A stretch of 57,381 bases of DNA, from assembly GCA_044508495.1 (NCBI GenBank), contig JBIQHP010000002.1:3128-60508 (forward strand), read 5' to 3'. The notes beneath the pieces were generated by a model. That model was not told the origin of the DNA, made no database searches, and saw only the letters and a list, made by a program, of their open reading frames with translations. Positions 1-57,381 of the stretch are shown piece after piece. Made by a program: the position numbers and the translations under genes. This stretch comes from Clavibacter sp. (GTDB taxonomy: Bacteria > Actinomycetota > Actinomycetes > Actinomycetales > Microbacteriaceae). The first letter of the stretch is position 1. Every line of letters begins with the position of its first letter.

Positions 1-322
1 CGAGGCGCTCCTCGAGCAGTTCCTCGAGCTCGGCGCGCGTGCGGCGCTCGAGCAGCATGTCCCAGTGCGAACGCGGGATCCTGGCCTCGGCCGCATCGAG
101 CGGGACCGGCTTCCCGTTGTCGCCGAGGAGTCGGCCCTCACGGCCGCTCTTGGGAGACTCCCAGATGGTGGGGATCTCGGCGTCGGCGGCGAAGGTGACC
201 TCGAAGGTCGAACCGTCGTCGAGCTGATAGGTGCTGCGGCGCCGGGGGGAGAAGGTCACGCCCTCTTCGCTCTGCAGGCTCTGCGCCCCGAGGCGCATTC
301 CACGCAAACTACGATCGGCCAT
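1..322 (-). CDS. rbpA: RNA polymerase-binding protein RbpA (3' end runs off the window)
   Basis: Not in the ORF track. Manual translation from ATG 322 gives MADRSLRGMRLGAQSLQSEEG...WDMLLERRTRAELEELLEERL, matching the typical RbpA N-terminus and C-terminal sigma-interaction motif. Confidence 0.93.
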   Translation of the reverse strand, partial: MADRSLRGMRLGAQSLQSEEGVTFSPRRRSTYQLDDGSTFEVTFAADAEIPTIWESPKSGREGRLLGDNGKPVPLDAAEARIPRSHWDMLLERRTRAELEELLEERL

Positions 323-438
323 GGTCTCGTCCCCTTTTATCCGCCAGCTTCCACAAGTTATAAACCACCAAGCTGGGCGTATCCTTTCCGCCGCACGCCT
401 TTCACAGCGGGTTCCCAGAATCCAGCGCGGGCGCCCGC

Positions 439-1218
439 TCAGCCGCGCGAGCGGAGGACCTCGATGGCGAGATCGGCGCGATCGGTGACGATCCCGTCGA
501 CGCCGAGATCGAGGAGCCGTTCCATGTCGGCCGGGTCGTTGACGGTCCAGACGTGGACCTCGATGCCCGCCGCGTGGACCATGCGGATGAGCGGGGGAGT
601 GATGACCCGGATGCCGTTCCATCGCTCGGGAAGCTGCACCGCGTCGACCGGCCCCAGGATCCTGCGCACCCCTCCGGCCAGCCCGAGCTTCGCCGCGGCG
701 AGCATCCGAGCGCCTGTCCCGAAGGACGCCGACGTCGCGACTCCGGGCAGACCGCGCACGGCCGCGCGACGCCGGGACTCGCTGAACGAGGTCACGAGAA
801 CCCGGTCGGAGGCGTTGAGGGACCGGATCGCCTCGACGGCCGGCTGTACGGCTCCGGCGGACTTCAAGTCGATGTTGAAGCGGGCGTCCGGGAACGCGTC
901 GAGCGCCTCGGCGAGCGTGGAGAAGCCCTGCCCCTCGCCGAGGTCGACGCGGCACAGCTCGGCCGCCGTCAGCTGGTCGACGCGGACCTTCCGCCCCGCG
1001 ACGCGGCTGAGGTCCGGGTCATGGCTCACGACCGCGACGCCGTCCGCGCTCTCGTGGACATCCGTCTCGATGAACTCGACGCCGATCGCCATCGCCTTCG
1101 CGAAGGCGAGCAGCGTGTTCTCCGGGGCCTCGAGGGCGAGCCCGCGGTGAGCGAGAACCCTCGGGGGAGGGGTCGCGAGGTAACCGCCGCCGGACTGCCT
1201 TCTACGCGCCGTGCGCAC
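439..1218 (-). CDS. Glycerophosphodiester phosphodiesterase family protein
   Basis: AHRG...PENT, ETDVH, HD, NIDLK, WTVN and GIVTD motifs; start uncertain. Confidence 0.92.
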   Translation of the reverse strand: MRTARRRQSGGGYLATPPPRVLAHRGLALEAPENTLLAFAKAMAIGVEFIETDVHESADGVAVVSHDPDLSRVAGRKVRVDQLTAAELCRVDLGEGQGFSTLAEALDAFPDARFNIDLKSAGAVQPAVEAIRSLNASDRVLVTSFSESRRRAAVRGLPGVATSASFGTGARMLAAAKLGLAGGVRRILGPVDAVQLPERWNGIRVITPPLIRMVHAAGIEVHVWTVNDPADMERLLDLGVDGIVTDRADLAIEVLRSRG

Positions 1219-2104
1219 CCTTGGTGCCCAGGAATCCGCTCGTGATGTTGGTGAGCGCCTCGGTGAACTCCGAGGGGATGATCCAGAGCTTGCTCGAGTC
1301 GCTCTCGGCGATCTTGGGGAGCGTCAGCAGGTACTGGTAGGCGAGCAGCTTGGGGTCCGGGTTGCCGTCGTGGATGGCCTTGAACACCGTCGTGATCGCC
1401 TTCGCCTCGCCGTCCGCGCGCAGGATCGCGGCCTTCGCGTCGCCCTCGGCCTTGAGGATGGCGGCCTGCCTGGCGCCCTCAGCCTCGAGGATCTGCGACT
1501 GCTTGGTGCCCTCCGCAGTGAGGATGACGGCGCGCCGGTCGCGCTCCGCGCGCATCTGCTTCTCCATCGAGTCCTGGATGGAGAGCGGCGGATCGATCGC
1601 CTTGAGCTCGACGCGGCCGACACGGATGCCCCACTTGCCCGTCGCCTCGTCGAGCACGATGCGCAACTGGCCGTTGATGTTGTCGCGGCTCGTGAGCGCC
1701 TCCTCGAGGTTGAGCCCGCCGACGACGTTACGCAGTGTCGTCGTGGTCAACTGCTCGACGGCCCCGAGGTAGTTGGCGATCTCATAGGTCGCGGCGCGCG
1801 CATCCGTCACCTGGAAGTAGACGACCGTGTCGATCGAGACGACGAGGTTGTCCTCGGTGATGACCGGTTGCGGCGGGAACGAGACGACCTGCTCGCGCAT
1901 GTCGATGAGAGGGCGCACCCGGTCGATGATCGGGATGACGATGTTGAGCCCCGGGAGCAGGGTCTTGTGGTACTTGCCGAGTCGCTCGACGACGCCGGCG
2001 CGCGCCTGAGGGATGATCCGGATGGCGCGGAACAGGATCGTCAGCACGAAGATCGCGACGACCGCGATCAGGAGCACGAGGAGCACGGAACCGAAGTCGT
2101 TCAC
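1202..2104 (-). CDS. SPFH/band 7 (stomatin-like) membrane protein
   Basis: N-terminal TM segment, VVERLGKY, QPVITEDN, MEKQMRAER coiled coil; adjacent to nfeD. Confidence 0.93.
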   Translation of the reverse strand: MNDFGSVLLVLLIAVVAIFVLTILFRAIRIIPQARAGVVERLGKYHKTLLPGLNIVIPIIDRVRPLIDMREQVVSFPPQPVITEDNLVVSIDTVVYFQVTDARAATYEIANYLGAVEQLTTTTLRNVVGGLNLEEALTSRDNINGQLRIVLDEATGKWGIRVGRVELKAIDPPLSIQDSMEKQMRAERDRRAVILTAEGTKQSQILEAEGARQAAILKAEGDAKAAILRADGEAKAITTVFKAIHDGNPDPKLLAYQYLLTLPKIAESDSSKLWIIPSEFTEALTNITSGFLGTKGAHGA

Positions 2105-2592
2105 TTGGCGCCTTCTTTCTTCGATTCGGTGGCTTTCACGGGAGCGACCACGGCGGTCGCACCCTCGATCGAGGTGACCACGATCCGGTCACCGACCTGC
2201 AGTTGCTTCTTCGGCGCCGGGGAGACTCTCGCGGTCCAGGTCTCGCCCACCGAGAGCTTCACCTGCCCCTGGTCTTCGACGAAATCGTGGATGACGGAGC
2301 CCTCCATGCCGATGAGCGCGTCGACGAGCGTCCGGCTCGGATCGCCACCGCGTTTGAGTCTGCGCAGCAGCGGGGGGCGCACCGCGAGCAGGAGGGCGAG
2401 GGCGAGCACGGCCGCGATGACGACCTGCGCCCACCAGGGGAGCCCGAGGAGGCCCGACACCAGGCCGCCGAGGCTTCCCAGCGCGATCATGAGGAAGGTG
2501 AACTCGAGCGTCGTCATCTCGACGATGAGGAACACGAGGATGAGGCCCAGCCACAGTATCCAGGCGTAGTCGTTCAGGAATTCAACCGTCAT
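2101..2592 (-). CDS. NfeD family membrane protein
   Basis: TM helices followed by an OB-fold-like GQVKLSVGETWTAR segment; 4-nt overlap with the SPFH gene (classic pair). Confidence 0.9.
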   Translation of the reverse strand: MTVEFLNDYAWILWLGLILVFLIVEMTTLEFTFLMIALGSLGGLVSGLLGLPWWAQVVIAAVLALALLLAVRPPLLRRLKRGGDPSRTLVDALIGMEGSVIHDFVEDQGQVKLSVGETWTARVSPAPKKQLQVGDRIVVTSIEGATAVVAPVKATESKKEGAK

Positions 2593-2610
2593 CCGGCACC
2601 CCTCGTGTGT

Positions 2611-2634
2611 CGTGTTAGTAATGAAACTAGCACG
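2611..2634. promoter_or_regulatory. Imperfect inverted repeat in the divergent nfeD/SDR intergenic region, possible operator
   Basis: CGTGTTAGT-AATGAA-ACTAGCACG; 8 of 9 arm positions pair. Confidence 0.35.
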
Positions 2635-2657
2635 CCCGACTTGCTAGGGTCTGGGGG

Positions 2658-3422
2658 ATGAGCACACTCCTGGACCCTCACTCCCTCGACGGGAGGCGAG
2701 CGCTCGTCACGGGCTCCTCCCGCGGCATCGGCGCCGACACCGTCGGCTACTTCGCCGAGGCCGGCGCGAGCGTCGTCGTCAACTACCGCAACAAGGAGAA
2801 ACGCGCGCTCCAGCTCGTCGAGAGGATCGAGGATGCGGGGGGCACCGCGATCGCGATCGGCGCCGACCTGACCGATCCGGCCTCCGTCGCCGGCATGTTC
2901 GAGAACGTGCGGGAGGCCTGGGGCGGGCTCGACATCCTCGTGCTCAACGCCTCGGGTGGAATGGAGTCCGGCATGGGGGAGGACTACGCCATGCGGCTCA
3001 ACCGCGACGCGCAGGTGGGCATCCTCACCTCGGCGCTGCCGCTGCTCGGGCCTGGCTCGCGCGTCGTGTTCGTCACGAGCCACCAGGCGCACTTCATCCG
3101 CACCGTTCCGACGATGCCGGAGTACGAGCCGGTCGCGCTCAGCAAGCGTGCGGGGGAGGACGCCCTGCGCGCCATGATCCCCCAACTCGACGAGCTGGGG
3201 ATCGAGTTCGTCGTCGTCTCCGGCGACATGATCGAGGGAACGATCACCGCGACCCTCCTCGAGCGGGCGAACCCGGGGGCCATCAGCGCCCGCAAGGAGG
3301 CCGCCGGACGGCTCTACAACGTCTCGGAGTTCGCCGCGGAGGTCGCCAGGGCCGCCGTCGAGCCGGTTCCGGAAGACCACACGCGCTACATCGGCGACAT
3401 CAGCGGCTTCACCGGGAACTGA
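2658..3422 (+). CDS. SDR family oxidoreductase
   Basis: TGSSRGIG Rossmann motif, DILVLNA; -10-like TAGGGT just before the ATG (likely leaderless). Confidence 0.9.
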   Translation: MSTLLDPHSLDGRRALVTGSSRGIGADTVGYFAEAGASVVVNYRNKEKRALQLVERIEDAGGTAIAIGADLTDPASVAGMFENVREAWGGLDILVLNASGGMESGMGEDYAMRLNRDAQVGILTSALPLLGPGSRVVFVTSHQAHFIRTVPTMPEYEPVALSKRAGEDALRAMIPQLDELGIEFVVVSGDMIEGTITATLLERANPGAISARKEAAGRLYNVSEFAAEVARAAVEPVPEDHTRYIGDISGFTGN

Positions 3423-3442
3423 GGCAAACGTAGAGTAATGGG

Positions 3443-5466
3443 GTGAAAGCGACTGATCTCCCCCTCCTCACGAGTGTCTCCCGTCCCACCATCCACCCCG
3501 ATGGCAGCCAGGCGGTCTTCGCCACCTCGACCCCGAGCCTCGAAGCGGATGCCTACGTCGGCCAATTGTGGAGCGTGCCGCTCGACGGCGGCTCCGCACC
3601 GCGAAGGATCACGCGAGGGTTCAGCGACAGTGCCCCGCGGTTCAGCCCGGACGGCTCGCGCATCGCGTTCCTGAGGTCGGACGGGGACAGCCCGGCGCAG
3701 CTCCAGGTCATGGACGCCCAGGGCGGAGAGGCGGTCGCCGTCACCGACCAGAAGCTCGGAGTCGGGACCTTCACCTGGTCCCCGGACGGCCACCGCATCG
3801 CCTTCACCTCGCGGGTGGCCGAGGAGGGGAGGTATGGGACCGTCGAGAAGCTCGGGCCCGCCGCCGAGCCGCCGCGGCGGATCACGACCCGCAAGTACCG
3901 GTCGAACGGCCTCGGCTACACGAACGACCGCCGGAACCACGTCTTCCTCGTCGAGGTCCCCGACACCGCGGGGGAGCCCGCTTACCGGCGTGCGCCCTCG
4001 GCATCCGATCCGACGCCGGAACCGCCCGCGACGGTTCCCGAAGCGCGCCAGCTCACCTCGGGCGACTTCGACGACGGATACGTGCGCTTCTCGCCGGACG
4101 GAACGCGCATCGGATTCGTCTCCGCGCGGCATGCCGAGCGCGACGTCGACCTCGCCAACGACATCCACGAGCTCGAGATCGACGCGCCGGATGCCGAGCC
4201 GCGCGCGCTCACCGGCACCCACGGCAGATACGGCATCGACGGCTTCGCCTACGGCCCGGACGGGACCATCTTCTTCGTCGCGAGCGATCTGGGCGAGACC
4301 GGCCGGGACTTCGTGGCGCGCAACGCCGCGCTCTACCGCCTCGACGGCGACGTGCCGGCGACCCGGCTCACCGACCCCGAGGACGTCGACCTCGCCGACG
4401 GCGCCAACGAGCTCCTCGTGACCGCCGAGGGCGCCGTGCTCGCGCTCGACACCCGGCACGGGAACGTCGAGCTCGTCTCGGTGGACGGCGACGGCGTGCT
4501 CACCCGCATCGCGCCGCCCGAGTCGTCCGACCGGGGCTCGCTCGTGGTCCAGGGCTTCGACAGCGCGGCCGGGCGGATCGTCCTGAGCTTCAGCGACGCG
4601 AGCACGAAGGGCGATATCGCCGTCGTGCGCGAGGTCGGCCTCGACAGCCTCACGAACTTCTCGGCGTCGCTCACGGTCGCCGGGATCGCGGCGCCGAGCG
4701 AGCTCATGGTGACCGCACGGGACGGGTACGCCGTGCACGGCTGGACGCTCACGCCGAGCGGGGAGGGGCCGCATCCGGTGCTCCTCAACATCCACGGCGG
4801 TCCGTACACCCAGTACACCGGAGGGGTCTTCGACGAGGCCCAGGTCTATGTCGACGCGGGCTACGCGGTCGTCATGTGCAATCCGCGCGGCTCGTCCGGC
4901 TACGGCCAGGAGCACGGCCGGGCGATCCGCCACCGGATGGGCACTCTCGACTACACGGACGTGCTCGACTTCCTCGATGGCGCCCTCGCCGCGAACCCGT
5001 CCTTCGACGGCGCGCGCCTCGGCATCATGGGCGGCTCCTACGGCGGCTACCTCACTGCCTGGACGATCGCTCAGGACCACCGCTTCGCCGCGGCGATCGT
5101 CGAACGCGGCTATCTCGACCCGGAAGCCTTCATCGGCACCTCGGACATCGGCGACTTCTTCAGCGATGAGTACACCGGGACGGATCCGCAGCAGATCCGT
5201 GCTCAGAGCCCGCAGGCCTTCGTGCACCAGGTCACGACACCCACGCTCGTCATCCACTCGGAGAACGACCTGCGCTGCCCCCTCTCGCAGGGGGAGCGGT
5301 ACTACGCTGCGCTTCGCCGGCAGGGGGTCGACGCCGAGCTGCTCATCTTCCCGGGGGAGAACCACGAGCTGAGCCGGAGCGGACTGCCACGGCACCGTCT
5401 GCAGCGTTTCGAGGCCATCCTCGACTGGTGGGGAAGGCAGCTGCCCGTGACCGGGAAGGCGGCATC

Positions 5467-5470
<4 letters not shown>
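3443..5470 (+). CDS. S9 family (prolyl oligopeptidase/acylaminoacyl) peptidase
   Basis: SPDG beta-propeller repeats, HGGP, GGSYGG nucleophile, D (ENDLRC) and H (ENHEL) of the catalytic triad. Confidence 0.95.
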
Positions 5471-7802
<2,332 letters not shown>

Positions 7803-7818
<16 letters not shown>

Positions 7819-9029
7819 CTTTCTTCCTTGGACTGAATCACCGCGGCCGGCGAGGGGTTCGACGCGACCTGATGCGGTGTCTTTGATATCCGATAAGTGG
7901 GATTATTCCCGGTTCCCACTTGAGTATTGGTGCCCTTCGGCGCCGCGACGGGTGACGCAGTAACGGTGTCCGTGCTCGAGCTCGGCGCGACGGGTGGCTT
8001 CGGCCGAGGCGAACCACCGCCGGGCGAGGGTGGGGTGTCGTCCGGATCGTCGCCGTCAGCGGGGTCGTCGGCCTGCACCTCGACGCGAACGCTCGTGACC
8101 TCGAGGCCGGCGGTGTAGCCCCAGTACCGGCCGACGCTGCCGGTTCCCTCCCACGCTTCGGGGACCTCGTTCTGGTAGCCCTTGGAGGCGAAGGCGCCGT
8201 GTTTGCTGAAGTAGGCGGCGATGCGGGCCGGGTCTACGAAGTTGTACTCGCTCACGTGCGCGCCGATCCGCTCGTGCAGACCGTAGTCGCGCATCGCTTC
8301 GTCGACCCAGGCCGCGTGAAAATCGGGGTTCTCCGTTCCGGTGCCGTCGAGAGCGTGCTCGCGGTAGGCGGCGAGCTGCTCGTCGTCGCGAGCGTCGTAG
8401 CCGGCCGGCAGACACACCTGCGCCCAGGCGGGGCCGACCCATTCGGAGAACCGCATGCCGGAACCGCGGGCTCGGCCCGCCGGCGGCAGCATGAGCAGGT
8501 GGTAGTGGGGAGCCCCACGGCGTTGAAATTCGCGCTTCCATACGCAGATCAGCCGGCCACCCCACGCCCGCTCGTAGCGAGCAAGGAACGCGCGAAACCT
8601 CTTCCCGAGGCTCTGGGCATCGGGGGCGATGGCTAGCCAGCGGCGGGGGAGCGTGAGGGTCAGCAGGACCGGGAGACGGTCACCGTCGAACAGTGGCCGG
8701 TAGTCGAGGGTGGCGAGCCGATAGATCATGTAGTTGCGTGAGTGGCGGGACCACTCCTTCACGAGCCCGCGCGGGCCCCCGACCGTGCGCTCCTTCGGCT
8801 CGTCTAACATCAGGCCATTGTCGCAGCCCTCGCTGGAATCCTCCCAGTCCGAGGCCTGATACTCGCCCAGCTTCACGGCCGACGCGGAGGCCTCGAAGTA
8901 CCAGACGTTGCCCATCTGGACGGGCTTGCGATAGCTGCCGAAAGCCAGCCCGGAGACCCGCCGGGGTGCCCGTGGCATTCCGGCAACGGCGCGCTCTACA
9001 TCCGCCCGTGAGGGCAACAGCAGGGTCAC
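7803..9029 (-). CDS. Rolling-circle HUH replication initiator, 5' part (residues 1-381 phage/att-derived plus 27-aa host-derived tail)
   Basis: Motif I LLTLTLP, motif II WKREFQRRGAPHYHLL, motif III AAYFSKHG...KGYQN, GRYWG; GTG 9029 overlaps the pI stop (GTGA); ORF reads through attL. Confidence 0.9.
7886..7913 (+). repeat. attL: dif left arm joined to phage-derived spacer and a degenerate right arm
   Basis: ATATCCGATAA-GTGGGA-TTATTCCCGGT; left 11 bp identical to attR, right arm 6/11 identical. Confidence 0.85.
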
Positions 9030-9973
9030 AGGTGCAGGCGACCCATGCCGGCGAGCGCGTCTGCGATGCAGTCCGGGTCTTTGCACGCGGCCGGTCCCGG
9101 CAGGTCGAGGCCGTGCCGGCACTGATTATCGACCGCCGTGACCGAGTCGAGAGTGTTGTAGGCGGAGAAGGTGAGGGAGCCGGGGGCCCAGCACAGTTCG
9201 CGGCACAGCACACGGGCCCTACGGGACTTCAAATCGGAGCGGCCACCGAGCTCGAAGTTGAGCTGCTTCGTATCCTCGGACTGCATGAGGGACGAGCTGT
9301 CGAACGTAGTCAGGAACGCGACCCTGTTCGGTGCCCACAGAGACGATCGGGTGGGGTCGGAGCGCTGCTCTCGTCGGATCGCCGCCCAGTTGGGGAAGTG
9401 TCCTCGGCACTTCGTGACCGCCTGGGAGAGCTGGCGGAGGCGCCGGTCGGAGTTATCCCAGTCGATACCGGTCCACACGACTCGCACGTCGCGGCGCCGC
9501 ATCTGAGGGAGAAGCCGGCGGACCGGTTTCGGCATGCCCTGATCGCGGGAGTCCATGATGCCGGTTATCTCATCGAGCAGAATGTCGCCGTGCTCGAACT
9601 GGAAGAGCTGCGCCCATCCGGTGAAGGGAACATACAGCGGGTGCGGGTTCCCGGTGTGCGGGTCGAGAATCGCTACGGTCGAGAGCACCTTGCGCCCCAT
9701 GGCGATGGAGGGGAGGGTGTCGCGGATCATTGCCCACGTCTTGAAGTTGCCGTTGAGACCGATATAGCCGTGGATGGGGCTCGAGCGGCGTTTGCGGATG
9801 CCACGGGTGAGCAGCTTCGGGTTGCTCAGGTCGAGAGGGCCGGCCTCAGCGATCAGCTCACCCAGGTCTTCGTCCGTGAAGCCGGATGCCTCCTCACAGG
9901 TACCTTCGTGGCCGGCTACGGCGGCACAGATGCCGAGGCCGCAATACTCCACCGGTGTGGTTTCTAGGGTCAT
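9026..9973 (-). CDS. Zot-like / pI morphogenesis ATPase
   Basis: Walker A variant GLNGNFKT, Walker B ILLDE, QMRRRDVRVVWTG and DRRLR Zot-type motifs; RBS AGGAGG and ATGA overlap with the upstream gene. Confidence 0.88.
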   Translation of the reverse strand: MTLETTPVEYCGLGICAAVAGHEGTCEEASGFTDEDLGELIAEAGPLDLSNPKLLTRGIRKRRSSPIHGYIGLNGNFKTWAMIRDTLPSIAMGRKVLSTVAILDPHTGNPHPLYVPFTGWAQLFQFEHGDILLDEITGIMDSRDQGMPKPVRRLLPQMRRRDVRVVWTGIDWDNSDRRLRQLSQAVTKCRGHFPNWAAIRREQRSDPTRSSLWAPNRVAFLTTFDSSSLMQSEDTKQLNFELGGRSDLKSRRARVLCRELCWAPGSLTFSAYNTLDSVTAVDNQCRHGLDLPGPAACKDPDCIADALAGMGRLHL

Positions 9974-10242
9974 CCTCTTCCTCCTATAAACGGTAGATGA
10001 GCGATCAGTACGCGGGCTCCGCGCAGCAGGAGGCCGGCGACCCAGATGGTGAGTGGAATGGCGGCGAGGACGCCGATGAGTGTCCAGTCGAAGAACGCGC
10101 CGAGGCCGTCGCCCATGGCGAGGATTTCGTTGATCGTGTCGTCGAGGTGCACGAGGGACTCCGGCAACTCGAGCGTTGGGAAGAGGCTCACGATCCAGTT
10201 CACGAAGCCGGCGCCGACGTTGACGATCCACTCGATAATCAT
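9970..10242 (-). CDS. pVI-like minor coat membrane protein (90 aa)
   Basis: MIIEWIVNVGAG...HLPFIGGRG; hydrophobic, lies between pIII and pI, ATGA overlaps at both ends. Confidence 0.8.
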   Translation of the reverse strand: MIIEWIVNVGAGFVNWIVSLFPTLELPESLVHLDDTINEILAMGDGLGAFFDWTLIGVLAAIPLTIWVAGLLLRGARVLIAHLPFIGGRG

Positions 10243-12545
10243 CGGTAGTCGACCATTCCGGCGACTGCGCGCTTCGTGGCGACGAAGACGAGGACGGCGA
10301 AGGCGCACGTGGTGAGTGTGCGGGCGATGACACCGAGCGGGGCCATGACGCTGCCGTCGCAGAAGTCCCAGACCACCATCGTGCCGGGTTCCTGATCCCC
10401 GATAGTGGGCGTCCAGTTCACGGTTCGCGAGCATCCGGTTATGTTCGGGGTGAAGGACCAGTCGCCGATCATCGCGGCGAGTTGTCCGGGGGCTAAATGC
10501 TCGAAGCGGTTTTGAAGCTCGGCTCCAGCTAGATAGACCACGGCGGGTCGAGGAACGAAGGCCCATTCCAGCGCGCAACGAATCGGAGTGAGAATCCATT
10601 CGACTGGGTTAAATGCTGCCCAGCCCGACGCGAAGCATTCGCGTGCTACCTCGGGATTCTGGACCGGACTGTTCATAAGATCGTTGGCAGCGGATGGGGA
10701 GGACTGGCCTCCCGACCACTCGCCGGTCTCGGGGTCCGAATATGGCGCGCCAACTGTAAGACGTTCGGGCTTAAACACGCCCGAATAGACCGCGCACTCA
10801 GCCAGACTCACATCGTGCACGCCGTAGCGGCACTGGAAAGTGTCTTCCTTATCGGGATCCTCGAACCAATTAACGCATTGGTCAGGAGCGTCGAAACAAC
10901 TAGCGATAGCCGGGGATGAGTCGCCGGGTTTAATGAGCAGATCGAGCTTGCATGCCCCGGTCCTGCACTCCGGGTAGTTATCCCACCAGGCGGCATACTC
11001 GGGGGTAACGTCCTCCTGCCACATCACCTGATCGGGAACACCATCACCCTCGCCTTTAATTTCGACCCCAGTCGGGCGCACACCGTCCGGCAATGCCGGG
11101 CATTCGGCTCCCGCGAGACGCCCGCTGGACTCTCTATACGCTGCGGACTGTGCTGTATAGGTGTGGCCGTCGCTTCCCTCGATAGTGCACGTTAGCCACC
11201 GGGCCGGGTCGGGGTCCTTCGCGACGACCGCCATGCCGGTACTGCCGCCGATCCGGTCCTCCGCAATCCCGTAACGCAGAGCGAGAACGTCAGAGTGCGT
11301 CCCGATCGGCTGCTGCATGGAGAAGCAGAACCTGCCCGGCCCGAAAAGGTCATAACAGGCGCCCGTGATGTTGTTGAAACCGGACGCCGACTCGGACACA
11401 CCCAGAGACCTCCAGAGGTTGTCGTAGGCCATGCGACCCTGAATACTCCACGTATTCACCAGCCCGCCGGTATACTCAAGACCCATCACGCCGATATTCC
11501 CGCTCGACAACTTCGAGCTGAACCCGACACCGATCACCCGGAAACACTGCTCCGGCACCCGCGCCCGACACACCCACTCCGACGTGAACCCGGGGGTGAC
11601 ATCGTTATTCGCGGCGGCGTTCGCCTCAGCGCTCATCGCCCATCCGTTGCAGTCGGCGCCGGCCACATTTGCCAGCACGTCTCGGAGGACGCCCGGCTCC
11701 TGAGTACAGACACCGTAGTCTGGGTCGAATCCGAAAACCGCAGTGGCCAGATTGCCGAAAAGGAATCCTACCGGCATCATCGTCAGAGCTAGGGCGGCCT
11801 CACCGAGCGCGCCAACCGTTTTGCGCACCGGCCCAGCCTTAGTTGCCGCAGCGACCATCGGTTGGCCGTTCTTGCCACCCTTCGTCGCCTGCTGCTCGTA
11901 GGCATCAACTACAGCATCGTCGTAGGTGCCCGTTCCTCGTGCGGGAATGGGCCGGAGCTCACCGTCCGGCCCTCGCGTATTCGCGGAGTAGCCGAATTCC
12001 GTATTGAGCGCATCCCACGAGTAGTTATAGCGGTGCTCGTTCGCCAGCTGCTCGCGCCTCCACTTCTCGGGAGTCGCGCCCTTAAGGACCGACCCGAGCA
12101 CGTTTATCATGAACGCGCGCGGCTTCGAGGTCGAGGGCGTGAAGGGCTTAACGGTTGTTCTAGTGCCGGGCTTCCGGCCCTCGTTTACAGCCCTCTCATG
12201 CTCCTGCATCCACTTTGTTCGCTCGTCTAGAAAGTCGTTCATGTCGCCCGGTATAGAAGCCCAATAGTCGTCGAACTCCGAGAACTCCCATGGCTCAGGA
12301 GTCGCCGGCATGCCGACCGCGTAGCGCGCTTTGGTGAAGTCGAAGTATCTATCCCACTCGGCAACTGAGCAGGGGAAGTGCTCGTTGAATGGGTCAAGGC
12401 CGGATGTGCTCGCGAACGCGACGCAGTCCTTCCAGCTCGGAGGAATCGGCGGACCACCGGCAGCCGTAGCCGGAGTGGAATCGAGCACGATGCCGCCTGA
12501 AACGGCGATGCCGGCCACGATGAGGCCGGCGATAAGGCGATGCAT
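10239..12545 (-). CDS. pIII-like adsorption / minor coat protein (768 aa)
   Basis: Sec signal peptide (ATA-A), Cys-rich body, C-terminal TM anchor with basic tail; positioned between pVIII and pVI. Confidence 0.8.
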   Translation of the reverse strand: MHRLIAGLIVAGIAVSGGIVLDSTPATAAGGPPIPPSWKDCVAFASTSGLDPFNEHFPCSVAEWDRYFDFTKARYAVGMPATPEPWEFSEFDDYWASIPGDMNDFLDERTKWMQEHERAVNEGRKPGTRTTVKPFTPSTSKPRAFMINVLGSVLKGATPEKWRREQLANEHRYNYSWDALNTEFGYSANTRGPDGELRPIPARGTGTYDDAVVDAYEQQATKGGKNGQPMVAAATKAGPVRKTVGALGEAALALTMMPVGFLFGNLATAVFGFDPDYGVCTQEPGVLRDVLANVAGADCNGWAMSAEANAAANNDVTPGFTSEWVCRARVPEQCFRVIGVGFSSKLSSGNIGVMGLEYTGGLVNTWSIQGRMAYDNLWRSLGVSESASGFNNITGACYDLFGPGRFCFSMQQPIGTHSDVLALRYGIAEDRIGGSTGMAVVAKDPDPARWLTCTIEGSDGHTYTAQSAAYRESSGRLAGAECPALPDGVRPTGVEIKGEGDGVPDQVMWQEDVTPEYAAWWDNYPECRTGACKLDLLIKPGDSSPAIASCFDAPDQCVNWFEDPDKEDTFQCRYGVHDVSLAECAVYSGVFKPERLTVGAPYSDPETGEWSGGQSSPSAANDLMNSPVQNPEVARECFASGWAAFNPVEWILTPIRCALEWAFVPRPAVVYLAGAELQNRFEHLAPGQLAAMIGDWSFTPNITGCSRTVNWTPTIGDQEPGTMVVWDFCDGSVMAPLGVIARTLTTCAFAVLVFVATKRAVAGMVDYR

Positions 12546-12570
12546 GATCAGCCACCTTCCTGATGGGGGA

Positions 12571-12605
12571 GAGGGCCGTGCACCCTGATCCAGTGCACGG
12601 CCCTC
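12571..12605 (-). terminator. Hairpin after the major coat gene (terminator/attenuator)
   Basis: Perfect 13-bp stem GAGGGCCGTGCAC / GTGCACGGCCCTC with a 9-nt loop, 8 nt past the pVIII stop; no U-run. Confidence 0.8.
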
Positions 12606-12613
12606 GAGCGGCT

Positions 12614-12820
12614 CTAGCCGCGCACGAAGCGCTTGAAGAGCTTCCAGCCGATCACGACTGCGATGATGGTGCCGCCGACGCCGAGTGCGATCGGCAGAGC
12701 CGCCGCGACCTGCGTGGTGATGGCGGACACCGCCGCGGTGAGGGAGGTGCCGAGGTCGATCACCGGATCATCCATCGGCAGAGCACCGGACAGCACGAGG
12801 GCAAAGTGGAGTACCTGCAT
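12614..12820 (-). CDS. pVIII-like major coat protein (68 aa)
   Basis: Short leader, acidic DDP segment, amphipathic helix, TM segment, basic end GWKLFKRFVRG (compare M13 GIKLFKKF); GGAGG RBS. Confidence 0.88.
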   Translation of the reverse strand: MQVLHFALVLSGALPMDDPVIDLGTSLTAAVSAITTQVAAALPIALGVGGTIIAVVIGWKLFKRFVRG

Positions 12821-12826
12821 AGTTTT

Positions 12827-12931
12827 TCACCTCCCCCCAATGCGAGTCAGAGCCGCGAGGACTCCGACGACGACCCCGATGCCCAGAGCGGACACCAAGA
12901 CGGTAGCGGCAGACGCAAGATCGACGATCAC
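12827..12931 (-). CDS. Small hydrophobic protein (34 aa), pVII/pIX-like
   Basis: Manual translation MIVDLASAATVLVSALGIGVVVGVLAALTRIGGR; GTGA overlap with the upstream gene. Confidence 0.7.
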   Translation of the reverse strand: MIVDLASAATVLVSALGIGVVVGVLAALTRIGGR

Positions 12932-13011
12932 GAGTCCACCATCCACACGAATAGCTCCCAGGCGCGCAGAACACCCAGGATGACGCCGGAGAGCACGACG
13001 AGCTCGATCAC
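12928..13011 (-). CDS. Small hydrophobic protein (27 aa), pVII/pIX-like
   Basis: Manual translation MIELVVLSGVILGVLRAWELFVWMVDS; GTGA overlaps at both ends. Confidence 0.62.
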   Translation of the reverse strand: MIELVVLSGVILGVLRAWELFVWMVDS

Positions 13012-13139
13012 CTCGACCACATCGCTCTCACGACGACGACGCCTGCGACGAACAGCACCAGCGCCGCCGTCACCGCCGTCACATTCAGCGCCAGGTCGAG
13101 GCGTGCGAGGACCGCCTCGTAAAAGTCGGTCGAGGTCAC
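13008..13139 (-). CDS. Small membrane protein (43 aa)
   Basis: MTSTDFYEAVLARLDLALNVTAVTAALVLFVAGVVVVRAMWSR; GTGA overlaps at both ends. Confidence 0.7.
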   Translation of the reverse strand: MTSTDFYEAVLARLDLALNVTAVTAALVLFVAGVVVVRAMWSR

Positions 13140-13558
13140 TGGTGCCCCCCGGATGCGGCTCGCGGGGCGGTCAGCGTGAGAAGTACGCTCGCACCATGTA
13201 CTCGCGAGCCACCAACGACAGCATCCGGGCCGCGCTTCAAGAGCTGCGCCCGGGACTCGACGGAGAACGGCTCGACGCCGCTCACGAGCTCTGGATGCAC
13301 TGGTTCGGAGGCACCAGCCCCGACGACGTACCGCAGGGGACCCTCGCCGCGTTCCTCGCCGGCATCGATAGAGGCGGGCCAGCAGGAGCCGGAGTGCCCG
13401 GCTAGCCCCTTCCTGCGCTCGTAGTCGCGGCGGAAGGTGACCACCGCGAAGGACACGGCCCAGAGCACGCACGACAGCAGCAGAATGCCGGTCGTCCACT
13501 GATAGAACAGCGTCTCACCGATGGCCTGCGTCGCGAAGAGCCCGGGTGCTGTGGTCAT
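13136..13558 (-). CDS. Hypothetical phage protein with N-terminal TM helix (140 aa)
   Basis: ATGA overlap with the ssb stop and GTGA overlap downstream; TM segment followed by RRDYERRK. Confidence 0.6.
   Translation of the reverse strand: MTTAPGLFATQAIGETLFYQWTTGILLLSCVLWAVSFAVVTFRRDYERRKGLAGHSGSCWPASIDAGEERGEGPLRYVVGAGASEPVHPELVSGVEPFSVESRAQLLKRGPDAVVGGSRVHGASVLLTLTAPRAASGGHQ
13196..13405 (+). CDS. Possible nested antisense gene (69 aa)
   Basis: MYSRATNDSIRAALQELRPG...ELWMHWFGG...; -10-like TACGCT 6 nt before the ATG; GC-rich third codon positions. Confidence 0.4.
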   Translation: MYSRATNDSIRAALQELRPGLDGERLDAAHELWMHWFGGTSPDDVPQGTLAAFLAGIDRGGPAGAGVPG

Positions 13559-13947
13559 GCCGGCACCGGCTCCGGCTGCCTGGTCGTGAGCTTCTGGACG
13601 GTCGCCCGGGCGAAGCGCAGCGCCGGGCCTACGTCCTCGACCTCGAGCCGCCAGGTCGTGCGCTTCTCACCGTCCTTGGTCTCGTAGCGCTCCTGCGAGA
13701 GGCGACCGGAGACGATCACCCGGTCTCCCTTGTGAAGGGTCGCGGCCACGTTCTCGGCGTAGTCGCGCCACACCTGACAGCGCAGGAACGCCGCGTCCCC
13801 GTCCTCCCACGTCTGCGTCTCGGCGTTGTAACGCCGATCGGACTGGGCGACCGTGAACTCGGCCACGGCCAGACCCGAAGGCACATGCCGCAGCTCGGGA
13901 TCGGCCACGAGATTGCCCACCACCGTCAGTTTCATTTCGCCAGCCAT
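13555..13947 (-). CDS. ssb: Single-stranded DNA-binding protein, bacterial type, lacking the acidic tail
   Basis: VVGNLVADPELR...AVAEFTVA...FLRCQVWR...KGDRVIVSGRL...VGPALRFA; AAGGGAG RBS. Confidence 0.92.
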   Translation of the reverse strand: MAGEMKLTVVGNLVADPELRHVPSGLAVAEFTVAQSDRRYNAETQTWEDGDAAFLRCQVWRDYAENVAATLHKGDRVIVSGRLSQERYETKDGEKRTTWRLEVEDVGPALRFARATVQKLTTRQPEPVPA

Positions 13948-13974
13948 TGCTCACTCCCTTGATCTTCCCCGTAC

Positions 13975-14175
13975 TCAATCGTACAGTTTTGTACTAGTTA
14001 ACAAGGGGGGGCCGACAAATGCAAGAGCGGAGCGCGGGGGCGCCGGTATCGGCCCGGGCGCCGGGGGTTTTCCGGCGGGGGAGGGTAGCACTCGCTCCGC
14101 GGCGGTCAAGGGCTTTCGCGGCATATCCTCCCGCCCCCACGGGGGCGGTCCGGTATTCCACGGTCCCTTGACCTC
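13975..14175. other. Putative phage origin region (dso/sso hairpins) between divergent operons
   Basis: GTACA-GTTT-TGTAC (13981-13994), ACTAGT and GTTAAC palindromes, GCGGAGCG/CGCTCCGC (14027-14034/14093-14100), GGTCAAGGG/CCCTTGACC (14104-14112/14165-14173) enclosing CCGCCCCC-AC-GGGGGCGG. Confidence 0.6.
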
Positions 14176-14246
14176 TGCTCCCGCGAGCGCTGATCCGGCA
14201 GGTGCCGGAAAACGGCAGTGAGATTCGAGACATGAGGAGAACTCTT

Positions 14247-14405
14247 ATGAACAGCAGTATTCGGGAACGGGCCGAGCAGCTCAGAGCTGCCGCGTCAAAG
14301 ATGATCGATCGGGCCGACGAGCTCGAAACGCTGGAGCGGCAGCCGGTCGTGTACGTCGTCCCGGTGGACCCGGCCGACGCCACGCAGTGCGACGGGTGCC
14401 AGTGA
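14247..14405 (+). CDS. Small coiled-coil protein with C-terminal CxxC (52 aa)
   Basis: GAGGAG RBS; MNSSIRERAEQLRAAASK...VDPADATQCDGCQ; TGATG coupling to the next gene. Confidence 0.7.
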   Translation: MNSSIRERAEQLRAAASKMIDRADELETLERQPVVYVVPVDPADATQCDGCQ

Positions 14406-15004
14406 TGCGCGTGCTCGTCGGATGCGAGTACAGCGGACGGGTACGGGACGCATTCATCGCGGCCGGCCACGAGGCGATCAGCTGCGACATACTGCCGACC
14501 GAGCGCCCAGGTCCGCACATCCAGGGCGATGTGCGCGACCAGCTAGATGCCGGCTGGGACCTCGGAATCTTCCACCCACCCTGCACCTATCTCGCGAAAG
14601 TGAGTGCGGCGGCGCTGAGCTCGAATCCGGCTAGGTACGCGCAACTCGTGGACGCCGTTCAGCTCTTCCTCGACTGCCTGAACGCACCTATCACACACGT
14701 AGCGGTAGAGAATCCCGGGATGCTGCGCGCCGCCATGACCCTGATCGGTGAGCGCCCGGCGCAGTGGATCGAGCCGTACCAGTTCGGCCATCCTTACGCA
14801 AAGAAGACCGGCCTGTGGCTCCGGAACCTGCAACCGCTGCGAGCTACGCAGGTCGTGCAGCCTCGCGCGTCGTGGACCGAGGTGCACCGTGACGCTGCCA
14901 CTCGCTCTAAGACTTTCGAGGGGGTCGCCTACGCCATGGCCGCGCAGTGGTCTCAGCCGGCGCCGATCATGCCGGCACCGCTGTTCGACCTCGTCCGCCC
15001 GTGA
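14405..15004 (+). CDS. Phage-type DNA cytosine methyltransferase-like protein (199 aa)
   Basis: MRVLVGCEYSG SAM-binding variant, catalytic HPPCTYL, AVENP, QFGH...KKTGLW, RSKTFEGVAYAMAAQW. Confidence 0.8.
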   Translation: MRVLVGCEYSGRVRDAFIAAGHEAISCDILPTERPGPHIQGDVRDQLDAGWDLGIFHPPCTYLAKVSAAALSSNPARYAQLVDAVQLFLDCLNAPITHVAVENPGMLRAAMTLIGERPAQWIEPYQFGHPYAKKTGLWLRNLQPLRATQVVQPRASWTEVHRDAATRSKTFEGVAYAMAAQWSQPAPIMPAPLFDLVRP

Positions 15005-15366
15005 AGCGCGCGATCACGCTCGGGGATCTCGTGGAGGCGAGGTTTCTCCGGGCGTGCTCGCAGCTCGTCTACGAGCGGATCGCGCCGGCGAAGGAGAGCC
15101 GGCCATGGGTGAGCCTGTCCGTAGACCTTGCCGGCGCGCACGTCGGCTGGGTGCTGCGGCACTACATCGCGGACGATGTCTTCCTCGTGACAGCTGCGCC
15201 CCACGAGCTCGACGGGCGCCGCGGTGACGAGCCGCGCGTGTGGAAGCGCTACCCGCATGCGCGGCTGTGGACGGCACCGGACTGGCGCACCGGGCTGCAC
15301 GAGCCAGCAGTCGTCCTACGAGCCCTCATCGCGCTGGACGGGACGATCGATCTGCCGCTGAGCTAA
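15001..15366 (+). CDS. Hypothetical phage protein (121 aa)
   Basis: GTGA overlap with the methyltransferase stop; last gene of the divergent operon; no recognised motif. Confidence 0.65.
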   Translation: MKRAITLGDLVEARFLRACSQLVYERIAPAKESRPWVSLSVDLAGAHVGWVLRHYIADDVFLVTAAPHELDGRRGDEPRVWKRYPHARLWTAPDWRTGLHEPAVVLRALIALDGTIDLPLS

Positions 15367-15685
15367 TCGCTCGCGCAGCTCGAGGATGCGCGTCTGACGC
15401 GCACTGAGCGGGCCGACGAACGCCAGCTGGCTCGAGGTGCGCTCAGCCACGTAGCGGCTGATCGCTGAGGCTGTTGCCGGTCCGTCGTTGACGATCAGGA
15501 ATCCCTTGGAGCGGCCGGCCAGGTGATCGACTCGGCGGGTGACCTTGCGGTAACGGCCGTGAATCTCACCAGTCTCGTAGTCGATCTTCTCCCGCCAGAC
15601 CTTCTCGGTTCGGGCGTAGGACTTCGAGCGGCTGATGCCGCGCATCACACGACCGATCAGCACTCTCGGCTGTAATATCCGATAA
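15316..15685 (-). CDS. 3' part of the split rep gene
   Basis: Open from attR in the same frame the rep ORF uses through attL (TAT CGG ATA); encodes ...IDYETGEIHGRYRKVTRR...KGFLIVNDGPATASAISRYV; in-frame stop just upstream at 15697-15699. Confidence 0.8.
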
Positions 15686-15702
15686 TACTCATTATGTCAA
15701 CT
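15675..15702 (+). other. dif: dif-like Xer recombination site (attR)
   Basis: ATATCCGATAA-TACTCA-TTATGTCAACT: 11-6-11 layout, ATAA/TTAT inner dyad, right arm similar to the XerD arm TTATGTTAAAT. Confidence 0.88.
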
Positions 15703-15731
15703 CAAGCTGAGTTGCCTATGCGAACTGCACT

Positions 15732-15926
15732 TCAGGCCTCGTCGACGAAGATCTGCTCGATCGTCAGCCCGAACAGGCGAGCGAGAGCGAAGGCGGTAGG
15801 AAGGCTGGGGTCGAACTTGCCCGTCTCGATCGCGTTGATCGTCTGCCGGGACACGCCCAGCCGCTGCGCGACCTCGGCCTGGGTCCATGCCCGTTCGGCA
15901 CGGAGAGTCAGGATGTGATTCTTCAT
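15732..15926 (-). CDS. XRE/Cro-C1 HTH transcriptional regulator (64 aa)
   Basis: WTQAEVAQRLGVSRQTINAIETGKFDPSL; ATGA overlap with the upstream gene. Confidence 0.93.
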   Translation of the reverse strand: MKNHILTLRAERAWTQAEVAQRLGVSRQTINAIETGKFDPSLPTAFALARLFGLTIEQIFVDEA

Positions 15927-16339
15927 CGGTACCGGATCCTTCCGACGATGAAGGCGATCAGGTAGACGACCGCCATGGCGATCGGGAACACCGCGAAGTC
16001 GACCTCGGCCGGGATGAGTCCGCCGGCCTGGGCGACGACGTAGCCGGAGCCGAGAACCAGTCCCCCTCCCACGGCTGCTGCGAGTGCGTCCTGGAGAATC
16101 TTCCGCTGCAACTCGTCGATCGTCCGGAGGAAGCGCACGTATGCGGCGATCCACCCGACCCCCACGATCAGGTTCACCGCGATGGCCACCCAGGTAGCCG
16201 CGTGCGACGACTCCCCCCAGAGCCCGGGGCCGAACCGCGCGAGCGCGAGGCTCGCGACCCAGGCGGCGCCCCAGGCCGCCATGCCCGCCGTCGCCTTCAG
16301 CTCCATCCGATAGGCCTCGCTCCCCCGCGATGATTCCAT
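15923..16339 (-). CDS. Four-TM membrane protein coupled to the XRE regulator
   Basis: Four hydrophobic segments with a central IDELQRKI motif; GGAGGA RBS before ATG 16339. Confidence 0.85.
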   Translation of the reverse strand: MESSRGSEAYRMELKATAGMAAWGAAWVASLALARFGPGLWGESSHAATWVAIAVNLIVGVGWIAAYVRFLRTIDELQRKILQDALAAAVGGGLVLGSGYVVAQAGGLIPAEVDFAVFPIAMAVVYLIAFIVGRIRYR

Positions 16340-16355
16340 AATGTCCTCCGTATTA

Positions 16356-16411
16356 GTCAAGTACACTTGACACACTAGAGGCCTCGCGCGGAGATGTCAA
16401 GTCTACTTGTC
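16356..16411. promoter_or_regulatory. Twin palindromic operators for the membrane protein/XRE operon
   Basis: GTCAAGT-AC-ACTTGAC (16356-16371) and GTCAAGT-CT-ACTTGTC (16396-16411), 40-bp period, each followed by ACAC. Confidence 0.75.
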
Positions 16412-16903
16412 ACACGGGGTACGGGCGGGGGCGATCCCACCACGCGCGAGAGCGCATCAGCGATCTGCGAATACGGTCTCGAGCTCTTCCCGGACGTCAA
16501 CCGAAGGATCTATGGGTTCTCCTTCGACGGGACCTGGCCCGCCTACTACGGATCGCTGAGCGCGCGCTACGACAAGTGCGCGACCGAGCAGATACAGAAG
16601 CAGACAGCCAGCAAACCCGACGCCAATCCGGTTCAGATCGATCATGAGTCCCGCTACTACTGCTACGTGCTCCTGGTACGGGATTACGGCAAGGCCCCGA
16701 CTTCTTCTCCCCCGTCTTCCCCCGCTCCCGACGCCACCGTCGAGAAGACTGCCCCGACCTGCGAGGAGGCACAGGCAGTGGTTCAGGCGACGATCGATGG
16801 GGACGAAGACGCCTTTTACACGTTCAGCGATGACTATTTCGACGGCGACCTGCCTGCGGCCAACGAATGGCTCGCCGCCGAGTGCAGCCTGGGCTTCGAG
16901 TAG
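16394..16903 (+). CDS. Hypothetical protein, probably a 5'-truncated relic of an exported protein
   Basis: Several Cys and a Pro/Ser/Thr linker but no signal peptide; only ATG sits in the operator with no RBS. Confidence 0.45.
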   Translation: MSSLLVTRGTGGGDPTTRESASAICEYGLELFPDVNRRIYGFSFDGTWPAYYGSLSARYDKCATEQIQKQTASKPDANPVQIDHESRYYCYVLLVRDYGKAPTSSPPSSPAPDATVEKTAPTCEEAQAVVQATIDGDEDAFYTFSDDYFDGDLPAANEWLAAECSLGFE

Positions 16904-16929
16904 AGCAGGGCGCAGCGGGACCGGCGACG

Positions 16930-17073
16930 ACCCGCGTACCAGGGCCGAAGTCCCGCCTCTATGCCCTCCGGGGAGAGGTCGTGGTGTCAGTAGCGGTGCA
17001 CCTGCGGTCGAGCGAGCCAGTCGGCCAGGAGGGGGAAATCCCCCGCCGTGATCCGGCGCCAGCTGATCCGCAC
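16930..17073 (-). pseudogene. GNAT acetyltransferase N-terminal relic
   Basis: MRISWRRITAGDFPLLADWLARPQVHRY*HHDLSPEGIE, then a one-base shift to RDFGP; in-frame TGA, frameshift and truncation. Confidence 0.65.
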
Positions 17074-17122
17074 GTCGATCACGATACTTGCTCCTCGCGA
17101 TGCCTGCGGGCACCATGAGGAG

Positions 17123-17461
17123 ATGACCAAATACCTCATCTCCTTCCCCAGCGAAGCCATGGTGCTCACCGACGAGGAGTTCCCGATCGTCGTCGCCGAG
17201 TCCCACGCCGTGATCGAGGAGGCCAAGGTCGCCGGCGTCTACGTCTTCGGCGGCGGGATCGAGGAGAGCGTCGACCCTGTGCTCGTCTCGGCCGACGGCG
17301 CGGTGAGCTCCGAGATCTATCCGGGTTCCGAGCTCAAGGGCGGGTTCACCGTGCTGGAGCTGCCGACGCGCGAGGACGCCGTCGAATGGGCGAGGAAGAT
17401 CGCGGCGGCCTGCCGGTGCTCGCAGGAACTGCGGGAGTTCGGGTTCGACCCGCAGAGTTAG
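17123..17461 (+). CDS. YciI/DGPF-like protein
   Basis: MTKYLISFP...AGVYVFGGG...GGFTVLELPTREDAVEWARK; GAGGAG upstream. Confidence 0.85.
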   Translation: MTKYLISFPSEAMVLTDEEFPIVVAESHAVIEEAKVAGVYVFGGGIEESVDPVLVSADGAVSSEIYPGSELKGGFTVLELPTREDAVEWARKIAAACRCSQELREFGFDPQS

Positions 17462-17485
17462 GCGGGGTCGGCGGCTGCGCACCGC

Positions 17486-17836
17486 TCAGGGCAGCGGGAC
17501 CACGTAGGAGTCGACCTGCGCGATCAGGTCCCCCCGGAAGGTGAAGAGATCGTTGTAGGCGAACCGGAAGCGCCCGCTCTCGCGGTGGGTGCCCTGGCCC
17601 GTGCCCGTCACGACGACGATGTCCCCCGCGTCGATCGTCCTCTCCACGGTCAGCTCGGGGCTTCCCTCGAAGGCGGGATTCTCGATCTCCTCGTCGAACT
17701 CGGCCTTGCCGCTCGTGCTGCGCAGCCCGTGGATGTGCCAGACGACATCCTCGGTGAGGCAGCCGAGGATCGCCTCGTGGTCACTGCGCCGGAAGCCGTC
17801 CAGGTAGCGGTGAACGAGTCGTTCGCGGGTGTTCAT
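17486..17836 (-). CDS. SnoaL/NTF2-like family protein
   Basis: YLDGFRRSDHEAILGCLTEDVVW...DLFTFRGDLIAQVDSY; GAGGGAG RBS. Confidence 0.85.
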   Translation of the reverse strand: MNTRERLVHRYLDGFRRSDHEAILGCLTEDVVWHIHGLRSTSGKAEFDEEIENPAFEGSPELTVERTIDAGDIVVVTGTGQGTHRESGRFRFAYNDLFTFRGDLIAQVDSYVVPLP

Positions 17837-17849
17837 GGCGTACTCCCTC

Positions 17850-18299
17850 TCATCTCCGATCGAGCCCCTCCAGCACGACGTCGAGCCGCTCGAGGATGCC
17901 GGCCAGTCCGGTGCGAGCCTGCTCGGTGCGCAGATCGGGCGGCAGCCGCCGCTGGTGGACCGTGACGGTCGTGCCGGACCCCGTCGGCTCGAGGCGGATC
18001 TCCGTCGTGAGGCCGGTGACCGGTTCGACGAGCACCAGGCGGGTCGGCGGTTCGATCTCCTCGTAGCGGAATCGCAGCGGATAGCTGCAGCCGTCACTGC
18101 CGAGGGTCTCCAGCGCGAACGCCCCGCCGATGCGCAGGTCGACGGTGACCGAGTCCGGCAGGATCGTGGCATGGTCCCCGCCCCAGAACACCGCGAGATG
18201 CTCGGGAGTGGTGAACGCCTCCCACACCAGCCTCGGATCGGCATCGAGATATCGGGTGGCGATCAGCTGATCCCCCTCGAGAGCGACCCGCGCCGTCAT
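17850..18299 (-). CDS. SRPBCC/AHSA1 family protein
   Basis: LVWEAFTTPEHLAVFWG, DLRIGG, IEPPTRLV; coupled to arsR. Confidence 0.88.
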   Translation of the reverse strand: MTARVALEGDQLIATRYLDADPRLVWEAFTTPEHLAVFWGGDHATILPDSVTVDLRIGGAFALETLGSDGCSYPLRFRYEEIEPPTRLVLVEPVTGLTTEIRLEPTGSGTTVTVHQRRLPPDLRTEQARTGLAGILERLDVVLEGLDRR

Positions 18300-18643
18300 C
18301 GCACCGGCTCCCCCTGCAGCGCCACCAGGTGCTCCTCGAGCTGGTCGAGGCGCGACTCCCACTGCCGTCGCTGCTCGCTCATCCAGCCGATCAGCTCCCC
18401 CAGGCGCCCGGCATCCAGGCTGCAGGGGCGGCTCTGACCCCGGACCCGCTGCTGGATCAGTCCGCAGCGCCGGAGGATGCCGACATGCCGCGAGATGGCC
18501 TGATGCGTCAGTGCGAACGGCGCGGCGAGCTCTCCTACCGTCGCCTCCCCCGCCGCGAGCCGCGCGATGATCGCCCGGCGGGTGGGATCGCCGAGAGCAG
18601 CGAAAGCGGCGTCCAGGTCGGACTCGACGGCGGAGACGGTCAT
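18296..18643 (-). CDS. ArsR/SmtB family regulator
   Basis: FAALGDPTRRAII...ATVGELA...AISRHVGILRRCGLI. Confidence 0.92.
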   Translation of the reverse strand: MTVSAVESDLDAAFAALGDPTRRAIIARLAAGEATVGELAAPFALTHQAISRHVGILRRCGLIQQRVRGQSRPCSLDAGRLGELIGWMSEQRRQWESRLDQLEEHLVALQGEPVR

Positions 18644-18652
18644 CCTGTGATC

Positions 18653-18696
18653 ATATATTCAATGATCTCCTTGCGCAAGGATTTCATTGCATATAT
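18653..18696. promoter_or_regulatory. 44-bp imperfect palindrome, likely ArsR auto-operator
   Basis: ATATATTCAATGATCTCCTTGC/GCAAGGATTTCATTGCATATAT; 19 of 22 positions pair; about 10 nt upstream of the arsR ATG. Confidence 0.75.
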
Positions 18697-18761
18697 TCGC
18701 CGCAGATACAGATAGAGGTGCGACCTCTCCCCCGCTCATCCCCGATCCGCCGGGGAGGATG

Positions 18762-19112
18762 CTACGCCGGCGGCTCCCACAGCTCGATCGGGAGGCCCTC
18801 CGGATCGTGGATGCGGGCGAAGCGGCCGTAGTCGGTCTCCCACTCCGGCCGGCGCTCGACGGCGATGCCCGCCGCCTCCAGCTTCGCCGCGAGCGCATCG
18901 ATGTCCGTGACGCGGAGGTTGAGCATGAAGGGCTGGTCTGCCGGGAAATAGTCGCTGTCGGCGGGGAAGGGGGCGAAGACCGTCATCCCCTCCTGCTGCT
19001 GCCAGATGCCCTCATGACCCGCCTCGATGCCGAGGTGCTCGCGGTACCATGCCGTCCGGGCCTTCGGATCGCGACTGCGGAAGAAGATCCCCCCGATTCC
19101 CGTGACGTCCAT
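18762..19112 (-). CDS. VOC/glyoxalase family protein
   Basis: VTGIGGIFFRS...WYREHLG...NLRVTDID...GRFARIHDPEGLPIELWEP. Confidence 0.92.
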   Translation of the reverse strand: MDVTGIGGIFFRSRDPKARTAWYREHLGIEAGHEGIWQQQEGMTVFAPFPADSDYFPADQPFMLNLRVTDIDALAAKLEAAGIAVERRPEWETDYGRFARIHDPEGLPIELWEPPA

Positions 19113-19243
19113 GGCACGCCTCCCTGATTCACGAGGGCCTCGGCCGCGCTGCTCGCCGACCCTCGGTGGCGGTCAGCCTACCACCGGCCGATTCGACTCC
19201 ATCCCCCGCGCGAGCGTCGGCGACGCTTGCTAATGTGCAGGCC

Positions 19244-19762
19244 ATGAGCGAATTCACCGAGAGCCTGCTCGCCGACGGCCCCGCTGCCGAGGATGCGTCC
19301 GAGCTGGCGCTGTTCGGACGCTTCGTCGGAGAGTGGGAGGTCGGCAACCGCAGCCTGATCGAGTCGACCGGGGAATGGGTTGAAGGCCGGTTCCGGTGGG
19401 CATTCGCCTGGATCCTCGGCGGGCGCGGAGTGCAGGATGTCATCGCCTCCCCCGACGGCCATGCCCGTGGCACGACGGTGCGAATCCTCGACCCCGCACT
19501 CGAGGCGTGGCGGGTCTACTGGTTCGGCGTCGCCGGAGGCGATTACTGCGACCTGCGCGCCGTCCCGGATGGCCGGGACGCCATCCGGCTCGACGGCGTG
19601 CAGACCGACGGACGGCGCATCCACTGGCAGTTCAGCGACATCACGGTCGACTCGTTCACCTGGGAGGGACGCGTCTCGAACGACGGCGGGGCGTCCTGGT
19701 GGCTCGAGCAGCGCATGGAGGCACGTCGCCGCAGTCCCACCTCGACTGCCCTGCCGGCGTGA
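19244..19762 (+). CDS. Hypothetical beta-barrel protein (DUF1579-like)
   Basis: LFGRFVGEW, WILGGRGVQD, WQFSDIT...SFTWEG...DGGASW; -10-like TAATGT before the ATG. Confidence 0.75.
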   Translation: MSEFTESLLADGPAAEDASELALFGRFVGEWEVGNRSLIESTGEWVEGRFRWAFAWILGGRGVQDVIASPDGHARGTTVRILDPALEAWRVYWFGVAGGDYCDLRAVPDGRDAIRLDGVQTDGRRIHWQFSDITVDSFTWEGRVSNDGGASWWLEQRMEARRRSPTSTALPA

Positions 19763-19771
19763 TCGTCGCGG

Positions 19772-21931
19772 CTACCCGCGCCGCCCGGACGTGAGGATGA
19801 CGAGCCGCTGGGTCGCCCGGGTCATCGCGACATAGCGGTCGACGGCCCCCTCGATACCGGTGCCGAACGATTCCGGGTCCACGAGCACGACGAGGTCGAA
19901 CTCGAGGCCCTTGGCCAGCTCCGGCGCGAGCGACCGGATGCGGGCCGTCGCCTGGAAGGCCGGATCGCCGATGACGCACGCGATCCCCTCGGAATGCTCG
20001 GCGAGCCAGGCCGCGAGGATCGCATCCAGCCGGGAGGTCGACCCGTGTTCGACGGGAACGCCGCTCGCGCGGATGGAGGTCGGCACGTTGGCATCCGGGA
20101 GCACGGCCCGGATGACCGGCTCGGCCTCCGACATGACCTCCTCGGGGGTGCGGTAGTTGATGGTCAGCGAGGTCAGGGAGATGCCGTCGAGCCCGTTCCG
20201 TTCGAGGCGTTCCTGCCATGACTCGGCGAAGCCGTGCCGCGCCTGGGCCCGGTCCCCCACGATCGTGAGGCTGCGCGAGGGGCAGCGCTGCAGGAGCATC
20301 CGCCAATCCGCATCCGTCAGCTCCTGGGCTTCGTCCACGACGATGTGCGCGAAGGGCCCGGCCAGGGCATCGGGGTCCGCGCTCGGCAGCGCGCTCTCGT
20401 CGATCAGGCTGTTCCGGGCGTCCTGCCCGCGCAGCATCCGCATGAGGAGCAGCTCGGAGTCGTCCGCCGCGATGAGCTCGTCGACCACTCGGTCCCTGAC
20501 CTCCTGATCGGCGGCGATCGCGGCCTCGCGCCTGCGTCTGCGCCGGGACGCCTCGGGGTCGCCGATCCTCCGCCGCGCCGCGTCGAGAAAGGGCAGATCG
20601 GAGACCGTCCAGGCCCGGGGATCCTCGCGCTGAAGCTGCTGGATCTCGTCCGGGGAGAGCCACGGCGCGCACGCGTGCAGATAGGCCGTCACCGACCAGA
20701 GGTCGGCGACGACGCCGGGAGGGTCGAGCAGCGGCCACGCCCGGTTGACGGCGCCGGTCAGCTCCTCGTTCTGCAGCAGCGACCTGCGGAGCAGGTGGGG
20801 GGCCACCTCCTCCTCGTCGACCTGGGCGATCAGGATGCCCAGCACCTCCTCCCATACCTGTTCGCGCGCCTCGTTGTGCGGCAGGCCCGGATCCGCCGCG
20901 TCGAAGGCGTCCGCCCAGTCCGCGGCGCTGAGCCGGAGCTCGGACCAGGGCGTCTCGACGACGAGCTCGCGGGCCGGCGGTCGCTCGTAATGCCGAACCG
21001 CCGCCTCGATCGCCTCCGCCGGGTCAGCGGAGACCTTCAGCCGGACCACCCGGGGATCCGGCTCTGCGAGGGCCGCGTCGCCCTCCGGAACGAGATCGCG
21101 CAGCGTGCAGATCTGCACGCCCTCCTCGCCCAGACTCGGGAGGACGTCGGCGACGTAGGCCAGATAGGCCTCGTGCGGACCGACGAACAGGAGCCCTCCG
21201 CCCCGCGCGATCCGCGGCTCGGAGTACAGGAGGTAGGCGGCGCGATGCAGCGCGACGACGGTCTTGCCCGTTCCCGGGCCGCCGTCGACGACGAGCGCGC
21301 CCCTCGATCCCGCCCGGATGATGGCGTCCTGATCGGCCTGGATCGTGCTGAGCACGTCGCGCATCCGGGGCGACCGGCTGCTGCCGAGGCTCGCGATGAA
21401 GGCCGACTGGTCGTCGAGCGCGGCATGCCCCTGGAGCCCGTCCGAGGTGAAGACCTCGTCCCAGTAGTCGCTCACCCTGCCGCGAGTCCAGCGATACCTG
21501 CGGCGACTCGCCAGGCCCATGGGGTTGGCGTGAGTCGCTCCGAAGAAGGGCTCGGCCGCGGGAGAACGCCAGTCGACGAGCAATCGCCGGCCCCCGGCGT
21601 CCGCGAGGCCGAGCCGACCGACGTACACGGGCTCGGCACCGCCGGTTCCCACCATGCGTCCGAGGCACAGGTCCAGCCCGAAGCGGCGCAGGGTCCTCAG
21701 GCGAGCCGTCAGCCGATGGATCTCGAGGTCGCGGTCCATGGCCGCCTGCCCCTCACCGCCAGGCATCCTGCGCTCGGACTCCAGGCGGTCGGCGAGTTCC
21801 GCGATCGACGTCTCGAGGCTCTCCCGGATGGCGGCGAAACGGCGTTCGTCCTCGGCGATGAGCGCCGGATCGGTCTTGGCGACGAGACGATCGGGAAGAT
21901 CGAAGGCGCTGGTGCCGGTGCTGGGAGTCAC
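19772..21931 (-). CDS. helR: RNA polymerase recycling motor ATPase HelR (HelD-like, rifamycin protection)
   Basis: LDLCLGR, LVDWRSPAAEPF, TIQADQDAII, GGPGTGKT, DEAQE, KGLEFD, YVAMTRA; RAE upstream. Confidence 0.92.
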   Translation of the reverse strand: MTPSTGTSAFDLPDRLVAKTDPALIAEDERRFAAIRESLETSIAELADRLESERRMPGGEGQAAMDRDLEIHRLTARLRTLRRFGLDLCLGRMVGTGGAEPVYVGRLGLADAGGRRLLVDWRSPAAEPFFGATHANPMGLASRRRYRWTRGRVSDYWDEVFTSDGLQGHAALDDQSAFIASLGSSRSPRMRDVLSTIQADQDAIIRAGSRGALVVDGGPGTGKTVVALHRAAYLLYSEPRIARGGGLLFVGPHEAYLAYVADVLPSLGEEGVQICTLRDLVPEGDAALAEPDPRVVRLKVSADPAEAIEAAVRHYERPPARELVVETPWSELRLSAADWADAFDAADPGLPHNEAREQVWEEVLGILIAQVDEEEVAPHLLRRSLLQNEELTGAVNRAWPLLDPPGVVADLWSVTAYLHACAPWLSPDEIQQLQREDPRAWTVSDLPFLDAARRRIGDPEASRRRRRREAAIAADQEVRDRVVDELIAADDSELLLMRMLRGQDARNSLIDESALPSADPDALAGPFAHIVVDEAQELTDADWRMLLQRCPSRSLTIVGDRAQARHGFAESWQERLERNGLDGISLTSLTINYRTPEEVMSEAEPVIRAVLPDANVPTSIRASGVPVEHGSTSRLDAILAAWLAEHSEGIACVIGDPAFQATARIRSLAPELAKGLEFDLVVLVDPESFGTGIEGAVDRYVAMTRATQRLVILTSGRRG

Positions 21932-21955
21932 GATCGACCATTCTCGGCGACGACG

Positions 21956-21976
21956 GGGGGCTTGCGGCAAGCCCCC
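21956..21976. promoter_or_regulatory. Rifamycin-associated element (RAE)
   Basis: Perfect palindrome GGGGGCTTGC-G-GCAAGCCCCC, 24 nt upstream of the helR start; -10-like TACCTT at 21983-21988 on the minus strand. Confidence 0.88.
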
Positions 21977-22046
21977 TGCCGCAAGGTACAGTGAAAATGG
22001 AGGGACGTGGCATCTCCCCGATGGCTCGAGGCGAAGGAGAACCGCA

Positions 22047-22475
22047 GTGCTCGATGGTCTCATGGTCGACATCTCCTGGCTCGGAGTCGTCATCGGCGCC
22101 CTTGCGCTCTTCCTCCTCGGCGCGATCTGGTACGTGGCCATCTTCGGCAAGGTCTACCGTCAGGAGCTCGGCGTGCCTGAGCCGGCCGAGGGCGAGAGCC
22201 CGCTTCCTCCGGGAAGGGCGCTCGGCCGAGCGCTCGTCGGGCAGTTCGTGGCGGGACTCGTCGTCGCGATCGTCCTGGCCTGGTTGATCGGCAACTCCTC
22301 GGTCGGACGAGGGGCCGTCATCGGTCTCGCCGGAGGCGTGCTCGTGGCTGCGGCCCTCGGGCAGCTCCACCAGTTCGAGGGCAGGAGCCTGCGTCACCTG
22401 CTGCTCAACGTCGGCTACATGCTCGTCGGCCTCACGGCGGTCGGTGCCATCGTCGGCGCATTCCAGACGCCCTGA
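22047..22475 (+). CDS. DUF1761 family membrane protein
   Basis: ISWLGVVIGALALFLLGAIWY...FGKVY; four TM segments; AAGGAG RBS before GTG (alternative ATG 22062). Confidence 0.85.
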   Translation: MLDGLMVDISWLGVVIGALALFLLGAIWYVAIFGKVYRQELGVPEPAEGESPLPPGRALGRALVGQFVAGLVVAIVLAWLIGNSSVGRGAVIGLAGGVLVAAALGQLHQFEGRSLRHLLLNVGYMLVGLTAVGAIVGAFQTP

Positions 22476-22557
22476 CACTCGCCCGGCGGGTCGTATCCTC
22501 GTCCCATGGCCCCGCATCGACTCGGGGTCGAACGCGTCGGCCCCTGACCGCGCGGGG

Positions 22558-23610
22558 CTAGCGATTCGTCGCGGCGACCCACTCGTCGAGCTTGCGGGAT
22601 GCCGCGCCGGAGTCGATCGCCTCGGCGGCGACCGCGAGCTTCGCCCGGAAACGATCGACGATGGGGACCTGGACCTCGGCCGGGTTGCGTGCGAGGTCGT
22701 AGGAGACGAGCCCCGCCGCGGCGTTGAGCAGCACGATATCGCGCACCGGGCCGCCCTCTCCCTCGAGCACTCGCCGGGCGATGCCGGCGTTGTGCTCCGG
22801 ATCCCCGCCGAGCAGGTCGGAGAGCTCCGCGCGGGCGATCCCGAGCTCGGAAGGGTCGAGGTCGTGCTCGGTCACGGCACCCCGGGAGACCTCCCAGATA
22901 TGGCTGTGGCCGGTCGTCGTGAGCTCGTCGAGGCCGTCGTCGCCGCGGAACACGAGCGCCGTGGCCCCCCGGGTCTGGAAGACGCCGACGAAGAGCGGGA
23001 CCTTCGAGAGGTTCGCGACGCCCACCGCGTTCGCCTCGCACCGAGCCGGGTTGCAGAGCGGCCCGAGGAAGTTGAAGACGGTCGGGATCGCGAGCTCGCC
23101 GCGCACCGGGGCGGCGTGGCGGAATCCGGGATGGAAGTGCGCCGCATAGGCGAAGGTGATCCCCGTCTCCGAGAACACCTCGGCGATGCGCTGCTCGTCG
23201 AGCTCCAGCCGGATGCCGAGCGCAGCCAGGACATCCGAGGATCCGGCGGCGGAGCTCGCGGCCTTGTTCCCGTGTTTAATGACCGGCGCGCCGGACGCCG
23301 CAGCGACGATCGAGGCCATGGTCGAGACGTTGACGGTGCCGAAACGGTCTCCCCCGGTGCCGACGATGTCGATCGCCATCGGGTCGAGCGCGAGGGGATG
23401 CGCGTTCTCGAGCACGGCATCCCGGAACCCGACGATCTCGTCGACCGTCTCCCCCTTGGCCCGCAGGGCCACGAGGAAGGCCGCGAGCTGGGCGCTGGTC
23501 GCCTCGCCCGTCACGATCCGGCGCATGGCCCAGGACGCCTCGCTGATGGAGAGGTTCCGCTTCTCGAGCAGCGCCGTGAGCAGGTCGGGCCAGGTCGGGG
23601 CGGTAGTCAC
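22558..23610 (-). CDS. trpD: Anthranilate phosphoribosyltransferase
   Basis: DIVGTGGD, NVST, KHGN, FNFLGPLCNP, DGLDE. Confidence 0.97.
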   Translation of the reverse strand: MTTAPTWPDLLTALLEKRNLSISEASWAMRRIVTGEATSAQLAAFLVALRAKGETVDEIVGFRDAVLENAHPLALDPMAIDIVGTGGDRFGTVNVSTMASIVAAASGAPVIKHGNKAASSAAGSSDVLAALGIRLELDEQRIAEVFSETGITFAYAAHFHPGFRHAAPVRGELAIPTVFNFLGPLCNPARCEANAVGVANLSKVPLFVGVFQTRGATALVFRGDDGLDELTTTGHSHIWEVSRGAVTEHDLDPSELGIARAELSDLLGGDPEHNAGIARRVLEGEGGPVRDIVLLNAAAGLVSYDLARNPAEVQVPIVDRFRAKLAVAAEAIDSGAASRKLDEWVAATNR

Positions 23611-23678
23611 AGGAGCGATCCTAGCTTTCGGCCGGACTGGCCGCTCGAATGGCGAAGTCCTTCGTAATATCGGCCATA

Positions 23679-24317
23679 ATGGGAAGCGTGACCAGCACCT
23701 CTCTCTCGCACAATGTCGGCGTTCCCGTCGTCAACCGCCCGAGCGTCGTCGCGGTGGGAACGATCGTCTGGCTCGGCAGCGAGGTCATGTTCTTCGCGGG
23801 CCTCTTCGCGATCTACTTCACTCTTCGATCGACCTCCCCCGGCCTCTGGGCCTTCGAGACCGCGAAGCTCGACGTCTGGTACGCCCTCGGCAACACGACG
23901 ATCCTCGTCCTGTCATCGGTGACCTGCCAGTTCGGGGTCTTCGCGGCGGAGCGCCTCCAGGCGCGGGCGACCGGCTGGAAGCCGACTCAGTGGGGCATGG
24001 TGGAGTGGTTCTTCCTCACCTACGCCATGGGGGCGGTCTTCGTCATCGGCCAGATCTTCGAGTACGCCAACCTCGTCGCCGAGCACATCAGCATGAGCTC
24101 CAACCAGTACGGATCGTCGTTCTACATCACGACCGGCTTCCACGGCCTCCACGTCATCGGCGGCCTCATCGCCTTCCTGCTCGTGATCGGGCGCGCGTTC
24201 AGCGTCAAGAACTTCACGCACAAGGAGGCGGCCAGCGCCATCGTGGTCTCCTACTACTGGCACTTCGTCGACGTCGTGTGGATCGGGCTGTTCCTGGTCA
24301 TCTACGTACTCAAATAA
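23679..24317 (+). CDS. ctaE: Cytochrome c oxidase subunit III
   Basis: [30 protein letters not shown]; start may be GTG 23688. Confidence 0.96.
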
Positions 24318-24333
24318 GGAACTCGGAAAGAGA

Positions 24334-25137
24334 ATGCGCACTCACACCTCGACCGCTGGTCGTCGGCCCGGCGGTCGCCGGCATCCCCTCGCCACCGTCG
24401 CCCTCCTCGCGATCGGGCTGCTGACGACGGGCGGCGCCTACGCGTTCCTGTCGACGACGGCATCCGCGGAGACGAGGGCCGCGAGCGAGCAGGCCATCGC
24501 GGAGGGCCATAAGATCTACGTCGCGAACTGCGCGACCTGCCACGGCATGAACGCGACGGGGACCGAGAAGGGCCCCGGGCTCCTCGGGGTCGGCGCGGCA
24601 TCCGTCGACTTCCAGATGGGCACCGGCCGCATGCCGCTCGCCTTCCAGGGCCCCCAGGGCGCGGAGAAGCCCCTGCAGTTCACCGAGGAGCAGATCGGCG
24701 CGGTCGCCGCCTACATCGCGAGCCTCGCACCCGGCCCCGCGATCCCCGCGGACAAGTGGCTCGCCGGCGACGGGGACATCGCCAACGGCGGTCAGCTGTT
24801 CAGGGTCAACTGCGCGATGTGCCACAACGTCGCCGGTGCCGGCGGCGCCCTCACCGAGGGCAAGTTCGCGCCGTCGCTCGGAGGGATCGACGCCCGTCAC
24901 ATCTACGAGGCCATGGTCACCGGACCCCAGAACATGCCGGTGTTCAGCGACCTCAATCTGAGCCCGCAGGACAAGGCCGACCTCATCAGCTTCCTCAAGT
25001 ACCAGGACCAGCACGCCTCGGTCGGCGGCGTCGACCTCGGCGGCCTCGGACCCGTGGCCGAGGGCCTGTTCATCTGGATCTTCGGCCTCGGCGCGATCGT
25101 CGGCGTCACGATCTGGATCGCCGCCAGGCCCAACTGA
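24334..25137 (+). CDS. qcrC: Cytochrome bc1 diheme cytochrome c subunit
   Basis: Two CxxCH motifs (CATCH, CAMCH), GPQNMP. Confidence 0.96.
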   Translation: MRTHTSTAGRRPGGRRHPLATVALLAIGLLTTGGAYAFLSTTASAETRAASEQAIAEGHKIYVANCATCHGMNATGTEKGPGLLGVGAASVDFQMGTGRMPLAFQGPQGAEKPLQFTEEQIGAVAAYIASLAPGPAIPADKWLAGDGDIANGGQLFRVNCAMCHNVAGAGGALTEGKFAPSLGGIDARHIYEAMVTGPQNMPVFSDLNLSPQDKADLISFLKYQDQHASVGGVDLGGLGPVAEGLFIWIFGLGAIVGVTIWIAARPN

Positions 25138-25174
25138 CTCAGCACCACCGACCGCAGCAACCGAAGGGAACGAC

Positions 25175-26236
25175 ATGGCTCAGCAAGACGGCGACCAGGC
25201 CGCCGGGTCGGAACTCGCGACGACCGCCTCGCGCGATGTCTCCGCCGGCACCGCCGTCGTCCCGTCGGAGGCCTTCGAGAACCCCGGCCTGCCGCCGCAC
25301 CGGCCACGCGCGACCGACCTCGACCCGAAGAAGGAGAAGACCGCCGAGCGCCGGGTCGGCGGGATGTTCCTGCTCTCGATCGCCGCGAGCGTCTTCGCGG
25401 TCGTCGCCTACATCATCTTCCCGATCGTCCCCGGCGACATGGACTCGGTGCGCTTCAACAACCTGTTCCTCGGCGTCGGCATCGCACTCGCCCTCCTCTC
25501 GATCGGGTTCGGCTCGATCTACTGGGCCAAGAACCTCATGAAGGGCGGTGAGTGGGAAGAGCACCGCCACCCCACTCGCGGCCGGGAGGAGACGAGGGCC
25601 GCAGCCGTCGAGGTGTTCAAGCTCGGAAACGAGGAGTCCGGTTTCGGGCGGCGCACGCTCATCCGGAACAGCCTCATCGGCGCCCTCGTCGTCTCCCCGC
25701 TCCCCGCGGTCGTCATGTTCCGCGACCTCGCCCCCTCCGCGGATCCCGTGCCGCTCCTGCACAAGACCCTCTGGGACAAGAACGTCCGTCTCGCACGCGA
25801 CCCGTCCGGAACGCCGATCAAGGCCTCCGAGGTCACGCTGGGCTCGGTCTTCCACGTCATCCCGGAGAATCTCGAGGATGCCGAGCACAAGCTCGAGGAG
25901 AAGGCCAAGGCCGCCGTGCTGCTCATGCGCCTCAAGCCGGAGGACCTGCACGTCTCCCCCGAGCGCTCCGACTGGAACTATCAGGGCATCGTCGCCTACT
26001 CGAAGATCTGCACGCACGTCGGGTGCCCGGTCGCGCTCTACGAGCAGCAGACGCACCACTTGCTGTGCCCGTGCCACCAGTCGCAGTTCGACATCACGCA
26101 GGAGGCCAAGGTCATCTTCGGACCGGCCAAGCGCGCGCTCCCCCAGCTTCCCATCACCGTGGACTCGCAGGGCTACCTCGTGGCCCGCAGCGACTTCCAC
26201 GAACCCGTCGGCCCGAGCTTCTGGGAGCGTTCATGA
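25175..26236 (+). CDS. qcrA: Cytochrome bc1 Rieske iron-sulfur subunit
   Basis: CTHVGC and CPCHQS Rieske boxes; three N-terminal TM segments. Confidence 0.97.
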   Translation: MAQQDGDQAAGSELATTASRDVSAGTAVVPSEAFENPGLPPHRPRATDLDPKKEKTAERRVGGMFLLSIAASVFAVVAYIIFPIVPGDMDSVRFNNLFLGVGIALALLSIGFGSIYWAKNLMKGGEWEEHRHPTRGREETRAAAVEVFKLGNEESGFGRRTLIRNSLIGALVVSPLPAVVMFRDLAPSADPVPLLHKTLWDKNVRLARDPSGTPIKASEVTLGSVFHVIPENLEDAEHKLEEKAKAAVLLMRLKPEDLHVSPERSDWNYQGIVAYSKICTHVGCPVALYEQQTHHLLCPCHQSQFDITQEAKVIFGPAKRALPQLPITVDSQGYLVARSDFHEPVGPSFWERS

Positions 26237-27861
26237 CCACCGTAGAGTCGTCGACGGCGACAGAGACACCGTCGGCCGCACCGAGCCGCGGTTCGCGCTT
26301 CACCGGCGCCGTCGCCAACTACCTCGACGAGCGCACGAGCATCTCGGGGATCACCAAGGAGCTCGGTCGCAAGATCTTCCCCGACCACTGGTCCTTCATG
26401 CTGGGCGAGGTCGCGATCTACAGCTTCATCGCGATCCTGCTCTCCGGCACCTTCCTGACCTTCTTCTTCGAGCCGTCGATGACCGAGGTCCACTACGGCG
26501 GCTCCTACGTCCCGCTCAAGGGCATCGAGATGTCGGCGGCCTACTCCTCGACGCTCGACATCTCCTTCGACATCCGCGGCGGGCTGCTCATGCGGCAGGT
26601 CCACCACTGGGCGGCGCTGCTCTTCATCGCCGCGATCGGCCTGCACATGCTCCGAGTGTTCTTCAACGGCTCGTTCCGCAAGCCGCGCGAGCTCAACTGG
26701 GTCATCGGTTTCACGCTCTTCATCCTCGCGATGGGCGAGGGCTTCACCGGGTACTCCCTTCCCGACGACCTCCTCTCCGGAAACGGTCTGCGCATCATCG
26801 ACGGGATGGTCAAGGGGATTCCGCTCGTGGGCACCTGGATCTCGTATCTCCTGTTCGGCGGCGAGTTCCCCGGCTCCGTGATCGTCCCGAGGCTCTATTC
26901 TCTGCACATCCTGCTGCTCCCGGCGATCCTCGTCGCCGCACTCGGCCTCCACCTGCTGCTCATGGTCATCAACAAGCACACGCAGTATGCGGCTCCCGGG
27001 CGCACCAACGAGAACGTCGTGGGCGTGCCGATCATGCCGAACTTCGCGGCGAAAGCGGGCGGGTTCTTCTTCGTCGTCTTCGGCGTCATCGTGCTCATCT
27101 CCTCGTTCTTCACGATCAACCCGATCTGGAACTACGGGCCATACGATCCCTCGCCGGTCTCGGCCGGCACCCAGCCGGACTGGTACATCGGCTTCGCCGA
27201 CGGAGGGCTGAGGCTCGTGCCGCCGGGCTGGGAGTTCGTGCTGTGGGATCACACCTTCTCGCTCAACATCCTCGTGCCGCTCGCCGTCATCGGGCTCTTC
27301 ATCGTCGCGGTCATGTTCTACCCCTTCCTCGAGGCCTGGATCACCGGCGACGAGCGCGAGCATCACATCACCGAGCGCCCGCGCAACGCCCCGACCCGCA
27401 CGGCCATCGGTGCGGCCGGCGTGACCTTCTACGCCGTGCTCTGGGCGGCGGCGGGCTCCGACCTCATCGCCACCCACTTCCATCTCACGATCGAGGCCGT
27501 GACGCACTCGCTCCAGGCCCTGCTCATCCTCGGGCCGATCATCGCCTACTTCACCGCCAAGCGAGTATGTCTCGCCCTGCAGAAGAAGGACCGCGAGATC
27601 GCGCTCCACGGCTACGAGTCGGGCCGCATGGTCCGACTCCCGGGCGGCCAGTACGTCGAGGTTCACCAGCAGCTCGACGACTACGAGCGCTGGCGCCTCG
27701 TCGACTACGTCGACTACAAGCCCCTCATGGTCCGGCCCGATGCCAAGGGACGCATCTCCCTCATGCAGCGCGTGCGCGCGGTGTTCTCACGCTGGTTCTT
27801 CGAGGACCGGATCTCGCCGGCGACGCGGGGTGAGCTGGAGTCCGGCGAAGGACACCACTGA
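26233..27861 (+). CDS. qcrB: Cytochrome bc1 cytochrome b subunit
   Basis: FPDHWSF, RQVHHWAA, QPDWY; ATGA overlap with qcrA. Confidence 0.97.
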   Translation: MTTVESSTATETPSAAPSRGSRFTGAVANYLDERTSISGITKELGRKIFPDHWSFMLGEVAIYSFIAILLSGTFLTFFFEPSMTEVHYGGSYVPLKGIEMSAAYSSTLDISFDIRGGLLMRQVHHWAALLFIAAIGLHMLRVFFNGSFRKPRELNWVIGFTLFILAMGEGFTGYSLPDDLLSGNGLRIIDGMVKGIPLVGTWISYLLFGGEFPGSVIVPRLYSLHILLLPAILVAALGLHLLLMVINKHTQYAAPGRTNENVVGVPIMPNFAAKAGGFFFVVFGVIVLISSFFTINPIWNYGPYDPSPVSAGTQPDWYIGFADGGLRLVPPGWEFVLWDHTFSLNILVPLAVIGLFIVAVMFYPFLEAWITGDEREHHITERPRNAPTRTAIGAAGVTFYAVLWAAAGSDLIATHFHLTIEAVTHSLQALLILGPIIAYFTAKRVCLALQKKDREIALHGYESGRMVRLPGGQYVEVHQQLDDYERWRLVDYVDYKPLMVRPDAKGRISLMQRVRAVFSRWFFEDRISPATRGELESGEGHH

Positions 27862-27864
27862 CCG

Positions 27865-28308
27865 TTATTCGTCGAACCGCTTCTTGAGGAAGTCGGCGGT
27901 CGATCGGTAGTCGAGCCGTTCGTAGAACGCGGCGCTGCGCAGTGTGGCGACCGTGAGCTGCCGGACGCCGCGGTCGAGGCACTCCCGCTCGATCTCGCCG
28001 ACGAGCATGCTGCCGATCCCGCGGCCCCGCGAGCTCTCGTCGACGACGAGCTCCTGGAGCTGAGCGGAGTCGCCGTTGGTGTAGAAGAGACGCGCGATCG
28101 TTGCGAGGGCGTATCCGACCACCGCGCCGCCGTCCTCCGCGACGAAGAGGATGTGATCGTCCGCCTGCTCGACGGCGTCGGCGAAGGCCCCGTCGAAGAC
28201 CGGGCGATCGGGCGTGTACTGCTCGCCCAGCTGCGCCAGCAGCGCGAACACCGCGCCGCCGTCCTCCGGAACGGCACGCCGGATGACGGGTGCCGGGTTA
28301 GCGGCCAA
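27865..28308 (-). CDS. GNAT family N-acetyltransferase
   Basis: LVVDESSRGRGIGS acetyl-CoA motif, AAFYERL. Confidence 0.9.
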   Translation of the reverse strand: MAANPAPVIRRAVPEDGGAVFALLAQLGEQYTPDRPVFDGAFADAVEQADDHILFVAEDGGAVVGYALATIARLFYTNGDSAQLQELVVDESSRGRGIGSMLVGEIERECLDRGVRQLTVATLRSAAFYERLDYRSTADFLKKRFDE

Positions 28309-28720
28309 AGTATCCGCGGTAGTACTCGTAGGTCCAGCCGACGATGCTGACCAGCGCGAAGACGGCCCCGATGTAGGCGATCCAGGCGCCGATGGCGATC
28401 CCCAGGAAGACGAGGGCCGCTCCGGCGGCCACCATCATGGGCCACCAGCTCCACGGGCTGTAGAACCCGACCTCCGTGTCGCCGTCGTCGATGTTGGCCG
28501 TCGGGATGTCCTCGGGAAGCTCCCCGCCCTGCGCCCGGTAGTGCTTGCCGAGGTAGAACGCGATGAGCGCGAAGAGCGCGCCGCACAGCGCGAGCGCGAG
28601 CGTCCCCACCCATTCGACATAGCCGTGGAATGAGTCCACGAGGCTCCAGACGGTGTACATCGCCGAGGATCCCCAGAAGAAGATCGCGAGAATCCAGAAC
28701 AGATGGGTGTTGGTCTTCAC
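28298..28720 (-). CDS. ctaF: Cytochrome c oxidase subunit 4
   Basis: EWVGT, PED...IDDG...GFYSPWSWWP, EYYRG. Confidence 0.93.
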   Translation of the reverse strand: MKTNTHLFWILAIFFWGSSAMYTVWSLVDSFHGYVEWVGTLALALCGALFALIAFYLGKHYRAQGGELPEDIPTANIDDGDTEVGFYSPWSWWPMMVAAGAALVFLGIAIGAWIAYIGAVFALVSIVGWTYEYYRGYFGR

Positions 28721-28725
28721 GCTGG

Positions 28726-30498
28726 CTACTTCACTTTCTCGTCGCTGAGGTCCACGACCGGGGTGTCCGGAGCATCCTTGCCCGGGCCGATGCCGTACTG
28801 CACGGGAGCCGCCTCGGGATGGTTGAGGTCGAAGGCGGGAGACTCGGAACGGATGCGCGGGATCGAGGTGAAGTTGTGCCGCGGCGGCGGGCACGAGGTC
28901 GCCCACTCGAGCGAGCGCCCGTAGCCCCACGGGTCGTTGACGGTGACCTTGGGCGCCCTCCGGGCGGTGATGTACACGTTGTAGAGGAACGGGATCATCG
29001 AGATCCCGAGGAGCATCGCCCCCATGGTCGACAACTGGTTCATCCAGGTGAAGCCGTCCTCGGGCTGGTAGGTCTCGTAGCGGCGCGGCATTCCCATGAC
29101 CCCGAGCCAGTGCTGCACGAGGAAGGTCGTATGGAAGCCGAGGAACAGCAGCCAGAAGTGCACCTTGCCGAGGCGCTCGTTGAGCATCTTGCCCGTCCAC
29201 TTGGGCCACCAGAAGTAGAAGCCGCTGAACATCGCGAAGACGACGGTGCCGAAGACCACGTAGTGGAAGTGGGCGACGACGAAATAGGTGTCCGAGACGT
29301 GGAAGTCGAGCGGCGGCGAGGCGAGGATGACCCCGGTCAGGCCGCCGAAGGTGAAGGTCACGAGGAAGCCGATCGCCCAGAGCATCGCCGCCTCGAAGGT
29401 GATCGACCCTCGCCACATCGTGCCGATCCAGTTGAAGATCTTCACGCCCGTCGGCACGGCGATGAGCATCGTCATGAGCGAGAAGAAGGGCAGGAGCACG
29501 GAACCGGTCACGTACATGTGGTGGGCCCAAACGGTGACCGAGAGCGCCGCGATCGCGACCGTCGCCCCGACGAGGGTCTTGTAGCCGAAGATCGGCTTCC
29601 GGCTGAAGACCGGGAAGACCTCGGAGACGATCCCGAAGAACGGCAGCGCGATGATGTAGACCTCCGGATGCCCGAAGAACCAGAACAGGTGCTGCCAGAG
29701 GATCGCTCCCCCGGCCTCGACGTTGTAGATGTGCCCGCCGAAGACCCGGTCCATGCCGAGGCCGAGGAGCGCTGCGGCGAGCGGCGGGAAGGCCATGAGG
29801 ACGAGGATCGAGGTGACCATCGCGTTCCAGGTGAAGATCGGCATCCGGAACATCGTCATGCCCGGCGCGCGCATCGTGATGATCGTCGTGATGAAGTTGA
29901 CCGCGCCGAGGATCGTGCCGAACCCGCTCAGAGCGAGGCCGAAGACCCAGAGATTGCCGCCCGCCCCGGGTGAGAAGGTCGTCTCGGAGAGCGGTGCGTA
30001 GGCGAACCAGCCGAAGGACGCGGCCCCCTGCGGCGTGAGGAAGCCGGCGACGGCGATGAGGCTTCCGAAGCTGTAGAGCCAGTAGGCGAAGGCATTGAGC
30101 CGCGGGAAGGCGACGTCCGGCGCGCCGATCTGGAGGGGCATGATGACGTTGACGAAGCCCGCGAAGAGCGGCGTCGCGAACATGAGCAGCATGATCGTGC
30201 CGTGCATCGTGAACAGCTGGTTGTACTGCTCCTTGGTCTGCAGGAGCTCGAGGCCCGGCTCGAAGAGCTGGGCGCGGATGACGAGCGCCATGACGCCGCC
30301 GAGGCAGAAGTAGATGAACGAGGTGATGAGGTAGAGGTAGCCGATCTTCTTGTGATCGGTCGTCGTGATCCAGTCGACGATGAGCTCGCCCTTGGTGCCG
30401 ACCTTCGAGGCTCCGAAGTCCTGCCCGCTCCCCCGCCTGGGCTGCTGAGGCGCCGCCGGCCGGGACTCGCTCGTGCGGGGTGCTGTCGTTGTGCTCAT
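28726..30498 (-). CDS. ctaD: Cytochrome c oxidase subunit I
   Basis: [33 protein letters not shown]. Confidence 0.98.
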
Positions 30499-30508
30499 GT
30501 CGATCGCC

Positions 30509-31420
30509 CTACTCGTTACCCGCCGGGGCGTCGGTGCCCGGCTGGTTGGTGTTCGTGTTGTACTCCGGGCCGAGGATCCCGGTCTGCCCCTTGTCGGCCA
30601 GGCTCTTGATGTAGGCGTCGTACTCGCTCTGCGAGACCACCTTGACCTTGAAGAGCATGAGCGAGTGGTACTCGCCGCAGAGTTCCGCGCACTTGCCCAT
30701 GTACTCCCCCTCCTTGAGGGGAGTGAAGTACATGTGGTTCGTGTGGCCGGGGATCATGTCCTTCTTGTAGAGGAACTCGGGAACCCAGAACGAGTGGACG
30801 ACATCGCGGCTCTCGATGTCGATCGAGACCGTGTTGCCGACCGGAAGGTACAGCACCGGCAGCTGGTCGTAGTCGATGAACGGAGCGGCGTCGATCTCCT
30901 GCGCCTGGATGCCCGAGGAGTGCACCCCGTCGCCGTTCGGGCCGACGTTCAGGTAGTTGAAGTCCCAGGACCAGCGCTTGCCGACGACCTGGATCTCGAC
31001 ATCCGGGTTGGCGATCGGCTGCTCGATCTTGGCCTGGTCCCTCGCCGTGAAGGCGAAGAAGCCGAGGATGAGGATGAGGGGCACGATCGTGTAGAAGATC
31101 TCGATCGGCATGTTGTAGCGCAACTGGACCGGCAGGCCGGTCTGCCCCTTGCGGCGACGGTAGACGACCGCCGTCCAGATGATGAGACCCCAGACGAGCA
31201 GGCCGACGCCGAGGAGGATGATCCAGCTCGTGACCCAGAGACCGGTGATGTCGTCGGTGTGGTTGGTGATTCCGGGCTCGCCGGGGAGGAAGCCTCTCAG
31301 CTGCTGCTGCGTGCATCCGGCGAGGGCCACGGCAAGGCCCAGGGCGACCGGGATGGCGATCCATCGGAGACGACGAGGAGAACGCACGGTGAACCTCTCG
31401 GATGACGCGGAGACTGACAT
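30509..31420 (-). CDS. ctaC: Cytochrome c oxidase subunit II
   Basis: Lipobox LAGC, DVVHSFW, CuA motif [12 protein letters not shown]; start may be GTG 31387. Confidence 0.96.
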
Positions 31421-31492
31421 TCGCAGTCTATTGACTGCTCCCAGCCTACTCCGAAGGACGCGCCCTTCCGCGCCGGAATGAGGCCTCGAGGC

Positions 31493-31855
31493 CTAGTGGA
31501 AGGAATCCCCGCAGGCGCAACTGCCGGCCGCGTTCGGATTGTCGATCGTGAAGCCCTGCTTCTGGATGGTGTCCTCGAAGTCGATCGCGGCGCCGTCGAG
31601 GTAGGGAACGCTCATCTTGTCGACGACGACCTCGACACCGTCGAAGTCGACCGTGCTGTCCCCGTCGAGCAGGCGCTCGTCGAAGTAGAGCTGGTAGATG
31701 AGACCGGAGCATCCGCCCGGCTGGACGGCGACGCGCAGACGCAGATCGTCCCGGCCCTCCTGCTCGCACAGTGCGCGCACCTTGTGCGCGGCGGCCTCGG
31801 TCAGCGTGACCCCGTGGGCGGGGGCGATGGTCTCCGCCACTGTCGTTTCCGTCAT
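31493..31855 (-). CDS. erpA: HesB/IscA/ErpA family Fe-S assembly protein
   Basis: GGCSG and CACGDSF motifs. Confidence 0.93.
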   Translation of the reverse strand: MTETTVAETIAPAHGVTLTEAAAHKVRALCEQEGRDDLRLRVAVQPGGCSGLIYQLYFDERLLDGDSTVDFDGVEVVVDKMSVPYLDGAAIDFEDTIQKQGFTIDNPNAAGSCACGDSFH

Positions 31856-31889
31856 TCCTGCTCCCTCGATCCCTTCCAGTGTAAGCGCA

Positions 31890-33308
31890 TCACGCGCGCG
31901 AGTTCAGCTTCGACAGCAGGATCGCCTCGGTGAGAATCGCCCGCTTGAACACGCCGAGGTGGAGCGACTCGTTCGGGCTGTGCGCCCGCGAGTCGGGGTC
32001 CTCGACGCCGGTCACGAGGATCTGCGCCCCCGGGAACAGCTCGACCAGGTCGGCGATGAAGGGGATCGAGCCGCCGATGCCGGTCTCGACGGGGGCGACG
32101 CCCCAGCCCTCGGCCATCGCCTGCTTCGCCTCGGCGACCGCCCAGCCGCTCGTGTCGACGAGGAAGGGATCGCCGCGGTCGATGTCGTCGATCTCGACGA
32201 CCGCGCCGAAGGGCGCGTTCGCGCGGAGATGCCGCTCGAGCGCGACGAAGGCGTCGGCGGCGGACTGCCCGGGCGCGATCCTCGCGCTCACCCGGACCGC
32301 GACCGACGGTGCGAGCGTGTTCGAGGCGTTGGCCACGCTGGGCGCATCGATCCCTGTGACGGTGACGGCGGGCTGGTACCACAGCCGGCTCGGGATGCTC
32401 CCCGTCCCGATCGGGGACACCCCGTCGAGGAGCGCCGCCTCCTCGCGCAGCCGAGACTCCGAATAGTCCGGGCTCTCCCCCTGCGTGCTCGTGAGGCCCT
32501 CGACCGCGACGCTTCCCTCCGGATCGTGCAGGGTCGCGAGGAGCCGGATCATCGCGAGCATGGCATCCGGCACCGCGCCGCCGAACATGCCGGAGTGCGA
32601 GGCGTGGTCGAGCGTGCGCACCGTGAGCCGGAAGGTCACGTTGCCGCGCAGGGCGACCGTAAGCGCCGGCGTGTCGATGTCCCAGTTGTCCGAGTCGGCG
32701 ACGACGATGACATCGGCCGCGAGCTCCTCGCGGTGCTGCACGAGGAAGTTCTTGAACGAGCGGGAGCCGAACTCCTCCTCGCCCTCGAAGAACAGGGCGA
32801 GGCCGAGGTCGAAGTCAGGCCCCTCCGTCTCGACGAGGGCGCGGACGGCCGCGATGTGCGCCATGACCCCCGCCTTGTCGTCGGCCGCCCCGCGCCCGTA
32901 GAGGCGGTCTCCGCGGACGGCCGGCTCGAACGGGAGGGACTCCCAGTCCTCGTCCTTCCCGGGAGGCTGCACGTCGTGGTGCGCATAGAGCAGGATCGTC
33001 GGGCGGCCGTTCCTCGCCGCCCTCGTCGCGAGCACCGCCGGCTGCCCGAGGCTCTCGGTGTCGCCGATGGCCGCCTGGGAGATGCGCACGGAGTCGAAGA
33101 CGCCGAGCCCCTCGACGAGCTCCACGATCGCCTCGGCGCTGCGGTGGACGTTCGCCGGGTCGAAGGCGGCCCAGGAGACCGACGGGATACGCACGAGATC
33201 GCAGAGCTCGGCGATAGTGGCGGGCAGACCGGCGCCCACCGCCTCGGCCAGGCGATCGGCGGACGGACGGGCGGAGGAGTCGGCGGCGTCGCCGGGTGAG
33301 GAGGTCAT
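31890..33308 (-). CDS. M20 family dipeptidase
   Basis: YAHHDVQP, GRGAADDK, EGEEE, HSG, HSPNE. Confidence 0.93.
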   Translation of the reverse strand: MTSSPGDAADSSARPSADRLAEAVGAGLPATIAELCDLVRIPSVSWAAFDPANVHRSAEAIVELVEGLGVFDSVRISQAAIGDTESLGQPAVLATRAARNGRPTILLYAHHDVQPPGKDEDWESLPFEPAVRGDRLYGRGAADDKAGVMAHIAAVRALVETEGPDFDLGLALFFEGEEEFGSRSFKNFLVQHREELAADVIVVADSDNWDIDTPALTVALRGNVTFRLTVRTLDHASHSGMFGGAVPDAMLAMIRLLATLHDPEGSVAVEGLTSTQGESPDYSESRLREEAALLDGVSPIGTGSIPSRLWYQPAVTVTGIDAPSVANASNTLAPSVAVRVSARIAPGQSAADAFVALERHLRANAPFGAVVEIDDIDRGDPFLVDTSGWAVAEAKQAMAEGWGVAPVETGIGGSIPFIADLVELFPGAQILVTGVEDPDSRAHSPNESLHLGVFKRAILTEAILLSKLNSRA

Positions 33309-33348
33309 GACGGTAATCTTAAGCGATCACCGACAGCAGGGATGGAAT

Positions 33349-33927
33349 GTGGCCAAGGCAGGCAAGCACGACGACGCGGCGGACTACGACCTGAACACCG
33401 ACAGCACGATGACCGGCAAGGGCAGGCCCACCCCGACGCGCAAGGAGCGCGAGGCCGCGAACCGCCGCCCGCTCGTGAGCAACGATCGCAGGGCCGCGGC
33501 CAAGGCCTCGCGCGCGAAGATGGCCGAGGCCCGTGAGAAGGCCAGGATCGGCATGGCCGCCGGCGAGGAGAAGTACCTCCCGGTACGGGACAAGGGCCCG
33601 CAGCGCCGGTGGATACGCGACTACGTCGACGCCAGGTTCAGCGTCGGCGAGGTACTCATCCCGGTCATGTTCCTCGTCATCGTCCTGACCTTCATCAACG
33701 ACGAGCGCGTCCAGCTCATCGGCATCGCGGGCCTCTGGCTGTTCTTCCTCGCCGCCGTGATCGACGGCGTCATCCTCGGCCTCATCGTCAACCGGAGGCT
33801 CGCGGCGAGGTTCGGGGCGGACTCGCTCCAGCGCGGCAATCGCTGGTACGCCGCGATGCGCGCGATGCAGCTGAGGGTCATGCGGCTGCCGAAGCCTAAG
33901 GTCAAGCGGGGACAGTACCCCGCGTAG
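33349..33927 (+). CDS. DUF3043 domain membrane protein
   Basis: KGRPTPTRKE, RDKGP...RDYVDAR, RLPKP. Confidence 0.9.
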   Translation: MAKAGKHDDAADYDLNTDSTMTGKGRPTPTRKEREAANRRPLVSNDRRAAAKASRAKMAEAREKARIGMAAGEEKYLPVRDKGPQRRWIRDYVDARFSVGEVLIPVMFLVIVLTFINDERVQLIGIAGLWLFFLAAVIDGVILGLIVNRRLAARFGADSLQRGNRWYAAMRAMQLRVMRLPKPKVKRGQYPA

Positions 33928-34948
33928 GCCGCTTCGCGAGGCCCCGGTTGATCTGCCTGGCCCAGAGCGGCCCGCGATAGAGGAATCCCGTGTAGCCCTG
34001 CACGAGCGTCGCCCCCGCGTCGAGCCGCTCCCGGACATCCGCCGCCGTCTCCACTCCCCCGACCGAGATCACGCAGAAGCCCGCGGGGACGACCGAACGG
34101 ACGATCCGCAGCACCTCGAGCGCCCGAGCCGCGAGCGGAGCCCCGGAGAGGCCGCCGGCTCCCGCCCGCTCGATGAGAGCAGGCTCGCTCAGAAGGCCCT
34201 CCCGGGAGAGCGTCGTGTTCGTCGCCACGAGCCCAGACAGCCCGAGGGAGACGGCGAGCTCGCTCACCCTGCGCACCTCGGCGTCGCCGAGATCCGGGGC
34301 GATCTTCACGAGCACCGGGGTCGCCCCCGCCGCGTCGCGGACCGCGGTCAGCAGCGGGCCGAGGCGGTCGAGCTCCTGGAGGCCGCGAAGGCCCGGGGTG
34401 TTGGGCGAGCTCACGTTGACGGCGAGGTAGTCGGCCAGCGGCGCGAGGATGCGCGTGCTCGCCAGGTAGTCGTCGATCGCCGCCTCGACAGCGACGGCGC
34501 GGGACTTGCCGATGTTGACGCCGACGACCGGGCGGCACCGGCGCGACCTCTCCTTCGCGAGCCGCGGAGCGGCATCCGCGGAGCCGTGGTTGTTGAAGCC
34601 CATCCGGTTGACGACCGCGCGGTCCGGGATGAGCCGGAACAGCCGCGGCCGGTCGTTGCCCGGCTGCGGCAGCGCCGTGAGAGTGCCGACCTCGACGTGG
34701 CCGAAGCCGAGGCTCCACAGCCCTCTCATGCCCGTCGCATCCTTGTCGAATCCGGCGGCGACGCCGAAGGGCGAGGCGAAGCGCAGGCCCATGGCCTCGA
34801 CCGCGAGGGAGGGCTCCGGTCGGGTCAGGGCACGGGCGAGGGCCGAGAGGCCGGGAAGTCCGAGCACCCGGATGACGGCGAACGCGAGGGCGTGCGCGCG
34901 CTCGGGGTCGAGGCGCGACAGGAGCATCCGGAAGAGAAGGCGATACAT
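33902..34948 (-). CDS. pyrD: Quinone-dependent dihydroorotate dehydrogenase
   Basis: AAGFDK, NRMGFNN, NVSSPNTPGLR, KIAPD, GGLSG. Confidence 0.97.
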   Translation of the reverse strand: MYRLLFRMLLSRLDPERAHALAFAVIRVLGLPGLSALARALTRPEPSLAVEAMGLRFASPFGVAAGFDKDATGMRGLWSLGFGHVEVGTLTALPQPGNDRPRLFRLIPDRAVVNRMGFNNHGSADAAPRLAKERSRRCRPVVGVNIGKSRAVAVEAAIDDYLASTRILAPLADYLAVNVSSPNTPGLRGLQELDRLGPLLTAVRDAAGATPVLVKIAPDLGDAEVRRVSELAVSLGLSGLVATNTTLSREGLLSEPALIERAGAGGLSGAPLAARALEVLRIVRSVVPAGFCVISVGGVETAADVRERLDAGATLVQGYTGFLYRGPLWARQINRGLAKRPTRGTVPA

Positions 34949-34982
34949 GCGCTCGCCAGCCTAGCGGGCGCCGAGGCCAGCA

Positions 34983-35456
34983 CTAGGGCGTTTCGGCGGC
35001 GCCGGCCGTCTCGTGCTCGACCCTCAGGAGCGTGATCGCCGACTCGAAGTCCTCGAGGGAGTCGAAGCCCTGGTAGACGCTCGCGAAGCGGAGATAGGCG
35101 ACCTCGTCGAGCTCGCGGAGCGGCGGGAGGATGGCGAGGCCGATGTCGTTGGCGTCGATCTGGGAGACGCCGGTCGCCCGGATGGCCTCCTCGACCTGCT
35201 GCGCGAGCACGGCGAGATCGGTGTCGGTGACCGGGCGGCCCTGGCATGCCTTGCGGACGCCCGCGACGATCTTCTCCCGGCTGAACGGCTGCACGACGCC
35301 GCTGCGCTTGACGACGTTGAGGCTCGCGGTCTCCGTCGTGCTGAACCGGCGGCCGCACTCGGGGCACTGACGCCTGCGCCGGATGGACAGGCCGTCGTCG
35401 CTCGTGCGCGAGTCGACGACGCGGGAGTCCGGATACCGGCAGAACGGGCAGAACAT
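34983..35456 (-). CDS. nrdR: Transcriptional regulator NrdR
   Basis: CPFC...RRRRQCPEC zinc ribbon, ATP cone, AYLRFASVY. Confidence 0.97.
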
Positions 35457-35468
35457 GGCAAGGAGAGC

Positions 35469-36794
35469 CTACTCCACCGGGGCCTCCGCCTCCGGGAAGC
35501 GCGCGGCGACGGCGGCGGCGTGGGCCGGGAGGTCCTCGGCGTAGGCGAGCGCCTGGATGTGCCCGCGAACGTCGCCGAGACCCGTCCGGTCGTAGCGGAT
35601 GATCTGCTGCGACCGCAGGAACGTCGACACGCCGAGTCCCGAGGAGAATCGCGCCTGACCTCCCGTCGGCAGCACGTGGTTGGACCCGGCGAGATAGTCT
35701 CCGAGGCTCACCGGCGCGTCCCCGCCGAGGAAGATCGCGCCGGCGCTGTCGATCGAGGCGAGCAGGGCATCCGGATCGGCCACCTGGAGCTCGAGGTGCT
35801 CCGGGCCGTAGGCGTTGCTGAAGGCGACCGCGGCGGCGAGGCCGTCGACGAGGACGATCGCGGACTGCTCGCCGCCGAGGGCCGCCCGCACCCGTGCGCC
35901 GTGGTGGGCGCTCTCGGCGAGCAGTCCGACCTCGGCCCGCGCGCGCGCGGCGAAGTCGGCCGAGTCCGTCACGAGCACCGCCGCGGCGAGCTCGTCGTGC
36001 TCGGCCTGGCTCACAAGGTCGGCCGCGACGAGCACCGGGTCCGCGTTCTCGTCCGCGATCACGAGGATCTCGGTCGGACCCGCCTCGGCGTCGATGCCGG
36101 TGACCCCGCGCACGAGGCGCTTGGCCGCCGCGACCCAGACGTTCCCCGGTCCGGTCACGAGGTCGACGGGGTCGAGCCCGAGATCGGCGACTCCATACGC
36201 GAAGGCGCCGATCGCGCCCGCACCGCCCATGGCGTAGACCTCGTCGACACCGAGCAGCGCGGCCGCGGCGAGGATCGACGGGTGCACGGCGCCCCCGAAC
36301 TCCCTCTGCGGCGGCGAGGCCAGCGCGAGGGAGGAGACGCCGGCGACCTGCGCAGGGACGACGTTCATGACGACGCTCGAAGGGTAGACCGCCTTGCCTC
36401 CGGGAACGTAGAGCCCCACTCGGCGGATCGGCTGCCAGCGCTGCTGAACGATCGCGCCCTCGCCGAGCCCGGTCGACACCGGCACCGGAAGCTGAGCCGC
36501 CGACACGGCGCGCACGCGCCGGATGGCCTCCTCGAGGGCGTCTCGCACGGCCGAGGGGATCCGTTCGGCGGCGTGCTCGAGCTCGGCGCTCGCCACGCGG
36601 ATCGCGGCGGGCCGCACGCCGTCGAGCCGCTCCGCCTGGTCGAGGAGGGCCGCCGATCCGCGCTCCCTGACGTCGCCGATGAGCTCTCCGGCCGCCTTCG
36701 CCGCCGACGAGACGTCGACCCGGGCACGCGGCATGAGCCGGGAGAGCTCGGCGGGGCTGTGCGCCGTTCCGCGCAGGTCGATCGTCGTGATCAT
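35469..36794 (-). CDS. hisD: Histidinol dehydrogenase
   Basis: GLYVPGG, GPGN, AGPTE, SQAEHD, PEHLE, NHVLPT. Confidence 0.97.
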   Translation of the reverse strand: MITTIDLRGTAHSPAELSRLMPRARVDVSSAAKAAGELIGDVRERGSAALLDQAERLDGVRPAAIRVASAELEHAAERIPSAVRDALEEAIRRVRAVSAAQLPVPVSTGLGEGAIVQQRWQPIRRVGLYVPGGKAVYPSSVVMNVVPAQVAGVSSLALASPPQREFGGAVHPSILAAAALLGVDEVYAMGGAGAIGAFAYGVADLGLDPVDLVTGPGNVWVAAAKRLVRGVTGIDAEAGPTEILVIADENADPVLVAADLVSQAEHDELAAAVLVTDSADFAARARAEVGLLAESAHHGARVRAALGGEQSAIVLVDGLAAAVAFSNAYGPEHLELQVADPDALLASIDSAGAIFLGGDAPVSLGDYLAGSNHVLPTGGQARFSSGLGVSTFLRSQQIIRYDRTGLGDVRGHIQALAYAEDLPAHAAAVAARFPEAEAPVE

Positions 36795-36829
36795 GGCGCG
36801 ACCCAGCCTAGCCGGGGCGACAGGCGAGG

Positions 36830-39800
36830 TCAGTTCAGGCAGTTCGGGCCGAGGAGCGACTTGAGCTCGCCGTACAGGTCGGCGCTCACGCTCACCGGAT
36901 ACGGGACCTCGAACATCCGGGCGCTGTCGCCCTTGACGAGCTTGAGCCGCACCTCGCTCCCCCCGGCGTGGCGGATGAGCACGTCGCCCAGGGCCGTCAC
37001 GACATCGGTTGTCGCCCGGAACTCCGGCACCGAGATGACGAGCGGGCCGGCGCCCAGGCTCTGCCCCAGGTCGGGCGAGAACATGCTCACGGCGTGAAGC
37101 GCGACTCCGTCGTCGCGCTGGTTGACCCGGCCCTTGACGACGACGATCGAGTCGTTCACGAGAGCCGGGTGGAACTCCTGGTAGGTCTTGCCGAGGAACA
37201 TGATCGAGATCTCCCCGCCGAAGTCCTCGACCTGGACGATGCCGTAGGGATTCCCGCTGTTGCGCGCCGTGCGGTGCTGGACGCTCGTGATGAGACCGGC
37301 GACCGAGACGGTCTCGCCGTCCTCCCCCGCCTCCCCGGCGAGGAGCTCGGAGATCCCGACGCTCGCGTGCCTGGCGAGCTGGAGCTCGAGCCCGGCGAGC
37401 GGATGGTCGGAGACGTAGAGCCCGAGCATCTCGCGCTCGAAGGCGAGCTTGTCGCGCTTCGACCACTCGGGGCGGTCGGGCACCTTGTTGACCGGCTGGG
37501 GCTCCTCCCACAGGCTGTCGAAGTCGAAGCCGACCTGGCCGTTCGCCTCGGCGCGCTTCTCCGAGACGGCCGCCTCGACGGCGTCCTCGTGGATCTCGAC
37601 GAGCGCGCGCCGTGTCGCGCCGAGCGAGTCGAAGGCCCCCGCCTTCACGAGCGACTCGACCGTGCGCTTGTTCGCGACTGGGATGGGCACCTTGCGCAGG
37701 AAGTCGTGGAAGCTCTCGAACCGGCCCTTCTTCTCACGGGCGGCCCGGATGGCGTCGACGACGTTCGTGCCGACGTTCCGGATCGCGCCGAGCCCGAACC
37801 GGATGTCGTCCCCGGCCGCCGTGAAGTCCCCGGCGGACTCGTTGACGTCGGGGGGCAGCACGTGGATGCCCATCCGCCGGCACTCCGCGAGGTACACGCC
37901 GAGTTTGTCCTTGGAGTCGCCCACGCTCGTCAGGAGGGCCGCCATGTACTCCGCCGGATAGTTGGCCTTGAGGTAGGCCGTCCAGTAGCTCAGGACGGCG
38001 TAGGCGGCTCCGTGCGACTTGTTGAAGCCGTAGTCGGAGAAGGGCACCATGATGTCCCACAGGGCGCTCGCGGCGCTCTTGCTGTAGCCGTTCCTCTCCA
38101 TGCCGGCGGCGAAGTTCGCGAACTCCTTGTTGAGGACCTTGAGATCCTTCTTGCCCATGGCCTTGCGCAGCGTGTCGGCCTGGCTGAGGGTGAACCCGGC
38201 GACCTTCTGTGCGGCCGCCATGACCTGCTCCTGGTAGATGACGAGCCCGTAGGTCTCGCCGAGGATGTCGGCGAGCGGCTCGGCGAGCTCGGGATGGATC
38301 GCGTCAGGCACCTCGAGCCCGTTCTTGCGCAGCGCGTACTTGGTGTGGGAGTTCATGCCCATCGGCCCCGGCCGGTACAGGGCGATGACCGCGGTGATGT
38401 CGTTGAAGCTGTCGGGCTTCAACTGCTTGAGCAGGGCCCGCAGCGGCCCGCCGTCGAGCTGGAAGACGCCGAGGGTGTCCCCTCGCGCGAGGAGCTCGTA
38501 GGTCTTGGCGTCGCCGTTCAGGTCGAGATCCTCGAGGATGACCTCCTCGCCCCGGTTCGACTGGATGGACGAGAGCGCGTCCTGCAGCACCGTGAGATTC
38601 CGCAGCCCCAGGAAGTCCATCTTGAGCAGTCCGAGCTTCTCGCACGGCGGCTGGTCGAACTGGGTGATGATCGCGCCGTCGTCTTCGCGCTTCATGATCG
38701 GCAGCACGTCGAGGAGCGGCTCGGCGGACATGATGACGCCCGCCGCGTGAACCCCCCACTGGCGCTTGAGGTTCTCGATGCCGAGCGCCGTCTCGAACAC
38801 GCGCGCGGCCTCGGGGTCGGCGGCGATGAGCGCCCGCAGGTCACCGGCCTCCTTGTACCTGGCCGAGCTCTTCTCGGTCACGTCGGCCAGGCCCATGTCC
38901 TTGCCCATGATGGGCGGCGGCATGGCCTTCGTGAGCTTCTCGCCGACGGCGTACGGCATCCCGAGCACGCGCGCGGAGTCCTTGAGCGCCTGCTTGGCCT
39001 TGATCGTGCCGTAGGTGACGATCTGGGCGACCCGGTCGTCGCCGTACTTCTCGGTGACGTAGCGGATGACCTCGCCGCGACGCCGGTCGTCGAAGTCGAT
39101 GTCGATGTCGGGCATCGAGATGCGGTCGGGGTTGAGGAAGCGCTCGAAGATGAGCCCGTGGGCGAGCGGGTCCAGCCCGGTGATCCTCATGGCCCAGGCC
39201 ACGACGGAGCCGGCCGCCGAACCGCGACCCGGTCCGACCCGGATGCCGTGCTCGCGCGCCCAGGCGATGAAGTCCGCGACGACGAGGAAGTAGCCGGGGA
39301 ACCCCATCTGGTTGATGACGCCGACCTCGTAGTCCGCCTGGGCGCGGTGCTTCTCCGGAACGCCCCCGGGGAAGCGCTCCGCGAGCCCGCGCTCGACCTC
39401 CGCCGCGAACCAGGTCGCCTCGGTGTGCCCCTCCGGCACCGGGAAGCGGGGCATGAGATCGCGCTTCTCGAAGGAGACCTCGCAGGCCTGCGCGATGAGC
39501 AGCGTGTTCTCGATCGCCTCCGGATAGTCGGAGAACAGCGCGCGCATCTCGGCGGCCGACTTGAGGTAGAACTCCTGCGAGTCGAACTTGAATCGGTTCG
39601 GGTCGTCGAGGGTGGAGGCGGACTGGATGCACAGGAGCGCCGCGTGGGCCTCGGCCTCGTCGGCGTGGGTGTAGTGCAGGTCGTTCGTCGCGACGAGCGG
39701 CATGCCGAGGTCCTTCGCGAGGGCCAGGAGCTCGCTCATCGTCCGGCGCTCGATGTCGATCCCGTGGTCCATGATCTCGCAGTAGAAGTTCTCCCTGCCG

Positions 39801-40345
39801 AAGATGTCCTGGAACTCCGCGGCGGCCGCACGCGCCTCGGCGTACTGGCCGAGCCGGAGACGCGTCTGCACCTCGCCTCCGACGCAGCCGGTCGTCGCGA
39901 TGACCCCCTCCGCGTACCGGCTGAGCAGTTCGCGGTCCATCCTCGGCCGGTAGTAGAAGCCCTCGATCGAGGCGAGCGACGACATCCGGAACAGATTGTG
40001 CATGCCGGTGTTGTCCTTCGCGAGGAGCGTCATGTGGGTGTAGGCCCCGTTGCCGCCGACGTCGTTCTCTCCTCCATCCCCCCAGCGGGTGCGCGACTTG
40101 TCCCCGCGGTCGGTGCCGGGGGTCAGGTAGGCCTCGGTGCCGACGATGGGCCGGATGCCCGCCTCGGTCGCGGTGTGCCAGAAGTCGTAGGCGCCGAACA
40201 TGTTGCCGTGGTCGGTGATCGCGATGGCCGGCATCCCCTGCTCGACCGCGGCGGCGATGAGCGGCTTGACCCGCGCCGCGCCGTCCAGCATCGAGTACTC
40301 GCTGTGGACGTGCAGGTGCACGAACGAGTCGTTGCTGGATGCCAC
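36830..40345 (-). CDS. dnaE: DNA polymerase III alpha subunit
   Basis: HLHVHSEYSMLDG PHP domain, GRGSAAGS, MPDIDID, GFNKSH. Confidence 0.98.
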   Translation of the reverse strand: MASSNDSFVHLHVHSEYSMLDGAARVKPLIAAAVEQGMPAIAITDHGNMFGAYDFWHTATEAGIRPIVGTEAYLTPGTDRGDKSRTRWGDGGENDVGGNGAYTHMTLLAKDNTGMHNLFRMSSLASIEGFYYRPRMDRELLSRYAEGVIATTGCVGGEVQTRLRLGQYAEARAAAAEFQDIFGRENFYCEIMDHGIDIERRTMSELLALAKDLGMPLVATNDLHYTHADEAEAHAALLCIQSASTLDDPNRFKFDSQEFYLKSAAEMRALFSDYPEAIENTLLIAQACEVSFEKRDLMPRFPVPEGHTEATWFAAEVERGLAERFPGGVPEKHRAQADYEVGVINQMGFPGYFLVVADFIAWAREHGIRVGPGRGSAAGSVVAWAMRITGLDPLAHGLIFERFLNPDRISMPDIDIDFDDRRRGEVIRYVTEKYGDDRVAQIVTYGTIKAKQALKDSARVLGMPYAVGEKLTKAMPPPIMGKDMGLADVTEKSSARYKEAGDLRALIAADPEAARVFETALGIENLKRQWGVHAAGVIMSAEPLLDVLPIMKREDDGAIITQFDQPPCEKLGLLKMDFLGLRNLTVLQDALSSIQSNRGEEVILEDLDLNGDAKTYELLARGDTLGVFQLDGGPLRALLKQLKPDSFNDITAVIALYRPGPMGMNSHTKYALRKNGLEVPDAIHPELAEPLADILGETYGLVIYQEQVMAAAQKVAGFTLSQADTLRKAMGKKDLKVLNKEFANFAAGMERNGYSKSAASALWDIMVPFSDYGFNKSHGAAYAVLSYWTAYLKANYPAEYMAALLTSVGDSKDKLGVYLAECRRMGIHVLPPDVNESAGDFTAAGDDIRFGLGAIRNVGTNVVDAIRAAREKKGRFESFHDFLRKVPIPVANKRTVESLVKAGAFDSLGATRRALVEIHEDAVEAAVSEKRAEANGQVGFDFDSLWEEPQPVNKVPDRPEWSKRDKLAFEREMLGLYVSDHPLAGLELQLARHASVGISELLAGEAGEDGETVSVAGLITSVQHRTARNSGNPYGIVQVEDFGGEISIMFLGKTYQEFHPALVNDSIVVVKGRVNQRDDGVALHAVSMFSPDLGQSLGAGPLVISVPEFRATTDVVTALGDVLIRHAGGSEVRLKLVKGDSARMFEVPYPVSVSADLYGELKSLLGPNCLN

Positions 40346-40417
40346 TGGTTCTCCGACGGGCCGAGGGTGTCCGTCCAGCTTAAGCCAGCACCGGCGACGA
40401 GGACTGCCGACCTGCCG

Positions 40418-41338
40418 TCAGTCGCCCCGCAGGATCTCGAGCGCGTGCGCGAGATCCTGCGGGTACGGCGAGGCGAACTCGACCCGCTGCCCGGAGCCCG
40501 GATGCCGGAACCCCAGGCGCACCGCGTGGAGCCACTGCCGTGCGAGGCCGAGCCGTGCCGAGAGCACCGGGTCCGCGCCGTACATCTCGTCGCCGACGCA
40601 GGGATGCCGCTGAGCGGCGAGGTGGACGCGGATCTGATGAGTCCGTCCGGTCTCGAGCTGGATCTCGAGCAGGGAGGCGCTCCGGAACGCCTCGATGGTC
40701 TCGTAGTGGGTCACCGAGGGCTTGCCCTCGTTCGTGACGGCGAACTTCCATCGGGAACCGGGATGGCGTCCGATCGGAGCGTCGATCGTCCCGCGAAGCG
40801 GATCGGGGTGGCCCTGTACCACGGCGTGGTAGGTCTTCTCGACCTCGCGGTCGTGGAACGCGCGCTTGAGGTCCGTGTAGGCGCGCTCGCTCTTCGCCAC
40901 GACCATGAGCCCGCTCGTGCCGGCGTCGAGACGGTGCACGATCCCGGTGCGCTCGGCCGCGCCGGAGGTGCTGACCCGGATTCCGGCGGCGGCGAGGGCG
41001 CCGAGGACCGTCGGCCCGGTCCAGCCCATCGAGGGGTGCGCGGCGACGCCGACGGGCTTGTCGACGACGACGATGTCGTCGTCCTGGTGGACGATCCGCA
41101 GTTCGGGCACGGCGAGGGGGATGACCGCGGGAGCCGTCTTCGGCTCCCAGGTCACCTCGAGCCATGCGCCGTCCCTGAGACGGTCGGACTTCGCCAGGGG
41201 GACCCCGTCGAGGAGCGCTCCCCCGGCGTCGACGACCTCCGCGGCGAAGGTCCGCGAGAAGCCGAGGATGCGCGCGAGAGCGACGTCGACGCGGTCGCCG
41301 GCCGCGCCAGGAGGGACCGGGAAGCCGCGGGACTCCAT
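40418..41338 (-). CDS. RluA/RluD family pseudouridine synthase
   Basis: S4-like N-terminus, [20 protein letters not shown]. Confidence 0.95.
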
Positions 41339-41342
41339 CGCG

Positions 41343-41885
41343 CTACCGGTCGGGGGTTTCCACGGGCGGGTCCGCCGGGACCTCCGCCCGTGTCGGCCGG
41401 ACCGCCCTCGTGCCGTCGAGACGGGTGCCGCGCAGGGAGAGGATGATGAAGAGGCCCATGCTCGCGACGATGAAGGAGTCGGCGACGTTGAAGATCGCCG
41501 GGAATCCCCAGACCTGGACGAAGTCGACGACGTGCCCGAGCCCGAAGCTCGGCTCGCGGAGGAGACGATCGGTGAGGTTGCCGAGCGTGCCCCCGAGGAG
41601 CATCCCGAAGAGGACGGCCCAGGCCATCGATCTGATGCGACGTGCGTACCAGACGATGAAGACGACGACGGCCGCCGCCACGATGGAGAAGAACCAGGTC
41701 GACCCGCTCGCGAGCGAGAAGGCCGCTCCCGAGTTCTTGACGAAGTGGAACTGGAGCAGCTCGCCGAGGATCGGCACCTGCTCGCCGACCTCGAGGTTCG
41801 AGACGATCAGCGCCTTGGTGAGCTGGTCGGATCCGTAGACGGCGACCGCGACGAGGGCGAGCGCGACGAGGGCCGAAACCCTCAC
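41343..41885 (-). CDS. lspA: Lipoprotein signal peptidase II
   Basis: [27 protein letters not shown]; start GTG 41885 or upstream CTG 41924. Confidence 0.95.
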
Positions 41886-41925
41886 CCTGGTCTGCGGGGC
41901 GATCGGCCGTTCCTCGACCGACAGC

Positions 41926-42600
41926 TCAGTTACCGCCGAAGCCCTGGAAGCTGGCGGGCGGCTGCGACGGCATCGCGTCGAAGGCCGCCGGGGACGGCTG
42001 GGCCGCCGGCGCCTGAGCGCCTGCGGGGACGGCCGTGGAGTCGAGATCGTGCAGCAGGCCCTCGATGTGCCCCTTGAGCTTCGCACGGTACTCGCGCTCG
42101 AACTGGCGCAGCTCCTCGACCCGGCGTTCGAGCGACACCCGCTCCTGGTCGAGATTCTGGAGCTCGAGGCGCTGGCGGGACTCCGCTTCGGCCACGACCT
42201 GCGCCGCGGCGGCGTGGCCCTCGGCGATGAGCGCATCGCGCTTCTCGATGCCCTCGCGCACGTGCTCCTCGTGGAGCCGGCGCGCGAGCTGCAGGAGGTT
42301 GTTCGTGTTGTTGGGATCGGATGCCGGGTCGACTCCTGCGACGAAGGCCGGCGCCGCCTCCGGCACCGCGGCGACGACGGGCTCGGGAGCAGGAGACGAG
42401 GCCCCGCTGCGCTGCAGCTCGTTGATCCTCGCCTCGCCCGCCACGAGGCGCTGGCGCAGCTCCTCGTTCTCCTGGTTCAGCCGGCGCAGCTCGACGACGA
42501 CCTCATCGAGGAAGTCGTCGACCTCGTCCTGGTCGTAGCCCTCCCGGAACTTGGTCGGCTGGAATCGCTTGTTGACCACGTCTTCTGGAGTCAGAGCCAT
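41926..42600 (-). CDS. divIVA: DivIVA/Wag31
   Basis: MALTPEDVVNKRF...EGYDQDEVDDFLD, coiled coil, FEREYR. Confidence 0.96.
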   Translation of the reverse strand: MALTPEDVVNKRFQPTKFREGYDQDEVDDFLDEVVVELRRLNQENEELRQRLVAGEARINELQRSGASSPAPEPVVAAVPEAAPAFVAGVDPASDPNNTNNLLQLARRLHEEHVREGIEKRDALIAEGHAAAAQVVAEAESRQRLELQNLDQERVSLERRVEELRQFEREYRAKLKGHIEGLLHDLDSTAVPAGAQAPAAQPSPAAFDAMPSQPPASFQGFGGN

Positions 42601-42735
42601 GTGCTTCACCTTCAAAGATCATCGGTACGTCGAAATCAACGTACCGCTAACGGTAGCAAAATTATTGTGAAAAGCCTGCCAGCGACCTGCCGAGGGGTGT
42701 TTCCGCGCACGCCGGGCGCCCTCGCGAAGTGCCTC

Positions 42736-43032
42736 TCAGCTGAAGATGAGCGCGAGATACATCAGTACGATCACTCCGAGCATGACGATGCTCCAGGAGA
42801 AGTCCAGCCCGCCGCCGCCCACCCGGATCGGCGGCAACAGCCGACGGACGAGCCGGATGGGCGGGTCGGTCAGGGTGAAGACCAGCTCCGCCAGCACGAG
42901 CCAGAACCCCTTCGGCCGCCAGTCCCGCGCGAAGTTCCGCGCGAGGTCGAAGACGAACCTCGCCCACATGACGAAGAAGTAGACGAGCAGCGCGACGTAG
43001 ACGACCGTCGCGACGAACGAGACGATGTTCAG
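42736..43032 (-). CDS. YggT family membrane protein
   Basis: [23 protein letters not shown]; frame stays open upstream through the first TM helix to CTG 43032, which overlaps the sepF stop. Confidence 0.88.
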
Positions 43033-43517
43033 TGTTCCGGGAAGAACGACGCGTCGACGACCGGCTCGGCCTCGGCCTGGTCGCCGCTCACCGCGACATG
43101 GGCGGGCGAGAGCAGGAAGACCTTGCTCGTGACGCGCTCGATTCGCCCGTAGAGCCCCTGGGACAGCCCGCTCGCGAAGTCGACGAGACGGCGCGCCTCC
43201 GGCTCGCTCATCTGCGAGAGGTTGATGATGACCGGGACGCCGTCGCGGAAGCTCTCGGCGATCACCTGCGCGTCCTTGTACTGCCGCGGGTGGACGGTGA
43301 GGATCTCGTTCATCTCGGCCGAGGGGGCGACGGCACGCGCCGGGCGCCGCAGGGGCGTCACCGGTGCGCGCTGGGCCTGCTGATAGTGGCCGGGCTGCTG
43401 ATGAGCGGTCGGCTGGTGGCCCTGGCCCCCGACGGGCGCCGGCGCGGCGTCCTCGTAGTCGAACTCCTCGTCCGCGAGGCCCAGATAGACCATGGTCTTG
43501 CGCAACGGGTTAGCCAT
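43029..43517 (-). CDS. sepF: Cell division protein SepF
   Basis: [35 protein letters not shown]. Confidence 0.96.
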
Positions 43518-43557
43518 CTCATGCCTCCAGTGGTGAAACGTGCGGTACAGAGAGAGA

Positions 43558-44256
43558 TTAACCGGAGACCGGCCGGTTTCCCGTGATTGCCGTGCCGATC
43601 CTGAGGTGTGTCGCACCCTCGAGGATGGCCTCGCGGTAGTCGCCCGACATCCCCGCGGAGATCGCGGTCGCCGCCGGCGCGATCGTCTGCAGCCTCTCGG
43701 ATGCCGCACGCACCCGGGCGAAAGCGCTGCGCGGCTCCTCTCCGAGCGGGGCGACCGCCATGACGCCGAGGAGCCGGAGCCCCTCCGTCGCGAGCACGTG
43801 CTCGGCGAGCGGCGCGAGTTCCGCGGGGGTGACCCCGCCCCGCGCCGGGTCGTCGGTGAGGTTGAGCTGGAGGAAGCACTCGATCATCCGATCGGCCATC
43901 CGGTCGGCGGAGGCGAGCGCGGTCACGAGCCCGGCGCGATCGACCGAGTGGATGACGCTCGAGTACGCCGCCGCCTGACGGGCCTTCTTGCTCTGCAATT
44001 GCCCCACGAAGTGCCAGGTGAGGTCGAGTCCGGACAGCTCCGCGACCTTCTCCCGTGCCTCCTGATGCCTGCTCTCGCCGAAGTCGTGCACGCCGAGCGC
44101 CCGGAGCTCGCGGACCAGCCCCGCAGGATGGAACTTGGTCACGACGACGGTCGTGATGTCCTCCGGGGCGCGACCGGCGGTGCGGGCGGCATCCGCGATC
44201 CCGGAGCGGACCGCGGCCAGCCGCTCGGCGAGCGGCGTGGGGGGCTCGCCGTTCAC
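43558..44256 (-). CDS. YggS family PLP-binding protein
   Basis: [34 protein letters not shown]. Confidence 0.95.
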
Positions 44257-45407
44257 TTGAGGAAGTCGGGGATGTCCAGATCGTCGGAGGCGTCGTCGAA
44301 CTCGGGATCGCTGCGGACGACCGGAAGGTCCGGCTCGTCGCCCCAGCCGGGTCCGCCCGCCTCCCCCGGAGCGACGGCGTCGTAGTCCGCGGCCGCCTCG
44401 AGGGGCGGTGCCCCCGCCGTGACGTAGTTCGACCGTCGGTCGGCCTTGCGCACGGTCGGCTCTCCCCCGTCGAACCCGGCGGCGATGACGGTGACCCGGA
44501 CCTCATCCCCGAGCGTGTCGTCGATGACGGCCCCGAAGATGATGTTCGCCTCGGGATGGACGGCCTCCTGGACGAGCCGCGCCGCGTCGTTGATCTCGAA
44601 GATCCCGAGGTTCGAGCCTCCCTGGATCGACAGGAGCACGCCGTGGGCGCCGTCGATGCTCGCCTCGAGCAGGGGGCTCGCGACGGCGAGCTCGGCGGCC
44701 TTGATCGCCCGGTCGGCGCCCCGGGAGGATCCGATGCCCATGAGCGCGGACCCCGCACCCTGCATGACCGACTTGACGTCGGCGAAGTCGAGGTTGATGA
44801 GACCAGGGGTCGTGATGAGGTCGGTGATGCCCTGGACTCCGGCGAGGAGCACCTGGTCGGCGGTCGCGAAGGCCTCGAGGAAGCTGATGCCGCGGTCGCT
44901 GATCTCGAGCAGGCGATCGTTGGGGACGACGATGAGGGTGTCGACCTCGCTCTTGAGCGCTGCGACGCCGACCTCGGCCTGAGCGGCCCGGCGCTTGCCC
45001 TCGAATCCGAAGGGGCGCGTGACGACCCCGATCGTGAGGGCCCCGATGCTCTTGGCGATGCGGGCCACGACGGGCGCGCCTCCCGTGCCGGTCCCTCCGC
45101 CCTCGCCCGCGGTGACGAAGACCATGTCGGAGCCGGCGAGGGCCTCCTCGATCTCCTCCGCGTGGTCCTCCGCCGCCCTCCGCCCGACCTCGGGATCGGC
45201 GCCGGCGCCGAGACCGCGCGTGAGCTCGCGGCCGACGTCGAGCTTGACGTCGGCATCGCTCATGAGCAGCGCCTGGGCGTCGGTGTTGATGGCGATGAAC
45301 TCCACGCCGCGCAGACCGAGCTCGATCATCCGGTTGACGGCGTTGACGCCGCCGCCGCCGATGCCGACCACCTTGATCACGGCGAGGTAGTTCTGGTTCG
45401 ATGTCAC
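44253..45407 (-). CDS. ftsZ: Cell division protein FtsZ
   Basis: GGGGVNA, GGGTGTG, NLDFAD, C-terminal LDIPDFLK. Confidence 0.99.
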
Positions 45408-45424
45408 GTCCGGCCTCCGGTGGT

Positions 45425-45453
45425 ACTTTCAACCTCTACTTGAGGTTTAAAGT
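45425..45453. promoter_or_regulatory. Palindromic operator upstream of ftsZ
   Basis: ACTTTCAACCTC-TACTT-GAGGTTTAAAGT; 11 of 12 arm positions pair; AT-rich island 17 nt from the start codon. Confidence 0.7.
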
Positions 45454-45571
45454 TATGCTCAGTATGCATTTCCTGAAGTCGACGGTAGGCTCGACCCCCC
45501 GCGGGGGCGCGCAGGCGCTCCCGCGTGTCGCGAAGTGCACGGCGGACCTTCAGCCGCCGCCTCGGTCGCGG

Positions 45572-46477
45572 TCAGATCGGACGGACGACGGGGCTGAGCG
45601 GCGCCGAGACGTCGAACTCGACCTTCGCATCCTCCCCCTGAGCCGCCACGAGGTCCTGCAGCACGCGCGCCTTGAGCGCCGACCGTTCGGCGCTGCCCCA
45701 GACCACGCGCTGGCCGATGCCCGCGAGCACGAGGGTCACATCGTCCTTCGAGGTGGCGCGCGCCGTGTCGACCCGGGAGCGCAGGGCCTCCGGAAGGGCC
45801 AGGAGCACCTCGACGACCGACCGGAACGCGGCGCTCTCCGATCCCTTCGCACCTACGTCGATGAGGGCCACGCCCGGCGCGCGCTGCGGCGAGGTCGAGA
45901 GCACGACACCGGCCGGGTCGACGACCGAGAACCCCGCCGGGGTCGCGATCGCGCCGACCGGGGTCCGCTCGGTGATCCGCACCACGAGCGTCGACGGCGG
46001 CTGCACCTCGGTCACGAAGCTCCGGATGAGCGGGTAGGCGTCCAGCTCGGCCTTCATCCGGTCGTAGTCCACGAGGGCGAGAGGCGTTCCGAGCTGGCCA
46101 CCGATCGCCTTCGCGACCTCGTCCGCGCTCACCGCGGCGGTGCCCTCGATGCGGATCGTGCGCAGAGCGAGCAGCGGCGAGTAGACGGCCACGGCGAGCA
46201 GCGCCGCGAGCACCGCGACCACGCCGATCGCGACGGCCCAGCCGAGCCTTCGGTGCCGGACCCTCCTGGTGAACCTCCTGATCTCGCGCTTCTCGTAGCG
46301 ACGGCGATCCCGGGAGGCGGACCGCAGCTCCTTCTGCGCACGGGGCTTCCGGGCCGGGACGGGTCGTGCCGCGACCGGCACGTCACGGCGGGCCTTCGTC
46401 CTCCGCGGCGGCGCCCCCGCCTTCGCAGCGGACTGCGGTTCCTGGGGCCGCCCGTCGAAGCCCTCCGGCCGCTTCAC
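45572..46477 (-). CDS. ftsQ: Cell division protein FtsQ
   Basis: Basic N-terminus, TM segment, POTRA ([13 protein letters not shown]...[14 protein letters not shown]), DVSAP; between murC and ftsZ. Confidence 0.93.
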
Positions 46478-47880
46478 GACGACCGCGCCTGCCGGCCGGC
46501 CAGTGCCTCGAGGAGCGCCGGGACGATCCGGTAGACGTCCCCGCCGCCCATCGGCATGACGATGTCGCCCGGCCTCGCGAGCTCGACGGCGCGCGCGACG
46601 GCCTCGGCCCACTCCTCGATGTACTCCGCGCGCGCCGCATCGGCGAACCGCTCGGCGATGAGAAGGCCGGTCACCCCTGGCTCCGGCTCCTCGCGAGCGG
46701 GGTAGATCGGCACGATGATGGTGTGGTCGGCGAGCTCCTCGAAGGTCTCGGCGAACTCGGCGGCCATGAGGCGGGTCCGGCTGTAGAGGTGCGGTTGGAA
46801 GAGGGGGATGACCCGCCCTCCCCCGGCGGCGGCCCGTGCGCCGGCCAGAGCCGCCCGCACCTCGGTGGGATGGTGAGCGAAGTCGTCGTAGACCCGGACG
46901 CCGCCTACCTCGCCGCGCAGCTCGAATCGCCGCTCGGTGCCCTCGAAGGAGGAGAGGGCCCCGATGCTCTCCTGCGGGTCGAAGCCGAGGCCGACGAGCA
47001 CACCGAAGGCGCCCGCCGCGTTGAGCGCGTTGTGGAGCCCGGGAACCCGGAGCGAGGCCGCGAGGTCCAGCCCGCCCCAGGCGATCCGGAACGAGACGGT
47101 CGGGCCGAGCTCGACCGAGTGGACCCGGACATCCGCCCCGGGATGCTGGCCGAAGGTCGTGACGCTCCGGTCGGAGAGCCGCGGTGTGATCCCCACGGCC
47201 CCGGGATCGTCGGCGGAGATGACGATCCCCTCGCTCGCCCCCCGGGCGAACTCGACGAAGGCCTCCGCGAAGGCCTCCTCACTCCCGAAGTGGTCGAGGT
47301 GGTCCGGGTCGACGTTCGTCACGAGCGCGAACGCGGTGCGGTAGAGCAGGAACGACCCGTCCGATTCGTCGGCCTCGACGACGAAGAGCTCGTCGGAGCC
47401 CGGGAGCGCGCTCACGCCGAGCGAGCGCAGGACGCCCCCGTTGACGAATCCGGGATCCGCTCCCAGCGCACGCAGGGCGGTCACGATCATGGCCGTCGAG
47501 GTCGTCTTGCCGTGGGCGCCGGCGACCGCCACAAGGCGCCGCCGCCTCGCGAGCCAGGCGAGCGCGACGGCCCGATGCACGACCGGGATCCCGCGTTCGA
47601 GTGCGGCGAGGTACTCGGGGTCGTCCTCCCCGATCGCCCCCGTGACGACGAGGGTCTCGGCGGAGGCGATCGCGGACGCGTCGTGCCCGATCGTGACGGG
47701 CACGCCCTTGGCGCGCAGGGCGGCGATGGTGCCGGTGTCCCGGATGTCCGAGCCGCTCACCGGGATCCCCGCGGCCAGGAAGAGATGGGCGATGCCGCTC
47801 ATCCCGGCCCCGCCGATGCCGACGAAGTGCACGCGGCCCGGCGCATCCGGCATCGCCTGACGGAAGTCGGACTTGATCAC
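46474..47880 (-). CDS. murC: UDP-N-acetylmuramate--L-alanine ligase
   Basis: [41 protein letters not shown]. Confidence 0.97.
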
Positions 47881-48989
47881 GGGCGTGCCTCCCCCGGCGA
47901 CTCTCGCGCGGTGGCCGCGCCTGCCGCTGCCTCATGGATGAGGGCGACGGTGCGCATCGTGCCGTCCCGCACGCCGACGCCGGCGGCCCGCGCGGCGAGT
48001 CCGGCGATCGCCGGCCGGTCGAGGAGGAGAGGGACGAGCCTCTCGGACACCCACTCCGGGGTGAAGTCCGCATTGCGGACGAGAATCGCGCCCCCGGCGT
48101 CGACGACGCCCCTGGCGTTGAGGCGCTGCTCGCCGTTCCCGATCGCGAGCGGCACGTAGACGGCCGGGATGCCGAGAGCGGTGAGCTCGCTCACGGTCGC
48201 CGAGCCGGCGCGGGCGACGGCGAGGTCGGCGGTGGAGAAGGCGAGGTCCATCCGATCGCAGTAGCGCACCAAGCGATAGCCCTCGAGAGAGGAGTCCGGC
48301 AGCGAGGCGCGCTCCCCCGTGATGTGGAGGATACTCCAGCCCGCCCCGAGGATCGCCGCCGCGGCCTCGAACACCGTCTCGTTGATGCTCTGCGCCCCGA
48401 GGGAGCCGCCGGTCACGAGGAGGACCGGGCGGGACGGGTCGAGGCCGAAGCGCGCGAGCGCCTCTCCCCTCGTGCCGCGCGGATCGAGGTCCTCGATCTC
48501 GCGCCTCATCGGCATGCCGACGACGCGCGCGCTTCTCAGCCGCGTTCCGGCGAAGGCGACGCCGACGTGCCGGGTGAGCATGCTCCCGAGCCGGTTGGCG
48601 AAACCGGGGACCGCGTTCGCCTCGTGCACGACGATGGGCACTTTCTCACGCCAGGCGGCGACGTAGGCAGGCCCGGAGACGAACCCGCCGAATCCGGCGA
48701 CGACGTCGATCCCGCGTTCGGCGATGAGCGCACGGACGCTGCGGACCGCTCTCCCGAACTCTCCGGGGAACCGCAGGGCCGCACGGTTCGGGCGGCGGGG
48801 AAAGGGGACCCTGGCGATCGTGGCGAGCTCGTAGCCGCGTTCGGGCACGAGTCGCGCCTCGAGGCCCTCCGCCGTGCCGAGCACGAGCACCTCGGCGTCC
48901 GGATCCTCCTTCCGGAGCCGATCGGCGACCGCGAGCAGCGGGTTCACGTGCCCGGCGGTCCCGCCTCCGGCCAGCAGATACCGGGTCAC
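47877..48989 (-). CDS. murG: MurG GlcNAc transferase
   Basis: [29 protein letters not shown]. Confidence 0.97.
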
Positions 48990-50230
48990 CGTGCCGCCGC
49001 GCCCCTCGGCGACGGCCGCGTCGTCGGGCGGCGCGCATAGGACAGGACGATACCGATCGCGAACAGGGTCGTCACGAGCGCGGAGCCCCCTGCCGAGATG
49101 AGCGGCAGCGGAACTCCGAGGACGGGGAGGAGGCCGAGGACGACCGCGATGTTGACGAAGGCCTGGACGAGGACCCAGACCATGACGGCGCTCACGGTGA
49201 TGCGGGCGACGGGGTCGCTCGAGGCGCGGATGATCCGGACGAAGGCGATCGCGAGGACGACGAAGAGGGCGAGGACGAGGATCGCGCCGAGGAGCCCGAG
49301 CTCCTCGCCGATGATCGCGAAGATGAAGTCGTTGTCGGCCTCGGGAAGCCAGGACCACTTCGCCTTGGAGTTGCCGAGCCCGACGCCGAAGAGCCCGCCC
49401 GAGGCGAGCGCCCACCAGCCGTGGAGGGTCTGCCAGCAGAGACCGTTGTAGTCGACGTCGGTCGAGCATCCGCTCTGCCAGGCGGCGATGCGATCCTGCC
49501 GCGAGCCGCCGGAAAGGGCGATGGCGACCGTGGCGACCGCGATCACGACGGCGGGCACGGCGAGCAGGCGGAGGCGGACGCCGGCGAAGTAGAGCGTGCC
49601 GAGCACGATCGCGACGAGGATGATGACGGTGCCGACGTCGCCGCCGAGCAGCACGAGGCCGATGGCGAGCCCCGCCATGAGACCGACGGGTCTGAGCAGC
49701 TCCCGCCAGTCGTCGAGCACCTCGAGCTTCTTCGCGAGGATGACGCCGAGCCACATCGCGAGCGCGACCTTGACGAGCTCCGAGGGCTGGAAGGAGAACG
49801 ACCCGACGATGAACCAGTTGCGGTTGCCGTTGACCTCCAGGCCGAAGTTCGTCGCGATCACGAGGAACTGGAGGACGACCGCGATGAGCATGGCGGTCCC
49901 GGCCCACTTGCGCCAGAAGACGGCCGGCATGCGCGCCGCGATGAGCATGATCGGGATGCCCACGAGCGCGAAGAGCCCCTGCCGCAGGAATCCGGTGAAG
50001 AAGTCGTTGGTCGCCTTGAAGGACTCGACGGCCGAGGAGGAGAGCACCATGACGAGGCCGAAGACGACGAGGAAGATCGTCGCCCCGAGCAGGAGGAAGT
50101 AGTCGCCGTTCTCGGCTCCGAAGATCCGGCGGACCGCAACGAGGACGGAGGGCGCGGGTCTCGGCTCGGGTGCGGGGGCCGGGGCCGGCCGGCTAGCTCC
50201 CCGACGAGGACGCGGGAGGCTCGTCGTCAT
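48986..50230 (-). CDS. ftsW: FtsW
   Basis: QPSELVK, LPEADNDFIF, EELG, PLISAGGS. Confidence 0.96.
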   Translation of the reverse strand: MTTSLPRPRRGASRPAPAPAPEPRPAPSVLVAVRRIFGAENGDYFLLLGATIFLVVFGLVMVLSSSAVESFKATNDFFTGFLRQGLFALVGIPIMLIAARMPAVFWRKWAGTAMLIAVVLQFLVIATNFGLEVNGNRNWFIVGSFSFQPSELVKVALAMWLGVILAKKLEVLDDWRELLRPVGLMAGLAIGLVLLGGDVGTVIILVAIVLGTLYFAGVRLRLLAVPAVVIAVATVAIALSGGSRQDRIAAWQSGCSTDVDYNGLCWQTLHGWWALASGGLFGVGLGNSKAKWSWLPEADNDFIFAIIGEELGLLGAILVLALFVVLAIAFVRIIRASSDPVARITVSAVMVWVLVQAFVNIAVVLGLLPVLGVPLPLISAGGSALVTTLFAIGIVLSYARRPTTRPSPRGAAAR

Positions 50231-51700
50231 CGGCGCCTCCTCCCACCATCTCCTGCACGGCGTTCGCGAACCGCCGTCCGCGGTCCGCGTAGTCGGTGAA
50301 CTGATCCATCGAGGCCGCCGCCGGGGCCAGCAGCACGACGTCCCCGTCGACCGCCAGCTCCGCCGCCAGCCGCACGGCCGTCGGCATCACGTCTTCAGTC
50401 TCGGCCGTGTCGACCTCGATGACCGGCAGCCCGGGGGCGTGTCGTGCGAATGACTCGAGCACCTTCGAGCGGTCCGCGCCGATGACCACGGCCCCGCGCA
50501 GCCGCCCCGCGACGTCGGCCACGAGCGCATCGGGGGACGCGCCCTTGAAGAGCCCTCCGACGATCCAGACGATGGAGTCGAAGGCCGTGAGCGAGGCCCG
50601 CGCCGCGTGCGGGTTCGTCGCCTTCGAGTCGTCGACCCAGGCCACCCCGCCGTAGCGCACGACGGTCTCGGTGCGATGGCGATCGGGCCGGAAGGCCAGG
50701 AGCGCGGAGCGCACGGCGTCGACCGAGGCGCCGAAGGACCGGGCGAGGGCGGAGGCCGCGAGGGCGTTCGCGACCAGGTGCGGGCTGCCGAGTCCGACCT
50801 CGTCGAGCTCGCCGAGGGTCACGATCTCGAGGGCGGTGTCCCGGCGATCGTCGAGGAAGGCCCGATCGCAGGCGATGCCCTCGACGACCCCGAAGTCGCT
50901 CGGCCCCGGGATCCCGAGGCCGAATCCGATGGCCCGGCACCCCTCGACGACCTCGGCCTCCTCGACCATGGCCTGCGTCGCGGGATCGTCCCGGTTGTAG
51001 ACGCAGGCGATCCTGGTGCCCTCGTAGACCTTGCCCTTCGCCGCCCGGTACGCCGCCGCGGAGCCGTGCCAGTCGAGGTGGTCGTCGGCCAGGTTGAGGC
51101 AGGCGCTCGCCCAGGGCGAGACGCCTTCGAGGTAGTGGAGCTGGAAGCTCGAGAGCTCGACGACGAGCACGTCGAACCCTCCTGGGTCCCGGATGGCGTC
51201 GAGGACCGGCGTCCCGACGTTCCCGCACGGCGCGGCGCGGAAGCCGCCTGCCACGAGCATCGCCGCCGTCAGCTGGACCGTCGTCGTCTTGCCGTTCGTC
51301 CCGGTGACCGTGATCCACTCCGCCGGCACCCCGGTCTTGTCCCTGAGCCGCCAGGCGAGCTCGATGTCCCCCCACACGACCGCGCCCGAGTCCTGCGCCC
51401 AGGCGACGACCGGATGCCGCGGCGAGAACCCCGGCGAGACGATCACGAGCTCGGGAGCGAACTCCACGAGCGGTGCGGGGACGCCGGCGTCGAGGTCGGC
51501 GAGCAGCAGCTCGACGCCGATCACCTCGAGGATCCCGGTCGTCGTCTCGTCGGCCGCGGTCGAGGCCGCGAGCACGACGCAGCCGAGCTCGGCGAGGGTA
51601 TCGGCGACCGAGAACCCGGTCCTGCCGAGACCCAGGACGGCCACCCGGAGTCCGGCCCAGTCGGCATGCCAGCTCGTGAGCGAATCGAGGTCCTTGCGGG

Positions 51701-51704
<4 letters not shown>
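50193..51704 (-). CDS. murD: MurD ligase
   Basis: GTNGKTT, ELSSFQL, DHLDWH, DDSKATN, LAPAAAS. Confidence 0.97.
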
Positions 51705-52806
<1,102 letters not shown>

Positions 52807-52807
<1 letters not shown>

Positions 52808-54210
52808 CAGCTCACCCCGGCGAGCCGGTCGCCCAGCGATCGCAGCCCGGCCGAATTCGACGACTTCACGAGCACGACATCTCCTGACCGCACTTCAGCA
52901 CTCAACAGATCGTATGCCTCGTCGACCCCCGGGACGAGGATCGACTCTCCGTCCCAGGACCCTTCGAGGCCCGCGGCGTTGTGGATGTGGCGCGCGCCGT
53001 GGCCGACGACCACGAGCTTCTCGATGCCCAGTCGCACGACGAGGCGCCCGATGCGGTCGTGCTCCTCGTCCGCGAACGCCCCGAGCTCGGCCATCTCGCC
53101 GAGGACGGCGATCGCCCGATGGGTCCCCCTCGTGATCTCGGCGAGGGTCTTGAGAGCGGCCGCCATGGAGTCGGGACTCGCGTTGTAGGCGTCGTTGATG
53201 ACGACCACGCCGTCCGGCGCGGGCAGGAGCTCCATCCGCCAGTGCTCTGCGCGCGTGAGCCGTTCGAGCGGCCCGACCGCGTCCGCCGGGGCGACGCCCA
53301 GCTCGCCCGCGGCGGCGATGGCGGCGAGGGCGTTCATGGCGTTGTGCTCTCCGAGGATGCGCAGGCTCACCTCGACGCGCTCCGAGCCGGAGACGAGGGA
53401 GAACTCCGTTCCCCGGACCGTCGTCCTGACGTCCTCCGCCCGCACCTGGGCGGCGCCGGAGAGCCCGAAGGTCACGACTCTCGCGCGCGTGAGCCCGGCC
53501 ATCGCGGCGACCCGCGTGTCGTCGACGTTGAGCACGGCGACCGCCGTGGCGGGAAGGCCGGTCACGAGCTCGGCCTTGGCCGCGGCGGTCTCCTCGATGC
53601 CGCCGAATCCACCGGCGTGCGCGAGGCCGACCTTGAGGACGATGGCGACATCCGGGACGACGATCGAGACCAGACGCGCGATCTCACCGGGCGCGCTCGC
53701 CCCCATCTCGACGACGAGGAACCGGGTGTCCGCCTCCACTCCGAGCATCGAGAGCGGCGCGCCCACCTCGTTGTTGAAGGAGTCCCGAGGGGCGACGACC
53801 GGGCCTTGCTCCCCCAGGATCGCCGTGAGCATGTTCTTCGTCGTCGTCTTGCCGTTCGACCCGGTCACCGCCACGACGCGCAGCCGGCCGCCGGCCCTGA
53901 CCCTCGCGACGACCTCCTTCGCGAGCGCCGCGAGTGCGGCGAGCGAGTCAGCGACGACCACGACGGGCACACCGAGGTCGAGCTCGCGCTCGGCGACGAC
54001 GAGCACCGCGCCCGCCGCGACGGCGGAGCCCGCGAAGTCATGACCGTGACTGGTCTCGCCCTGCAGCGCGAAGAAGACGCTCCCGGCACCGGCGAGCCGC
54101 GAGTCGACGACGACGGGGCCGCGCACGGCCTCGGGAAGGGCCGCGCCATCGGGAACGGACAGGGAGCCCCCGACGATGCGGGCGATCTCGGCCGGTGCGA
54201 GTTCGATCAC
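52807..54210 (-). CDS. murF: MurF ligase
   Basis: [36 protein letters not shown]. Confidence 0.97.
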
Positions 54211-55742
54211 CAGCCGGCCTCGCGCAGCGCCGCGCGCGCCTCGGCGCGAGCGGAATACGGCGTGCGGACGCCCTCGATCTCCCGGTAGTCCTCGTGGCCT
54301 GGGCCGGCCCACAGAATCGAATCCCCCTCCCGCGCGAGCGAGACGGCGTGACGGATCGCCTTCTCCGAGGGGCTCACCTCGTGGAGCTCCGCCTGATGCT
54401 CCGCCAGGCCGGCGCCCTCGATGAGTGTCCTCCGGATCGACTCGGCGTTCTCGAACCGGGGATGATAGTCGGTCACGACGAGCACGTCCGAGTACTCGGA
54501 GGCGACCCGGCCCATCTCGTGACGCTTGGTCGCGTCCCGGTCCCCGTCGGCGCCGAACACCATGATGACCCTGCCTGCGGTGACCTTCCGCACCGCCCCG
54601 AGCGTGTTGAGGAAGGCGTCCGGGCTGTGTCCGAAGTCGACGTAGACCCTCGGACCGGCATCCCCGGAGACCCGCTCGATGCGGCCGGGCAGGTAGGCGT
54701 CGATGCCGCCCCGCACGGCGTGCCCGATCGCCTCGAGCTCGAAACCGGCCTCGACGAGCATGACGATCGCGAGGCCGGCGTCGGCGGCCATGTGCCAGCC
54801 GAGGAGCGGGACCGTCGTCTCGAGCGAACGTCCCTCGGGACCGGTCAGGCGGAATGCGGTGTGCTCCGCACGCTCCTCGAGGATCTCGACCCGCCACTCG
54901 GCCTCGACGCCCTCGGTCGCGGAGACCGTCGTCACCGGGATGTGCGAGCCCTCGACGACGCGCTGGCCCCAGCTCGTGTCGAGCGAGACGACGCCGCGCT
55001 TCCCCCGCTCGGGCTCGAAGAAGGCGAGCTTCGCCGCGAAGTACTCGTCCATGCCGGCGTAGTCGTCGAGATGGTCGTGGCTGAGATTCGTGAACGCGAC
55101 GACATCGAAGACGATGCCGTCGACGCGATTCCTGCTGAGCGCCTGCGCGCTCACCTCGACGGCGACGGCACGGACCTCGCCCTCGCGCATCCTCGCCAGG
55201 AGCGCGTGCAGCTCGCTCGCCTCGGGCGTCGTGAGCCTGCTCACGACCTTGAGGTCGCCGATGCGGCGCTCGGCCGTGGAGCTCAGCCCCGTGACGAGTC
55301 CGAGCTGCCGGAGGATCCCCTCCAGGAGGTAGGCCGTCGATGTCTTGCCGTTCGTGCCGGTGATGCCGAAGAGGAGGGGCGGGTCGACATCCGTCTGGTA
55401 CACCCAGGCGGAGACGTCGCCGAGCGCGGCCCTCGGTGAGTCGACGATCACGACGGGAAGTCCCGACCCGTCGGCGAGGTCGGCACCGGCGCGGTCGGTC
55501 AGGAGCGCGACGGCCCCGCTCTCGCGCGCCTGCGCCGCGTAGGAGGCGCCGTGACCGTGCTCGCCGGCGAGCCCGACGAAGAGGTCGCCGGGGCGGACCT
55601 CGCTCGACCGGACGGTCACCCCGCTGATCTCGACCCCGTCGATCGTCCCCTCGTGCTCGAGGCCGAACTCCGCGACGAGTCCGGCGAGAGAACGGGGCGA
55701 TGGATGCTCTGGGCGCAGGACCGGGGGTATCGGACCAGTCAC
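54207..55742 (-). CDS. murE: MurE ligase
   Basis: GTNGKTST, LTTPEA, EVSAQ, FTNLSHDHLD, DFGHSPD, GADGDRD. Confidence 0.95.
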   Translation of the reverse strand: MTGPIPPVLRPEHPSPRSLAGLVAEFGLEHEGTIDGVEISGVTVRSSEVRPGDLFVGLAGEHGHGASYAAQARESGAVALLTDRAGADLADGSGLPVVIVDSPRAALGDVSAWVYQTDVDPPLLFGITGTNGKTSTAYLLEGILRQLGLVTGLSSTAERRIGDLKVVSRLTTPEASELHALLARMREGEVRAVAVEVSAQALSRNRVDGIVFDVVAFTNLSHDHLDDYAGMDEYFAAKLAFFEPERGKRGVVSLDTSWGQRVVEGSHIPVTTVSATEGVEAEWRVEILEERAEHTAFRLTGPEGRSLETTVPLLGWHMAADAGLAIVMLVEAGFELEAIGHAVRGGIDAYLPGRIERVSGDAGPRVYVDFGHSPDAFLNTLGAVRKVTAGRVIMVFGADGDRDATKRHEMGRVASEYSDVLVVTDYHPRFENAESIRRTLIEGAGLAEHQAELHEVSPSEKAIRHAVSLAREGDSILWAGPGHEDYREIEGVRTPYSARAEARAALREAGW

Positions 55743-55755
55743 AGTATCCTCTTTC

Positions 55756-57381
55756 TCACCAGGTCGTCGGGTAGCCCGGCCATGGAGTCGTCGACGGCGG
55801 CACCCGGTAGGTCTTGAGCACCTGCGTCATGATCTTACGGAACGTGGGGGCCGCAGCGGCTGATGACTTCATGATATGCGGCTTCACATAGGTCACGATG
55901 ACGACGTACTCCGGGTTCTCCGCCGGGGCGATGCCGGCGACGGACACGATGGCGTCGTCGCCGTAGCCGCCCGTCGGGAGGGCGACCTCCGCCGTCCCGG
56001 TCTTGGCCGCGACCCGGTAGCCCGGGATGCTGAGCTGGGAGGAGAGCCATCCGCCCGTCACGACGCTCTCGAGCATGGTGACGGTCGTCGCCGCCGACTG
56101 GGCGGTGATGATCTGCTCCGTCGCGCCCGGGTTCCTCGGGGTCACCGTCCCGTCCGGGGCGGTGCAGCTCTCGATGAGCGTGAGCGGGACCCGTTCACCG
56201 CCGTTGGCGATCGCCTGGTAGGCGCTCAGCATCTGCGCGAAGGTGACCGCGATCCCCTGTCCGTAGGTCGTGTCGTAGTTCTGCTGAGTGTTCCAGTGCG
56301 CCGCGAGGATGCCGGAGGCCTCCCCCTGGAAGTGGATCGGCGTGGCCTCGCCGAACCCGTACTTGCGCAGGTAGTCGTAGCGCGTCCCCGCATCCAGTCG
56401 CGTGCCGAGCATCGACATCCCGACGTTGGAGGACTGCTCGAGAACCCCCGTGAGGGTCCAGTGCATGTCGCCGTGCGAGGTCGAGTCCTTGATCCGGGCC
56501 CCGTCCTCGGTGCGCCAGACTCCTGGCACCGTGACCCGCGTCGTCGGCGTGGCGATGCCCTCGTTGACGAGCATCGACGCGGTGACCGCCTTCATGATCG
56601 AGCCCGGCTCGAACATGTAGCTGAACGCGCGGGATCCGTAGAAGGGGATCTCGGTCGCGTTGACGTCGTTGGGGTCGACGGAGGGATAGTCGGCGAGGGC
56701 CATGAGGTGCCCGTCGCTCACCCGCACGACCCCCGCCATCGCCGACTCCGCACCGAGCGCGATGGCCTGCTCGGCGATCGCCTGCTGCACGAACCACTGC
56801 AGATCGCTGTCGATCGTGAGCGTGATCGTGCCGCCGGGGATCGCCTCCTTGGTCGTCACGGTGCTGCCCGGGAGTCGCACGCCGTCCGCCCCCCGCTCGT
56901 AGGTCGAGGTGCCGTCCGTGCTCGCGAGGCAGGAGTCCTCGGTCGCCTCGATGCCGTTCTGCGGCCCGTCGGTGCCGACGAAGCCGACGAGGTTGCCGGC
57001 CACCGACCCCGCGGGATAGGTGCGGTGCGGCCGTGCCTGGGCGTAGACCCACGGAATGCCCAGGTCGCGGATCGCGCGGTAGGTCGAGGTGTCGACCGCC
57101 TTCACGAGCATCGCCCAGTCGGACTTCGGGTCCGTCGTGACGGCGAGGAGCAGATCGTTGGCGCTCGCGCCGGTGAGTTCTGCGATCTCGGTGAGCGCCT
57201 GCAGGACCGAGATCTCCGAGACGGTCCCGTCCTCCGCAGTGCGCTTGAACTGCTTCGTGTTCCTGGGCGACGCGGTGATGTCGTACCGGGTGACGCTGTC
57301 GGCGAGCACGACGCCGTTGGTATCGACGATGTCGCCGCGCGGAGCCGCCACGGGGACCTCGATCGCGCGCTTGTCGAGCGA
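55756..57381 (-). CDS. ftsI: Class B penicillin-binding protein FtsI (5' end outside the window)
   Basis: RGDIVD, EPGSIMK (SxxK), SSN, KTGT; immediately upstream of murE. Confidence 0.94.
   Translation of the reverse strand, partial: SLDKRAIEVPVAAPRGDIVDTNGVVLADSVTRYDITASPRNTKQFKRTAEDGTVSEISVLQALTEIAELTGASANDLLLAVTTDPKSDWAMLVKAVDTSTYRAIRDLGIPWVYAQARPHRTYPAGSVAGNLVGFVGTDGPQNGIEATEDSCLASTDGTSTYERGADGVRLPGSTVTTKEAIPGGTITLTIDSDLQWFVQQAIAEQAIALGAESAMAGVVRVSDGHLMALADYPSVDPNDVNATEIPFYGSRAFSYMFEPGSIMKAVTASMLVNEGIATPTTRVTVPGVWRTEDGARIKDSTSHGDMHWTLTGVLEQSSNVGMSMLGTRLDAGTRYDYLRKYGFGEATPIHFQGEASGILAAHWNTQQNYDTTYGQGIAVTFAQMLSAYQAIANGGERVPLTLIESCTAPDGTVTPRNPGATEQIITAQSAATTVTMLESVVTGGWLSSQLSIPGYRVAAKTGTAEVALPTGGYGDDAIVSVAGIAPAENPEYVVIVTYVKPHIMKSSAAAAPTFRKIMTQVLKTYRVPPSTTPWPGYPTTW

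Follow-up and report, generated by a model that had tools for sequence, protein, structure and literature searches.

We describe a probably filamentous prophage inserted at the dif site of its host through an attachment site (att) lying inside its own replication initiator gene (rep). Insertion would be likely to inactivate the initiator, and recombination itself would then decide whether the element stays a quiet prophage or replicates as a circle. The element is inovirus-like, 7,789 bp long and flanked by two 11-bp repeats, and resides in a Microbacteriaceae host (Clavibacter sp.), within the 57,381-nucleotide stretch of DNA that was analysed (the window). As read from the sequence, its rep gene is whole only once the two ends are joined, i.e. 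in the circular form. The features are as follows.

7803..9029, minus strand: rep 5' part, a 408-aa HUH rolling-circle initiator (PF23343 above cut-off, alignment A1)
7886..7913, plus strand: attL, composed of the XerC arm ATATCCGATAA (7886-7896), the phage spacer GTGGGA and a degenerate XerD-like arm TTATTCCCGGT; within the rep frame
7895..7928, no strand assigned: short inverted repeat by attL (AAGTGGGA/TCCCACTT), with the XerD-like arm in its loop, then TGAGTATT
9026..9973 (start uncertain), minus strand: pI-like morphogenesis ATPase (phrog_20922, E 3.4e-23; Zot-like phrog_197, E 0.004)
9970..12545, minus strand: 90-aa membrane protein and 768-aa protein; no family match, homologues in related elements
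12614..12820, minus strand: candidate major coat protein (PF19199, E 0.0012, below cut-off; phrog_1646, E 0.001)
13008..13947, minus strand: small membrane ORFs and a single-strand DNA-binding protein (13555-13947; PF00436, E 1e-27)
14247..15366, plus strand: divergent three-gene unit of a 52-aa ORF, a DNA-methyltransferase-like gene (14405-15004) and a 121-aa ORF
15316..15684, minus strand: rep 3' part, a 122-aa frame (helix, long basic beta-hairpin, GFLIVNDG, helix), severed from the 5' part in the prophage
15675..15702, plus strand: attR, the restored host dif, ATATCCGATAA TACTCA TTATGTCAACT

Located by a scripted search, ATATCCGATAA is not among the 20 largest families reported by a repeat finder. 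The window holds two exact copies of it and no others, at 7886-7896 and 15675-15685; the remainder of the 2.24-Mb assembly contains one more copy, with one mismatch. The joint of the empty site (7885 to 15675, with 11 letters in common) is present in two of four sequencing runs (X1 and X3), and the prophage boundaries are therefore independently fixed; X1 may be the run from which the window derives. By their match to the dif pattern, the repeats correspond to the XerC arm of dif in the host, an identity that had been overlooked in an earlier note on this DNA. The pattern is present in 51 of 61 genomes, mostly as a single copy (reversed control, 0), and attR is the sole full dif-like site in the assembly, while the two arms of attL score 18.0 and -0.1 with a matrix built from 44 host dif sites. 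The phage spacer differs from that of the host at five of six bases, including those adjoining the XerC arm. The inverted repeat by attL has a folding z of about -3 on both strands, and TGAGTATT is the complement of the host spacer plus two bases; a conserved attP hairpin was rejected as a general feature, as z ranges from -2.3 to +1.4 in nine relatives.

The features of an IMEX are present: insertion at the chromosomal dif site, no integrase match in the element (family and phrog profile searches), and xerC- and xerD-like host genes. The latter are two tyrosine recombinases, one above the XerD cut-off and the other with XerC as its best match but below the cut-off. Insertion at a tRNA site or by an integrase of the phage was ruled out, as the window contains no tRNA and the element no integrase, and neither a tandem copy nor a second rep exists elsewhere in the assembly (88% complete).

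Judged by its genes, the element is likely a filamentous phage. Inovirus genomes range from 5 to 12 kb, and the size of the element, its PF23343 rolling-circle initiator and its pI-like ATPase (with homologues in 44 loci) are all inovirus-like traits. The stop codon of the pI-like gene overlaps the rep start codon. By position, the 90-aa and 768-aa products are likely minor virion or adsorption proteins. Within the divergent unit, whose last ORF overlaps at its end the end of the rep 3' part, the methyltransferase-like protein matches phrog_757 (E 4e-44); the 52-aa and 121-aa ORFs have no family match, and the latter gave only leads <0.9 in the ESM Atlas. Candidate replication origins are the intergenic stretch 13948-14246 and the att hairpin. 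No matching phage record was found among 50,697.

On the minus strand, the rep ORF starts with GTG at 9029, crosses the left repeat as Y379-R380-I381 (7895-7887) and then reads 27 residues of host DNA before the stop at 7803. At the right end the same YRI codons (15684-15676) begin a 122-aa frame that stays open as far as the stop at 15316, and another stop in that frame lies 4 codons outside the repeat. Set in register, the ends give one open frame of 378 + 122 = 500 aa; the in-frame fusion across an att site inside rep, as described in the earlier note, was thus reproduced in repeat, codon and stop positions. Motifs I (LTLTLP), II (HYHLL) and III (Y273) all lie in the 5' part, the HUH fold is seen in a predicted model of a Rep homologue, and the att site falls within a low-complexity linker (residues about 322-378). 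Against PF20199 (pSAM2 RepSA) the 408-aa Rep scores 15 bits (curated cut-off 34), and some homologues carry the RepSA label.

The right-hand peptide, whose resemblance to Rep C-termini had been pointed out in the earlier note, is the conserved C-terminal part of the Rep family. It matches the C-termini of 89 of 119 homologues, with 62-64% identity over about 100 aa to the three closest whole ones (P0003, P0004 and P0006), which are single-chain proteins covering both halves, of the kind that the earlier note had named as support for the fusion. New matches to the C-part of at least 330 aa all carry the N domain too (80/80), and in whole Reps without dif the parts are mostly linked by 3-5 aa. 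A natural end of Rep near residue 320-380 is ruled out, as whole homologues run on into the C-part.

The predicted model of whole P0003 has a pTM of 0.79, with pLDDT below 50 in the linker and above 90 in the C-part, whereas the C-part modelled alone has a pTM of 0.47 and leaves the GFLIV strand unformed (these models concern different proteins and differ in alignment depth, 106 against 28 rows). The pairs R268-N420, A105-V418 and D265-N420 rank 8, 9 and 11 of about 44,000 in a covariation alignment of modest size (effective 228 sequences), and recur in 79 separate sequences at ranks 51, 14 and 63. Sequence search found no solved Rep homologue, Foldseek against the PDB gave no match at E <= 0.001, and the best Z of the C-part alone in structure comparison was 4.2. 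The lost C-part is predicted to pack against the catalytic-tyrosine helix, bracing the active site. Because both the models and the covariation place it there, the 408-aa form is likely inactive, and integration itself would likely switch replication off. The caveat raised previously, that the truncated form might keep nicking activity, is right as to the position of motifs I-III and is weakened by the predicted contact with the catalytic helix.

The survey of related prophages suggested in the earlier note revealed the same split in 11 of them, with a dif arm at the cut. In all 10 testable split relatives the rejoined frame is open and in phase, with linkers of 4-185 aa; the probability of this by chance is 1.7e-5 assuming independence, a statistic that is overstated because the relatives are kin. 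Frame agreement, formerly allowed to be a 1-in-3 coincidence, is therefore no accident. Within one Rep clade (SH-aLRT 94, quick tree), 25 of 26 loci have a dif arm after the catalytic domain, compared with 0 of 83 outside the clade and a background of 49/3000; in the 26th locus the contig stops within the site. In the clade the arm occurs in both orientations and all three frames, and three natural contigs (L134, L193 and L209) contain an unbroken rep holding a dif arm. Two outgroup inovirus-like elements (L042 and L213) use dif with att outside rep. An independent origin of the split in the window was suggested by an earlier tree lacking the closest homologues, in which its Rep stood outside the clade on a long branch, but not once these were added. 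The open frames upstream that are fused to the C-part in L126, L125, L056, L047 and L049 are not Rep N-parts. L056 belongs to a cultured strain of Pseudolysinimonas kribbensis. Repeating the family-wide genome search brought up no genomes beyond those already in hand, and an order-wide search yielded three further genomes among 400.

A rolling-circle initiator residing in a chromosome is a hazard. We propose that host XerCD would insert the phage at dif, crossing over on the spacer's XerC side. The resulting 408-aa form would lack the strand and helix that pack on the catalytic-tyrosine helix, as well as the basic hairpin that likely binds DNA, and would be unable to start rolling-circle replication within the chromosome; Xer-mediated excision would restore the 500-aa Rep. 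The likely benefit is that the host terminus would be spared nicking and in-situ replication with no need of a repressor for rep. The present copy may excise poorly. The earlier suggestion that the split explains the absence of a repressor does not hold as a general rule, nor is the idea that it replaces one supported: a small HTH gene is found in 2/10 split and 8/17 whole-Rep elements (p = 0.23).

It is unlikely that the split, though real, is not a switch. By that account, the genome is compact, att occupies the one loop of rep that tolerates it, and this arrangement descends from a single ancestor; any silencing is due to promoters or small regulators, and losing Rep is either incidental or leaves the prophage at a dead end. 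One clade can indeed account for all cases, and some split elements have an HTH gene, but the site has been remodelled several times (two orientations, either arm, three frames, linkers of 4-185 aa), always between the two parts, and the outgroup elements show that intergenic att sites work. The same account could draw on the spacer mismatched to that of the host and on the lack of a circular junction of the element among the contigs of four runs (one study), which is not evidence of absence because contigs drop rare variants. It is opposed by the intactness of both halves in 10/10 testable prophages, which points either to reactivation at regular intervals or to a recent insertion.

Still less probable is a prophage that goes on making an active initiator, either because the 408-aa form nicks or because the halves are expressed apart and reassemble, thus tuning activity or permitting CTX-like production. 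Motifs I-III remain in the 5' part and the cut falls within a disordered linker, a position at which the halves of a split protein can complement each other, but both the covariation and the models connect the C-part with the catalytic helix. The 3' part contains an in-frame GTG at 15663 (115 aa), preceded by no clear ribosome-binding site and, among relatives, there is no common start for this part. In favour of its expression, dif forms a promoter-like match directed into the 3' part (1 observed, against 1.3 expected at random), and the adjacent host gene is oriented toward that part, no terminator being listed. The depth of the element in run X1 (13.8, against about 24 for the flanks) speaks against an active initiator, although depth, as the tool cautions, is not a measure of copy number.

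We give very little credence to a role of a fragment in the lysogen, in which the N-part (or the basic C-part) would attach to the origin or to whole Rep and so keep incoming related phage from replicating, a Rep-based immunity that depends on integration: rep is downstream of the pI-like gene and coupled to it, so that the 408-aa form would be made whenever the operon is read, 8/10 split elements have no recognisable HTH gene, and truncation alters function in BPs (PMC3694055), a like effect having been proposed for phiRSS0 (PMC3816273), according to the available portions of both reports, but the tails read from host DNA range in length between 3 and 163 codons, a spread suggesting that no product is under selection.

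The recombination switch inside rep, which we favour, would be a minimal answer to the question of how repressor-poor ssDNA prophages stay quiet: two protein forms, one recombination event and no phage integrase. For the actinobacterial filamentous-phage clade as a whole, we lean slightly towards the view that XerCD is the entire lysogeny switch, that the site has been re-invented, always at the same point of rep, and that members with a XerD arm only represent a new attachment type. If true, XerCD insertion cuts the initiator between the catalytic domain and the part that completes its fold, and excision rebuilds it; the re-invention spans both orientations, either Xer arm kept and all three frames; and the XerD-arm-only members fall outside the three described Vibrio classes. 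Dif-integrating filamentous prophages are hereby documented in Microbacteriaceae, for which our searches found no paper and no cultured record. Annotation pipelines will label such Reps truncated, and the mechanism can be missed when dif matches inside genes are discarded, as was done for gokushoviruses. In Actinobacteria, a split-Rep cassette might also serve as a recombination-gated replicon.

Our literature searches found no precedent for an att site splitting a Rep. Attachment inside a gene is already known for filamentous phages from XacF1 and phiRSS0. According to the accessible part of its description, XacF1 (a 7-kb Xanthomonas inovirus) uses host dif and XerC/D with an attP in a coding region, and an ORF is split in two (PMC5666396); that gene is ORF12, a possible regulator, in a Gram-negative host, whereas here it is the initiator. 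In phiRSS0 of Ralstonia, as far as the available text goes, a dif-type attP lies in a gene whose product is shortened at its C-terminus from 156 to 130 aa upon integration, with a functional difference proposed (PMC3816273). The phiRSS0 protein is an HTH regulator losing 26 aa; Rep loses 119 aa here, and they belong to a part that is conserved and structurally linked. These dif-integrating inoviruses, with attP inside a putative regulator, are nearer parallels than mycobacteriophage BPs, formerly taken as the closest. In BPs, which also has an actinobacterial host, attP inside a gene and two protein forms, the recombination state sets the form made (PMC3694055, available portion). There the phage's own integrase, encoded beside the repressor, acts at an att site in the repressor gene, and integration activates by removing a degradation tag; here the gene encodes an HUH Rep, no integrase match was found, integration likely inactivates, and what is removed is a folded, conserved region that the Reps of plasmids and islands also have.

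An experimentally shown gate between lysogeny and replication is that of the haloarchaeal pleolipovirus SNJ2, where excision and circularisation restore replication (PMC13107129, in part); there, an operon is joined to its transcription start, the Rep gene (Rep_trans-related, not HUH) is intact and the integrase is the virus's own. Like the Vibrio IMEX VGJphi, TLCphi and CTXphi, as covered by the accessible part of PMC5357621, the present element targets dif without an integrase, but its attP does not appear to fit any of the three types exactly. In the VGJphi type there is one dif-like site, the spacer of which is homologous at its XerC end; the mismatch at the XerC arm (GTGGGA against TACTCA) therefore does not fit VGJ-type exchange, although relative L044 shows such homology (TCA in common). 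In the TLCphi type, seen in relatives L126 and L191, the XerC arm and spacer are dif-like and the XerD arm is divergent; here the spacer differs. The CTXphi-type attP pairs two dif-like sites in inverted orientation, separated by about 90 nt, which fold into a structure of about 150 bp. The 120 nt folded here show a hairpin of 8 bp and 8 nt complementary to the host spacer, and the element has no second XerC arm. The phage site of gokushovirus prophages likewise combines a good XerC arm with a divergent spacer and XerD arm; most of their dif motifs lie outside coding sequence or at the ends of genes and a few in the VP4 N-terminus, other coding matches having been discarded as false (PMC7062461, available text). 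Finally, the REP_ORF2-G2P (PF23343)/pSAM2 RepSA-like initiators of plasmids and islands belong to the same family and share the two-part architecture (12 plasmid records match), but in most of these a link of 3-5 residues connects the parts and dif is absent, and integrase-bearing relatives keep their Rep whole.

The attachment site of the 7,789-bp inovirus-like prophage lies within rep, the gene of its HUH rolling-circle initiator, and both ends of the element carry part of this gene, as follows.

Features at the two ends of the prophage
7803..9029, minus strand: 5' part of rep
7886-7896: left copy of the 11-bp repeat (attL)
15316..15684, minus strand: 3' part of rep (C-part)
15675-15685: right copy of the 11-bp repeat (attR)

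The rep frame starting at 9029 (its start overlaps the stop codon of the pI-like gene, and is aligned with those of the homologues P0004-P0006) codes for 408 residues, YRI being residues 379-381. At the right end the YRI codons recur and lead into an open frame, 122 residues in all, with a stop codon four codons outside the repeat. Placed in register, the two ends form a single open frame of 500 codons, exactly the uninterrupted 500-aa Rep that the earlier note had proposed. Within the pI-like gene, position 9097 is C in the window and G in three of the four sequencing runs. The XerD arm of dif also forms an extended -10-like sequence directed towards the 3' part of rep (15718-15691, minus strand), which is not above chance, and several relatives derive an in-frame ATG from this arm (IMS peptides).

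The two parts belong to one protein. The homologue search found 168 Reps, of which 120 were listed (119 after removal of the window's own), and the right-end peptide matched the C-terminus of 89 of these 119 (E <= 0.01), which supports its suggested identity as a Rep C-terminus; the 30 others include truncated forms, among them P0005 and P0009, in which the peptide stops within the linker. Single chains covering both halves, another expectation of that note, are represented by P0003, P0004 and P0006 (466-481 aa, on contigs of 7-8 kb), whose identity is 54-58% over the 5' part and 62-64% over the 3' part. A C-part profile yielded 572 representatives (145 new among those listed), and the N domain was present in all 80 new listed matches of at least 330 aa. 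Rep matches were found in 12 of 72,556 plasmids and in none of 50,697 phage records. Lone C-part remnants, away from any detected N part, occur in the loci L133 and L122 (G093:C5:745-978), the latter on a different contig of a genome in which a complete split element is present too.

The attR copy continues as TACTCA TTATGTCAACT, the sole full match of the dif kind in the assembly (the arms are named, and the cleavage geometry is taken, as in PMC5357621 and established knowledge). Of 61 genomes from the genus, family and order, 51 contain the dif pattern, mostly in single copy, with no match for the reversed control. Homologues of the left flank lie near dif in all 13 same-genus loci fetched; the end of a uvrA-like gene is less than 150 bp from dif in six of them and 68 bp before the left repeat in the window. 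An empty site with the TACTCA spacer was found in runs X1 and X3 (of four runs from one study, X1 possibly being the source) as a contig joint, 7885 to 15675, with 11 shared letters; the crossover is therefore located within the XerC arm or at its inner edge. No circular junction was listed among the contigs of the four runs. Two tyrosine recombinases are encoded in the assembly, one matching XerD and the other XerC. The phage and host spacers have one of six bases in common and none next to the XerC arm, unlike those of L044 and L123. An 8-nt complement of the host spacer lies close by, and could provide pairing in single-stranded DNA or belong to a local hairpin.

The region to the right of dif (15703-22550, approximately 7 kb) has no match in the 13 same-genus dif loci, and encodes an HTH and a membrane protein, SnoaL, an AHSA1/ArsR pair, a glyoxalase and a UvrD-like helicase. 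The spacer and arm of the host dif (TACTCA, TTATGTCAACT) do not conform to the genus pattern (TTATGTCAG), so the genus-type dif may have been replaced by an older island delivered by Xer. One other genome, G026, contains three dif-like matches (L091-L093), one of them on a 165-kb contig.

The earlier note had recommended looking for the same split in related prophages. The survey drew 47 loci from collections of genomes and viruses and 14 stretches from 12 of the 400 genomes of the family; from metagenomes it took the best 80 of 138 loci. Sites were picked by matrix score irrespective of reading frame. In 11 distinct relatives the N part runs into a dif arm and the C-part lies at the far end (in G360 on two contigs, whose pairing is inferred). 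L164, in which the contig begins within the second site, was left out of the frame test; in all ten others the two parts of Rep rejoin in one frame without a stop, the linkers being 4 to 185 residues long. The sites fall into the following layouts.

Layouts of the attachment site in the window and the split relatives
Inverted, XerC arm kept: window, L044, L123
Direct, XerD arm kept: L047, L049, L055, L056, L132, G360
Direct, XerC arm and spacer kept and coded in the protein, almost no insertion: L126, L191

In the last group (L126:5143 and L191:5211, Rep orientation) a TLC-like site forms part of the coding sequence for the C-part's first helix (peptides such as IMHIARM), with no linker insertion. 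The XerD arm is kept and the XerC arm lost or shifted in L047, L049, L055, L056, L132, L124, L134, L136, L166, L180 and L209, the spacing being 7 bp in L134 and L136; these phage sites have spacer homology beside the XerD arm, and do not match any of the three types of Vibrio IMEX described in PMC5357621. L134, L193 and L209 have a dif arm within an uninterrupted rep, as would be expected of the free phage.

In a first tree (109 rows; 30 duplicate, near-identical or incomplete loci left out), 24 dif-bearing Reps and L169 formed the starred clade, with the window's Rep outside it on a long branch. In the second, quick tree (58 rows; the closest homologues were added and, of the 83 outside rows, 23 were retained), all 35 lay together on the same side of a branch with SH-aLRT 94. 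Of the 26 clade loci, 25 have a dif arm (score of at least 13) directly after the catalytic domain (in the 26th the contig ends within the site), compared with none of the 83 others and with a background of 49 in 3000 random stretches. The rows had been labelled by this feature beforehand, but only the catalytic domain entered the tree. The split is almost certainly real and conserved across a clade, and the simplest reading would be a single origin followed by repeated remodelling of the attachment site. Two inovirus-like elements outside the clade, L042 and L213, are bounded by dif sites and have a whole rep. Of 18 loci with a whole Rep, five have a tyrosine integrase in the vicinity (scan of 68 of the 131 called ORFs). 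L127, L128, L129, L062 and L066 combine a whole Rep with their own tyrosine integrase; methylase, HNH/Vsr or AbiH genes are also present in L127, L129 and L062, forming small defence islands. In L072 (1845-3047) and L159 (5108-6292) a Rep family member adjoins a P3-like (double jelly-roll) capsid match, so this family also serves a non-filamentous virus group.

The gene content of the window's element is as follows.
One strand: SSB, small membrane proteins, weakly matched coat protein, 768-aa protein, pI-like ATPase, rep
Divergent unit: includes a methyltransferase-like gene

Neither an integrase nor an HTH protein was detected within the element; an HTH gene (15732-15926) lies beyond the right repeat and so outside it. 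A 52-aa ORF (14247-14405) ends in a D-x-x-x-C-D-x-C-Q-like motif; L047, L056 and L132 have small divergent ORFs with similar ends. The split had been offered as an explanation for the lack of a recognisable repressor. Pfam gave no HTH or integrase in 92 of 135 called ORFs of split relatives, but a profile made from three ORFs that looked HTH-like by eye matched a gene in two of ten split elements, compared with eight of 17 whole-Rep elements (p = 0.23), which does not support this explanation as a general one. The window's element has no such gene.

As to what the cut removes, the model of P0003, a natural whole Rep (pLDDT 81, pTM 0.79, disordered linker 324-355), has a confident C-part of a helix, a long hairpin, a short strand and a helix, and resembles HUH nucleases (MVM NS1, a middling Z of 7.9, rmsd 5.5, 166 aligned) as well as ORF2/G2P viral Reps. 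Modelled alone, the window's C-part gave a pTM of 0.47 and no short strand. In mean-field covariation of 299 natural whole sequences (P0003 numbering), R268-N420, A105-V418 and D265-N420 ranked 8th, 9th and 11th amid the expected hairpin contacts, and recurred in 79 newly added sequences taken alone, in which Y305-L368, I51-P423 and other early N-C pairs did not recur. D265 and R268 open the helix of the catalytic tyrosine (D266, R269 and Y273 in the window). The NDG motif, lost upon integration, is therefore predicted to brace this helix. The split probably turns replication off.

In the literature searched (mostly titles and abstract openings) there was no report of an attachment site splitting a rolling-circle initiator, or of dif-integrating inoviruses in Microbacteriaceae. 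Recombination-gated gene forms are already known, and here they act on the initiator; the systems for comparison are XacF1 (PMC5666396), phiRSS0 (PMC3816273), BPs (PMC3694055), SNJ2 (PMC13107129), gokushoviruses (PMC7062461) and those of the Xer review (PMC5357621).
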